In this document: one piece after another, positions 1 through 64,000 of the stretch
How positions within the stretch are numbered: position 1 is the first letter of the stretch
Layout of the letters: each line of letters starts with the position of its first letter
Assembly: GCA_964187785.1 (NCBI GenBank)
Contig: OZ076417.1
Location: 51,460,001-51,524,000, forward strand
DNA length: 64,000 bases
Origin: Amphiscolops sp. MND2022
Lineage: Eukaryota
Direction of reading: 5' to 3'
The notes under the pieces: model-generated
What the model was told of the DNA's origin: nothing
What the model saw: only the letters and a program-made list of their open reading frames with translations
Databases searched by the model: none
Made by a program: the position numbers and the translations under genes

Positions 1-1934
1 AAGATCTTGGCAAGACTAGCAAGGAACTTGCCATGGATCTTGGCAACGGTACCATGGCTTCGAACACTTTTGTGCATCCAATCAGGATCACCAACAGCAA
101 CAGAAATGGAATATTCGATCACATTTAAATCAAGTCTATTTGTTGTGGTATAACCCTTCAACATTGTATGATAATTTCCATGTTCAGTATTCTTCAGTGA
201 ACATCTGTCAGCATTTTGTTTTTGTTTATGTTTTTGCTTCAACTGGTTTTTCGTCTTCATTCTTGGAACTGTATGAAGTAATACACGAGAGCGGACACTG
301 TGATTATGGAATAAATGAAAAAGAAAATTCGATCCAGAAACGCAGCAAAGTAGTGCCATAGTTGCTCGGTGTTTTCTTCTGAGTGTAAATCAGCCGCTTT
401 TTTCACCCTTTCCCACCCGGGTTGTTGGTCACTTTCGCTCTCTTTTTTACCGCCAGCGTTCTTCTGAGAACTGCCAGTACCATCACCTGAAATTACAATA
501 AACTTTTTCTTCGGTTGGGTAAATTTGGAAAACTATTTTTCTTTAGGTATTTGCTGGCTTTGACATGCTTCTGTGAGGGTTCTGAAAGGTTTTGCATTGT
601 TCTTACATGTTTCATACAAATTTTGCTCACCTCCGTGTTCAAATGTGGAATGGCTTTCCCATGGGTGATGCCCAAACTATACACCGGGATTCGAAAGCAT
701 ACTTGTTTTTGATAGAAGAGGCGTTTTTGGGAATTCCTGGAAAACTCACCAGTAGTCTTCAGCTCAAACAGTGGAGAAACAGTCGCCGATGATTTTCCCG
801 CGGGGAACAATCTGGAAACGCCAGTAGATAACTTGGAACTGCTTGTGTATTTCCTTTCTTCAGATATAGGCGGCAGCAGAGCTTTTTCCCTAGTACCGGA
901 TTATCAAACAGCTCAAAGCACAAAAAAGTCTTTCAAATAAACTCATGAACACTTATTGAGAAAACTGTCATTTGTCTCAGAATACCAAAAAATACGAAGG
1001 AACACTTGAAACCCTTACTGAAAATATCAAAAAATCCACACTTGTGACAAAAATTTCATTTCTTTTCTACGGAAAATTGCCAAAGTTTCGAAAAAACCCA
1101 AAAATCCAAAGGGACTCTCAAGAAAGCAAATGCTTTCTCCTTGCTGAAAACATCAAAAATATTGATTGCAGATTTTTGGTGAGATGAAAAATTGTCTCAG
1201 AAAAGTCGCGCAGTGCCGAAAAGCTCTCAGGGGGACTATTTAACGTAGTCAGGCACTCACCCTAGTCGAGACCATACTCTGGGAAAAGTGATGGGAGAAA
1301 GATATAGTCTTACAGAACCAGGTCGCACCTCTTGAAGAAACCACCTATATAGTCTGCGTTTTCTGTCCAAATCAACGCAACAGTATCGGAAAAATTTTGA
1401 AACGAGAGTCGCAAAAGTACTGTGGGTTTTCCGTGGATTCTGTTAGTACGCCTCTAGAAAGAATAAGGCAGCCTCCAGCCTCATTTGTTCGTCAAAGAAG
1501 TATCGGGAAAACGTGAAGTGGAAAAATCTTCACAGATTTGAAAACGAGTTCATGCACTTATGCTTGTAGATTTCCAAAATAACAATTTAAAAAGTTTTTC
1601 TTTTGCCTTCAGTTATCGTAAAATGTAATGAAATTTTGGAAAACGTCAAAATTTTAGTAAACTGGCTTTTTTGCTGCGTTACAACAACAAACGAAAATAT
1701 TATTCTGCCTGACACCTTTACCGGCAAAATACAAACCAATACAGATAAATCGTTTTATACAATTTTATGGCAAACGGAATATAAATTCAAATTGAAAAGA
1801 TTCAAAAATTCGACATCGGTGAAAGTCGACCCCCACGTTCTTCCAGAAAAGACCTAAAAATATTCGGATACAAGATCCAATAAAATGTCAGATCAGAAAA
1901 CGTTTTTTATCAAGTTCTGTCGCAGGCTGCTGCC

Positions 1935-2245
1935 TGTGACGGGACAAAGTATACGACAGGCGCCGGCAAATCAGATCCAGCTTCCGTTACACTCCCTATA
2001 TATTGAAACCAAATTTTTATTGATACAAGTTAATATTGTTCTATGAAGTTGCTTGATTAAAATTTTGATTATTAGTCTGCTAACATTATATACTGAATAG
2101 CGCGGATTGTTGGCTGAATTGCTGACGATGAATTGCGACGCTAGCTGTACAAGTTCTAATGATAGGCAAATGTAAAACACTGTGTAGAGTACAGAAACGA
2201 GTAGTATGAGCTCCCGTATGTTCACGGCAACGAAACTTGTCAGCA
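1935..2245 (+). repeat. 5' LTR of Gypsy copy A
   Basis: Starts TGTGACGGGA and ends TGTCAGCA; roughly 80% identical by eye to 13432-13748; both are followed by the same leader. The exact 3' edge is inferred. Confidence 0.7.
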
Positions 2246-5200
2246 TATTATTTTCCAATCAAAACAGCTTGAATTTGTGCAGTACCATTTTTTGGCGCTA
2301 CGGCCGTTTGACCATACTTCAAACGAATGTAGTGAGTGCTAGGCAATCGGACGGTTTCGACCAAATAAGCTAAAACCTTCTCAATCTGCCATTATCCTGT
2401 GCAATATTTTTTAGTCCTCAAAATAACGGTACGATCGCCATTACATTATGAAAAGCAGCTATTGTTGGTGTTTGTAGTATTAATTGTTGATTTAATTTGA
2501 TGATAGCAAATACCAGGTCTCTGCGGACCTACTCCGGCTAGTAGTTAAAGTGTGATATTATGTCGAATGGCATTACTAGGAAACATCAATTCTTACCAAT
2601 TGCATGTAAAGTGGAAAGTATTTTGCTCATGTATCCTTTTAAGAGTCGCGTGTCAGCACGTGCCTAAGTCTGTCGATGCATCTTTTGAATTCTTTTTGGC
2701 CCCTAGTTGATGATTTGAAGAATTGTTAGCTAACAGTAGTATGATGTTTCATTGAGTAATGCCTTTGAAATACTGTGTTATAAGCATTCAAATCCATCCG
2801 ACGCTTTGATGCGTCCCATTGTTGAAGACGAAATGCTGTTCTAGGAATGCAGTTGTCAATGATTATTGGATGTTTTATTCGATAGTATGTTGATTTGTTG
2901 ATGCACAGGAATGTGAATGTCATTCCTCCAGGGCTATTTTTTGAACCATTTTTTGCTCAAACTCATTTCAAGGTATATTTGTTCGATTGGATAATTGAAA
3001 TATTCGCAATACGATATTCTTCGTGCCTACTACAAAAAAAAACAGAAAAGCAAGGCTAGAAAATCGAAGGAAGCAGAAATGGAGATAAAGCTAGGCAGCA
3101 ATCACTTTCAGAGAAAGGACAATGAATTTTTGGAACTTCAGCCAGACGGCCCGAAAGTCCTAGTTACGATTCATTAGTAGATCATAACCTTAATTCTCAT
3201 ACCAATTTTGGTGAGAATGAGATTAGGCGATTTGCCGGAAATGACCATAAATCGGGAGAAATTGATTCTTGTAGTGAGATAAACAGGCTGTTAGGAGAAC
3301 TTAACCAAATGATCACTCAAGAGATGAAGGGACTGATGAAAAGTGTAAGTTCTGGATATGAGGCAAAGCATTTTGAGCTTCCCATTCTTCTCGATGCAGT
3401 TCAAAACGGCTGATCATCGGTATTCCAATGTCCCTGGACCAATCACCAATCCGACCGAAAATACCATTCCACCGAACGAAGGAGACCTAATTAGGACAAA
3501 ATCCTAAATGTTTTCCGAAAATTCTGTCACTGCGTACTTCAACCGAGTGACCTATTGCACGAAAAAGGCGACATTACCTTCTGTCCGGCGTTAGTCACCC
3601 TGAATGGTGACAACATTCAGATACCACTAAGTAAATTTACAGATCACCGTTACTAACTCAAGAAGGGACTACACATTGCAACTTTTTCGCCATGACACTG
3701 GACACATGAAGAACGTAAAACCTGTTGACCCAGCGTTAACTTGGCACCTACTTCAAAATGACCAGGAGCAAGCAGCCCATTACGTCAGTAGTCTCATTAA
3801 AACGAAAACAAATCCGCAAAAATCTGAAAATTACTGGATCCCTAACGCAGAGAACCCAGAAAACCCAGACGAACATACGTCTATTCAACGACGAATCCCA
3901 TGGGAAGTCCAAGCCTTACAAGACCTGGATACTTTAGATCCCACAAAGGATGTAGAACCCAGGTCGAAATTTCTAGAAAACTTTGATGGGAAAGATTCCA
4001 CTCTTGCGCTTGATTAAATAGCGAGAACCGAATTGCTTTTAGTAGAATTCCATGACATCTTTGCGAGCTACCGATTTAATATCGAAATGAACGAAGAATT
4101 CAATGTGAAACTGACACCTAAGGACGAGTCCCCAGCTTACAGTCCGAATCTTCTAGCACCATTCAGTCTTAAGGAAGACATACGCGTCAAACTGGCCATG
4201 CTACACAGATACGACATAATTACCACACTTTCATTCTCGAATTCTGCTTGCCTAATATTTGCGGAGAAAATCCAAATGGGAATATCCAATTATTAGTACA
4301 ACTTGAGAAAAACCAACAAACTAAGTTCGGACTATTATATGAATAATATTCATCCTGTTAGCACTCTCACCGATGCTACCCAACACACTGCAGGAAAGAG
4401 GTTTTTCTGCAAATTGGACTGTTCACAGGCATCTCACTGCTTACAAATGGCAGACCAACGCTCAATAGAGATGTTGGCATTCAACTTTGCTCGTCGCACT
4501 TTTGCATATAAACGTTTGGCAGAAGGCTTTAGCCGGGCACTTTCCGCATATTCAGAGCTTCACGAGGGAATACCTCGACAAAGTTATCGTTATCAAAGCG
4601 GATCAATGTGCTCAATATGTGGTTCACATCGGCATTGCCGCCAATGACGCCGACCACCTCATGGTCATACAGACGGCAACCTTCAGGTGTATTCAGGAAG
4701 CTCATAATGCACACGGCAGTATTGTGCATACTCATAATGCACAAATGTCATATTGGAGCAACAGAAATTCATTTCCTTGGAAGAACCATCACCCCTCAAG
4801 GCGTTACACCCCAGTAACAAAACGTTCAAAACTTTCTTGAAAAGACCAAATTTCCAAAGTCCAAAAAAGGCTTTACAACAACGATATTTGGGACCCCTAG
4901 CTCCATTCTATCAGATGCTTAAAAGTGACGAAAAGGTCATAAAGTCAAAAGAACAATTCGAGGAAACTATTGAAGCACTTGACAAATAGTGCGACGTAGC
5001 CCTACAGCAGTTCGTCGCTAGCAAACGAATCTTTTGGGGCGCCTAAACCGGTCGTTTTTTCCCTGGCAACAAAGCCGTGACGCAATTTTCTCAGACAAAG
5101 ATCGTACCCCTGCCCTATGGAATGCTTGTGACTATGTCATACAGTTCAATTTTGTCATAGTTCTCATTCCAGGAGCACAAAACACAGCGGAACATATATT

Positions 5201-7740
5201 ACTAATCCCATCCAGAAGCAGATTCGAAAGACAAACTAGTCTGGAAAATCCGCGGAGATGTACAAACCTTACCAATTAAAACCATTGTTCAATTATTTGG
5301 GGTAACGCCAGAAGAACAGTTTTTTTTAACCACCGATGGAGAAGAAACCAAAGGAAAAACAATGGGCAACAAGACGAGAACCCGCCACCGCAAAACCTAC
5401 AATAACAATTCAAACTGTTTCTTTTAACTTAGTCAGACAACAACTCGAAATACAGGTCCGCCTCCTTAAGACTAACCAGATCATTATTGAGCGATCTAAA
5501 TACGCAGTTTTGCAACAATTGGAGGCCAAACGCTTTCATGAGGAGTACGCAAAAAGCAAACTGCAACAAGATGCCCAATACCGACACATTGCTGACAACT
5601 TAGAGCGAACTGTGGTCAACGAAGTTATCCTGACTCGGCAATATTTGGATGAAACGGGGACTGTGAAACCCCATCAAGCACTTCTCTCAAGATACTTACT
5701 CCAGGAATTGCTTCAGTCCCTTCATGGAACAGCCCAGAGGCATCCTGGTATATCAAATATGCTGCCGGAGATCAGACGAAAGTATTACTACCATAAGAAA
5801 GCGAAGCACGTCAAAAAATGGGTAGAAGGGTGTCAATAATGTGCAAAGGACAAAAGAGTCCCGAATACAACGATTACGACTGACTTACTTCGTTTGTCGG
5901 AATGGGACCCCTGACCAGAAGACGCTAAGCAGATTGACCTTTTGCCGAATCTTTCATCAAGTGGAGGATATGAAAACGTGCTTACTGCAATCGATGTCTT
6001 TTCGCGTTATCTATTCGCCTATCCTCTTACAGACGCGTCAGCGTTTAACGTGGCCAAAGTCACCATCGATATTAAGACTAAGCTCGCATACTCACCGAAA
6101 ACACTGATTACCGACAAAGGAACTGCGTTCACTTCCGCGAATATTGCAGAAATTACAACTTTTGGGGATTTTACTAAAATTTGCAACAACAGAACATCCG
6201 CAAACGATCGGGAAACTAGAGCAAAAACATGCGACTCTCAAAACAAATCTTAAAATGCCATGTGGAAAACATTGCCGACAGTGGCAAAAATACTTGCCTC
6301 TGGCAGGTCTGAATCACAACACGAGCTGTGATGCGAGTATTGGTTGCGATTCAACACTAGTATTCTTCAATGGTCGCATTCCTCACAATGTTTTGGATCA
6401 AAAGCTTGGAAACAATGCAAACGAGCAGATTACCTCTACCACTGAATTTGCTAAAAAAATACAAAATCTAACTAGACTGCTCATTGACAAAACAAAGCAA
6501 AATGTCATGCGCTCCTGTCTTGAACATTAGGAGTTTTATGTTTGCAAAGCAAAAGCAGCTCCACTCACGGAGAAAGACTATTGTTTCGTATTGCAACCTA
6601 GAGCGGATCATCAAGGTTCGAAAATATCCTTTCCGGAATATTGTTGGGGGCCCATCTAAGTACCAAACACTTTTACTTAACTAAAACTATATAGTACGCC
6701 TACTCAACACGAACAAAACGCAAATTTTACATCGCATTCGAGTCAAAAAAAGTTGTTCCCAATCAATCGCTTGTAGATAGTTATCGCGAAGAGAAACTAG
6801 AGTCAGATGAGGTAATCATCATTCCGCCAGATGACTTAAACAAGTTAACTTGGGAAGCAGATTTTGGTGACTTATTAGAAACACGAGACAACGTGCCTAA
6901 TCCGATTTACTTGCCGAGCGGCTAACAGCTGTTTACGTCAAATAACGAACCAAGTGACGCAGACGAAGCGGGAGTGAATTACATAACAACACGAAGCGGT
7001 CTAGAAGACGTCAACGAGACAACGCAGCAAGGAAGCGAACAGCTAGACGAAGACGTCATTAAAAGAAAGAAAGCTAATGAAGCTGCTAGAAATGAAAACT
7101 CTGATTGGCTGGATTCGGCCGTTTACCCCAAAACCCAAAATAATTCTTTGCCGAAGTCATCCGAAAGCCAAGAAAAAGATGCAAATTGTACTGAAGGAGA
7201 TTCATCTAATGCAAATTATGCACATAGTCACTTCAAATGTGGGGAATGATACTATCGTGCCCGAAAGACCCCAAATTGATGATAGGATTGACAATACGAG
7301 CCCTAGAGGAGGAAAATATAATCTCAGACCCAACGCCAACTCAAACTACTCAGAAGAATTGAGATACTAAAGAATTGAATTGCTCTCGCAAACGAGCCTT
7401 CTTTCTTTCATCTTCTTTTTGTTACTTTTTCTAGTCCACTGCTATAGCTTTTCTGGAAAATTACGGGGGGCGGGAGATTTTACGACAATCCCTCTTGGGA
7501 ATAAAAACAATGATTGGAGACAGTAAGGCAACAAAAAACAAATAAATACAATTAAAAGAGAATAAACAAAACGCCCGCTAAGCACTGGGATATTTTCCGC
7601 CCTGTTCGCCTTCACCAACGGAGCCATGGCTATTTTGGGAGGGGGAATAAGATCTAAAGAATCAGATCTAAATTTTAATGATTTTAGTTCTTATTCCCTT
7701 TAGATCTTTTTCCCTTTTTGACATTAAATATTATTCCCGC
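1935..7740 (+). mobile_element. Degenerate Ty3/Gypsy LTR retrotransposon (5' LTR, leader, gag relic, RT, RNase H, integrase; protease region appears deleted; no 3' LTR)
   Basis: RT fragments LLVEFHDIF...FCKLDCSQA...QYVVH (decayed YVDD), integrase HHCC (LHGTAQRHPG...CQ*C) and core (TAIDVFSRY...TDKGTAF) in RT-RH-IN order, with many stops and frameshifts; 5' LTR homologous to 13432-13748. Confidence 0.9.
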
Positions 7741-7911
7741 TGTATGCTATTTTAGTTACTTGACTATTTTAGTTACTAGTAGCTATATAAAAGTGTCAAG
7801 TTATCAAATGGTGGAGATTGTAGAGATTTGAAAAAATTTGGTTTATAAATTGTGGGGTCAGTAAACAACAAGTTGACAGTTTGAAAGTGTTTACTATAAC
7901 ATATGTACAAA

Positions 7912-10900
7912 CTAAGACTTAGAAAGCCCCAAGGTCGAGAAGGCTGACGACTGAGGACGCTGCTGACCCAGATTTTTTCCTTTTGGAGTTGCTGGGGACC
8001 GACACTGAAGGATTAACAACTATACTAGGAGACTTTGCTGTCCCCACTTGAACACTCGAACGGCACTCATTTAACGGTCTTGTATGAGGACAACAGGGAC
8101 TTGTAAATTCGTGAGGCCACGAGAATCAACGGAAGTCCATAGGTCATAGTCGGCAGCAAATGCAGAGCGGTCTAAATCAGAGGGAAGTTGGCATACTGGC
8201 TTCATTGCTGCAGTGAGAGACCGAATCAGGCACTCCAGCCATATAACTCTGGCTTGGCAGAATAACGTCGGTCAAACTTCCGTCGTGGTCGGTAGTGTTA
8301 ACGCTCCCCACAATGAGTGCAGGATACTGCGGGCTAGGAGCGCTACTGCAAGGGCAGTTTGAATACATACAGACGATGAATGCGTGATTGAAGGAATTCA
8401 AGACCCATCAGGAACTCAATCAGATTTGGTGAGACTTCTTTTGAATCGAAATTGGGAGGATACGTGGTGCGGAAATGATAAATCAGTTCCAGGTACTCAT
8501 CACCATAGGCGGACTCATCGGCGCTTGAAGAGGATGAAAGGATCAAAGGCGGCTACAGCATTGATGATATCTGAGCTGATCCCAGGCTGGCGGAGAATCT
8601 TATCGAGCAGGTAACTGAGGAAATGGACCCCGTCAGTGACGAAGTCTGAAGTCACAGTGTTTGGAGGTTTCTTGTTTGTAGCTTAGTCAACTCCAGCACC
8701 GGCATGAATCCCCTCTGACATGTGTTCGCTGGCAGATTTGACTTTGTTTGACAGCTTGTGGCGAATTAGGAATTCGTCCTCGTCCAAGTAAGTCCCTTCA
8801 GAGGTCTTGAACCCAAAGAGCAAAAACCAGGCGTTTTTAAGTAGAACTGTATCACTCGTGAAACATCGGAATTACAGTTTATGAATGAATCTGCTGACCT
8901 CGCCACAGAGGTAGAACGAGGCATCACAGCTTTGTTGCAGACTGATTGAGAAGCTAGCAACATCTACAATTATGAACGAGATTGACCAAAAACGGACATA
9001 CAATAGGAAGTCGTAGACGTTCTAGAATAATACTAAGAATCACTGACGATCAGTCGGAAGCATTTTAGTTTGACAACAAAGAACCCATCGCATGTCAGCG
9101 ACCACTCGAATCTCTGCACCTGAACAGAAGATGATCTTGATAGTGAGTTAGCAGTGACTCTTTTCTGGTCAAGTAGGGACAAATCCTAAATCCGACACGT
9201 ACAACGGGTCTGGGCGCGTGGACTGTTAAGAAGCGCAACACAAACTTCCACTCAGCAACGAGCTTTCGACAGAGTGTACGAAGGGTTAAAACATCAAGCT
9301 TGCGAGTGGAAATGACCTAAATGGGAACAATTAAGAGTAATTGGTCTCATTTCTCCCCCATCCCGCCTCTTTCCTAGTCTTTCATTACTTTTCACTAATC
9401 ACATGACGGAAAAGCGTACTTACTTTGGAGAGTTCGGGGCTTCACCGAGGGAAACCGCCGAAGGAAACCATCAGAGCTTGGAGGACTGAGAAGAAGTCAA
9501 TCCTACCGAACAAACTGTAATTTGCTTTGTGCATCAGGGTTGGGAGCCTCAACTGGTCGAATCTGAAGCAGCTTTGGAAGCCTCGGATGGAAAATGTGGA
9601 TTCATTGATGGTCTGCACCAGAGCAACGGGACAACCAGAGCAGGTAACGTTGTCGGCATTAGTCGAAGTGACCGAAAGAAGCCTCGGGAAGGAGCCAATT
9701 CACCTGCTAAATATGAGGAGGGTAGCGCACTTTGGAAACCGAAAGTGCGGCAGAGACTGAACCTGAATGGCCTGACGTCCTCAAACTCGATGGCGAAGCG
9801 CTGCTTTGTTGCTAACTGTTCATCCTCCATGTCTCTGGCAAAGATATGTTGAAAACTAGCCTAAACATAATTAAACACATTAAATCAGCTCAAGTTCACG
9901 TCTGAACGCTCAAAAAAAGATACTTACTGTCAGTCTTTCTTCCCTCCAGTCAAAGTCACTGACAGTGGCGTGGTAATTCGTGAATGAGCTAATGCGGGCC
10001 CATAGATTGCGCAGTAGTGAGACATCGCCTTGGTTCTTGATGAAATCCCCGAAGATAAACCGTTGGATGGTGGCCCAGGATTCTGGGGTGACGATTGCGG
10101 TAGTGTGTCTTTGCATGAATTCCTGATAGAATGGATTTCTTTTTCCAATTACTACGAGATCCATGTGGATTAATTTGATGAATTCCTCCACAAGTTTTAT
10201 TTTGTTGGGAGAGGACCTTCCCCTCTTATCCTTAGACCCGGTGTTGGACTTTGCCGGTAACAGGATCGACAGACTTGAGGTACTCATATCGCCACCTCAG
10301 ATCTCGCCTCATATGTTTCTCAGTTCGGTGGTGCCCTAATATCTCGACTGTGCCCTTGATCTTTTTGGAACAATTCCGCTCGCAGATATGACACCAGACC
10401 ATGCGAGGATTGTGGTTCGGATCCGCTGACCCAGAACTGAAGGATCTCGTCCCACCAATTTCCTTGAAAAAATCCTCCCGAATGAGAACTCCTCGCTGTG
10501 GCATTTTTTTTACCTTTCGGGTCTTTTGGATCTGGGTTCTCCATATGCCCTCTCTACCAAAGTTTGTCTCCGGATGTCGGAGATCGTGGCATCTTGACTG
10601 GTGAATCCGGTAGATTCGAGCCCCTCAGAAACTGTATGTGGAGTGTGTGACACACTCACCGGCGCTGCGGTTTCCAATGCTGACGATCTTTTGAAGGACT
10701 CTGAGACCAATGCCATTCCAGTGGCTCCATCACTCTCGTCACAACTGGGCAGATTTCTAGTTTTTTCCTCAAGGTCTGTTGCTGGAAGACTTCGCTATCC
10801 GTGTTCGAGTCGGCACTAGAATCACCACTTTGGTGTCTGGGCTCGAGTTTTTATTTCGAAGTGGTCTTTTCTAGACTGCGCGATGGTTGGAGTTCCCTTT

Positions 10901-11550
10901 ATGGCATCCAAAATCATGCGCTCTATTGTAGAGTAGGTCAGGCGCATGGACTCATTGGTCAGGATTCTCAAGAGATGGTACACTTGAGACTATGTGAAGG
11001 CCACGGTTGGGTGTCCCACGGGTAACAAGAAGTGCTGCGTATTTTCAAAATTTTCCTTCAGGAGGGCTCTGCTACGCCCAGAAAGTTCCTGCAACCTGGT
11101 TCTTTGATGTTGTGAACCCAAGGTTGATGGCCCAATTCGGTCCGCTGGACAAAGGTCAAAACCTGACTCAACTCCTCCTTCCGTTTCAAACTCAGATCCC
11201 CGAAGAATCTCAGAGGAATCTCAGTAAAGAGGCGGGGATCCAGTCAAGCTCTCATCATCACCACTGTTCTCACCTTCACTCGGGTCAGCGAGAAACCTGA
11301 CCTTGTTTCCTCCTCGAGGCAAAAGGGGGCGGGGTCGCAAACGGAAGAAGCGGTTTCATCTTCTAGTTGTAGGAATGAGACTCCTGCTTTTTCCACAGAA
11401 ACGTCGGAAGAGGGAAGCAGTTCTTTAAATTGAGTCCTGGACGACCCAACAAATCGTAATCCATATTCCAACGCGGAGAGGCTTGTGTGAGTCCCTGTGG
11501 TGTGAGCGACCGTCACAGGAGTACTTGAGAGTACTAATGAGGCATCATGA
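7912..11550 (-). pseudogene. Decayed multi-exon gene with a BED/hAT-type C2H2 finger (transposase-like relic)
   Basis: WCHICERN...HHRTEKH finger (10232-10504); GTAAGT...TTAG introns at 9861-9927 (phase-0 join EERLT|ASFQHIF) and 9317-9423; stops and frameshifts throughout; ends approximate. Confidence 0.55.
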
Positions 11551-11555
11551 GTAGA

Positions 11556-11981
11556 TTATGGTCCAAGGGGCTGAACTGGAGTCTCCTTTTGTATAGTGTC
11601 GTAGATTTCACCTGATGTTTCCGAAATGGTAGATTGGACTTTCTCCATAATGTTGACCATTCCATCAGCAAAGATGTTTACATCAACTTCACGGTAGGTT
11701 TTTCTGATGATCTCTGGGATTGACTCGTTTGAGCAACGACAGCGGGCTGGGACGCACTTGTGGTGGCAGATGTTATTTGAAGGTTGCCTGGTGTTTGACG
11801 AGATTCTCGGTTGTTTGGTTTGCTTAACAAAAAGAATTGAACTTTGGCGGTATGCTTTCTTGAAAGAAATCCATTTCACCGCATTTGCAACCTTCCGGAA
11901 GTGATTATCAAGTCTGTAGGACCGTGTGATCACGTCTTTTGAAATGAAGACAGAAAGCAAAAATGAACAAAAGTTAAACAC
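11556..11981 (-). pseudogene. Co-oriented ORF of the same relic, unknown product
   Basis: 141-aa open frame directly upstream of the finger gene; possible upstream exon ending at an AAG|GTAGGT donor near 12020. Confidence 0.35.
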
Positions 11982-12599
11982 TGATCAGGTTGAACGAGTT
12001 CAAATAAATATCAAGACCTACCTTTGATTGGCGATTTGTCTGCCATCTATACTGTGTTCGGCTTCAGAAAAGCTCGCCTAACTGGGAGTGATGGGAAGTA
12101 CGCTGTTAGCCGTATCTGCCAAATCAGTGAAGGAAAACAATCCAAATGGATGAAAAGAAGATGACTGGGATAGAGAATATCATATCAAGATCAAAATCAA
12201 AATGTAACACGTATGAAGCAAGTGGTATGGAATTGAATTAACAAAAGTTGGAGTTAGCGGTTGAAGGAATTTACCAGACTAATATTTTGTGGTGAGTATT
12301 TACATATTTAAAATGTACATGCAAAATGTACAAGGTCATCTTCCTTATTCACAACTTAGTTTGTTGAAGCCTAGTAAGGCCGGTTTACTATATTTTGTGT
12401 TACCGTTTCTTCCCAGTTCCTTTTATTCCACGTTTGTTATCGCCATTTTGTATTATTCAATCTTATTTCATTTTTCGGCCGTTTTAATTCTCATTTATCA
12501 ATTTATCATGGGATGAATTTGATTGGCTGAAGCCATTTTTAGAAAGTTATGCGACGCGCGCCGTTAATTACCCACTTGAGTCGAGTTTATTTGACGACA

Positions 12600-13431
12600 A
12601 CAACTTGAAGTTTCTTTCACACCTTTCTTGAAGTAGATGATTATGCGAGGGAAACAATCAGACTTCGAGGCGTGGTGACAATTTTAATCATCGCCATTCT
12701 CAGTTGCTCTTAGCAGTTCTATCAAAAAAACTCATAATGCAAAGATTCAATCTATCCAAAAGGCTGTTCGAAGGTGATGAAATGAGGTCAACGGCGTCAG
12801 TAGGAGAGGAGGAGTAGGAGGAGGAGGAGGAGGAGGAGGAGGAACAATCAGATGGCTGAGTGTCCGACTGGTCCACAGACACAGAAGAACTGAGACGAAT
12901 TGAGCGAGAAGTTATCTAGAGCCTGGTGCTAATTGGCGGAAGGGTCATGACTGTGGACAACACAGAGGAAGAGATGGTAGCAGGGCCTAGTACAGCCAGT
13001 CGTGTGCGGTCGTTACACCGAAGCTCAGCAAAGTATATTTCGGCGAAAAGCTGTGTTACGCCCCGGTCAAAGAAGATGCCCGGGAAAAGATACAGTTCCC
13101 CCACCGCACGAAAGAGGGCAGTGGAAAGACACTCCAATCAGACAGCAGTCAGATTCGAGTTGCAGAGACGCCTATCTCATCCAAAATACGAAGCCGTACC
13201 AAAAACGTGAATGAATTTTGTTATACAAGGATGTCTGGTTTGCGGCCAATCAAGCGGCCGATCAAGCGGCCGTTCTTAGATGCAATTAAGAGAGAAATGA
13301 GGATTTATACATGCAGATGTTTACCCAGAAAGAAGTGTTGAAGAGGTGACAAGACTCAGGATGGAAGCATATGAAAATGGACTGAAAGCCGGGACTTTCT
13401 TATTCTTAGCACCGGCAGTGTCGCTGACGCC
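12600..13431 (-). pseudogene. Third co-oriented decayed ORF (Ser-rich), interrupted by an LTR
   Basis: Frames GVSDTAGAKNKKVPAFSPF... and GELYLFPGIFFDRGV...SSSSSS...LDRLNL; the coding frame abuts the LTR start at 13432; a (GGA)n tract near 12810-12843 encodes the poly-Ser. Confidence 0.4.
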
Positions 13432-15040
13432 TGTGACGGGACGAGGTATACGACATGCGCCGGCAAGGCAAACAAGATCCAGCTCCCGGTGCACTCCTTA
13501 TATATAGAAACCAGAACCTTATTGACACGAGTTTTTATTGTTTTATGATGTTGCTTCATTTTAAACTTGAATGTTAGTCTGCTAACATTGTATACTGAAA
13601 TGTGCGAATTGTAGGCTGAATTGCTGATGATGAATTGCGATGCTAGCTGTACAAGTCCCAATGCTAGGCAAATGTAAAACACTGCGTACAGTACGGAAAC
13701 GAGTTCAAATGAGCTCCCGTATGTTTACGGCAACGAAATTTGTCAGCATATTATTTTCCAATCAAAACTCAGCTTGTATTAGTGCAGTACCATCGTTTGC
13801 CGGTTACGGCCGTTAAATCGTCATTCAAACGATTGTAGTGAGAGTTAGGCAATTGGCCGGTTTCGGCTGAATAGGCTAAAACCTTCTCAAGCTGCTATTT
13901 TTCTGTGGTAGATATAATTAGTCCTCATAATAATGATACAATTGCCATTACATGATTAAAAGCATCTCATATTGATGTTCGTAGTACTAATTGTTGATTT
14001 GTTTGATGTGAGTAAATACAAGTCCCCGGACTTATTCCGGCCTGTAGTTAAGGTGTGACATTATGTCTAATATCCACTATGGTCATACTAGGCCACTTCA
14101 ACAATTACCCATTGCATGTAGTTTGGAGGTTGTTCACTCATGTATCCTTTTGAGGGTCGTGTGTCAGCACGTGCCTAAGTCTGTCGAAGCATATTTTGTA
14201 TTTCTTTAGCTCCTAGTTGATGATTTGAAGATTTTTTAGTTGACAGTAGTAAGATGTTTCATTTAGAAATGCCTTTGAAATACTGTGTTATAAGTATTCA
14301 AACTCCTCGGACGCTTTGATGCGTCCAATTGTTGAAGACCAAGTGTTCTTCTAGGAATGCGGTTGTAAATGTTCAGTTGATGTTTTCTTAGATAGTATGT
14401 TGATTTGTTGATGAACAGGAATGTGAAAGTTATTTCCTCAGGACTGTAATTACTAGTAACTCTCCTGGGGAAGACACGATTGTTTGGACCGTTCTATTGT
14501 TCAAACTCATTTCAGAATATTTTGTTCTGATTGAATATTTGAAATATTCGCAATCGGATATTCTTCTCTTCATACCTACTGCAAGAAAACAGAAATTCAA
14601 GGCTAGAAAATCAACAAAAGCAGAAACGCTATCTGACATGGACATTATGTTAGGCAGCAATCACGTTGAGAGGAAGGACAGTGAAATTGGAAATTCAGAC
14701 AGACAGCCCGTAAGTCCTAGTTCCGATGCATAAGTAGATCATAACACTAATTTTCATACCAATTTAGGTGAGAATACGATTAGGTGATTTGCCGGAAACG
14801 GCCATAAATCAGGAGAAATTGATTCTAGTAGTGAGATAAACAGGCTGTCAGGAGAACCTAACCAAATGATCACTCAAGAAGAGATCAATGGACTTATGGA
14901 CAGTGTAAGTTTGCAAGTGGTACCGCAAATCCAAGCCTCGCTGAGGTCCGATTCAAGACAAATGTCCCAATAGGGATGGAACGTTCCGACCGAGAGACCG
15001 GAACTTAGGTCCGAAAGTAAACTCTACCGCAAGATTAGAA
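13432..15040 (+). mobile_element. Truncated Gypsy copy B (5' LTR 13432-13748, leader and gag start), same family as 1935-7740
   Basis: Colinear similarity with 1935 to about 3400, including ARKSTKAE...MLGSNH...SSEINRLSGE; similarity stops near 15040. Confidence 0.85.
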
Positions 15041-15501
15041 ATAGTTCATGGGATGTACCGCTAACTCAAAAGTATGATTATTCTTCCAAAAAAATCTCAC
15101 AATGGCAAAAAATCTATCCCAAATAGGGGAAGGAGCTTGCGTCGTTTCATCTTTTGGTAACATTAAAAAATCAAGTCCAGCGCGGGATTCGAAGTCAATT
15201 CGAACCAGATACCCACGATAACCACTAGACCAAGAGGCGAACAGTTTAAAGGGATAAGAATCTAGTCTAGTATTTGCATGCACAAACTGTTGGAAAAGAA
15301 AGAGAAAAAGGAACTCCTCTTATGCTTAAGATTTTTTATTTTCTCAAAGCATAAAATAGCATCGTAAAATCTTCATGGAATCCATCATTTCGAAACGCCA
15401 ATCTGTGTACATTGAGATCTCGAAATGATAGATGTTTTGTTCCGTGGCTAACACTAGAGTTACGAACTACATGTAGCCGATAAAGTATTTTTTGAACATA
15501 C

Positions 15502-15679
15502 GACTGGGAAGTTGAGGACCAATCGTCAGGAAAAATGAATTTAGACGTGAAAAGAATTGATAATCCGTGGTGCCTCGGACATGGCTGAACTCCAATCAAC
15601 GTCATGGCCCTGCTGGTTATCAGAACTCGTAGACGATGTCCCATTTTGTGTCTTCCACCGACGTAGTGAAGGCTCAGAA
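15502..15679 (-). CDS. Cys-loop receptor exon 7 (end of M3, MX helix); 3' boundary uncertain
   Basis: TGCAG acceptor; phase-1 join gives FTAI-V-LSLHYVGGRHKMGHRLRVLITSRAMTLIG, matching the nAChR post-M3 pattern VLNxHxR...HxMPxWVRxVF; candidate donor GTATGT at 15501. Confidence 0.75.
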
Positions 15680-15919
15680 CTGCACATGGAACAATATAAG
15701 ATTTTTAAAAAAATGAATGGGCAAGGATTCGAACCCGAGACCCATACCATGTGACTGAATAAACAATGAACAAGTTTCGAAAAAAGCCGCTCAGTGCTGA
15801 AAAACGGCCCAAAGAAAGACTCTTTAATCCCGTCTAGAATTTAAAATCTTGAAAAAAATTCTTTGTCCCGCGCAAGAATCGAACACGGGATCTTTTGTCG
15901 ACGAATCAGGCATGGTAAC

Positions 15920-17554
15920 CAGGGGTGCTCAAAAATTGAATGTACTTCCAATTAATTGCAATTAAATGCATACAATTAATTGATTGGGAGTTTGAAACCA
16001 ATTAGTGAATTGACTTTTGGGGCAAGCATTTAATTGCAATTAAATGGAAGTATTAAAGACTTTCTATAATCAGTGAGAACTAGAGGTAGGCGCCACACCG
16101 CCGCCGACTTGTTTGATCTCCACGCCGTTCACGCCGATGTAAATCAGCGTGCGCCGGCGTGAACACATACTAACGTGAACACATACAGTGGTGTGAAAAA
16201 AAATGCGACTTAGTTGCTCAAAACGGCTAATTTTGCAGTCTCATATCTCCAAAACTATTGGAAACGGTTCAATTTGGTAAAAACAAAAGTTTCTTGAATT
16301 TTTGCTATAAATACAATGATTTTTGTTTGAAATTTCAACCATCATTGTTTCCAAAGTTAGAAACGTGTAATTTTGGGAGGAAAATATTTAAAATGGCCAA
16401 TTTTTGAGAAAATATCAGTGATCCAATAAATATTTTTTGATAAATTTTGCCTTGCAGATACACTCAAATCTCTCGAAAACGAAGATGAAATTTGATTTTG
16501 GTTATATTTGGAAAACGTATATTGGTGGGAGTTTTACCAAGTGTAAGTCTGAAATTCCTATCTTAATACATGTATTTCCGATTTTTTTGAACGGAAAAGT
16601 GCTCCCATTTTTGTTTCCTTGGTGATTTCCACAAACAAAAACTATCATGGGATTGAGAAAAATCAGAGCATCTTTTTGGTATAATTTTCATGTATAAATT
16701 ATCCCCAAAAGACGGTAAAATATTGGAAAACACTTGTTTTTGCCAGCCATCGAGGCTCGTTAAGCCAATGAGATTTGAGCAGCGAGGCTTTGTGAACCAA
16801 TCAGATTAGAGAATTCTTTGCATTCTGAGCAACTAAGTCGCATTCTTTCTTCACACCACTGTACAACTCAAGCACGTGATTTGTTTAAGAAACACACATT
16901 CGTTCCTGTACAGCACAGATAGTTAACTCGATGTTTATTCAAGTTGTGAATGAAATAAAATGCATGGAGTCCATTACTAAACTATTGCGAAGCGATAGTA
17001 CAGACATGAGTGACGTCCGTAATCCTTTTGATGAAATTATATTGAAATACCTTGGACTGAAAGAATGCCTTGTACCTGATGTGGCAATTGTTCATTCTCC
17101 AATTTTCGAGTCCGCCATTGTTAAAATCCAGGAAATCAAACAAGAAACTCCCAACTTCGAGGAGCAACGTGCCGTGGACTTTCTGAAAAACGAAATTTCT
17201 GACGAAAACGACTTCTCAAAAGTTCCTAAAAAAGGCTACATGGATTCACGATTTCTGTTGCCGACCTCTAACATGGTTGAGATTTTTCAGCTTGGCAGGC
17301 TTTACTTTTAGTGATTACAGGCAACGGCTGACACCAGCAAATCTTGAGATGCAACTTTTTCTGAAACTGAATAGAAAATTCTGGGACGAAGAACTTGTGA
17401 GCGAAGTGTGCGCTAGTGTTAAACATTTGCAATTAATTGCATTTAATTGCAATTGTTGCAATTAATTGATTGCCTCTGATAAGTAATTGCAATTAATTGA
17501 TTGTTTCCTTAATAATTGATTTTTTGCCTATCAATCAATTTTTGAGCACCCCTG
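15920..17554 (+). mobile_element. Non-autonomous hAT DNA transposon with a transposase 3' fragment
   Basis: 20-bp TIR CAGGGGTGCTCAAAAATTGA; perfect 8-bp TSD ATGGTAAC; C-terminal dimerisation motif LPTSNMVE/RFFSLAG...RQRLTPANLEMQLFLKLN (16931-17465, frameshifted). Confidence 0.92.
16186..16861. mobile_element. Tc1/mariner-type MITE nested in the hAT element
   Basis: TIR CAGTGGTGTGAA...GCGACTTAGTTGCTCA at both ends, flanked by TA; no coding capacity seen. Confidence 0.88.
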
Positions 17555-17791
17555 ATGGTAACCACTTGGCCAAGTGGCGGGACATTGCATACGGACTCTT
17601 CAAGGTGAGCTCTGTGTTCTGGAGAAAAAACTTGTCACCATAATATTCGAACACAGTTTATTTTTGAGCTTTTTCGAAATTTTCGTAATCTGAAATTTAA
17701 TTAGAGCAAGCAATCAATATGATTACGTTACTGCATTTGAACGGATTCAAAAGAGTGATACAAAAAAAAAACAAGAAAAGGAAGCTCTAAC

Positions 17792-17915
17792 CAATAGCAG
17801 TGAAGATACAAGCGAGTGACATCTGCAGAACCACAGTGATGACGAAGAATCCCAAAATTGGAAAAGTGCGTGAACTAGCTGGCAGAATGGCAATGAGCTG
17901 CTCATACGTCACTAC
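17792..17915 (-). CDS. Cys-loop receptor exon 6 (end of M2, M2-M3 loop, M3)
   Basis: TCCAG acceptor and GTTAGA donor; 124 nt; VVTYEQLIAILPASSRTFPILGFFVITVVLQMSLACIFTAI; phases match exons 5 and 7. Confidence 0.92.
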
Positions 17916-18319
17916 CTGGACAAGATTATCCAAAACTTACTTATATTTTTAGAAGATTAATTGCTCAAATGAAGATGAAATCAGGAATCTGTTCCGTCGA
18001 TATTGCAGCTTAACTTCTCTTGTTTCATCTTTTTGAATCCATTTTTCAAAGCAATTGAAATAAATGTGTAAAACAGTGTTCTCGGGATTGTTTTATGTAA
18101 AAACTAGTCCGCTTGTTAGGTATGTTACCTTTTACCTTACATAGAAATAAAAATCATTGGTTTATGTATAAACATTTAAAGACATTTAAATCCATCGTTT
18201 TTGAAGAAGTTACAAAGAAGAGCATGATTTTTTTTTAAATTACATGTAACAGAATTAATACAAATGGATCTTCTCGAAAAGACAGGTATTTCTTTGTTTT
18301 CGATAATCTCAGTCGTCAC

Positions 18320-18411
18320 CTCCGCAAGAAGCACTGTGATAGCCAATGACATCTTCTCGCCAGACTCGACCGGCAGAAGAAACGTCAGGGGAGAGAGAAG
18401 GTCCAGAATGA
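18320..18411 (-). CDS. Cys-loop receptor exon 5 (M1 end, M2 start)
   Basis: GTTAG acceptor and GTGACG donor; ILDLLSPLTFLLPVESGEKMSLAITVLLAE carries the FxLP...GEK cation-channel motif. Confidence 0.93.
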
Positions 18412-18569
18412 CTAACAAGCAACTACATCTACATGTATCCAACCCCTTTTCAGTGAATTTTAACTTTAGAGGTGTTTTCTGTATCTCGAGCAACTTTGAA
18501 ACATTCGGTGCCTAAAAGTGGATTATTATTCATGCATTAAGGCACTTAAAACAAAAACTGATTTTGGTA

Positions 18570-18952
18570 CTCCTGACTTAGTGTGGTCCCAAGCGATTTC
18601 TCCTTACTAAGTGTGGTCCCTATAATGTAAGTGTGGTCCCTGCATATTTTGTCGGAATAATTAATTATAACGTAGTCAGCTATGTTCACAAACCCCTAGT
18701 GCCCTAAATGCAGGAGCGAAGCGAAGCGGAGCGACGTGCCATATGGCCATGCCTCAATGTTGGTAGTTGGCGAAGGGAGCGAAGCGACCGAGCCATACAA
18801 CAAATATGCTACCTCTTCAAATCAAGCTCCATACATATTGGCTGTAACAGCACTAAAAGCTAGTAAAATAAATTCTGCTGTTTTGAATTACATGTAATGT
18901 TTGCTTTACGTTGGCTATTCTAAATTTGTTAGGGACCACACTTAGTCAGGAG
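18570..18952. mobile_element. TA-flanked MITE
   Basis: TIR CTCCTGACTTAGTGTGGTCCC / GGGACCACACTTAGTCAGGAG (1 mismatch); TA on both sides; AGTGTGGTCCC repeated three times at the left end. Confidence 0.8.
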
Positions 18953-19549
18953 TACCCTGATCTCCATTCAATACTTCAGGTGTTGTTGATTTTAACTGCC
19001 CTTGTTGAAACTTCTTGAACTGTTTGCATGTACTTAATGTTGGCTGCAATTTTTATGATGATTTTCTAAAACTCTTTCGGAAACATTCTTGCGAAAATAT
19101 GTACCTGTTGTATTCGATTTTTTTCAAGCTACTTGACAGATTCATCAAAGTTTTGGGGGCAATATTAGACCTTGAAGTTTTGCAGGTTTCATTAAGAAGC
19201 AGTTCTAATTTTAGAAGCAAATAAATTTCAGTTTAACATGCAAAATAACTTCAGTCACGTAATAAACTGCAAATTAGCGTCATGTTTATCGTCCCATTTG
19301 AGAAGCGGTGATCACATCAGATGAGTAGTTGGGAAAACAAAGTGTAAATACAAAGTGATTGTGTCGGTGATGAAGTGGTATTTATTTTCAAATTTATTTG
19401 CAGTAGTGTAATTCTACAAGATTTACCACCTGAATTACCACTGAAGGTTCTAGGTTTGTTAAAAAATTACCCTGCATGCAGACCTGCAGCATGTGAAAAG
19501 TTCCTGCAATCTCAACTAGGGTGAATACAGTAGCTTCAGAATCAAATAG

Positions 19550-19798
19550 AAAATTACGGATCTCAACGGCACAGCTCTCCAAAACAAGCAACTATTCTGA
19601 CCTTTTACATATTGTCCTTTAAGTGAATATAAACTTAACAGCTTCTTTTTTATTTCATTTTCAAGACAACTGTTGAAATTTGTTCATGGAATCGTTCAAA
19701 AACCTAATTACCCAAGTTGTCCGTCCTGGCACTTCGCGGCACCGGTTGATAGAATTTCGCATCATTCGAGAGCTTTGCCGTTGAGATCCGTAACTTTT
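19550..19798. repeat. Small inverted-repeat (foldback/MITE-like) element
   Basis: AAAATTACGGATCTCAACGGCACAGCTCTC is inverted as GAGAGCTTTGCCGTTGAGATCCGTAACTTTT. Confidence 0.6.
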
Positions 19799-19879
19799 TA
19801 TCCCGAAACTGTTAAATTCAGTTAAAATCCACAACACTTGAATTGTTTAATGATAATTAATTTTTTAGTCGGCACTTTT

Positions 19880-20336
19880 CTTGAAAAGAGTCGACTATAG
19901 TCATGGGTTTTCGTCAGTGTTGTTTTTTCAATACACCTGAAGTGACCACAATAGTTCTACCAAAAGTAATACAAAATTTTAAATTGCACCTGTTGGCCCA
20001 GGGAACAATCAAAAAGGTTTTTCTTTGTTTTCCGCGTAACATACATTACCGGGCGAGACTAAAGGGTTTCTTTCAATTTTTGTTCGGCATTGTGCGACTT
20101 TTTTCGAAAACTTTTTTCCACCAAGGGGACCCCCTTCAATTTTTTGGAGGTTTGCGACAGAATGGATGTTAAAAAATCCCAAAGGGTCCTCCCTTACAGT
20201 TTTTTCGGCATTGCGAGACTCTTTCATTTTTTTTCACCAAAGGGTCCCTAATTCACAAATACTTTGACACTTCGAAGTCTTTTTGCTCATTTTGATCCTT
20301 AAATATGGCGCCGACTTGTGCCGGTCCCGGCTTGTT
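19880..20336 (-). repeat. Dispersed repeat family with internal tandem subunits (reverse copy)
   Basis: Ends ATGGCGCCGACTTGTGCCGGTCCCGGCTTGTT, the reverse complement of the family start seen at 53359, 53834 and 55081. Confidence 0.8.
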
Positions 20337-21122
20337 GTTTCAAGGGAGCACCTTAACGATTCAAGGTAACATTGAATTGAAGACATTTTAGGCGCCTGAT
20401 TTTCTATAGCTACTTAGCAAGCTGTGCTGCATAGTGAGACTTATAGTGAAGAAATAGCTTAATCAAAACGAACAGTGTACAAGCGCAGAAGCCAATGTAG
20501 TGAAAAGCCGAACTGTTGAGTAATCAATCGAATGCACAAGGTCTCACAGTGCCGAAAGCAACTTTGGTTTCATTCAGATTATTTTAAATTGGGTAAAAGT
20601 GTAAAAATAACCAAAGGGGTGTCCTTTGGCACAATTTGATGCATTCTAGATTTTAGATCTCCGTTAGAAAGTTGAGAAAAATGTTCGTCAAGAAAATTTG
20701 CACAGTGTCGGTGGGAAAAGACGTGCGGTAGTCAAATGCATCTATTGTCTTGAGTCTTTTGAGAAATACGATGTTGCTTATAACATCGTAATTTACCATT
20801 GAACTCCAAGGATTGATCTGGGATGAACCGTGCAATCATATCATGCAAGGTTGTTCATGGCATGAGAATTGGTATAAAAAGCCATGATCATCCATGTTTC
20901 TCCATAGATCGGAAAGTAATGAGCAGAAAACTCCATCCATGCTGATTGATGTTTTTCCATAGAAAAAACCATACATGCAAATATAAGAAGTCAGGAAGTT
21001 TCTCCTCCTTTTCATTTTCTCAACAGTTCCATGATTTTCCCCTTATTGTGAAGTATAAATTCACTTTTACATATTCAGAAACAAATGATCATTCAGTAAT
21101 GAAAAATAAACAAAATAGCTGC

Positions 21123-21326
21123 CTGTAGGAAACAGAAGAACATGAATGTAAAAATCCGGGAGTCGGGTCAGCTTCAAATGAACCTTGAGCTGGTCGAACG
21201 TGCCCATGTCAGCCAATCCGCGGTCAGATAGTTCCGACAACAGGGGGCGCTGCAGTTTCCACTGTTCGTGGTCCGAGAAGTACTCTAGGTCTATCTCCTT
21301 ACTTACGTTCATGAAGGCATCGAAAC
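21123..21326 (-). CDS. Cys-loop receptor exon 4 (beta8-beta10, loop C region, start of M1)
   Basis: TTTAG acceptor and GC donor (ACAG|GCAGCT); 204 nt; FDAFMNVSKEIDLEYFSDHEQWKL...FDQLKVHLKLTRLPDFYIHVLLFPT; no vicinal Cys pair. Confidence 0.92.
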
Positions 21327-22642
21327 CTAAACACGAACAAATGCTTTCTTACCATTTTAATCACGCGGATTTCCCCTTCCGCCATAAAGAATCAGGTTGG
21401 TCATAGTCTGCTATAAAAATACTGTATGGTACCAGGCTGACCAAAGACGTTTGGGCCTATTAGCTAACCTTAGCATGGGCCATCACTTGTTGAAATTGCT
21501 TCAACTTCTTACAAGATCTTTAAAAATTTCAACAACTGCTATTAGGATTTGGTAAAATGTTGGAAGTTTTCATATCGAAATATTTTCCTGTTACAATTGG
21601 CATTCATCAAGCTGCTTAAAAGATGCAACCTATTTTTGGCAGCTAGAAGGTTTGCGGGATTTGTCAAGAAGCTGTTCTGTTTTTAAATGTAACTAAAATG
21701 TTGTCCGTCATTTTACGTGGGCAAACAACACACACTGCACGCAAGGATCCTCTTCTGTGCTGTTTGAGAAGCGGCAGTTACATCAGATGAGTAGTTGAGA
21801 ACCCAAAGTATGAAAACAACGTGATTGTGCAAATAAAGAAGTAGGAAAGACTTCCGATTTTGTTTTCAATAATGGAAATGAGAGCGCAATTCTGCTTGGA
21901 ATACCACCGGAAGCTTATTGAATTTTTACGGGTTTTATTTAAAAAAATTAAATGCAGGCCTGCACCATGTAAAAAGTTCCTGCAGCCTCTACTAGGGATA
22001 CAAAGTTCAATCTATGGTCAGTCTGGCTTCATGAAGAATACAATAGCAAAATGTAGCATATTCTCATGGCCAATATCTCTGTGGTAAAGTTGTAAAAAAC
22101 TATCATTACATATTTGTCAACATTACATCATATCACAAATATTACATAAGAAACCTGCTAAAACAGAAGCGTGAGAAAATTTTCGTCTCAAAAACGATAC
22201 CGTTAATACAGTTACGCCAATCCAAGTGTTATTGCCAATTTGCTTTCGTTTGCCATTTTTCTGAGTAATCCTAAAACAGTATCCGCTTCTTAATGGGAAG
22301 CAGTAATCAAAATTGCAAGTGCTTGGCAACTTATGCTGAATAATCTGTTCATAGACTCAAACAAAGCGCATATCTTATTTTATAAAAATAGCACCGGAAT
22401 TTAGAAAAGTTTCATTTAGGAATGGGGTGGTTAGGCCGTTTTCTACCGTTTATACGAGTTACGCCTTCAGATACTTTGGCCGGTATTTTTTAGGTGTCTT
22501 TTTTAAATACATGAGGTCAAAAAGGTCTCTTCTACCTTCCACTTCTACCTTCAGGTGCATGATGACAAAGCTCGTTTCAGTTTAAAGTATTTGTGTAATT
22601 TGGATGCCAGAGAACAAGAGTTCAGGTTGTCCATACTCCGGG

Positions 22643-25600
22643 TGTTATACGGTTTATCCGTTGAATGACCTCTAGCATCTTAACATCTTAACCTAGCTTA
22701 GTTATAGAATAGAACATGGCACAGTCAGTCAATTTTTAAATTATTTGAACCTTTTACCACAGAAAAACAATGGCCGAGAAAAATACAGTCCCAAGCCTAG
22801 AAGCAAAAGCCACAGATGGAAATTCGGTATTTACACCGAGACAATGGCTTGAAAGGTTCAGACAGTTTTGTAAACGGGAACACAAAATCGATATCGCCCC
22901 GCTGCTGAAAGGAGAAAATATTACGGAAGCCGATTGGAACGGAAAGGAAAAAGCCGTACAAGAAGAGTTTATATGGGGAAGGAAGCACTCTACCAAATAA
23001 CCAGGACCGAATATAAAACGAAACCCGATAGTATAAAAGTGAAAGACCTGATCCGGTTATTTACCGAATTCTAAATGCCAAAAAGAAACGATTACCACAA
23101 CCGAAGAGATTTCTTCTGAGCGAAGGAAACCGAAGATGAAACACCGGAGGAATTCTGAAGACGATTAATCAAAATTGAAAAAGAATGTAACTTCAACGCA
23201 ATATCGGCTGAAGACTTGCTGATAAAAAATATATGACTGCAATTACCGATAAAAAATTACGGGACAAAATAATGAAAGAAAAAAACATTGGAACTGAAGA
23301 AAATAATCGAACTAATAAAGCAAAATACGTAGGAGAAAAAGAACAAAAAGAATACAATACCGGAAGCTTTGATATCAACAAAAGAAAAACACATAATAAA
23401 AGTAGAGCCGATTCAACGAATGGAAAGATTCGGAACAAGACCGGGAAACGAAAACTTCGGAAACCGAACATGCTGATTTCGCAATGCATCCAATTGGACA
23501 CCAATACACAAATGTCCCGAATTAAAAGCCAACTGTAACAAGTGCGGAAAGAAAGGACATTACGCGAAGGCATGTAGACATAAGTTCAACAACAACCGAA
23601 CAATGAAAAGACTAACCGAAGAAACGCAAGATCACGCTAAGACATCAAGCGAATCAGATGAAAGCATACACCACCTTAGCGAAATACGAACGATCGAAGA
23701 AAAGAACAAACACTACACCGCAACAGTAAAAGTCAACGGAGTGAAAAAGGAATTTTTGTTAGACACCGGATCACCAATAACGATGATGCCACCGGATGAG
23801 AAAATAATGAAATCAAGCGGAATACAGAAACTAACAAATAGATATCAAGATGTACACAAAAACGAAGTGAAATTTACGAGGAAAATTCCGCTAAACATAG
23901 AATATGAGAACAACAAACAGAAAATGAAAATTCTGATGACTGAAAGAACAGACATAACACCACTACTCGGAATGGACTGGATGGAAACATTCAAATTAAC
24001 ACTCGGAAGAATACAATTGGCCGAGAACAACCAATGAGAACGTGAAAAAGTATTCAACAAGTTTCCGGACCTATTTGAAAACAACGAAACAATAAAAGGT
24101 ACCGAAATAAAATTTCAACTAAAACCAGAACACCGTCCGGTAAAACGGAGAGCTAGACTGGTGCCACTACACCTACGAGAAAATGTGGGACGAGAACTGG
24201 AGAGATTAGTAAACTCCGGAAACTTGGAAAAATGAATGACGTAGACGAAGACTGTTTTAACGTTCCGGTAGTAATAACCGTAAAAAGTGACAAGTCGGTA
24301 AAGATAGCACAAGACTCACTGAACTTAAACGACAGTTGTATCAAAAGGAGACCACAGATGTTGAAAATGGAAGAACTACTAAACCAAAGTTTGGTTGAAC
24401 TTACACGGGACCGTACAGTACAATTATTTATCTCGAAAATCGATCTAGACTACGCATACAGACAAATGACGCTATCTGATGAAACTAGTCGACATTGCGT
24501 ATTCGCACTAACCGGAGGAAACTTTTGCGGATATTTCCGATTCGAAAAGGGATTTTACGGGCTTGCCGATATCCCACGATATTTCAAGAAAAAAATGACC
24601 GAACACTTTAATACTGTACACCGGCTTGGCTAGATGACAAAATCGTGGTAACCCGCGAAAACAAACAGGACGACGAAAAGAAACTATTTGACATTTTGAA
24701 TAAACTAGAAAAAGCCAGATAGAGAGCAAGCAAAAGAAAGTTCGAATTTTTTTTGAATCGAAATAAGTGGCTGGGACACGAAATAGACGAAAACGGAATT
24801 AAACCGAATGAAGAGAGAAGCGAAGCCATATTGAAACTAAATCCATCGGAGGACAAAAAAGAACTGAAATCGTTTCTCGGGGCAATACAATACATGGCAA
24901 AATTCTTACCGAAACTTTCGGAACAAACGAATCGAGAATACTCCTGAAAAAAATGAACCATGGGTTTGGGGAAAAGAACAACAGAAAGATTTTGAGAAAA
25001 TAAAGCAAGTATTAACCGAAAGTCCATGTCTGGCACACTATGCGAAAGACAAAGATAGCATAGGGACAACAGTTGCAAGTACAACGGGACTCGGAATAAC
25101 ACTTTGGCGAAAACAAGATGATGGAAATCAAAACCGAAAACATACGGAAGAAGATACTTGAACGAAACCGAGAAAAAAATCTTTTCAGTCCGTGAATTAA
25201 AAATACTAGCGGTAGTATGGGGATTGGAATGATTCCGATTTTACCTATACGGAAAGAAAGTAAACTTACATACGGACCACCAAGCACTAGAACCATTAAT
25301 CAAACGGAACCTGTGCAATAAACAATATAGTGCGAGATTAACACGGTGGTTAGACCGATTAACACATTTTGACAATTCAATACAGCGAATTGCAGGTAGC
25401 AACTTGAAATTTACCGATTATCTCAGTAGAATCCGGTAGTTGGAGCTACACGGGAAGAAAATTACAAGGAGGTATACGAAATAACATATTACCCGAACAC
25501 GCTAAATTTAATTTGAAACACGGAACATTATTCGCCGACCAATCAAAATACAACAAGAGCAAAACCGAACTAGTCGATGACGACACCGAAACACAAGATG

Positions 25601-27489
25601 CGCGCAACGAGAACCAATCACAAGCAAATAGAACATTCGAGAAGAAAAACAGCGTGAACGAAATTGAACAGAGCAAACCAACTACATCCGGGCAGCCCGA
25701 TATTAGCACTTCAAAATCAAGTCACATTTTGTTTCAACGTATTTCATATACCAAGCAAACTTATGGAAAGTTAGAAAAACTGACCGAACCGGGACAACAA
25801 AAACAAATCGATTTTACCGGAAAATTAGATAAACAAAGTATACACGGAGACGTACAAATAATTTTCGCAGTATATAGATTTAGCAAGTGGCCAACCATAA
25901 AAATTTGCAAAACCGCGGAAACAAAAGAAATGATAAAATCTTTAACAAGTAGTTTTAACCTAAACGGAATACCGGAAAAAATCAAATCGGATAAACGAGG
26001 CGACTTTATCGCAGAATAGTACCACCAAATTTGTAAATACCGAAACATAGAAATTCAATACTGTACACCCCGAATACATACGGGTAACGGAGTAGTACAA
26101 CGAGCCATACAGACACTAAAAACTTAGTAATAACAAATATGGAAGACGGTCAAAGCGTTACCGGATGTGTAAACCGAGCATTGCCAGTTATGCGATTCAC
26201 CGTACACACGGGACTTAAGAAAACACCATTTAAATTACATCACGGAAAAAAATCGAGAACCAAATTAACAAACATTGTTGGAGATGGTAAAACTTTTATA
26301 TCTGATTGGTCAGAGTTATGAATTTCAGCACCGATAAGGCCAAAGATCCCCATCTATGTGGGTCGTGACGCAGAAGGCGGAATCATAAACCATATTACGC
26401 CAGAAACAGAACGGAAAAAAAAACCTGACACAAGGACCGAAGTCGCCGAAGAAGAAAAATTCGGTTAGCTTTTCTTTCGAATTTCGGGAGAAAAATCATA
26501 ACAAAAAATTCTTAGCAGGAAAATTCCAAGACAAAATACAACCGCTGTAAGCGGAACCGGAAATACTGTGACAACAGATGCTGGAAGAATTATTAGCCGG
26601 AAATCCATTTCGGGTCCATTATTTCAGACCGAAAGAAAGACCAGACTAGAGCCAGCACCAATAACCAGCGGTGAAATACAACCGAAAAACAGGCACTGCC
26701 TCCGAGGACTAGACGGAAAATATGGCCGCTGTGTCGAGATCCTTCGGGACATATTAAACGGAAAGCTCAAAATTGTTCAGAACCGGAAGAGATCCGATAG
26801 TGAGACGGAAGATAAAGAAGACGATGATGAAATTGAAGAGATGCCGGAGACGACCGGAAACACAACATACAATACATCCGAGCGAAACGGGAAATACGCC
26901 CCGATTCAAACGAATCTGGAAGAACACGTGATACAAATCCACATTGTCTCTGACGGTGAGATATCTGGTGAGAATTTCGAACATAACATACGGCGTTCAA
27001 ACCGAAAAATAAATAAACCGAATAGATACGGTAGCATAACTTATACAGGAAATTTTTGGGGTAAATAGAAAATCAATTTTATCTATTGCAGGTACTTCGT
27101 GAAACAGAAGCAAAGGAACGCCGCAACCGGAAATGGTCCAAAAGCCAGCAGATTTCCTGCCAGGCGACTTAGAAGTGACACCACCCCGACCATCAACTTC
27201 CGCATCGAAGACCCTCTTCGATTAGACGAAGAAACTGAGGAAAAGAGAGAGGGGAAATGTTATACGGTTTATCCGTTGAATGACCTCTACCGAGTTTCGG
27301 TTATAGCCTACTCTGCTACTGTCTAGTCCACCTACGAGTTGTTTGCTAACAAACTCAAATTAGATTATATTTTGTTATACTCATTTTGTATACGAATGTG
27401 CAACAGATAAAGTACTGGAAAAGACTGAGAATAGAAACTTTCTTTTAACTTTCTTTCATCTAAACCTAGCTTAGTTATAGAATAGAACA
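22643..27489 (+). mobile_element. Degenerate Ty3/Gypsy LTR retrotransposon in intron 3
   Basis: LTRs 22643-22716 (internally deleted) and 27258-27489, TGTTAT...AGAACA; TSD CCGGG/CTGGG; decayed PBS TGGCACAGTC; PPT AAAGAGAGAGGGGAAA; protease LLDTGSP, then RT, RNase H and integrase fragments. Confidence 0.92.
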
Positions 27490-28064
27490 CTGGGCCTTAC
27501 ATGAATTCAGGTCCATATATGGTTTCGTATTGAACATGGTAAAGGCTATGAAGGTTTGTTTTTCCAGGCTCACAAAATGTTGGTGCGTTCTTAATTTATT
27601 CTGCTGAGATGTTTTTCATGCTGCTTTCATGCTTATTCACAATGCTCATTTTCTTTTTTTTTTCAAAAAACACAGCAAACTCCGGGAGCCAGTTCGGAAC
27701 TGTAGAAGTGTAAGTATAAATGGCAGAGCAAAAATGCATTTTAAGCAAAAATGGGCAAGACCGGTTATTTATTGTTTTTTGATGTCTCGAAGAGGTGTGT
27801 GTTGTGGTGATCATTGTTTAGTGATAAGAGGATTCCGGTTTTATTGGAGCCATACAATAATGGAATGTCTCTCAACTCACCATTGTCAGACCTTAAACGA
27901 GTTCTTCATTCCTAGTTTTAAAAGATCTAGGCTTAAAACTGGAAGTAGACAAGTAAAATACGACGGAAAAACGTCGAGCAGTCAGACCCTTGTGACCTTG
28001 AGCAGGTCGTTCTGGAAACACAGCTTTAAATATACATTTATTTAACCACTTAATATAAAAAATG

Positions 28065-28196
28065 GTACCATAGTTTGTTACGGGGAGATACAATACGAAA
28101 ATGACGCCAGCTTGAAAATTGTCCTATAAGCAGTTCTCTTTTTTTTTCAAGTTGGCCCCTTTTCGGATTATATCTCCCCGTAACAAACTATGGTAC
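28065..28196. mobile_element. Short palindromic MITE
   Basis: Perfect 26-bp inverted repeat GTACCATAGTTTGTTACGGGGAGATA plus imperfect inner arms; the termini include TA. Confidence 0.75.
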
Positions 28197-28310
28197 GCAA
28201 TTGGGAAAGTAAACTTTTTTGTCTCATGATGTGATCATTTAAGTATACTTGGGACATGTTTGTTTATTTTCAAGTATTTTTTTATTTTTTATGTATGTAT
28301 AAAAACGAAC

Positions 28311-28511
28311 CCAGTTTGTATTCTTCATTATTCACCCCCCAAGGTCCGAAAGCAACAGGACACTCCTGGGAGTCGTAGGGGAACTTGGTGACGTCATACC
28401 TGCACGTGACTTGCATCGTGAGCAGGGAGGACCAGCCACCGACCAGTCCAATGGGGTACACTATCTGGTCATTGAACGACTGGTAGTCCAGTTCTACACC
28501 ATCCAGCACGA
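28311..28511 (-). CDS. Cys-loop receptor exon 3 (Cys-loop, loop B)
   Basis: TTCCTTCAG acceptor and GTTCGT donor; 201 nt; C-x13-C CRYDVTKFPYDSQEC followed by FGPW. Confidence 0.95.
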
Positions 28512-29140
28512 CTGAAGGAAATAATCGCATTTGGGAATTTGATTATGGTTCATGATTTCATAAGCAAATCAAAGTTGGACAAAGTAAATTGAAGACAAAT
28601 CGACAAACTCCAATCGACATATTGTATTGATCCATATTGTGAGTCTTGTGTGAATCACTGTTATTAACAACATTGATTCGAAATTTCGAAAAAAAAGGAT
28701 GAAACGCAAAATGCAGACATGTTTTTAGTCGGCGCCTTTTCCCTTAAGGAAAAAAGCCCGACTCTTACAGTGAGTAGTTTTTTTGTTTTTTTTTCAGTTG
28801 ACAATCTCACTCTGAGTGGTCCACTTTTCTTACAATCTTTGTTCACATTTGTTCACATTTGTTCAACTAATTTTCTGAGAAGCAGGGGATCGTGGGTTCG
28901 ATTCTCGCACTAAACCACAAATTTTTTATGCTTCCAAAAGTAGATGCGAGACCAAAGCTTTGTTTCGTTTCGTTTGATTTTTTTCGTTTTTTTTTCGGCA
29001 CTATGCGACTTTTTTTTGGAAATTTTCGGAATCTATCAATTGCATTTTTTTGAAGTTTTCGGTTTGTAAAAACGTTTAATGAGCCTGAATGGCCTTGTTG
29101 CAAAGCAAATATGGTTGAATTAAAACAAACAAAATCAAGT

Positions 29141-29210
29141 GACCGTAGCACGGTCGGTAGGGTACGGGACTCGAAATTTGAAGGTTACCGGTTCGATTCC
29201 CGAAACAGTC
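29141..29210 (+). other. tRNA-like segment inside the BEL 5' LTR (copy at 35925-35994 in the 3' LTR)
   Basis: A-box-like TAGCACGGTCGGTAG, B-box GGTTCGATTCCC and end pairing GACCGT/ACAGTC; resembles a eukaryotic tRNA-Lys as I recall it; degenerate, not a functional tRNA. Confidence 0.65.
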
Positions 29211-29587
29211 AAATATTTGATACCTCTGAAAATAGTAAAATACATTTTTCAAATATTATGCAAAAAACTTGACCTTGCTATCTCGAAGAAAAATCCCTTG
29301 TTTAATAAAGTTTGTAAACAACTCGATGCTCACTTATTGATTTGATTTGATTTGATTTGATATTGTCTAAACATTTGTTTGAAATATCATTCAGTACTAA
29401 TATGATCAAGATAATTGGAGTGTTCGTTTCTCTCTTCTTTTAAACGGACTGTATTTAGCCGATTCAAAAAAAATACAGTTCCTTCATGGTGTCCAGACCA
29501 GAATATATTTGAATATTCGAAACCGTCACCCAAAAATTCATGATAATTTCGGAATAATTATTATCAACTGGACCAAAGAGGGCGTCC

Positions 29588-29878
29588 CCCTCCCCCGACG
29601 ACCCCGCAATCACTCAGAGACTCAGCACCTGTCTCGACAACATTCTCAAACGCACTAACGGCGTGGTCACAACAGCGACCAGTTTGATCCACGAACTAGT
29701 GAGAAGGAGCCCCGAAGACTACAAGAGCTGTGTGTCATTGGCAGTTTCAAGGCTTTCTAGAAGAGTAACAGCAAATTACACAGACCTTCAGAACTACACG
29801 TACTACTTCGTGGCCGGTCCCTGGCTGTCAGTGAAGCTTCTCCGTCTCCTGCAACTGCACCCCCCAATCCACCGATGA
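29588..29878 (+). pseudogene. AP2A: Captured, permuted fragment of AP-2 complex alpha subunit (alpha-adaptin)
   Basis: [34 protein letters not shown]...[25 protein letters not shown] matches the alpha-adaptin trunk; it is preceded in frame by [20 protein letters not shown], which normally follows it. Confidence 0.88.
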
Positions 29879-30106
29879 TCCCCCAACTCGCCAAGAAGAC
29901 CCACGGTCGTTAGTAACAAAAAAAACTGATAAACTATGGAAACTCTTCATTTCTTTTAACTCTTCGAGATAGCAAATTTCTGAAAACTTCAAGATTTGGT
30001 TTGACCCAAAACTTGCCTAAAATGTGAAATTGAATTTTCCAAAGACTGAAAAAAAGTTTCTCATTCGACAAAAAAAGTATAAATTACCATATTGGAAATT
30101 TAATCC

Positions 30107-33100
30107 TTGACTTGGAAAGTAATTATTGCAAAAAAGTACATGGTGTATATAGTTGCCGCCAGTTCTTTGCATTATGCATTGGAAACACTAATCACCGAAG
30201 AAAAAGAACATTTTAAAAACAAAATATATACCATCCCGGGCCTGAGTCTGAATCCAAATACAAAAAACCCTAGAAAGATCGTTCAAAACTTACTTTCGAA
30301 AGTCACTAACAAAAGGTTGGCTATTTCGCAACAAGTGCCTATTATTCAAACAACCAGTACTTCCTCACACACCCCGCAGCCGTCATTTGTACCGCCAACC
30401 TTCACCATGCCGGTGAACCACATCCTACCTAACTTGTCCGCATGGACTTTCCCGAGCCCGACCGTTAATCCGACGCCGATTGTCACAACAGTTTCACCCC
30501 GGACTCCGCCGACGAGTGTGTCTGCCATTCCTGTTGCTCCCGCATCAATCAGCAACGTACATCCGATACCTGTTACCATTGGGGGTACGGTGTATTATGT
30601 TCCACCGTCGACTCTTAGTACCCCCATTGTCCACACAACGCAACCAACCACATCCTTGAGTCCAACAGCTGCAACCTTTGTGCCAACAGGAACTACGCCA
30701 ATACCGCAAGCAAGTACAACCGGGTTTTCTATTCAAGATATTGCTCTTTTGTTAGCTTCAACCAAGAAAGATCATTTGCCCGAGTGGAAGTTAGCACAAT
30801 ACATCGGAGATCCGCTACAATGGCACGAATGGTTCGGTCAATTCAAATATGCGATCGATGCGGCACCACTGACAGACGATGTCAAGCTAACATACCTGAA
30901 AACCCTCGTAACAGGCAAAGCCAAAACTGCAATTTCTGAGTTCGCCTATTGTGGAGCAATGTATAGAGACGCTCTGAAGACTTTAGAACGGAAATTCGGC
31001 CAACCCCAGACTTTACTAACTGCGTACCTGGACAAGTTATCGAACTTCCCACCTGTAAAGATGCACAACAGTGAGAGCATCATCAGTTACTCGGCGAACA
31101 TCTGTTCTCTAGTCGGAGTCTTCCGGTCACTAAATTACCTCCAAGATCTTTCCAGTGCATCACTGCTGGGACAAGCGGTGCAGAAGCTCCCACTGAATAT
31201 GAAGGAAGCATGGTCGATGCACACGGTGAAGCGAACATTGGACAGGCCAACACTGATCGATTTCAACGACTGTCTAAAAGATGAGGCTGAAGCGCACGAG
31301 CGCATGAAGTCAGCGTCCCTCAAGCCAAAAACTGAAGATAGTACCACTACGGCAACCAAGACTAAAACTATCTCCAAAGTTTTTGCCTCGACAGCCTCGT
31401 CCCGCCTACAAAGTTCTAATTCGAAGGGTAAAGTGGAACAACTACCAAAATGTGTCGCCTGTAAAGACAAACATCCGTTGTGGAGATGTCCAGTTTTCAG
31501 AAAAAAGACACCTACGGAGAGAGCAAAAATTGTAGCAGACAATAAGCTCTGTTTTTCATGCTTCCAACCCAATCACTCGTTCCGACAGTGTCCACAGCTT
31601 CGCAAGTGCACCAAAGATGCCTGTGGAAGCTCACACAACACCTTTTTGCACGGAGCTGAGCGGATATTCACAAAAAGTACCGTCAGAAGCAACAAAATGA
31701 AACTAGAAACATCAGGTTGCATTGGTGCAACGACGAGAACCGAGAAACCAGAAGAAAGCTCAGGCATGCCTTCCGTCACAGGCGTGAAAGGATTACTACA
31801 AGTTACGGAAGTCGAACTTCAATCACATGGTAAGTCAGAAAAAGTTTTAGCGCTGTGTGATTCTGCCTGCAGCCATTCCTGGATCTCAGCGAATCTGGCA
31901 AAAAAGTTGAATGTTAATGGTAAACCAACAAAACTCACTGTCCACGGGATTAATTCTAACCAAGTTGTTGACACACAAATGGTAGAGCTCAAGTTGACAC
32001 CCGTTCATTCAGGTGGCTCTTGCTCGCCGTTTGCTGTAAAGCCGTTCGTCAGGAAAGACCTTAGTGTTGGAACTGACACCATAGACGTCGATATGTTGAA
32101 AACAATGTACCCCTACCTCGAACCAATTGCTTTAAAGAAGTACAGTTACACTGATGTTGAAATGATCCTTGGTCAGGATGTGTTTCACTCGATCCGCCCG
32201 CTGGATTATTTTGATTCCGACCGCAAAAATACTCCAGTTGCCGTCCGTTTACCATTGGGCTGGGTTTTGAGTGGGCCACTACCGTCGACCTCGGGTTTCT
32301 TTTCGACTTTTTTTAAAGCTGTTACTTGTGACAACGAATTTGATACCGCACTTGCCGACCAATTACGTAACTGGTACGTTATAGAATCGTACGGAACGTA
32401 TAAACAAGTAGACTCGCGCTCCGCGGCCGATGCGAGGGCGTCGAAAATACTTGACGAAACAACCTACCACGATGGTAGCCTGTACCAAGTGGGCATGTTG
32501 TGGGCAGAAGACGGAAGTAGCTTGCCGAATAACTACTTTTCTGCCTTGGTACAGCTGAAATCGTTGGAGCGACGTTTCAGTAAAGACCCCGAGTTAAATC
32601 AACGCTATGGCAAAACAATCCAAGACGACTTGGATAAAGGGTACATTGAGAAAATCGACAAAACAGACTGCTTCAAAGTTGACAACCCCCGAGAGTGGTA
32701 TTTGCCACACCACCCAGTTATCCACCCACATAAACACGGAAAAGTCCGCAGAGTTTTGAACGGAGCAACTAAATTTCAGGGCCAGTCTCTGAACAACGCC
32801 TTGTTAACCGGACCGGACTTACTGCAAAGTTTAATCCACATTCTAATCCGTTTTCGACAGTTCAAGTATGCCGTTTCCGCCGACATCGAAGGAATGTTTC
32901 TCCAAGTTGGAGTAATTCCTCGCGACCGACCTTCACTTCGTTTCCTGTGGCGGGAAGATCCAACTTCCCAAATAGCTGTATACCAATATTCCAGGCATAT
33001 TTTTGGCTCCAAAGACTCGCCTACGTGCGCCAACTACGCGTTGAAACGTACTGGCACGGACAACCAAAACGACTTTCCGCAGGCAGCTCAAAGTGTCCAC

Positions 33101-35712
33101 CGGAACTTCTACATGGACGACTACTTGGAGTCAAGTCCGGCTGAGGAAGAGGCCAGCAATAAAGCAAAGCATTTAGTCAAACTACTTGCAAGAGGTGGGT
33201 TCAAGCTAACCAAGTTCGTTTCTAACGTGAGCCAGCTGCCAACCAAGCTCGAACCAGACCTCACATCGAACAAAGAAAAAGCAATACCAAGCGCTGAAGA
33301 GTGTTCCCACGTTTTGGGACTCAAATGGAATCACTCATCCGATACTCTCGTAGTGAGTCGAGGCACGAATCCCGACACCACGAAAAGATAACACAAAGGG
33401 TAACGTTGAGCTTAGTTTCAGCGGTGTGCGACCCAATTGGACTCGTAGCTCCCTACACCGTTCAAGCGAGGTTATTGTTGAAAGACATCTGGAGACTAAG
33501 AGGTCAACAATGGGACGATGACCTACCAGACGAGATTGTAACCAAGTTCATTGAATGGAGTGAAGAGTTAACAATGTTGGGCGAAATTGAAATACCAAGG
33601 AGCTACTTCGAAGGATGCGTGGAATCAATGGAGCTCCACATGTTTGGTGATAGCTCACAAGATGTTTTCAGCGCCGTCGCCTTTTTACGAGGAAAGGTAA
33701 CTGCTGCTAAACTCACCAGTACCGAACTAGCTTTCGTCTTCGGAAAAGCTAGGGTGGCACCTATGGAAGCCCTCACGATTCCCAAGCTCGAGTTACAGGC
33801 CTCCTTGCTTGCCGCACGGCTTCGAAAAGAAATTCAAAATGCCCTCACGATAAAGATTGACAAGATTTTCATGTGGACTGACAGCACGACAGTCCTGCAT
33901 TGGCTCCACTCGTTAGAAAAGCAGCCAGTCTTCGTTACAAACCGTGTAGCGGAAATCCTAGAACTCTGTACGGTAGACGAATGGAACTATGTGAAGTCAA
34001 ATGATAACCCGGCAGCTGCTGGGACACGCGGAATTTGTGCCAAGTCACTTCGCGACAGCCCTTGGCTCACCGGACCTTCCTTTCTGAAAACTTCCGACTG
34101 GCCATTTGTACCACCAACAGACGTTAAATTCAAACTGAAAGCAAAAACAACAGACCTTCATGAAACCAATTACACTACTTTCGAAACTGAGACTGCATTA
34201 AGTGCAACAGTAGCTAGCATCGCGTCAACTCTCGAGTGGCAGAAGTATAGCTCGAACGAGAAACTCCTGCGCGTTGTTGCCTACGCTTTGCGTTCACTGC
34301 CGAAAAACGAATGATACAGTTCCATTTCGGGCTCTGTCACTGATCCACAAGAACTAGAGAATGCTCAATGTAGACTTTTCTACCTCGTGCAACATGAGTC
34401 TTTTCCTACAGAGAAGACGAGTCTGTTGAAAGGATCCCCACTCAACAGTACTTCCAAAATCCTTCAATTTTCCCCCTTCATTGGGCCTCAAGGCCTCTTG
34501 CGAGCAACCGGTCGAACGAAACGACTCGAAGTGTCCATTTGTGATGCCAAACACCCAGTTCTACTCGACAGCCGACATCCTGTCACCCGGCTTTTCTTAG
34601 AACATCTTCATCAAACACACTGTCATCAAGGTGTTGACTATTTGATTGCGCTCGTGCAGCAACAGTTCGCTATTGTCAAACTTAGAACAGCCCTGTGTAC
34701 AGTTGTCTCGAAGTGTGTTACATGTCGGAAACGACGAGCTGATACAATCATTTCGATGATGGCAGATCTTCCCCGCGAAAGACTAGCTTACAAAGAACCT
34801 CCTTTCACCAATACTGGCATCGACTACTTCGGGCCTTTCTACGTTTCTGTTAAAAGGTCAACAGAGAAACGATGGGGTTTCCTTTTCACCTGTCTAACTA
34901 CTAGAGCCGTTCATTTCGAAGTTGTCCCTACGATGGACACCAGTAGTTGTGTGATGGGAATAGAGCGCTTCGCTGCCCGCAGGGGCACTCCATCTGTCTT
35001 GTGGTCTGACAATGGGACAAACTTCATCGCTAGTGAAAAAGAATTGTTACAAAATGTATCAGCTTGGAACCAACAAACCTTGTCGGAGACGCTCGTCAAA
35101 AAACGCATCCAATGGAAGTTTTATCCCCCAAGTGCCCCCCACCATGGAGGTGTCTGGGAATGTATTGTAAGGAGTTTTAAACACATCTTCTACGCGATTC
35201 TTGGAAACCGACGACTAACAGATGAGATTTTGACAACTACGTTTTGTTTAGTCGAGCAGAGTCTCAATTCCCGCCCACTCGTACCTGCAAGTTCAGACGC
35301 CACGTATTTGGATGCTCTGACACCAAATCACTTTTTGTTGGGAACGGCGGGTTCCACAATGCCATCTCACCCACGTGCCGACATCGACCACCGTAAGCGT
35401 TACGTCCGTGCTCAAGCATACTTTGATGCTATCTGGGAACGTTGGCTAAGAGAGTACGTCCCTTCTCTTAATCGTCGTTCAAAGTGGTCGACTCCACCAG
35501 AACGAGATATCATCACCGGAGACCTCGCCTGGATTGTCGAGCCGACGAGTCCACGAGGACATTACCCACTTGCACGAGTGGTTAAGTTGAACTACGGAAC
35601 TGACTCAATCGCCCGCTCCGCAGAACTGAAAACAGCAACCGGAAGCCTAGTTCGACCCATTGTCAAACTTGCACCCGTTCTTCCGTCCCCCGACTCTCCC
35701 AATACCTCTTAA
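30107..35712 (+). pseudogene. BEL/Pao gag-pol polyprotein (one frameshift near 33390, one stop near 34312)
   Basis: Gag WHEWFGQF..., three Cys/His knuckles, protease LCDSACS, RT YLPHHPV...FYMDD, RNase H ELHMFGDSS, integrase GIDYFGP...SDNGTNF...GGVWE. Confidence 0.95.
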
Positions 35713-36524
35713 TGTATAACTCTTTCCGTTTTTGTTTTCTCTTGTAATCGTGCCTAACATGAGTAAAATTGTAACATGTACATCGAAAATCTATGTAAAC
35801 CGTTTTCCGTTTAAAAAAGTTTTTGTACGGCCTCAACTTTTACATTTTTTTGCATTCACACCTTCTTAGGACCGGAGGATGTTGCAAAGCAAATATGGTT
35901 GAATTAAAACAAACAAAATCAAGTGACCGTAGCACGGTCGGTAGAGTACGGGACTCGGAATTTGAAGGTTACCGGTTGGATTCCCGAAACAGTCAAATAT
36001 TTGATACCTTTGAAAATAGTAAAATACATTTTTCAAATAATTTGCAAAAAACTTGACCTTGCTATCTCGAAGAAAAATCCTTTGTTTAATAATGTTTGTA
36101 AACAACTCGATGCTCACTTATTGATTTGATTTGATTTGATATTGTCTAAACATTTGTTTGAAATATCATTCAGTACTAATATGATCAAGATAATTGGAGT
36201 GTTCGTTTCTCTCCTTTTTTAAACGGACTGTATTTAGCCGATTAAAAAAACACAGTTCCTTCAGGCCTCGTTTTGAGTTTTTCGGCATTGTGTGACTTTT
36301 TTCAGAAAATACTTTTTTTGAAAAAAAAATAATTTTTTCCAAAAAGACCTTTTAAAAAAATTAATTTTGTTCCAAATGTTTCCAATAGTTGTTCTTTGAA
36401 TATTTTTGAGCCTTAGATATCGCGCCGACTTGAGACGATCTCGTCTTGTTTTTGCATATTTTACCAGTATAGTGAGGTTATACTTTGTATTTTGCGACAG
36501 AGCAACTATTTGAGAAACTTCAAG

Positions 36525-36633
36525 CGTTTAAGTTTTGTCAAAATTCTCATCATCATTACATGACACGGCCCGGCAGATTCGACTAGGCTCATGTAATGAT
36601 GATGAGAAGCGGAATTTTGACAAAACTTAAACG
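36525..36633. repeat. Foldback hairpin
   Basis: About 39-bp arms CGTTTAAGTTTTGTCAAAATTCTCATCATCATTACATGA with a 6-nt insertion in the right arm and a 25-nt loop. Confidence 0.75.
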
Positions 36634-37327
36634 GGAAAACTTTCCGGGAAAGTTTTTCATGCTGCATCCATGCATGCCGGCTATTTGTTTGTGAAACGGG
36701 GAAAATTCCGGAACCCTGTATGGAAAAATTTTGTAAATTGCTAAGTAGTTTTGTAAAAATCACCGATTAACATTTTAAAATGAAAATAAATGAACTGTCA
36801 TGTAAATTTGGTACCACAATATCTCCTAAACTAATCAAGTCCGACGATTTATATCGCAATTCATAGAAGACGAAAGATGCATATTTGGTTACGAAAGAAG
36901 ACAACCAGGGTTTTTAAATTGATTTTTGAACTGCTCTGTTACACTGGCTCCAGACCTTGCGCCAAACGTTTGCACGCCTCATGTCTCTGACTGAACTTCA
37001 GCATGTTTCAAAATATGCTGGGGCCACTTTGATCCAATCTTGATACCAGTGGAATAAAGTGGCCAAAAACTAAAACTAGAAAAGCGGAAAACCTTCTCTG
37101 TTTTTTAAAAGATTTTTTGTCCCCATTTTCTTGATTTTGGAGACATTAAGTCAATATTCTGTGAAAAGGCAAGCAATGCTATGTAAAATCGTCTGAAAAT
37201 CTTTTTCAAGTGTTTTTGGTTACTATACAGTCAACTGGTGTCTTGAGAGTTTTGCAGAAGATAAATGGTACAAAATCGTACCGTTGTCAATTAGGGGTTT
37301 AAAAACTCTAATGGTGAAGTGTCTTAC

Positions 37328-37481
37328 TTATGCTAGGTGTCCAGAATGTTCTGGCTGGAACAACCAAGTTGGTGATATTTGCCCGCTCATCCGGATCCCA
37401 ACTGGCCGAGGGAACGTAGTAATAGTAGTAGAGCCAGAACTTCGCCTGCAGGATCCCATTTTTTTCATCCACGTTCAAAAT
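37328..37481 (-). CDS. Cys-loop receptor exon 2
   Basis: GATAG acceptor and GTAAGA donor; 154 nt; ILNVDEKNGILQAKFWL...WDPDERANITNLVVPARTFWTPSI matches IIxVDEKNQ...WxP...WxPDI. Confidence 0.95.
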
Positions 37482-38201
37482 CTATCAGGGTACCATCTCT
37501 TGCTCTCGATCACTCAAGTTAATTCTAGATCGACTCAAAATGCATTTTCTTCATTTTCTTGCAAGAACTCCTTGCAACATCCTACATGCAGAGCACGAAA
37601 GTTTCTTACAGGATTTTGAAAAAAAAATACCTCCTGTAGCATCCTCTTCTACTCATTTTTATGTTTACTTGTTTAAAAAACTGAAAATGTTCAAGATTTT
37701 ACACTAAATCTTTCCTCAGAGAAGATTTTTTGACTCAACTAGAGAACTTATTGCAGAGTCAAATCCATTTTAAAAGTCTTGGCGAATAAACATTGGGGTA
37801 CAAGCTCGCACCTGTCGATGTTGGTGATAGTGCGTTTTGGAAACTCAGACATTTCAAAAAATTTGCGAAAAGATACAAATTGAATTGAACACTTGTCCCA
37901 AAAACATTTCTTAATTGGATTTGTTTTACTAGGTGATGAGAAATTTAAAAAAGTTGACATTTCACTTGTCATCCAAGACTTTACCTAGTTTTAGTTCTGT
38001 TGGCAGAGACAAGAAAAGTTGTAAGACTCATTCACTGTCCTGATTGATGGTCTTTTTTAAAATTTTCTACTAAATCTTATTTTCGTTGACTAATTAATGA
38101 CTTTCAATTAAATTAACTTCTACTTCTACTAACATTTCTTGATATGTTTTTTTTATGATTCCCTTCAAGTTATGTATTTTTGGGGAGAGCAAGAGGAATG
38201 C

Positions 38202-38390
38202 CTGGTAAAGGTCGAAGAAGATGAAGACTGTGTTGTTTAGCATGTCGAAGGGCATGGTGTATTTGGTGATCCTGCTTCTGAGAAAGACCATCATCTCTGA
38301 CTCGTTGTCAACCCCGTTGGTTGCAGCGGAGTGAACAAGGTAAACAAGGGAGGAGGACAAGAGAAGGAGGAGAAATGGAAGAACATTCAT
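38202..38390 (-). CDS. Cys-loop receptor exon 1 (signal peptide, N-terminal helix)
   Basis: MNVLPFLLLLLSSSLVYLVHSA signal-like peptide, then ESEMMVFLRSRITKYTMP...VFIFFDLYQ; GC donor CAG|GCATTC; phase-0 join to exon 2. Confidence 0.88.
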
Positions 38391-38601
38391 GATATCCGCT
38401 GCTCCCTCTGCAAGGCTATCGAAGGATAATTTATCACTTGGACAAAATACCAAAATATCATTTTTTTCACTAGAATGCATTCATTTGATAAATAACTTGT
38501 CTACCGGTAGACAAATAATTTATATTTTATATGAATACATTCTAATGAAAAATTATGGTATGTTGTGAATAGTTCAGAAAAAAATAGTTGACATCAATAG
38601 T

Positions 38602-41316
38602 TGTAGAAATTTTTGCTAGAGGGTTGGAGAGGAATCCCAATGCTCGATTCTAACAGAAAGGTTTAGTTTTTGGTGAGTAAGTTTCGTTCACGTATCGCGT
38701 ACTCTTTTCACAAGGTCTCTCCAGTGCTCAAGTTTCGACTCCAAAACACTGTGGAAAAGTTACTTGCAATTAATACTCTAATTCTGGAATTATCTGGATA
38801 ATACAAGTCGAAGATTTCCATAGTATATAAACTCTCAACCGAATAACAATCGCACAGCAGATGAATGAATTATATACAATAACTCGACAGAACTGTGCCA
38901 AAATCAAGATTCACTCAAAGATTTCCAAGTCCCGGACTTGTAACTGATTCTCTGCTCTCACTAAGCAGTTAAGTCAAATTCGAAATCGAGTAAGTTTCTT
39001 GCCCGCACACGGCTCAACTTACTCTTAACTTCGTAATCGTTCTTCTGTATCGATTCGGTCTCTTTTTCCCTCCCTAAGATATTTATTCGTCAGCCGCATT
39101 TTTGTTGTACCGATGCCGCTCTTTTATTTGCATGCTTTTAACTTCATGTAGTTCCATTCCTTTTATGGCACGGAAGCGCCCTAGTTATATTTCGGCCAGA
39201 CATACTTCGCCGCCAACGACAAATACTTCAACAAAGGTTGTACAAAGTTCACATTTTATTAATAATTCAAGTCAACCAAGATATTTCCAATATCGAGCCA
39301 ATCGTTTAACGACCTTCAGTTACATGGTTTACATGCTCTCTACGTGTGAGGGGTACTTTTCTATCATCCTAGGTGCAATACATTGCGAATGGTTCCGCCT
39401 GGCCGAAATGCATAAATTATCACTTACAGACGCTGATTTACGTGTTTTATCACAAGTTTCTCTATATGTTCCTGGGTTGCATCTGGAATGACCTTGAGGT
39501 CCATCGGTGACCTTGAAGTTATTTGCCCTCATCCAGTGTTGCTACATGCCAAGTTATATCGTCCTAGCGTCAATAGTCTTCGAGTTACACGATATGCGTA
39601 TGGTTTGTTTACTTAAGGCGGTTACCCCCGTATGGGTTACAAATACGACCTCGTTCACATTAGCAATCAACTACATTCATCATTCCGGTTCGTTTGAGAC
39701 ATTACAAGCCAAGGTCAAATGTCATTTATCGGTCGGGCCCGCGCGTCCGGTCCCGCGTGGCTTAAACAAATATTACTCCGCGCGTGGTGTATCGATCGAT
39801 GTATCTTTCTTGTATATTAGTTAGGGTTACTAGGTGAACATCCTGGGTAAGTTTCATGATCTTAGGGTCATCCGGTGGCTATTTACATAACGTTCCGAGT
39901 TTATTTACTCAGGGTCCGTACTCCTCCTACACGCGTCATAGTGTTCCGAAAACATTCTCAAACGGCTTAATATCATATGGGCTATCGATCCTATATATAA
40001 TACGACTTATTCCGTGCTTGACCGACGAGTTCATAGGGGGGTCGACCTAGGTCACTTATAGCACCTAGGTGCTAATAGCCCGGGACTGGGGGGTCTCGGC
40101 TCGGTTCGGTTTTCATAGGCGAGTACCATAACACCTCAGGTATACGTGTGCCAAATTTCAGCGGGATCGGTTCAGTAGTTCGCCGGGACGGGGGGGTGGT
40201 TTTTTTGGGATGCCCCTCCGGTTCGCATAAAATAAAACTTTGTAAAATTCGCTCGAAGCGGTCGATTCCAATTTGGCTTATTCGAACAATTTCATTGTTG
40301 ACGTCACTCACTACTTCGCTCAAACAATCAAATTTACTCTTTCTATTTTTTTGTTTGCCATCCGCATTTCTATTCTCGCACGCTATTGGATTGCAATATA
40401 GTAATAAATCAATCATGGATCTTAAGAGTTATATCGAACGAGTGGGTTATCTTCGATCCGGTGCCTTGCCTTCCCGTATGACTGCCCGCCAACGGTACAA
40501 TTTCAAGCAACCATGAAAAGGTACTCTCTCGATCACTGTCTTCGCCTCCACTTGGATTCGCGTCGGGTTCTCCGCAGAAAGGAGGTGAGGAGGGAGCTGC
40601 AGTTACTTCATGTGGAGCTCAATTACTGCAACCGCGATGAATTTATCCGTGCTGCTCGGGAGCGCTTCTCCGTTGTGGGTCTCGAGGGTCATTGCCGGGT
40701 TGTTGTCACTTCGTGTGTGGCGCGGCTTGATGACCTCATTGGCTTTCGTGTGGAAGGCCCCATGGTTCACTTTACCGAGGAGAGGAGGAAGGACCTATGT
40801 CGCAAGTTCGGCATCCCTTGGGCAAGGCACTTCCCAACTGTCGATTACCCCTGTTTGGATGTCGCCCGTTTTAAACCGGACACATTGGATACCAGATCTA
40901 CTCGTAACTGCCTCTGCTCAGCCCTGAGCGCTGTTCTTTCTGGGACGCCTGCTCACGCGGGTATACTCGAAGAAATGGTGCGTCAGGAGCGCTCCAGGCC
41001 CAACGGACACCTCGCGGTCCGATTCGACGGTGACCTTCCTGAAGGTGGGGTGGATGATCTGTTCTTCGTTACTGCCACCGACAGGAAGCTACTGGCCCGT
41101 CGGCTTGGCATAATTATTTTTGAATATTTTGTTGGGCGGGGCAATGATCCACCTTGTTGGATTACCTATTCTGGGAATCATCAAGGGCCGGAGCAGGGTG
41201 GCGTTTATCTAGCTGTATGTTGGCTCAAGAAGCGTAAATTATTTCACAGTGTCGCCGTTCTTGGGTTGAAACCGACTGGGGGCTAGTCTTGGGTAAGTTA
41301 AAATATCATTTTCACA
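38602..41316 (-). repeat. 3' LTR (2715 bp)
   Basis: Near-identical (about 98% by eye) to 50116-52772; bounded by the PPT at 41317-41325 and the TSD. Confidence 0.96.
40415..41286 (+). CDS. LTR-encoded antisense ORF, 3' LTR copy (1-nt frameshift near 40511): HHCC-like plus OTU-like
   Basis: MDLKSY...FKQ|MKRYSLD...RNCLCSALSAVLSG...WITYS...GVYL...FHSVAV; the frame is continuous across this point in the other LTR. Confidence 0.75.
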
Positions 41317-41478
41317 TTCTCCCCTACTGGACTCTTATTCTCCCGAATATGGAACAAAAAAATCCGAGACCGTTACGTAATGTCGCGAAAATTGGCTCTA
41401 GTAGAATAAAGTAAAATAAGTAAAATTTGTCTAGGTAAAGTCTTCTATCAGATCCAATCCCGATTCAAGACCCATGCG

Positions 41479-42000
41479 TTACTCGCTCTCTTCGCTGCTG
41501 CTTGCTTCCATTTGCCTTTCCTTCAGTTTAGAGAAGAATTCCGGGTCTTCGGGGTCGAGTCCGTCTGCATTTTCCCATCCTGATTGATCCTGCTCCGACG
41601 GGGCTGACATCCGTTGTTTACGCCTTGCCGGCATTGTCGTCTTAGTTCTTCGCTTTCCCCTTGTCGCCTCTCTCATATTTGGTATAACTTTGTCGGCCGC
41701 TGTCATTCTATCAATTTTCCTCTTCCGGCTCATGTCTTTCCGGGGGTTAGATGACGATTGACGTGGCATCTCGATGTCTTGGGATCTCTGGAGAGGGGCC
41801 ATGGCCTGAGTTATCTCGGTCCTTGTGGAGCGAAGGTCCCCATCGCTGCCCACCTGTCCATAAGGTGTGCGGCCGTCCCATTCCGGCCTTGTACGGTTCT
41901 CCAGGCTCGTTCTTTCCCCCGTTCGTGCCGCGGCGAGCGTTCCAAATTAGGACCCATTTGCGGTCTCTTCGTCGTTTCCAGGTGAGGTCATATAGTTCAT
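41479..42000 (-). CDS. Accessory ORF between env and the PPT, basic/NLS-rich (one in-frame TAA at codon 18)
   Basis: ACCATGA start at 42000 in frame with the 41479-41853 ORF; SRKRKIDR, GKRRTK and ARRKQR clusters; acidic tail; upstream CTAAC...TTTTCAG acceptor at 42094. Confidence 0.65.
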
Positions 42001-42216
42001 GGTGCGTGTCGACTCCAGTTTTCCAGAGTTACGTTATTATTGAATGTAAGGATTGTTGATATGCATTCACTTATTAGTTTTACTTTCGCTAGACTGAAAA
42101 TAGTTAGAAATTCTATGTTTATTTACAGGTTAACAAGTTGGCATCAAACCGGTTATCATTATGACAAAAGTTTCATACATTTTCCCTTTCGATTTAGGTA
42201 TAAAGCTACCCTTTTT

Positions 42217-44413
42217 TCAGTTTTGTCGTGGAAACGACACGTGCTGTGATTTTTTCATTATTTCATCAGTCTTCAACGAATTGGTTGGGGCGCCAGAGCT
42301 CCCACTGGGAGTATCATCTTTCACTTCCAGTCGACCGCCTTCATGTCCTACTGCGCTTTCTTTCATCTCGACCTGGTTGGGTTCATCAAGCGTACTGTCG
42401 CATGTCTGACTGCCTATCACATTCCTGTTTCCTTGAGCACGTTTGCAGGGGCATGGGGTGAGCATTACTGCGAAGAATTGTCGGGGTCCCATGTACGTCA
42501 TCAGTCCTCCACCGGTCAGAAGTAAGATCGTCAATAAGGTCAGCAGGACCGTACCGACCACTGGGTGTGCCACTGACTGCCATCGCATAGGCGCATGTCG
42601 CTTTAGGAGCGACTCCGCAAAAGGGCGTGCGATTTCCTTCAGTTCCTCTTCGGCTACTGTTCCTTCAGGGAGTTTATTCAAGTCCATCTTCATTCCCTTC
42701 AAGATGTCTTCATGGACCGCAGTTTGGAAATCTTTTGGAATATAGTAGCTTGCTTCATCTCGTTGGATCTCCTTCACCAGGTTGAAAATCGTAGTCAAGA
42801 CTGCGTTTTGGTTTATGGTTATATGCAGTCCTGAGTTGTGGTGGCATCGGTGTGGGTCAGGGTTCAGTACCAGGCTTCCGTCGGGTGTTTCAATGCGTCC
42901 GCCACACACCGGTCTGAGTAGACAACTTTTGCACCCTGCAATCCTCTCCCCTTCTATCGCATATCCACCGGTGTAGTTGTATAGCTGGTAATCGACGCTG
43001 TTTGCTGTTAACACATAAGTCGAGTCGCCCAAGTACTCGGCCAAGGGTCCCTCAGGTAAGACATGAGGACTTACTACTTCTTGACATAGCCACTGGCCGT
43101 AGGCACAATCTCAGTCGCGATGTTCCTTGACAGTGGGTGCTGAGCTCCTGCTCTGTCGCTTCCGCGAAGCTGTCCCTCCTTTCAGACTGCAAGAATTGGT
43201 TCTGCTTAAAAACATATCGGGTGGCCGTGTTCCCTTCGTCGATCGGTTGGGGTATCGGTACTGCCTTGTACACACGGTAGAGGCCACCCGCGTAGTGCAT
43301 GGGGATGTTTATCAGCACGATGATGGTGTTCTCCGTCATAACTACATTTTCTACTAATTCGAATCAGTAATACGCCGATAATTCGGCCCGAGGAATAGCT
43401 TCTTGCATTCAGTCCACTCGGATGTTGTTTAAAAGTTTCAGTAAAGCTTCTGGTGGAACCAGTGTGGCCGGGATGAAACCCTTCGTCAATGAGGCCAATG
43501 CATCATCCAAGATATACCCAAAGTTGTGAAGTCCGACTTGATAATCCAGAAATTCAGTCAACAAGGTGTCGAAAAGCTTCGTATGGTTTATAAGGACGGT
43601 CGTGAAATGTACAGACTCCTGAAATTCATTCTCCCATTTGGCACAAATTGTCGAGCCGTCCACTGCTCCCGGAGACAAGTTATCTTTGAGCTTCGTGAAT
43701 AAGTCCCTGATCTGTTGGAAATTGGCGTTAGAGTCTTTAGCGAGAATTTTCAGCCTCCCCTGGGTTCGATTCAGGGCATGTCCCAAGAGGTGAATTCTCT
43801 CTCCCGATTCCAGCGTCACAGTCCTTGCCATGTCATCTAAATCGCTCAGTCGATGAGCTAACTCATCGTACTTTCTGGAGTCGCCACACATGAAGGTGAA
43901 CGGACAGAACCCGTCGATTAGTTTGGGGAGTAGGGTTATCGCGGCCGCTGTTGCTGCCGCCCCGGCGACTACCACGGTCAGTGCTCCCCGCTTGGTTCTT
44001 CCTTTGTGTAGTTCCCTATGCACAATGAACGTTTGAGCCCGTTCGCGCATCTCTGTCAAATCATCCTTCACTTCCAGGAAGACTTTCTCAACGTTCTTCA
44101 GCCCAATATATGGTATATTGAATAATGCGTGCGTCAAGCTTGCGTTACCACAGAAATCTGTTCCTTTCGCTCGGCCCCAGGCTTTCCGAAAATTATACTG
44201 AAACTCTTGAAATGCCAGGTCCAAGTGGGTGACGTTCAAATTGGGTAGTGGTAGGAAAGGTATCGACACCCAAGCTGCCTCGAGTGAGCTAGCTACAATA
44301 ACTGGAATCTCGGGTACAAAAACTACTTAAGCAGTGTTGTTATATTCCAAAGTTTTTGCTGTTGGGAAACCCCAGCAAACCAGCAAAATTAGCGAAAGGG
44401 TTTTTAATATCAT
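42217..44413 (-). pseudogene. env: Envelope / class I fusion protein (disrupted)
   Basis: Signal peptide MILKTLSLILLVCWGFPTA, furin site RTKR followed by hydrophobic GALTVVVAGAAATAAAITLL, heptad-like region, Cys-rich region, TM VVGTVLLTLLTILLL; stops near 44329 and 43409, frameshift near 43050. Confidence 0.88.
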
Positions 44414-45151
44414 CCTGTTTTCGAATTCAATAGTTTAACAAGTGATGCCAACTTATGAACCTTAAGGGTTACACTATTTATTCATAATGTCTCGCCCATA
44501 CCAGACGGTCCATCATTCTTTCAATCAAAGGTGAGTCTACCCATAATTCCAGACGACTAAGGTATGTTTACTTTCGGTATTGACAATTGCATCATTCCAT
44601 GTACGTTTTTCTATCTACCTTGTGTGCTCACCTTTGAAGTCAGTGAATAGGTCATTTCACCCAATGGTATTAGAAAAACAAACACCATGGGTGCGTGGGG
44701 GTTTAATCATAGTGTGGGTCAAAAAAAAACAATAGAATTCTAGGAAACTCAATGGGAAGAATGCATAGCCCAGTGAAAATTTCAACAAGGGGGGTTTAAA
44801 GAGTTAGTTTTTAGTTTGTGATCCTCTTACCGGTTCAGTCATCAATTCCGAACCTTTGCGTGGGTTTACGGCTGCGTTGCAGGTAGCGCTGTTGGTCTTC
44901 AGCTTGCTGGGTTGGGGGGTCATCTAGGGTTTCGGGATTCACCGCGTTGTCTGCGACGTCTTCCACGGGTTCGATGAGGGTGTGGGTTTCTCCTTCTGAC
45001 GGTTGGGTTGACCAATCTGCTCGCATGGGGGTTGTGTGGCTGCATCCCGTAACACTAACTGGTTCATCTGGTGTCTCCTTACGCCCAGTGTCGTTTTCTT
45101 CTTCAAACATTGACCCCAGCTGGTAGTCTTGGTCGAGCCAACGGTCTTGCT

Positions 45152-48100
45152 TCATTCTGTCGTACTTCCGGACGGTCTGCCCAGCGATACGACGGGCGTC
45201 AGCCTCTGTCTTAGCAGCACTAACTGCCGGCTTGGAGGGTCTTCGTGGTCTAGTTCGTCCACAACATCCTCCTCATCCACCTCGTCGAAGAAATTCTTTG
45301 ATCGATACGGGTTCGGTCGGCAGGGTATCTCGTCAACTGGTTCGCTCACAAAGGGTTTTAACATATTGAAATGGACGATCTTCCATTTGTCTTCTTTCCC
45401 CTTTTTCGCGGTCTTGTAGTTGACTTCTGACGTCTGTTCCAAGATCTCCCATGGCCCCTCCCACGGTAGGTAGAATTTTCTCGACTTGGCTTTGTGGGGG
45501 GACATCAGCCAGACTTTCTCCCCTTCTGCATAGTTCCGCCCGAAGACCTTCTTGTGGTAGCGGTCTTTTTGACGTTCCTGATTAACTCCCAGGTGACTTC
45601 TAGCTGCGCTATGGGCCTCGTGGAACTTGCGATCCAGGTCGTCCACGAACTCGGTACGGTCCATCAGCTCGTCGTGTGGCCGGGGATAAAACAGGTCGAT
45701 CGGGTATTGACACTCTTGGCCATAAACCAGCGCAAATGGGGTAGCTCTTGTTGTCCGGTGAACAGTTGTGTTGTAGACGAAATTCAAGTATGGGAGGACC
45801 TCGTTCCAGACTTGTGGGTCATCACTACAGTATTTTGAGACCATGTCTGCAATCACTCGGTTAAAACGCTCCACTTGGCCATTCCCCTGCGGGTGGTAGG
45901 GGGACGTCCTCGTTTTGTCTATTTTCAATAACTGACACATTTCTTGTATCACCCGACTTCCGAAGTTCGTCCCTTGGTCCGTATGCAGACAGTCGGGGAC
46001 TCCAAAGTGCAGAATCCAGCCCGTAACTATAGCTTCCACTACATCCTGTGCTTCGGTCTTCACCAAGGGCACTGTGACTACAAACTTCGTGAAACAGTCG
46101 GTCATCGCTAGGATGTACTTGGCCCCCGTCTTTGTTGCTTTAGTCACCGGGCCCAAGATGTCCGCGGCTACGGTGTGGAAACGAATTCCCACTTTTCGAG
46201 GCTGTAATTCAGCGACGTTTTTCTTCCCAGCCACGGACCGCGCGGCGCAGGGTCTTTTTTGAGATCCGTTTTTCTACGTCCTTTCTCATCGATGGCCACC
46301 AAAACCTCTGTCGAATTTAGAGGAGAGTCTTCTCAAGCGCGAAGTGTCCACCACTCAACGGGGAAGAATGCAGTTGTTCCAGTATCTCCTTTCGGGACTC
46401 TAATGGGACAATTAACTGCACTTGATCTTGTCCACTCTCTGCACTGGCCCAATGACGATATAGCAACCCATTTTTGACAAAGAGCTGCCGCCAGAGGTTC
46501 CAGAACGCTAGAGCTTCTTCTCCTGAAGACACTGCTTCTTTCTGGGTAGCCACCCTGTTGCCAAGTTCATTCTGGTTCGGTTTTGTCTTCGCATCAGCCC
46601 ACTCCAGTACTGCTCGAATTGCTGGGTCCGCCCATTGTGCTTTCAGGATGTCATCAGGCGAGGATTTCCATGTTATTTGGATCTCGTCTGGGTTGGGGAC
46701 CTCAGTTTCGGTTGCAACCCTGTCGGAAACGCTCAGTTCTTTTAGTGCCAGTTCCATCGTCAGAGGTTCCGGACAGGAACCCATTGGCTCCTCTTTCTCT
46801 CCAGGTAGCCATTCCGGTTCGTCGGAACTCATTCGAGACAGCCCGTCTGCATTTCCATGTTTGTCGCCGCTCCGATGGATCACTTTGAATTTGTATACCT
46901 GGAGCGTCTGTAGCATCCGAAACGTCTGGCCGTCTGCATTCTGCCGAAATAGCCATCGCAAGCTGGCGTGGTCGGTGCGGACCAAGAATTCCGTGCCCCA
47001 TATGTACGGTCTGAACCACTTCAGGGCCTGCACTACCGCTAAGGCTTCTCGCTTCGTGGTTGAGTACATGCTTTCGGTCTTTGATAGCACCCTGCTTGCA
47101 AACACGAGTGGTCTTTCGTCTCCATCGATCACGTTGGACAGCACTGCACCCAAACTCACGTTACTGGCATCCGTGTCCACCACAAACAGGCTTTTGAAGT
47201 CGGGGTACTGAAGCATGGGTGCAGTAGTGAGCTCCAATTTCAGTCGTTCAAAAGCTACTTGGCAAACTTCATTCCACTCAAAACAATCATTCTTCTTCGT
47301 GACTGCGTGTAGAGGTCTAGCTATTTCTGCAAAGTTTCGAATAAATCGGCGATAGTAACTGCAGAAGCCCACAAATGACCTCACGTCTGTCACGTTTTTC
47401 GGCACCGGCCACTCTTTCACTGCTTCAACCTTCGCTGGGTCGGGAGATGTGCCGTCAGCTTGAATGGTGTGCCCCAGGTAGTCTACTTGGAAAAACTTGC
47501 ACTTCTTGGGCTTCAGGCGAAGGTTTGCTTTCCTAAGCGTTTCGAAGGTTATCTTCAGATTCTGGGTGTGTTGTTCTATATCGCCGCTATACAAGAGGAC
47601 GTCGTCCAGAAAAATCAGTACTCCCTTGTAGATATACTGGACGAACAAGTTGTTCATCAGCCTCTGGAAAGTACCGGGGGCGTTGGTCAGTCCAAAAGGC
47701 ATCCTCACATATTCATAGAGTCCACCATCTGGCGTGACGAAGGCAGTTTTGTGTCGGTCTTCAGGTGCTACTGGCACTTGCCAGTACCCGCTAGCTAAGT
47801 CCAGGGTGGAAAAGAGCTTTGCACCGTTCAATGCGTCGAAGGTCTGTTCGATCTTCGGAATAGGGAAGGCGTCTTTTACAGTAATTTCGTTGAGCCTTTT
47901 ATAAACCACGCAGAACCTCCAACTGCCGTCTTTCTTCTTGGCTAACACGATTGGGGCGCTGTACGGGCTGTTGGAGTGCTGTATGACCCCTCGTTTTAGC
48001 ATGTCCTCTACTTCCTGTTGCACAATCGGGAGCTTCGCGGGAGATATCCGGTGTGGGGGTATTTTGATGGGGTCACTGTCTCCCGTTTCGATGTGGTGTT

Positions 48101-49031
48101 CTGTTACGTCTGTGCAACCCAATTCGTCATCGTTGAGTGCAAAGACGTCTCTGTATTCGGTCACTAAAGCTTTCAGGACTTCTCGTTCCGGTCCTGTGAC
48201 GTTCTCGGCGGAGAGTGCCAAGATCTTCTCCACGTCTTGCTCCAGCGTCGGGAAGCTTGTAGCTGAGGTTACCTCACTACGGGGCTCTTGGACCACTCTA
48301 ACACTATCGGATTCCTGTGTTTCCGTGACACCTAATTGTTGGTTCGGTGGTCCAACCTCTCCAACTGAAACTTTAGATTCCTGTCGAAAGTCGTCTTCGT
48401 TGCTTTTGTCTGCATTAGAAATCCCCGCCGGCTCCTCTGGTTCCGTTGCCCTGAGCTCTCGGATACGACGAATCTGCTCGACACGGAAACCCACGATGGA
48501 ACCTTCTCCTGGTGCAGACCAAAATTGCTTGGTGTTGAAATCCAAGTTTGATTTGTGGTGATTCATAAATGCGAGGCCAAGTATGATAGTTGGATTCACA
48601 TCGTGCATTACCAAAAAGTTTACTTCTTCGTCTATTGCTCCAACGAGTATTCTAACTCGGGCTCGTCCGACGACGGCCATTTGCCTCCCATCTGCTGTCT
48701 CCAGGCGTCCGTCATACTTCTCCAGTTTCGGGAAACGATCCAGTTCATAGGTGTTTAAGTTTATTAAGTTTACTGATGCTCCAGTGTCTAGCAGTGCGTC
48801 AACTTCTCTTCCAGCCACCTTGACTTTTGTGACAGCGCTGAGTGTCCCACCTTCCAGAGTCGAGCTTGAGTTTTCTGGGTCTGGATCGTTAGAACTGAGG
48901 GAACGTGCTTTTTCTGCCAAAGCCTCGGCCTTCGCTTTGACTAGGTAGGGGATATGACGAAAATTTACAGGTTTGAATTCGGCCGGGACAAAACCTTCCT
49001 TCACTGGTCTCCCGGCCCCTCGGAGTTTAAA
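45152..49031 (-). pseudogene. pol: Pol (protease, RT, RNase H, integrase), broken in the integrase zinc-finger region near 46300
   Basis: LLDTGAS; MPFGL...IFLDD; TDAS...REALAV...TDH; HTVAADILGP...TDQGTNF...VERFN. Confidence 0.95.
48988..49031 (-). promoter_or_regulatory. Candidate -1 ribosomal frameshift signal at the gag-pol overlap
   Basis: T TTA AAC heptamer in the gag frame, 7-nt spacer, then a GGCCGGGA...TCCCGGCC stem; pol is in the -1 frame. Confidence 0.75.
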
Positions 49032-50021
49032 GCCTCCGACTTCTTTGGGCATACTCGCGCAAAGTGGCCCTCCTCACCACATTCATAACAAGCTAGGGTC
49101 TGACGCGATGACTGTTGTTTGTTCCCGCTACCACCCTGGTTGTTGAAGTTGTTTCCGTAGCGAGTAGCACCATCATTTGGGTTGAAGAACTTCTTTTCAC
49201 TGGTGGGGGTCACTGCTGCTTGTGGGTACGGCATCGGAAGCACAGAAGACATGAACTTCGACATCATGTTAGTCAAGTTATTCATTGCTTGACTGACTTC
49301 ATTCATCTGCTGTTTCATCTCACTCATCTCGGGGTTGCTGCTGCTGTTCGTTGTTGCCTCTTGAGTCACCCTGAGTGCTGCCACTCGCTTCGTGGACCTA
49401 TTCCGTATGGATTTCGAGATAGTCTCCAGGTCAATAGTCCTGTTGATGGTGTCGGTGAATGACCTAGTGTCTTCTCTCAACAAGACCTCGAGCAGATCGG
49501 GGTCCGACAACCCTTCGATGAATCGCTCTCGAAACTGCTCATCCCGTTGTTCCGCCTCCAGAGTGCGAAACACTTGCATCCCCACGCTTCGAACTCGGCA
49601 AGCAAAGTTCCTCAGGCTCTCGCCTTCCTTCTGTACTAAAGCTTTAAACTCACTCCTGCCCATCCTGTCGTTCCTCAGAACACCAAGAGCTCTGTCCAGA
49701 TGCTCAAAGGGGTTTTCAAGGGTCGGGGCCGGCTCGCCTTTGGTGTCTTGTTTCAGCGCTGCAGGTGCGGCGTGAAACTCATCCAACGCGTGGCCGTTGA
49801 GGCAAACTGGTAGAGCGTTGATTGCTTGAATCTGGGTCCATCTGTTCGCTTCTGCTACGGCAGTAAAGTGGGATTTCCATTGTACCCAATTCGGATAAGC
49901 ATTCGAGGGGAATCTATCCGGCCTGAGAGCACCATTGTTGAAAATCCGATTCTGCTGGTCGTTCAGCACCTGCCCCTGCAATGGTCACCTCCAGTAGATC
50001 TCGTCTCTCGTCTTGATTCAT
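49001..50021 (-). CDS. gag: Gag with a CCHC knuckle (probable 1-nt frameshift shortly after the ATG at 50021)
   Basis: WVQWKSHF...AEANRW, FRERFIEGL, CYECGEEGHFARVC. Confidence 0.9.
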
Positions 50022-50115
50022 CGTGTTGTCAGGGGATAACAGCTAAGTCCCAGTAAAACAATTCCAAAATAACAGCGATACAGAACTACGAAAATTGCCC
50101 AACCAGGAGCGCCAC

Positions 50116-52772
50116 TGTAGAAATTTTTGCTAGAGGGTTGGAGAGGAATCCCAATGCTCGATTCTAACAGAAAGGTTCAGTTTTTGGTGAGTAAGTTTCG
50201 TTCACGTATCGCGTACTCTTTTCACAAGGTCTCTCCAGTGCTCAAGTTTCGACTCCAAAACACTGTGGAAAAGTTACTTGCAATTAATACTCTAATTCTG
50301 GAATTATCTGGATAATACAAGTCGAAGATTTCCACAGTATATAAACTCTCAATCGAATAACAATCGCACATCAGATGAATGAATTATATACAATAACTCG
50401 ACAGAACTGTGCCAAAATCAAGATTCACTCAAAGATTTCCAAGTCCCGGACTTGTAACTGATTCTCTGCTCTCACTAAGCAGTTAAGTCAAATTCGATAT
50501 CGAGTAAGTTTCTTGCCCGCACACGGTCTCTTTTTCCCTCCCTAAGATATTTATTCGTCAGCCGCATTTTTAATGCACCGATGCCGCTCTTTTATTTGCA
50601 TGCTTTTAACTTCATGTAGTTCCATTCCTTTTGTGGCACGGCAGCGCCCTAGTTATATTTCGGCCAAACATACTTCGCCGCCAACGACAAATACTTCAAC
50701 AAAGGTTGTACAAAATTCACATTTTAATAATAATTCAAGTCAACCAAGATATTTCCAATATCGAGCCAATCGTTTAATGACCTTCAGTTACATGGTTTAC
50801 ATGCTCTCTACGTGTGAGGGGTACTTTTCTATCATCCTAGGTGCAATACATTGCGAATGGTTCCGCCTGGCCGAAATGCATAAATTATCACTTACAGACG
50901 CTGATTTACGTGTTTTATCACAAGTTTCTCTATATGTTCCTGGGTTGCATCTGGAATGACCTTGAGGTCCATCGGTGACCTTGAAGTTATTTGCCCTCAT
51001 CCAGTGTTGCTACATGCCAAGTTATATCGTCCTAGCGTCAATAGTCTTCGAGTTACACGATATGCGTATGGTTTGTTTACTTAAGGCGGTTACCCCCGTA
51101 TGGGTTACAAATACGACCTCGTTCACATTAGCAATCAACTACATTCATCATTCCGGTTCGTTTGAGACATTACAAGCCAAGGTCAAATGTCATTTATCGG
51201 TCGGGCCCGCGCGTCCGGTCCCGCGTGCCTTAAACAAATATTACTCCGCGCGTGGTGTATCGATCGATATATCTTTCTTGTATATTAGTTAGGGTTACTA
51301 GGTGAACATCCTGGGTAAGTTTCATGATCTTAGAGTCATCCGGTGGCTATTTACATAACGTTCCGAGTTTATTTACTCAGGGTCAGTACTCCTCCTACAC
51401 GCGTCATAGTGTTCCGAAAACATTCTCAAACGGCTTAATATCATATGGGCTATCGATCCTTTATATAATACGACTTATTCCGTGCTTGACCGACGAGTTC
51501 ATAGGGGGGTCGACCTAGGTCACTTATAGCACCTAGGTGCTAATAGCCCGGGACTGGGGGGTCTCGGCTCGGTTCCGTTTTCATAGGTGAGTACCATAAC
51601 ACCTCAGGTATACGTGTGCCAAATTTCAGCGGGATCGGTTCAGTAGTTCGCCGGGACGGGGGGTGGTTTTTTTTGGGATGCCCCTCCCGTTCGCATAAAA
51701 TAAAACTTAGTAAAATTCGCTCGAAGCGGTCGATTCCAATTTGGCTTATTCGAACAATTTCATTGTTGACGTCACTCACTACTTCGCTCAAACAATCAAA
51801 TTTACTCTTTCTCTTTTTTTTGTTTGCCATCCGCATTTCTATTCTCGCACGCTATTGCATTGCAATATAGTAATAAATCAATCATGGATCTTAAGAGTTA
51901 TATCGAACGAGTGGGTTATCTTCGATCCGGTGCCTTGCCTTCCCGTATGACTGCCCGCCAACGGTACAATTTCAAGCAATCCATGAAAAGGTACTCTCTC
52001 GATCACTGTCTTCGCCTCCACTTGGATTCGCGTCGGGTTCTCCACAAAGAGGAGGTGAGGAGGGAGCTGCAGTCACTTCATGTGGAGCTCAATCACTGCA
52101 ACCGCGATGAATTTATCCGTGCTGCTCGGGAGCGCTTCTCCGTTGTGGGTCTCGAGAGTCATTGCCGGGTTGTCGTCACTTCGTGTGTGGCGCGGCTTGA
52201 TGACCTCATTGGCTTTCGTGTGGAAGGCCCCATGGTTCACTATACCGAGGAGAGAAGGAAGGACCTATGTCGCAAGTTCGGCATCCTATGGGCAAGGCAC
52301 TTCCCAACTGTCGATTACCCCTGTTTGGATGTCGCCCGTTTTAAACCGGACACATTGGATACCAGATCTACTCGTAACTGCCTCTGCTCAGCCCTGAGCG
52401 CTGTTCTTTCTGGGACGCCTGCTCACGCGGGTATACTCGAAAAAATGGTGCGTCAGGAGCGCTCCAGGCCCAACGGACACCTCGCGTGACCTTCCTGAAG
52501 GTGGGGTGGATGATCTGTTCTTCGTTACTGCCACCGACACGAAGCTACTGGCCCGTCGGCTTGGCATAAATATCTTTGAATATTTTGTTGGGCGGGGCAA
52601 TGATCCACCTTGTTGGATTACCTATTCTGGGAATCATCAAGGGCCGGAGCAGGGTGGCGTTTATCTAGCTGTACGTTGGCTCAAGAAGCGTAAATTATTT
52701 CACAGTGTCGCCGTTCTTGGGTTGAAACCGATTGGGGGCTAGTCTTGGGTAAGTTAAAATATCATTTTCACA
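50116..52772 (-). repeat. 5' LTR (2657 bp)
   Basis: Copy of 38602-41316 with 46-nt and 14-nt deletions; adjacent to the PBS at about 50097-50114. Confidence 0.96.
51884..52742 (+). CDS. LTR-encoded antisense ORF, 5' LTR copy (14-nt deletion near 52486)
   Basis: Intact N-terminus (FKQSMKRY; LHVELNHCNRD); frameshifted after GHLA and resumes as DDLFFVTATD. Confidence 0.75.
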
Positions 52773-53358
52773 ATAGTGAAAACAATTTAAATGAAGATGT
52801 TTCGAATCGTTTTGAGATAATTAGCGAAAAAATTTCTAACCAAAAACTAATGAAATTGAGCTAAAGTGATAATTATTGTTCAAACGTGTATCCAGGATCT
52901 GTAGAATTTGAATTACTTGCATTTTTTCACTAAATAGAGATATAAGTACAGTTAGTATATTTTTAAGTGAATTATCCTTTGAACAGCCCTGCGTTTCCTT
53001 TGAACTGCGTTTCGAAATTGAGTTTTTAAGTTTGTCAAAAATTTTCTGTGATGTCTAAGATTGCTCTGAGCGCTTGAAAACAGAAACCATAAGCTGCCAG
53101 TTCAAAATTTTGCGTAATTTTTTGGCAAAATTCTCAAACAGAATTCAAGTAGTCATTTGAAATATAGTTTTGTACTAACCGAGTCGTTAAATTTGTTATT
53201 ACAAATCAAGAACACAGAAAACTGGTGTGACGTCATTAAAAAATTAGACACACTTCATAAAAGATTCACTTTTGAACTTTCAGAGAGTTTCAAAGATTCG
53301 AAGTATCATTACGAAGAGTATCATTGTTACAAGGTTTGAAAATTTTAATGCAAAGAAG

Positions 53359-55700
53359 AACAAGCCGGGACCGGCTCAAGTCGGCGCCATTTCTAAGGCT
53401 CAAAAATACCAAAAGGACATCAAAGTGTCAAAGTATTCTGTTCTACAGCAACCCAGGCGGGGACGCTTTGAGATTTTTCATCCATTCTGTCGCAAATTAT
53501 CAAAAAAAATGAAGGGGACCCTTTGGTGATTTTTTTGAAAAGTCTTACAATGCCAAAAAAAATTGAAAGGCGGTACCCTTTGGGATTTTTCAACATGCAT
53601 TCTGTCGCAAAACTCCAGAAAATTGAAGGGACCCTTCGGGGAAATTTTTTTCCAAAAGCGTCTCCCAATGTCGAAAAAAAAACTGAAGGGGGAGCCCTTT
53701 GGTCTCGTCCGGTATTCTATGTTACGCGGGAAACCTTTTTGGCTCAGTTCCCTGGGCCAACAGGGGCAATTTAGAAATTTGTAGAACTTTTGGTAGAACT
53801 ATTTTAGTCACTTCAAGTGTATCGAAAAAAAAGAACAAGCCGGGAACAGCATAAGTAGGCGCCATATCTAAGGCTCAAAAATAGCAAAACGACATGAAAG
53901 ACTCAAAAAACTCAAAGTATCAAACTCACAAAAATAGTATCAAACTCACGAAAAACCCAAACGACCGAACTGGCGCGCTAGGTGTACGCTAGCGCAGGCC
54001 CCTGGCGCGCTAAAAGGGGGACCCTTTCGCTTTTTCAGCATCCATTGTTGCAAAACATCAAAATATTGGTGAAAAAAGAATTTTCCGAAAAAAAAGTCTC
54101 ACAATGACGGAAAAAAAGAAAGGGGAACCCTTTGGGATTTTTCAACATCCATTCTTTCGCAAAACATCATAAAGTTGAGGAGGGACCCTTTGGGGAAGTT
54201 TTTTTTCGAAAACAAAGTCTCGCAATGCCGAAAAAAACTGAAAAAGGGGACCTTTTAGTCTCTCCCGGTACGGTATGTTACGCAGAAAAACAGGAAAAAC
54301 CTTTTTGGTTCAGTTCGCTAGACCAAATTGTGCAATTTGGTGCAATAATATTTTGTAGAACTTTTGTAGAACTATTTTGGTCAGTTCGTGTGGATTGAAA
54401 AAAAAAGAAAAGCCACTATAATAGTCGCGTTTCACTTCATGAAGCGCCGATTAAAAAGTCGGATCATTATTTAATATAAGACAGTCTCCCCTCCTTTGCC
54501 TAATGATTGATATTTTTCGACAATTATCCCAGTATTCAGTCATGTTGAGTCAAATATGATTCAGAAACTGACAGATACTTTATGACATCAAGCGCCAATA
54601 ATGATGCATTCAAAAGACAAGACAATTCGAAAACAAGAACCAGCGATTTTCCCATACAATGACAGGTTCACTTACCAATAATGCATTTTCGAATTGCGCT
54701 CATTGAAACCAGTTTCTTGGCATTATCGCTAGATGACAATCGCGTTTGAAAACTATTTCTAATTGGTCCCATTGTTGAGTTGAGCGAGTTCCTGAGTATA
54801 CCTTACTGAATGATTGAAAATCTTGTTCTAGGTAACAACAGTTTTGAAGTGCTCTACCAATATGCTGATGTGCTACGCTGAAAACGCGCTTAGCTTTGCT
54901 GATCAATCGAAAGATGAAGATCCCAAATGTGAATTGAAAAACGAAGGAAGCTTCTGATGGCGTTTTTATCAATTTGTTTTTTGCCTAATGTTTGGCATTT
55001 TCATGTTGTATTCATGTTTCTACAAACTTACTATACCAAAGTTTAAACTGTTTTGAACGGTAGTATCATAGTTAAAATATAACAAGCCGGGACCGGCCCA
55101 AATTGGCGCCATATCCAAGGCTCAAAAATAGCAAAAGGACTTCCAAGTGTCAATTTACAGTACTCGAAAATCGAAAAAGCAAAAAATATGAACAGAGTGG
55201 CGCGCCGGGGCCCGCTAGGGCGAGCCCCTGGCGCGCTAAAAGGGGGACACTTCCGAATTTGTCAACATTTTTGTCGCAGTTGAAAGGGGCCCCTTTGGAG
55301 AAAAAACAAATTTTCGAAAAAAAAGTCTCACAATGCCGAAAAACTGAGAGGGGGGACCCTTTGGGATTTTTAAACACCCAATCTGTTGTAAAATATCAAA
55401 GAACTTGAAAGGGGGGGAACCTTTTGAAGAAAAAAATTTTTGAGAAAAGTCTCACAATGCCGAAAAACTGAAAGGGACCCTTTGAGGTTTTTCAACATCC
55501 ATTCTGTCGCAAAACATGAAAAAATTGAAAACAAAATTATTTTCGAGAAAAAATCTCACAATGCCGAAAAAAACTGAAAGGGGGGACCCTTTGGGATTTT
55601 TCAACATCCATTCTGTCGCAAAACATCAAAAAAATGCAGGGAACACTTTGGGAAAAAAATTCCGAAAAAAATGTCTCGCAGTGCCGAAAAAAATCTTGAA
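53359..55700 (+). repeat. Three copies of a dispersed repeat with tandem subunits of about 110-130 bp (starts 53359, 53834, 55081)
   Basis: Shared head AACAAGCCGGGA...GGCGCCAT; recurring unit AAAAACTGAAAGGGGGACCCTTTGGGATTTTTCAACATCCATTCTGTCGCAAAA. Confidence 0.85.
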
Positions 55701-55709
55701 ATAGACCTG

Positions 55710-58700
55710 AACTCTTCACCCAAGTAATTAATGAATGTAATTCTATTTTAAAGCTAATTACCTCTGAAGAAACTTCACCTAATATATCCTGTGACAAGCT
55801 TCTCAGATCTATCCTGTTACTGTCATTTTTTATTAATGTAAAAGATTATAACCCACCCTAGTTTGAGAGAGTATATCTACTCGGAGAAAATTTGAATCTA
55901 ATCTGAAATACGGTCTTCCTCTTCAGAAGAACTAACTGAGATCTCAGAGTTATTAGACTTAGAACTAGCTAGCTAAACTGACTTGAAATAAGACGACTTT
56001 GTTGTTAAAATCTTGGACTTCTTATGTCTGCAATAAAACATCTAAAAGAAACAACACTCAACATTTTTAACAGCTCAATTGGTGAGACCAAGAAAATTCT
56101 TCTTTCTCTCCCTCTAATTACAAAATTTTACAACTTTTGCACACCTCTTCTCGACTTTCTTATCAGATACCTTTTTGTTCGACACACAGTTTCTCCACCT
56201 CTCAATATTGTCTACCGTTATTGATTTCTAACGTTGCAACCAATTTCTATAAGAAATTGATTCGTATTGCTATGGTTCTGACTACGTCCTTCAACGAAAT
56301 TCCTGTGAGTAACTTTTACGTTCCAACCACCCCTGAGTGAATTCGTGTTGGCATTCTCTCATTTTTCCGTTCCAACCGCAGACGTGCGATACGTGTTGGC
56401 CTTTCTACAGTGCTATCCAGTGATTCCTGCTAGTAAAATACATTGGTTCTAGTCGCTTGGATCAACTTTAAAGTTGGCACATTTATAAAACATACCTACT
56501 CTTAATCACATTATTTTAGTACATCTCATTTCCATCCTCTATATAGTACATCTAACATATAAAACTCTTTCAAAACCAGTTAACGGATCCAATTATATAA
56601 CAAGTAATTGAACACCAACTTTCATAACTCAATTGAACCCCAACTTAAATGACTTCAAATAATTGAACATAAACTTATATAACATTCAAAATTTCACACA
56701 CTTGTACACAATATCTTACACAATTTTTCAACATAATCTTGACAGATTATCATTATACATGTCGCCTTCAGTAGATGATGTAGTTGAAATCATTGTCTGC
56801 TTTTGGTTTTCTTTTGCACTCCTTGCTGGTCTTGCACTTTTCAATGATAAATTTCTAATACATTTTGTACCAAAATTTTGAAATATAACTTTTCTATGTT
56901 AACAAGTATAATACTGCCTCTTTTTGGACTACTTAGTATTTATCATACCTTTTGTCCTCCTACACTATATACAGAATCCACCTCTTCTTTCCTTTTGTAC
57001 AGTACTTACAATACTCCTACAAGTTATATTTGTAGATCAAGTCTTATTATATTTTGTAGATCAAATTCTGTAGATCAAACAATATAACTTTCAAATTAAT
57101 ACAAAACATCTCCTGCTACAGTACATTTATCTTTTATGGCAATCCTACTATACTGACTAATCCTTGCAACATATAATGCTCTCTCCTCCATTTGTTTTAT
57201 CTACAGAAAAAAGACAAAACCGATCTCTTACACAAGATGTAACACCTTTTTTAAACAACATCATCTTTCAGTTCACAAACCCACTTCCATTTGAAACAGA
57301 ACCCTATACGATACATACTATTCCATTGGCAAGAGATCATTGTGACTCTTATCTATATTACATTCGATATAAAACACTTGAAATACCACAATCGCAAAAC
57401 CCCTTTCAAGGTACTTTCAACCCAGTTAAAGGAATAAGTACTGGAACATACTATAGAACAATCCATCCACAAAACATCATACTCTATACAAGATGTTTTC
57501 CTTACTTAGATGCAAAAACTTATTGAATTTAATGAAAACCAAGATACACCACTCTATCTTCCTTCTCACTTAGAAGACCTGAAACACAAATCTGAATATT
57601 TCGAGGTCCCAGACCTTGAAACAAGAATTCAGAGACACGATAACCCTCATTAATGGTTACAACAAGATATTTTACAAGTAAAAAACTTCCAAAGAGATTC
57701 TTTACCAATATTACCCTCACTGACGACACTATTCCTCAAGTCAAAGTTTTCACTCTATTTTTATTAAAGTTTTTCAGATTTAGCTATCAACTGCTCTGGG
57801 ATCAACAAGCTTACATTCATTTTCCTCAGATACTAACACAAACTGAACTCTTACCATACATCATTAAAAATGAACATAGACATTTACAATACAGGGATCC
57901 TACCTCATTCAACACCACTTATTTTGAACAGATCATCTGGATCACAACTTTATAACTGATTATTTTGAAACATCAGATAACAGACCTTATATTACATCAA
58001 ACCTTTCCCCTGAAAAAACCCCAGAAGAACAAACCTCTAATGTTGTACCTCAATATATTAGACAACATTCCGTACAATCAGAACAAGAAGCCTTTGCTAA
58101 CTTTTTCCAAAATCAAGACCCTCGCCAATTAAACCCACTATATCCACAATTACCACAAGCTTCTGATAAACAACAGTTAACTGCTTCTGAAACTGCTACA
58201 AAACACAATGCATCAGAACTCTCTGAAGAAACTGTACAGACTGTACAAAATACACAAAGTCTTACATTATTTAATGATTCAAATCTTATACAAGTTCCTA
58301 CCCACAATATCACACAAGACGAAACTGATAACCAAAACCAAGACAACACTTTAAGTACAACTCAAGACAACACCTCTATTTTATCTACATCTCAAACTAT
58401 TGTCACACAACCATCTCAAACACAAAGATCCCCTCGTCAAAATTATGACCCACCTTCTATTCCACCTCAAATCTCAACTCAAATTCACACTCCTAATTCT
58501 CCTCAACAAGGCTCTTCTAATACACAACACACTAATACAGTCCATTTTCAAACACCAACTCCACCATCACCTCCTGAAATACAAACTTCAACTTATACTT
58601 CAGCTCAAAGTAATCCAGTACAAAATGTACAAACTAGTTTAAATATTAACACTATTCATTCAAACACACCTTTCAGTTACACAACTTCTAGACACCTTTC

Positions 58701-61700
58701 TAGACCTCCGTTGCAACCCACACTAACTAATCCATTATCATACAATCTTACAAGCACAAACTCGAGTCATACACAACAATCTTCGACAAACAATAACCGA
58801 CCCAATTCCTCAATTACTTTTCCTCCTCCAAAAACGTCTAAAACAATCACACCTACATTACAAAACTCACAATTCCAAATACCAAACCCTCCTTCAACAA
58901 ATATTAGAACTAATCCTCACTTTCATAATAAACCTACCACCTCTTTTACAAATATTTCAAATGTTCCTACATTCAATACAGTACCACCATCTACAATATC
59001 TCAAAATACCATTTCACAACCGACTTATATCAACTCTTCTACTTCACTATCAGAACCTAACAAACCTTTTGACGGCTTAGATCATAATTATACACCTGAA
59101 GAATACTTACAACATATTGAGGCACGTGTTACATTTTCCTTAGGATTACAACCAACTTCTGAACATGAATATAAATTTTGGCACGCCCGTCGCATGGCTT
59201 TTATACAATGTTCCTTAACCGGCACAGCTCTTAGTTGGTACATTCGTTTAAATGACACTTATAAACAAGATTGGCACGCTTTCGTTCAAGCTTTCAAAAA
59301 ACAATTCTCTTCTCAAAACAACGCTTACTATGCTCAAGTTGAAACCCTTAACCTCTCGAAAAAAGAAAATGAAACAGTACGTCATTTTGCACTTAAAGTT
59401 CAACAGCTGGTTGAAAAAGGCTGATGTAATGAGAATGCATCTACCATCAATCTCAAATTTAATGAAATTTTTACAAAGGGACTTCCAAAAATCCTCAAAG
59501 ACTTTGCAAACAAAAAACAAGTAAAACACACTTCTACTGTCTTAGAATCTTCTATTCCTTTTCATACATTAGTAAAACTTGTTGATGCTGAAGATTTTGC
59601 GAAAGACAAAATCAGAACACATGATCTTGCACTTGAAGTTAATAACAATACAAAACAATTACACCCCCAAACTCTGGAACCTTCATCACAAGAACAACTT
59701 ATGTTTACTCAACCAAAAGACCCATATAACAAAAACAAACCTGCATATAAAAATATTGTTCATATTGTCACAGAACAAATCACTCCATCTCCTTTTCAAA
59801 AAACAACGAGATGATGAAGACAAACGAGATGCATATGCTCGATCAAAATCTCCACAAAAATCATTTGTACAGTACTTCCGTTCTCCTTCTAATGATAGAG
59901 CAAAACACTATGATAATCGATATAGAAGTCGAAGTACCCCACGTAACAACTCTTACAACAAAACCTATTCAAACAATTGATACCGTTCTACATCTAGAGA
60001 TAGATTTAGCTATGACAAAAGTACTAGTCCTCCACAATACTCTAGATCACGATATGATACTTATAAACGGGATTCACGGTCCTACCGTTCTCCATACAGA
60101 TCTTCGTATAGATCTCCTTATAGACACAACTCTCGCCCTAGATATAGATCACGCTCTTCTTCCAGAGACAATAATTTTACAAAATATACAAATTCATACA
60201 GATCACCTTCTAGACCAAGCGATTCTAGATTTTCTAGATCCCGTTCACACTCCAATTCTAGAAACAAAATCAATACGATACCACCACAAGACCAATCTGA
60301 ACATATAAAATTTGAAGTACACATGTACCACCCAACAGCAATGGCAAATGCTGTAAAACCTACAAGTTGGTTTTATACTCTATAAGTTCACACACCATCA
60401 AGTCTAACACAAAGAGATAACCCATCCAGGCTTGAAATTGCATTCCTTTTAGATAGCGGTGCTTCCATCTCTGTGTTAAACTACCCAACATACATAACTA
60501 TTGCAAAACTCTTAGATATCAGAACAAATAATACTTCTGACATTGGACTAAATCGCCCTCCAAAAACTTTGACTGTTGCAAATCAAACTGAAGTTATTAC
60601 ATTATGACAATATAATTTTAAACACCACTATTGACGATAATTCTCGTTACTTTTCAGTACCTTTTGCAGTAGCTGATATCAAAAACAAGATCCTTGGTAC
60701 ACCTTTCTTTGAAGACAATAGACAGAACAAAAACATACAAGATTCTACAATAGAATTCAAATACCAATCAAAAACACACCCAAATTATGCAAAATTCACA
60801 ACACTCATATCTAAAAACTACCCATACTTTTCATACATTTACAGAATTATTTCAAAATCTCAAATACGTTTAAAACCCAAGTCTTCTAAAATTGCACATT
60901 TTCCGATAAAAAATTATCATAATCTTCATTTTACAACTACACCACAAAACCACTTCTTCCCTTCAGTACCACACATCTATTTTGCTACCAAGTTTCGTAC
61001 AAATTTCAATTTTATTGAAATATTCACAGATAACCAGCCGAACATTTGTGCAACTATTATTCAGAACACCTCCGAACATGTTGCAACATTACCTACAGGA
61101 CATATTGGATATATCGAAGTTCCAATTACAAATGAAAAACCTAAATTTGTTCATGTCAACAATATTAACACCTTAATACATATTGTTACTCATACATACC
61201 ATCCTGAAATAACTGAACCAGTTCCACAAACCAATTATTTTATACACACACTATGATGATCCTACAACTCGCCCTCCTCAATTTTCATTACATCAAATTC
61301 ATATGCCAAATTCTGACATACCAAATCAAACTTCACTTTTATATCACGTCCAACCTACTTCTCACACTTCTGAAAAACGCATTTTTCCTTCTTCACCATA
61401 TACTTCTGAAAATGTGAAATTCATCAACAAATATAACTTCCAATTTTCTGACCTTAGAGACACTGAGTACATTACTCTTTGCAATATGTTACCCAAATAT
61501 AAAACATATTATGCAACTCATAAAAACGATGTTGGTAAAATCTCAACTCCCTTTCGTATTAGACTTAAACCCAATGCTCAACTTCTGACACAACGTCCTT
61601 CTAAAGTCCCTATTCAATATAGAGACAAACTTAATGCACTTCTTAAAGAAATAGAAAAATCTAACATTATGAAATAAATCGGTTCCTCTCCACAAGACAA

Positions 61701-64000
61701 ACCAGTCTATGGTACAACTTGTTTATATCCTCTTATCATAATCCCCAAAGGAGACACTATAAAATGTGTATTAGACGCTCGACACCTTAACTCAAATACA
61801 GAACAATCTGATGATTCTTGGCCTATTGAACCTCTCGCTCCACAATTAGCACAAGCAAACAAAAAGTACAAATCTGCAATTATTCTTATGTACCCCTATG
61901 CACACACACCCCTTGATGAAGACACTATTAAACTTTTTGATGAAGACACTATTAAGAGATAAACTCTTAGCTTTTATAAGATGTTTTCATGGTCTCAAAG
62001 GACTCCCAATTTTTTTTACAAAACAAATGTCTACTTTCTTTAAAACTCTTAGAACAAGATTTTGCGCTTGTCTACATTGACGATATCTTACTTTTATCTG
62101 ACTCTAAAGAACACATGTTCCAACTCATCGAACAATTACACGTTATCAGTACAAAAAACAATCTTAAACTAGCCCCTGAAAACTCCTTTTTCATGCTCCT
62201 TAAAGTCAAATTTCTTGGACATGAAATTGGTTACAAAATATTTAACCAATTCACTCAAAAATTGCAGCTATTCAAAAAATTCCTTCTCCTACTGGCAAAG
62301 TTGCTCTAATGAGTTTCATTGGCTTACTCAACTTTTACACAAATTTTTTTGAAAAACTACATATTAACTTCAAACCGTTTTACAATCTTTTACATGAGAA
62401 AGCTCCATGGAAATGGACAGATGAACATGAACGTCTTTTTCAAAAACTAAAAATGTCTCTCACTTCTGAAATAGAACTTACAATACCAAATACAAAACAC
62501 CCATTTTTTATAACAGTTGATGGTTCCTTTATTGGATTAGGCGTTGTCCTCTTCCAGTTATATGACCAAAACAAAATGAAAGTCATATCATACAACTCTC
62601 GTATACTAAACCCACAAGAACAAAAACTTTCAACACCCGACCAAGAACTTCTTGGTATAGTACACGCTCTTCAAATTTATGAATTTTTTATTATTGGTTC
62701 TCCCCATCCAATACATATTTTCACCGATCACAAAGCTCTATTACATTGTTTTACAAAAAAGAGTAACCTTAGTCCTCGTTTCTATAGAGCTCAAATGCAA
62801 TTACCAAAATTTTCAAAACTTAAAATATTCCACACTCCTGGAAAAAACTTTTCTGTTGTTGACATGTTAAGCCGATCTTTTACGAAAGCTGAATTACAAC
62901 TAAACCAATTGAAACACAAACAACTCTTACCACAAATTGATTTTGGCACTCTTACAAAACGGCACTCTTAAACCTGTACATTACCTAATTAAACACGAAG
63001 AAATCTTACCTCACCAAAAACATGACTCTCACCCAATTCTTGCTGATTATGGTACAGACCAATTTTCTATTCATATTAATGATAAAGGAAACGACATTTT
63101 TGTCAAACTTTTACGTTCCTTCTCATTTAAATCTGTCACTCCTATCCAAACAAAATTCAAAACACCCATTAAAAACAACAACAAAACCCTTCATCAACAA
63201 TCTCTCTTAATCAATGATACCGATATTACAAGTGATGATGAAGATCATATATACACAAGAATCCCAAAATATGACTCTTCCTTTTCAACTGACACAACAC
63301 TACAAGAAAATTTTTCTATTCTAAAAAAATCACCTTCTGCAATAAATGTACGAACAAACTCTCCATCTCTCACACATTGTTCACAAGTTATACCTTTCTA
63401 CGATACTTCCTTTTTCAAATACAAAAACTACTTTCAAGGCTTCTTCCTGCTTGATGATTATTCACTAGACATAAATACACTTCAACAACAACAGTCCCAA
63501 GACCCGGTTCTTAGAACTGTTTATTCTTGCAGCTTTATATTATATTTTATATTATACAGCTCTCTAAAAACAACGTATTCCTACAATGAACTTCCCTTTT
63601 TTTCTGAAAAAATCAGTTCGTTTATGGTACAAGCTGAACATAAACCGGAACACAAATCACACACCTCACTTATTCGAAACACTCCTGACAAACTTTCCTC
63701 TGTCATGAACAATCGAACACTTCGTGATCTCACTAATTTTTTAGACCCATATAAACGAAATCTTCCTGAAACACCTTTCACCACACTCACACATATACTA
63801 CATTGCTATGACAGAACACACAAACTCCTACAAACACCCGATCTAGACTCTCAACGCATCACTCAATCATCCCAAGCAAATCAATCTGCTTTGGAATCTA
63901 TAACTACTCTTTTTACCTCAACTAATCTTCATTAAACTCTCTACAGGTAAGCTAATTTTCTTAGTTTTCCTTCCTTTGGTACACTCTATGGAATATCTTT
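55710..64000 (+). mobile_element. Degenerate A/C-rich Ty3/Gypsy element (left edge approximate, runs off the window)
   Basis: LTR end ...AAAATACA at 56442, PBS-like TGGTTCTAGTCGCTTGGAT; S/T/P-rich gag (KPFDG...YLQHIEARV; knuckle relic CSYCHRTNH), protease FLLDSGAS, RT VYIDD, RNase H; integrase core not seen. Confidence 0.88.

Follow-up and report, generated by a model that had tools for sequence, protein, structure and literature searches.

In Amphiscolops sp. MND2022, a Ty3/gypsy retrotransposon carries, in addition to gag, pol and env, a cassette of two accessory genes that is swapped between gag-pol-env cores. One of these genes lies wholly within the LTR, runs against gag-pol-env and encodes a predicted fusion of an integrase N-terminal domain (NTD) to an OTU deubiquitinase domain. 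As env-bearing Gypsy elements outside insects have already been described (Chary and Hayashi, PMC13524379), the novelty is in this accessory cassette, not in the env or the length of the LTRs. Our preferred reading of the element, which we rate only slightly above an even chance, is that of an F-env Ty3/gypsy with an exchangeable 3' cassette, whose antisense LTR gene is likely driven by an LTR promoter and whose product likely acts in trans, stripping ubiquitin (or SUMO) from the integration complex or the provirus chromatin.

The Ty3/gypsy core of the element

The copy in the window, the 64,000-nucleotide stretch analyzed here, is a minus-strand element of 14,171 bp (38602..52772; Table 1). 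Its LTRs align with 2,610 matches, 45 mismatches (98.3% identity) and four indels, and both start with TG and end with CA when read on the element strand. The TG...CA LTRs, tRNA primer site, polypurine tract, short target-site duplication and pol gene order all fit a Ty3/gypsy LTR retrotransposon. The nearest named matches to the reverse transcriptase–RNase H region are pols of fish, frogs, molluscs and a sea cucumber (43–53% identical).

Table 1 Features of the window copy (positions in the window)
Feature	Position	Strand	Remark
Target-site duplication ATAGT, left	38597..38601		5 bp, direct match on either flank
3' LTR, 2,715 bp	38602..41316	-	
TATA-like box and AATAAA, element strand	39900..39999	-	putative sense start and R region
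TGACGTCA palindrome upstream of LTR gene	40299..40306, also 51767-51774		putative promoter element
Antisense LTR gene, 3' LTR copy	40415..41286	+	frameshifted near start
Polypurine tract	41317..41327	-	directly before 3' LTR
AATAAA, antisense strand	41405..41410	+	89 nt past LTR edge; putative polyadenylation signal of the LTR gene, 3' LTR reading
Post-env ORF4	41479..42000	-	one internal stop
env, class I F-type fusion protein	42217..44413	-	stops and frameshift
pol, protease-RT-RNase H-integrase	44835..49052	-	two frame breaks, integrase part
gag with CCHC zinc knuckle	49001..50021	-	frame break near start
TTTAAAC slippery heptamer, then predicted hairpin	49025..49031	-	putative -1 gag-pol frameshift
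Primer-binding site, tRNA-Asn	50098..50114	-	one base past LTR; matches 3' end of host tRNA-Asn
5' LTR, 2,657 bp	50116..52772	-	
Antisense LTR gene, 5' LTR copy	51884..52742	+	OTU part frameshifted
Target-site duplication ATAGT, right	52773..52777		5 bp, direct match on either flank

A preliminary description of this DNA had claimed a complete provirus-like unit with five genes. Its structural landmarks (target-site duplication, primer-binding site, polypurine tract and LTRs about 98% identical) were all recovered, but the copy is decayed: frameshifts or stops break gag, pol, env, the post-env ORF (ORF4) and the LTR gene, the last in each of the two LTRs. All five genes are open in other natural copies. 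Since the window genes are interrupted, protein lengths were taken from those copies (gag, 339–342; pol, about 1,410–1,420; env, 745–753; ORF4, 168–177; LTR gene, 279–291 amino acids). In one group of elements, core B, internal regions are 99.3–99.5% identical between copies; open frames occur in several copies. With five coding regions found, the proposed layout, in which a Gypsy element has two genes in addition to gag, pol and env and is arranged like a complex retrovirus, stands. Replication would involve tRNA-Asn priming and a -1 frameshift; the TTTAAAC heptamer is present in 12 of the 14 elements in which the zinc knuckle was found.

The env product has a signal peptide, a furin site, a fusion peptide and a transmembrane helix, and would mediate spread from cell to cell. 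Among the Foldseek matches listed for its low-confidence structure model (pLDDT 58.7), all were paramyxovirus or pneumovirus F proteins (best E 1e-6); the sequence matched Pfam Baculo_F weakly (E 0.0012) and found no match among solved structures. A retroviral SU/TM envelope was rejected because the modeled fold resembles F proteins. Chary and Hayashi apply the name 'ancient errantiviruses' to env-carrying Ty3/gypsy elements of non-insect animals, for which, as that source puts it, a separate F- or gB-type env downstream of pol is one criterion (PMC13524379). Such an env is present here, and the gag-pol-env order, the F-type env with furin site, fusion peptide and transmembrane helix, the tRNA primer site and the multiple near-identical copies with three open ORFs are shared with the elements described there. 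The element is not a retrovirus, and its core works like an ancient errantivirus.

The exchangeable cassette and its antisense gene

The LTR gene sits at the U3 end, within the ~1 kb that comes first on the element strand; this ~1 kb is the variable, cassette part, and the other ~1.7 kb is common to the LTR types. Three short ORFs lie in this constant part (39132-39491, 39546-39824 and 40072-40416), and the two that were scanned had no Pfam match. That a gene resides within LTRs of roughly 2.7 kb had been recognized in the preliminary description and is borne out by the LTR lengths in Table 1; its antisense orientation had been missed, as had the predicted integrase-NTD/OTU fusion, the exchange and loss of the accessory block and a homologue in BEL/Pao elements. 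A genome search with the LTR gene returned 131 matches. Many of these form LTR pairs separated by ~12 kb, in which the frame is open over 286–293 codons. Pairs at 60–90% identity with measurable dS gave dN/dS values of 0.09–0.23, and the frames stay open at constant length at 33–38% identity. The dN/dS values, well below 1, place the LTR gene under purifying selection and, with the number of matches, show that it is no chance frame. The earlier claim that the extra genes are real is correct, and ORF4 is under selection as well.

Upstream of the gene, the TGACGTCA palindrome, which we take to be a CRE, is complete in nine of 12 copies, partial in one and absent from two. Antisense transcription would start from a divergent LTR promoter and end at an AATAAA supplied only by the 3' LTR context. 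Such a signal lies 28–109 nt from the LTR edge in all 12 A/B-type elements, copies that are not independent, and also occurs in a short-LTR variant without the gene; it was found within 110 nt in none of three copies of family C, and just one of five BEL copies has it less than 200 nt from the stop.

The other cassette gene, ORF4, encodes a hydrophilic protein that contains clusters of basic residues and the motif DGRTPYGQ, which is invariant. It matched no Pfam family and showed no relationship to a 186-amino acid ORF at the equivalent place in family C. A small membrane-anchored fusogen was considered and discarded, since ORF4 has no transmembrane segment.

ORF4 and the LTR gene together make up a cassette of roughly 1.7 kb that moves between cores. 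Two copies with 98% identical gag have LTR proteins only 35% identical, whereas other copies combine a gag dS of 1.16 with an LTR-protein dS of 0.34. In six of 11 copies compared, identity to the window copy falls to 46–53%, and the drop coincides exactly with ORF4 plus the initial 1 kb of the LTR. Exchange may occur by template switching during reverse transcription, the same process that would copy the cassette into both LTRs. The gene can also be lost: a short LTR without it is found in nine of 16 core-B units. Because the long form of core B does not outnumber this variant, the LTR gene is not needed in cis.

At least four BEL/Pao families of the same genome also carry a full-length homologue of the LTR gene, placed between pol and the 3' LTR and again in antisense orientation. 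The Gypsy and BEL proteins were aligned by HHalign with a probability of 97.5 (E 7e-12, 259 columns). The BEL homologue matches Pfam OTU above cut-off and is 41–55% identical between families, with synonymous sites saturated. Gypsy and BEL forms are only 15–19% identical, so both have been kept for a long time.

Predicted domains and catalytic residues of the LTR protein

A structure model of the LTR protein (pLDDT 79.8) predicts an integrase NTD fused to an OTU deubiquitinase domain. The ten best Foldseek matches were all OTU domains (best E 1.2e-3, none reaching E 0.001). With VIA-align, residues 148–286 matched OTUD3 (Z 10.9, rmsd 3.7, 121 aligned) and OTUD1 (Z 10.2), and residues 2–105 matched the integrases of Ty3 (Z 9.2) and foamy virus (Z 8.9). 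Pfam Integrase_H2C2 was hit in 12 of 20 members, under cut-off. The sequence found no match among solved structures, and an ESM Atlas search with the Gypsy or BEL form gave no usable match. A profile search extends to proteins in which the OTU motifs are canonical. Cys166 and His280 line up with the catalytic Cys and His of these relatives, among them P0108 (H2C2, rve and OTU). Distant relatives with the two-domain architecture are P0029, P0048, P0069, P0101, P0105 and P0133; P0133 matched OTU domains among solved structures only at E 0.27, and an alignment-based metagenome scan confirmed none of 369 pattern matches.

The architecture recalls Ginger1 transposases, which have a YPYY motif and an H2C2 zinc finger at the N terminus and an OTU domain at the C terminus (Bao et al., PMC2836005), features that the LTR protein shares. 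In contrast to Ginger1, which that source describes as a single transposase with a DDE core and GPY/F motif between terminal inverted repeats (PMC2836005), the LTR gene is antisense in LTR retrotransposons, and alignment with P0108 showed neither the DDE core nor the GPY/F motif between its two domains. The LTR gene may descend from a Ginger1-like transposase after loss of the catalytic core. A genome search with the Ginger1-like P0108 returned retroelement integrases, with 66 of 26,377 candidates scored.

Compared with the OTU class, the LTR protein has the predicted fold and keeps the catalytic Cys and His, and the Gypsy forms lack the third triad residue (Asp/Asn two after the His), which is hydrophobic. 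They also have no Asp before the catalytic Cys, one copy has Asn in place of the His, and the LTR-protein type of the window is without the last zinc-finger Cys; given these losses, the Gypsy proteins may be inactive as enzymes. The absent triad residue and pre-Cys Asp would suit a pseudo-enzyme or binding scaffold that regulates LTR transcription, as has been proposed for the antisense proteins of HBZ and plant Retand, the NTD binding DNA or chromatin and the OTU fold binding ubiquitin uncut. So would the fish host proteins in which the same N-terminal module occurs in triplicate and with THAP domains, and the antisense 3' position, which resembles that of HTLV-1 HBZ and the Retand TRP28 ORFs (PMC11963269). 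We nevertheless regard a scaffold as unlikely, as the Cys is invariant across 13 distant sequences, the His is kept in 12 of the 13, and the BEL forms retain the C-H-D triad, with Asp in five of five.

Possible roles and known counterparts

A deubiquitinase of this kind would likely counter host control. The NTD would do the targeting; the proposed substrate and docking partner follow from domain identity alone. Alternatively, a free integrase NTD could act as a copy-number or competition factor, poisoning the element's own or rival integration complexes and thereby limiting host harm or excluding superinfection. An integrase domain without a catalytic core, the spread of the gene-less variant through core B and the coexistence and swapping of divergent types, as expected of specificity factors, all speak for such a factor. 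It is improbable, however, as the conserved OTU domain with its Cys and His would be left unexplained, and it is difficult to see how purifying selection could maintain a self-limiting gene in two superfamilies. That the cassette is a passenger, a Ginger-like DNA transposon remnant that inserted into the element and is copied along with no role in its cycle, agrees with its core-less Ginger1 architecture and its dispensability in cis but is very improbable in view of the low dN/dS, the constant open frames, the placement of the gene, antisense and at the 3' end in Gypsy and BEL elements alike, and the long retention of both forms.

Returning to the deubiquitinase reading, we propose a wider version tentatively, at somewhat less than even confidence: a single class of mobile accessory genes would occur in two LTR-retrotransposon superfamilies. 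Its product would be a deubiquitinase expressed antisense from the LTR and directed to its target by a detached integrase NTD; the gene would be exchanged as a 3' cassette and would counter host control through ubiquitin or SUMO, and cheaters that lack the cassette would be helped in trans.

Genes in or overlapping U3 and duplicated in both LTRs are familiar from Retroviridae, as in MMTV sag, HIV nef and foamy virus bel, all in the sense direction. The LTR gene likewise codes in U3, but it is antisense and its protein is unrelated. HTLV-1 HBZ and the plant Retand, Grande and RIRE2 ORFs are conserved antisense genes at the 3' end of LTR elements, and the BEL homologue occupies their position; as described in PMC11963269, their products are bZIP-like or TRP28 and encoded outside the LTR, whereas the Gypsy gene is inside it, duplicated with it and has a predicted protease fold. 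Long LTRs and extra ORFs are also features of the giant Gypsy elements Burro and Ogre, the LTRs of the latter reaching 1.9–6.5 kb, although PMC6431247 describes these LTRs as noncoding. That text mentions OTU only for Helentrons, which resemble the present case in placing a ubiquitin-related domain in a transposon. As in rotifer ORF3 capture, extra ORFs are common to unrelated retroelements; unlike the predicted OTU gene here, the ORF3s described in PMC5408684 are GDSL, DEDDy or env-like, with no occurrence of OTU. The terms 'OTU', 'antisense' and 'accessory' are absent from the main text of PMC13524379, and the post-env ORF, LTR gene and swappable cassette appear to set the present element apart from ancient errantiviruses as described there. 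A literature search that included PMC2836005, PMC6431247, PMC5408684 and PMC6338049, with most subscription papers, Repbase and Dfam outside its scope, found no LTR retrotransposon described as carrying an OTU gene.

Transposases repeatedly bear OTU or Ulp1 domains, as in Ginger1, Helitrons and Mutator (PMC2836005), and what these domains are for is an open question. In the present elements the OTU module forms a small gene of its own, natural variants have or lack it, and the BEL version has an intact triad, so a single protein of 290 amino acids suffices to test its substrate and role. Accessory genes like those of retroviruses can thus evolve in env-bearing Gypsy elements of invertebrates, and one of them may be antisense and duplicated together with the LTR. 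Such cargo is exchanged between cores and common to two superfamilies. Solo LTRs would carry the LTR gene across the host genome. If the shared mobile deubiquitinase class is real, it would be to retrotransposons what OTU proteases are to viruses, and the first case of an enzyme encoded inside an LTR.

Element architecture and coexisting cores

The window element has LTRs of 2,715 and 2,657 bp that are 98.3% identical and differ by four indels. ATAGT stands on either side of them and the primer site matches a tRNA-Asn whose gene belongs to a tandem tRNA array in this genome, bearing out the target-site duplication, primer-binding site and ~98% LTR identity of the preliminary description. At locus L053, genes called as tRNA-Asn and tRNA-Ser(GCT) form a tandem array with ~190-bp spacing. 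Pfam matches followed the Gypsy order of zinc knuckle, protease, RT, RNase H and integrase. The copy is not the complete five-gene unit first proposed, as all five genes are disrupted; other natural copies, with sequences unaltered, were therefore used for gene analysis. In these, both genes additional to gag, pol and env proved real and open, but the one in the LTR is antisense. In 12 of 14 elements with a detected knuckle, the distant family C included, gag ends at a TTTAAAC heptamer accompanied by a predicted hairpin, so that pol is likely produced by −1 frameshifting.

The 1.07-Gb genome contains at least three gag–pol–env lineages, namely core A (that of the window), core B and family C. 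Divergence between cores A and B is ~10% for gag and pol, with dS around 1.1, and 30% for env. Elements of family C (18.1–18.2 kb, with 3.48-kb LTRs) are 48–49% and 30% identical to the other cores in pol and env, respectively. Intact copies, which the earlier account had left to be sought, were found in the form of other copies with open genes. Because LTR pairs within elements are mostly 98.8–99.9% identical, activity is recent.

Env has a signal peptide and, after a furin site, a hydrophobic peptide, with a clear transmembrane peak in cores A and B. Its predicted model is weak (pLDDT 58.7); all Foldseek matches listed were paramyxovirus or pneumovirus F proteins (best E = 1e-6), and nine env relatives were present among 8,000 scored candidates. 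The core works like an ancient errantivirus and, by the features tested, fits that group, sharing the F-type layout described in PMC13524379. Of the suggested likeness to complex retroviruses, the post-env ORF and the gene in the LTR stand, but the element is not a retrovirus. A related pol (P0196, 69% identity) bears a GDSL esterase domain.

Coordinates of the element, its neighbors in the window and related loci
Feature	Location	Strand	Remarks
Ty3/gypsy element	window 38602-52772	minus	
BEL-type element	window 29096-36263		391-bp LTRs (95%), 5-bp TSD, without OTU gene
Old repeat pair	window 1926-14911		~11.5 kb apart, ~80% identical; decayed integrase fragment in between
Another Gypsy-like element	window 23477-27068		decayed protease-RT-integrase fragments
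Dispersed repeat family	window 53352-55712, 56000-64000; inverted also at 19900-20340, 36270-36450		~120-bp subunits
Region with strong C skew	window end		
7-kb BEL/Pao elements (L117-L156)	G000:C2:11130402-11137357, C13:16205479-16212427, C3:92748660-92755719, C13:37626455-37633322		antisense integrase-NTD/OTU gene, intact C-H-D
Element with cassette (L064-L065)	G000:C2:87367777-87377696		9.9 kb
ORF at ORF4 position, family C	L057:4785-5342	+	186 aa
OTU-containing frame	L077:1-2085	-	2,244 codons, OTU domain near beginning; possibly a Helitron-type protein

An integrase-NTD/OTU gene in Gypsy and BEL/Pao elements

The LTR gene is antisense and falls in the LTR's first 1 kb; in the window copy, ~30 nt separate its stop from the LTR edge. 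A genome search returned 131 matches, with identities as low as 32%, many in pairs ~12 kb apart whose open frames run to 286–293 codons. dN/dS was 0.09–0.23 for pairs at 60–90% identity with measurable dS and 0.20–0.42 for more distant pairs, close to saturation; many pairs were saturated, and those 98–99% identical were uninformative (above 1, with very few changes). Loci L066–L069, where the gene is open or nearly so and no gag or pol ORF exceeds 220 codons within the 10 kb fetched, may be solo LTRs still able to express it. L070 and L071 hold only its first ~47 codons, in a 53-codon frame lying in repeats ~6 kb apart; this form has many genome copies and may be another LTR type or a deletion derivative.

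The predicted protein model (pLDDT 79.8) has two domains. Residues 2–105 resemble the N-terminal regions of the Ty3, foamy virus and MLV integrases (Z 9.2, 8.9 and 6.7, respectively), and residues 148–286 resemble OTUD3 (Z 10.9), OTUD1 (10.2) and nairovirus OTUs; Foldseek agreed with the structure alignment, yet slightly above E 0.001. When 1.84 billion proteins were searched with a profile, 202 matched at E 0.001. The 35 scanned included stand-alone proteins of 292–318 aa with H2C2 and canonical OTU motifs and the 668-aa P0108 with H2C2, rve and OTU. Cys166 and His280 align with the catalytic Cys and His of the OTU-bearing matches, and the alignment equates the LTR protein with P0108 devoid of the entire integrase core and C-terminal domain. 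OTU domains are already known on Ginger1 and Helitron proteins (PMC2836005), and the LTR protein has the architecture of Ginger1 without its core; it is a putative Ginger1 descendant. Two fish proteins (P0063 and P0075) carry three integrase N-terminal modules of the LTR-protein type plus THAP and deacylase domains.

Searching the genome with Pfam OTU yielded nine matches, four belonging to one unexpected family with 106 genomic matches. This gene adjoins opposite-strand BEL-type gag–pol sequence at all 11 fetched loci, and repeats of 246–312 bp (95–100% identical) flank it ~7 kb apart at ten. It lies between pol and the 3′ LTR, and Pfam DUF1759, Peptidase_A17 and DUF5641 confirmed BEL/Pao identity. 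Its four families share 41–56% identity and are saturated at synonymous sites. Identity between the Gypsy and BEL forms is 15–19%, but their alignment spans 259 columns (E 7e-12, probability 97.5). In a midpoint-rooted tree with 18 rows, they fell on separate supported branches, each with outside relatives, a topology that does not distinguish one capture from two.

Cassette exchange and ORF4

ORF4 and the PPT, together with the LTR's first 1 kb, act as a single swappable block. Some copies have 98% identical gag yet 35% identical LTR proteins, and closely related LTR proteins occur in copies of different cores. In sliding comparisons with the window, core A copies were 93–98% identical over gag–pol–env, falling to 46–53% over the cassette in six of 11 copies; one core B copy rose to 83–95% there. 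Recombinants went through reverse transcription, since their own two LTRs are ≥99% identical, and we infer template switching as the route of exchange. The cassette is dispensable in cis, because nine of 16 core B units (one 3′-truncated, one with only a partial LTR match) have a short LTR of about 1,956 bp in which ~250 bp replaces the block; the other seven have the long type. The L064–L065 element, which combines a cassette with a partial pol and a different gag of 354 aa and lacks env, is likely non-autonomous.

ORF4 (168–177 aa, sense, between env and the PPT; 26 genomic matches) has an invariant DGRTPYGQ block and basic clusters, without a hydrophobic segment, and no Pfam family was found. 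Of 18 measurable pairs, 16 gave dN/dS values of 0.16–0.44; the other two, both likely recombinant, gave 0.52 and 0.72, and three of 21 pairs were saturated. Our guess is that its product acts as a regulator in the nucleus, binding RNA or DNA. At this position family C has an ORF that is unrelated and likewise lacks a Pfam match.

Proposed role of the LTR protein

In Gypsy and BEL elements, the gene starts near the constant, promoter-bearing 3′ LTR part and reads toward the pol or env end. A TGACGTCA palindrome 114–195 nt upstream in nine of 12 Gypsy copies and an antisense AATAAA beyond the LTR edge in each of 12 A/B elements (unreliable in family C and BEL), both counted without a control set, hint at antisense transcription signals. 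An antisense LTR transcript would yield a soluble protein working in trans; its integrase N-terminal module would direct it to integration complexes or chromatin, where it would remove ubiquitin or SUMO marks that would otherwise degrade integrase or silence the provirus. We favor this whole reading, narrowly. BEL forms retain the C, H and D triad. Gypsy forms lack Asp before Cys and Asp/Asn after His, which counts against enzyme activity and supports a non-catalytic regulator, a less probable but serious alternative. It is rather improbable that the protein exerts dominant-negative copy control, and we hardly credit a cassette that is simply a passenger.

Precedents exist for long LTRs, for additional ORFs and for antisense ORFs at the 3′ end (PMC6431247, PMC5408684 and PMC11963269). 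Searches of open-access text turned up no integrase-NTD/OTU gene that is housed in an LTR, swapped between cores as a cassette and common to BEL/Pao. The BEL/Pao elements with the OTU gene merit separate study.

Follow-up and report, generated by a model that had tools for sequence, protein, structure and literature searches.

Gypsy-type LTR retrotransposons in the genome of an Amphiscolops species (about 1.07 Gb) carry a frame antisense to gag, pol and env that is a real accessory gene of the retroelement, and its product combines an integrase-like N-terminal module with a C-terminal domain of predicted OTU fold. The antisense OTU gene occurs in two LTR superfamilies, gypsy and BEL/Pao, and sequence comparison shows that close gypsy elements exchange it as a cassette. 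We favour, with moderate confidence, the reading that it encodes an accessory deubiquitinase driven from the 3' LTR, whose integrase-like module would anchor it on DNA, on chromatin or on the integration complex and which would deubiquitinate element proteins or silencing marks.

The host element and its antisense gene

The window, that is, the whole stretch of 64,000 nucleotides that was analysed, contains one gypsy element with a copy of the antisense gene in each LTR:

38602-52772, minus strand: env-bearing gypsy element
38602..41316, minus strand: 3' LTR, 2715 nt, with TG..CA ends
40415..41286, plus strand: antisense gene in U3, 3' LTR copy (ATG 40415, stop 41284-41286)
41317-41328: polypurine tract, adjoining the 3' LTR
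41479..41946, minus strand: orfX, candidate second accessory frame between env and the 3' LTR
42217..44326, minus strand: env-like gene, fragmented in the window copy
45152..49073, minus strand: pol (protease, RT, RNase H and integrase, from Pfam), fragmented in the window copy
49001..49984, minus strand: gag with one zinc knuckle (Pfam)
50116..52772, minus strand: 5' LTR, 2657 nt, with a TGG-starting, primer-binding-like site adjoining
51884..52742, plus strand: antisense gene, 5' LTR copy (ATG 51884)

The element is flanked by a 5-bp target duplication (ATAGT), and its two LTRs, both with TG..CA ends, show 42 mismatches over 2654 aligned bases. A first-pass annotation, made from the window alone, had described a frame opposite to gag-pol-env in both LTRs, ending 30 nt from the LTR edge and differently damaged in each, and had concluded that an ORF of about 290 aa was intact at insertion. 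Mapping of the LTRs and frames agrees with this description. The 3' LTR copy has lost 1 nt at about 40511, and an in-frame Met at 40513 opens 257 codons that include the entire OTU domain; in the 5' LTR copy a 14-nt loss after 52485 (placed at about 52486 in the annotation) makes the frame stop at 201 codons, short of the catalytic His. Intact natural copies of the proposed length are present elsewhere in the genome (L031, 290 aa, and L033, 291 aa).

A protein search of the genome with the antisense gene (217 candidates, 135 scored) returns 140 matches. Twenty-eight are full-length and open, meaning that they span query residues <=6 to >=280 with no stop, and four further copies have a single stop. 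The genes fall into three types, A (that of the window), B and C, all 279-291 aa long; type A copies are 74-98% identical to the query, and the three types are mutually 34-39% identical. All seven elements retrieved whole have the gene in both LTRs opposite to gag-pol-env, and the antisense frame is kept in 8/8 gypsy elements examined (the window's and seven others). Relatives that have no close match here are found in other assemblies (the best match of P0040 in this genome is 29%), and scans of viral contigs with alignment A4 and of metagenome contigs with alignment A1 found no relative.

The sense side of the element has features of its own. The env-like frame is 749-797 codons long and open in four of seven relatives, with a weak match to Baculo_F that falls under the cut-off (E 0.0012). 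The orfX frame, which has no match in Pfam, is 167-190 codons long and open in all six close relatives, with its motifs, a basic stretch and an acidic tail; it is probably a second accessory gene, perhaps for a nuclear regulator. The presumed U5 (38602-39880) is unusually long at about 1.3 kb, is 92-97% alike even between elements with differing U3 cassettes, and contains two short plus-strand frames of 137 and 108 codons, one of them without a Pfam match.

Selection on the antisense frame

Nei-Gojobori counts, obtained with a custom script, cover the 36 pairs from nine intact copies. In every pair pN is lower than pS (Fisher p <= 3e-4), and dN/dS is 0.09-0.20 in the five type A pairs with finite dS, which are unsaturated to moderate. 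The first-pass annotation had staked its reading on purifying selection across family copies, and this is what the counts reveal. Among type B pairs the ratio is 0.09-0.13 in three that are near saturation and 0.46 in one; pairs between types are mostly saturated. For two type A pairs with dS < 0.6, the ratio is 0.065 and 0.089 over the OTU part, against 0.27 and 0.26 over the N-terminal part; elsewhere in the gypsy elements the values are 0.045-0.29 for gag and 0.05-0.22 for pol. As a control in one pair, the other five frames carry 10-22 stops; thus, the antisense frame is not the shadow of a sense gene, and a chance frame is likewise ruled out.

The same counts can be used to judge whether the gene is a functionless passenger, a remnant of a Ginger1-like transposon or of a host gene caught in the LTR. 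Such an origin would suit the broken state of both window copies, the short derived elements (described at the end) that retain only about 46 codons of it, and a domain order equal to that of a Ginger1 transposase minus its core, as described in PMC2836005. Against it are the low dN/dS of the type A pairs, open frames of equal length at only 34-39% identity, and start and stop positions that are kept. Barring wrong alignments, the selection test refutes this reading, and we give it very little credence.

The OTU domain

The C-terminal part of the protein is mapped as follows:

40731..41283, plus strand: linker helix and OTU-fold domain, residues about 105-290 (model, structure matches and alignment)
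40909-40911, plus strand: codon of catalytic Cys166
41245-41247, plus strand: codon of His278

The first-pass annotation had recognized an OTU pattern here and named fold prediction as the test that could refute it. An AlphaFold model built from a 9-row alignment has pLDDT 82, low only at residues 105-107 and 202-219, and comparisons with it uphold the assignment. In VIA, the seven best of 48,161 solved chains are OTU domains (nairovirus OTUs, OTUD3 and OTUD1), with Z 9.8-11.0 and rmsd 3.6-4.0 A over 121-131 residues. Foldseek also ranks OTUs first with probability 0.97-1.0, yet at E 1.2e-3 or worse, and the Atlas feature search with residues 115-290 returns OTU clusters at 0.92 (19 of 30 hits). 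At the level of sequence, the Pfam OTU family (PF02338, gathering score 23.3) matches none of the nine intact gypsy proteins and none of the window frames, and a search of solved structures with alignments A1 and A2 yields nothing under E 1.7. A viral fold library gives one match at E < 0.001, to a fish herpesvirus protein; the other rows are weak, and several are foamy-virus Pol.

In the model, Cys166 is preceded by Asn and opens a helix (166-176), and His278 lies on the last strand (276-287). The first-pass annotation had noted a catalytic Cys, with Thr in place of the usual upstream Asp, and had left the register of the His ambiguous. Counting only full-length open copies, with partial and broken ones excluded, the Cys is kept in 28/28 and the His in 26/28, the exceptions having a changed C-terminus and an Asn, respectively; the alignment now fixes the His as His278. 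The residue at Cys-3, usually the Asp of the oxyanion loop, is Thr, Ser or Pro in all 28 gypsy copies, and position His+2, usually the polar third residue of the triad, is taken by a hydrophobic residue (Val, Ile, Leu or Met) in every one of them. A further Cys two residues past Cys166 and several other residues are equally invariant; thus, conservation alone fails to single out the dyad. Judged by these alignments, the protein resembles a dyad OTU in its predicted active site and is not a canonical member of PF02338.

Absence of both the Cys-3 Asp and the third triad residue might mean that the protein is a pseudo-enzyme or adaptor, in which the OTU fold binds ubiquitin or another partner with little or no cutting. 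It would then regulate the element through its integrase-like part, for instance by covering the LTR ends or the integrase core, by damping or steering integration, or by HBZ-like regulation of transcription. Such a role would fit the existence of outside relatives, in clusters of up to 35 members, that stop past the linker helix at 146-151 aa, as well as the foamy-virus intasome, which is held together by the inner integrase subunits and their N-terminal domains according to the description in PMC3185587. However, both the Cys and the His persist in the gypsy types, the outside relatives and the BEL types alike, the OTU part is under stronger selection than the N-terminal part in unsaturated pairs, and the short relatives may be broken or spliced genes. 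We regard an adaptor as unlikely. A predicted complex of the OTU domain with the genome's own ubiquitin, folded without an alignment, scores 0.09, the mark being 0.34, and speaks neither for nor against binding.

If the protein is an active OTU-fold protease, it could act on something other than ubiquitin: on a ubiquitin-like modifier (NEDD8, SUMO or one resembling ISG15), on a restriction factor of the host, or on Gag, Pol or Env of the element itself. The nearest folds include the nairovirus OTUs, for which ISG15 is a substrate, and tymovirus PRO (Z 6.5), a dyad enzyme of broad specificity that also cuts its own polyprotein, both as described in PMC3968130. However, both carriers have an aspartic protease region of their own for polyprotein processing (in gypsy, from Pfam), and ubiquitin is the default substrate of the OTU fold. 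Another substrate seems to us a doubtful proposition. For the deubiquitinase that we favour, a precedent in active-site composition is the PRO of turnip yellow mosaic virus, which is described in PMC3968130 as active without the oxyanion residue and the third catalytic residue and as shielding its polymerase from degradation.

The integrase-like N-terminal module

The first part of the protein consists of extension helices with a Y-P-Y/F-Y pattern, followed by a zinc-binding helical bundle:

40415..40730, plus strand: integrase-like N-terminal module, residues 1-105 (Pfam, model, VIA and alignment)
40609, plus strand: codon of zinc-site residue His66
40714, plus strand: codon of zinc-site residue Cys101

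The resemblance to an integrase zinc module claimed in the first-pass annotation is clear at the level of fold and weak in Pfam. In VIA, residues 2-105 match the integrase N-termini of Ty3 (24-135, Z 9.8) and foamy virus (8-100, Z 9.3), and the MLV integrase is matched over residues 1-112 at Z 5.2. In Pfam, five of nine proteins match Integrase_H2C2 (PF17921, gathering score 25.5) weakly and none passes, the best scoring 20.1 bits (E 7e-4); the outside relative P0062 does pass the gathering score. The annotation had also reported the last Cys as missing. This is true of the window's subfamily, type A, in which the fourth zinc ligand is Arg in all seven full-length copies, and fails elsewhere: the 21 full-length type B and C copies all have H-H-C-C. 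The motif that it quoted, LHVELNHCN, belongs to the 5' LTR copy, whereas the 3' LTR copy, to which it was ascribed, has Tyr at the second zinc ligand as well. Alignment A5 shows a Y..P..F..Y pattern that extends over about 40 residues and agrees, by description only, with the YPYY motif in PMC2836005.

A homologous gene in BEL/Pao elements

Searching the genome with the Pfam OTU family gives nine matches, four of which are frames of the same two-part build with the textbook OTU motif, D-G-N-C ... H-x-D. When one of these BEL-type genes is used as the query (141 candidates, 127 scored), 109 matches are returned, including 12 open frames, nearly identical to one another, of 343-344 codons. In all 12 loci checked, the opposite strand has a BEL/Pao integrase region immediately downstream, and LTR pairs are seen in seven of the eight loci taken with wide flanks; examples are at G000:C2:11130756 (L110/L150), C3:92749144 (L101) and C13:37626748 (L155). 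These carriers are about 7 kb long with LTRs of 246-312 nt, and the antisense gene sits between pol and the 3' LTR; in one subfamily it begins about 50 nt inside the 3' LTR and is oriented toward pol. Two elements examined have a single open gag-pol frame of 1739-1741 codons.

Aligning the gypsy and BEL profiles with HHalign gives a probability of 98.5% (96.9% with a small alignment) and E 2e-15. The 255 columns begin at the first Met, stop just short of the His and place the catalytic Cys of the two genes opposite each other. Three of six BEL proteins pass the PF02338 gathering score (27.2-27.5 bits) and the other three fail. Cys-3 is Asp in one BEL subfamily and Ala, Pro or Ser in others, and His+2 is Asp in six of seven BEL rows. 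The BEL protein model is poor (pLDDT 63) with middling fold matches (Z 5-6); Ty3 and foamy-virus integrase N-termini head its fold list too (Z 6.1), and the Atlas feature search with it gave no usable hit. In a 14-row tree the BEL and gypsy genes form separate groups with a long branch between them, so that the sharing is either old or from a common donor.

Three other sequences came up alongside. The window has a BEL/Pao element of its own next to the gypsy element (29096-36263, LTRs about 95% alike), in which neither the gypsy-type nor the BEL-type OTU gene is matched. A 2244-codon open frame with a canonical OTU domain (L098, G000:C13:25891363) is possibly a Helitron-type protein, and an OTU-bearing frame on a small contig of deviating codon make-up (L096, G000:C1676) may come from outside the host genome.

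Cassette exchange between close elements

Six close gypsy elements can be grouped by pairwise identity in two ways. By Pol, C2, C10 and C13 stand against C8, C6 and C3a (96-99% identical within groups, about 90% between), and env follows Pol. By the antisense gene, C2, C8 and C6 stand against C3a, C10 and C13, and all four combinations of Pol and gene are present. In an AU test with these groups, the distant seventh element being excluded, the Pol tree and the gene tree reject each other's grouping (p 7e-8 and 9e-5). Elements with 98-99% identical Pol can thereby carry versions of the gene that are only about 37% identical; between C2 and C13, for instance, the figures are 99.1% for Pol and 37% for the accessory protein. 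The DNA of this pair is 92-97% identical in the first 1500 nt of the LTR; identity then falls to 35-56% across most of the following 1.8 kb and is back at 97% in env. The diverged 1.8 kb comprises the upstream region, the antisense gene, the flank of the polypurine tract and most of orfX, so orfX is partly swapped along with the cassette. Promoter side, gene and poly(A) signal would on this evidence form one unit, exchanged by recombination.

Parallel diverged versions swapped on near-identical backbones may often typify genes in conflict with the host. The swap can also be explained by plain template switching between coexisting subfamilies, with no arms race.

Candidate expression signals

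Motifs that could serve expression of the two strands are listed below:

39900..39905, minus strand: candidate sense poly(A) signal AATAAA, at the same LTR position in 7/7 close elements
39992..40000, minus strand: candidate TATA box (TATATA) of the sense promoter, at the same LTR position in 5/7 close elements
40299..40306, no strand: CRE-like palindrome TGACGTCA, about 115 nt before the ATG, between the divergent units
41405..41410, plus strand: candidate antisense poly(A) signal AATAAA (motif only), in the internal region just past the polypurine tract

The recurring positions of the sense TATA-like box and AATAAA place the antisense gene in U3. A TGACGT core lies upstream of the gene in all eight elements, a count made without a shuffle control. 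A plus-strand AATAAA is found within 200 nt interior to the inner edge of the 3' LTR, also in 8/8; shuffled A-rich sequence yields one in 4-17% per element, and the eight elements are kin. Since this poly(A) signal is inside the element, only the 3' LTR copy would form a complete unit. Antisense transcription would thus start in the 3' LTR, diverge from the sense promoter and end inside the element.

Relation to known systems

The closest parallel in build is provided by the Ginger1 transposases, in which a YPYY motif, H2C2, DDE and GPY/F are followed by OTU or Ulp1 (PMC2836005). As in the Ginger1 proteins of that description, a candidate YPYY-like motif, an N-terminal H2C2 and a C-terminal OTU are here united in one protein of an animal mobile element; unlike them, the antisense protein has no DDE core or GPY/F and is about 290 rather than 500-800 aa long (PMC2836005). 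Only about 60 residues separate its zinc module from the OTU Cys, terminal inverted repeats are absent, and the gene is a separate antisense gene of LTR elements. Compared by description, then, the protein resembles a Ginger1 transposase minus its catalytic core. A search with alignment A2 for longer fused relatives (565-2000 aa) found none among 8000 candidates, which is weak evidence, and hence no Ginger1 parent is identified. We do not favour an origin in which the element duplicated the N-terminus of its integrase: the carriers' integrases score only 8-18 bits against the N-terminal profile, over the zinc part alone. With this profile a neighbouring BEL integrase scores 32 bits.

Other systems share single features. 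Viral OTUs (nairovirus vOTU, tymovirus PRO and arterivirus PLP2) have the fold and the order of Cys before His, and PRO likewise lacks the oxyanion residue and third catalytic residue; however, those described in PMC3968130 form part of the polyproteins or polymerases of RNA viruses. None of them is joined to the N-terminus of an integrase or has a retroelement as carrier, and identity is 9-16%. HTLV-1 HBZ and HIV-1 ASP are, as presented in PMC10186651, antisense genes of env-bearing elements with a 3' LTR promoter, which here we infer; in contrast, the present gene has an enzyme fold, and its gypsy version lies wholly in U3, hence in both LTRs, and is swapped as a cassette. The plant gypsy elements Grande (gene23) and Retand (TRP28) have a conserved antisense frame near the 3' LTR, and the BEL/Pao version shares its position between pol and the 3' LTR, but the products of the plant frames have unassigned or DNA-binding roles, and neither account uses the word 'protease' in its main text (PMC7264820, PMC11963269). 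Helitrons are also mobile elements with an OTU domain, although in PMC2836005 it is described as part of a rolling-circle transposon protein without an integrase module. Within the full-text literature, the scope of which leaves Repbase reports, subscription papers and preprint supplements outside, we found no OTU gene in an LTR element. The parts are known; what appears to be new is how they are arranged, the location of the gene in U3, its exchange and its occurrence in two LTR superfamilies.

OTU domains on transposons were noted in 2010, together with the guess that ubiquitin matters in transposition (PMC2836005). As tails of large transposases such domains are hard to test, whereas here the domain belongs to a small, separate gene under selection. 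This gene has many recent copies and comes in several natural versions, carried by backbones that are nearly identical and by two unrelated LTR superfamilies. Whether retroelements oppose the ubiquitin system with an enzyme of their own, and on which substrate, becomes testable with one soluble protein. The gene also brings an enzyme fold into the small set of accessory genes that are LTR-encoded or antisense, and it shows that gypsy and BEL/Pao elements have exchanged genes or drawn on a common donor.

Proposed mechanism

As to expression, catalysis, substrate, benefit and a Ginger1-like origin, the following scheme is proposed. A frame within U3 is copied to both LTRs at each retrotransposition. 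The gene would be transcribed from the 3' LTR, away from the element's own promoter, and its product would be an OTU-fold cysteine isopeptidase with a predicted Cys-His dyad, most likely a deubiquitinase. The coreless integrase-like module would tether the enzyme, and ubiquitin would be removed either from marks that send element proteins to degradation or from those involved in silencing or signalling against the new copy. The role as an anti-silencing or chromatin factor suggested in the first-pass annotation may be one form of this.

A wider proposal, possible in our judgement and held tentatively, is that animal LTR retroelements of two superfamilies, env-bearing gypsy and BEL/Pao, share a mobile cassette for an integrase-tethered deubiquitinase that arose when a Ginger1-like transposase lost its core, and that deeply diverged versions persist together and are swapped between near-identical backbones as each counters a different ubiquitin-dependent host defence or serves whole families in trans. 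If this holds, a retroelement enzyme strips ubiquitin as counter-defence, and it would offer a way to find out which ubiquitin marks limit retrotransposons in a genome of invertebrate type.

Minor observations

The short outside relatives (P0053, P0056, P0060, P0051 and P0062, all 146-151 aa) consist of the N-terminal module and linker helix with no OTU domain, and the P0053 cluster has 35 members; they may represent a distinct short version of the gene, or else be broken or spliced.

An older pair of direct repeats in the window (1926-3351 and 13423-14911, 80% identical, 11.5 kb apart) probably represents the LTRs of a decayed element; tblastn with the antisense gene gave no match in it.

The short derived elements (L152, at G000:C8:18824941-18833434, and L023-L027) have a repeat spacing of 6.4 kb and LTRs of 2085 nt. 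They keep the LTR, with the antisense gene cut to about 46 codons, lack pol and contain a 789-codon frame with weak likeness to gag, which is compatible with an antisense product borrowed in trans.
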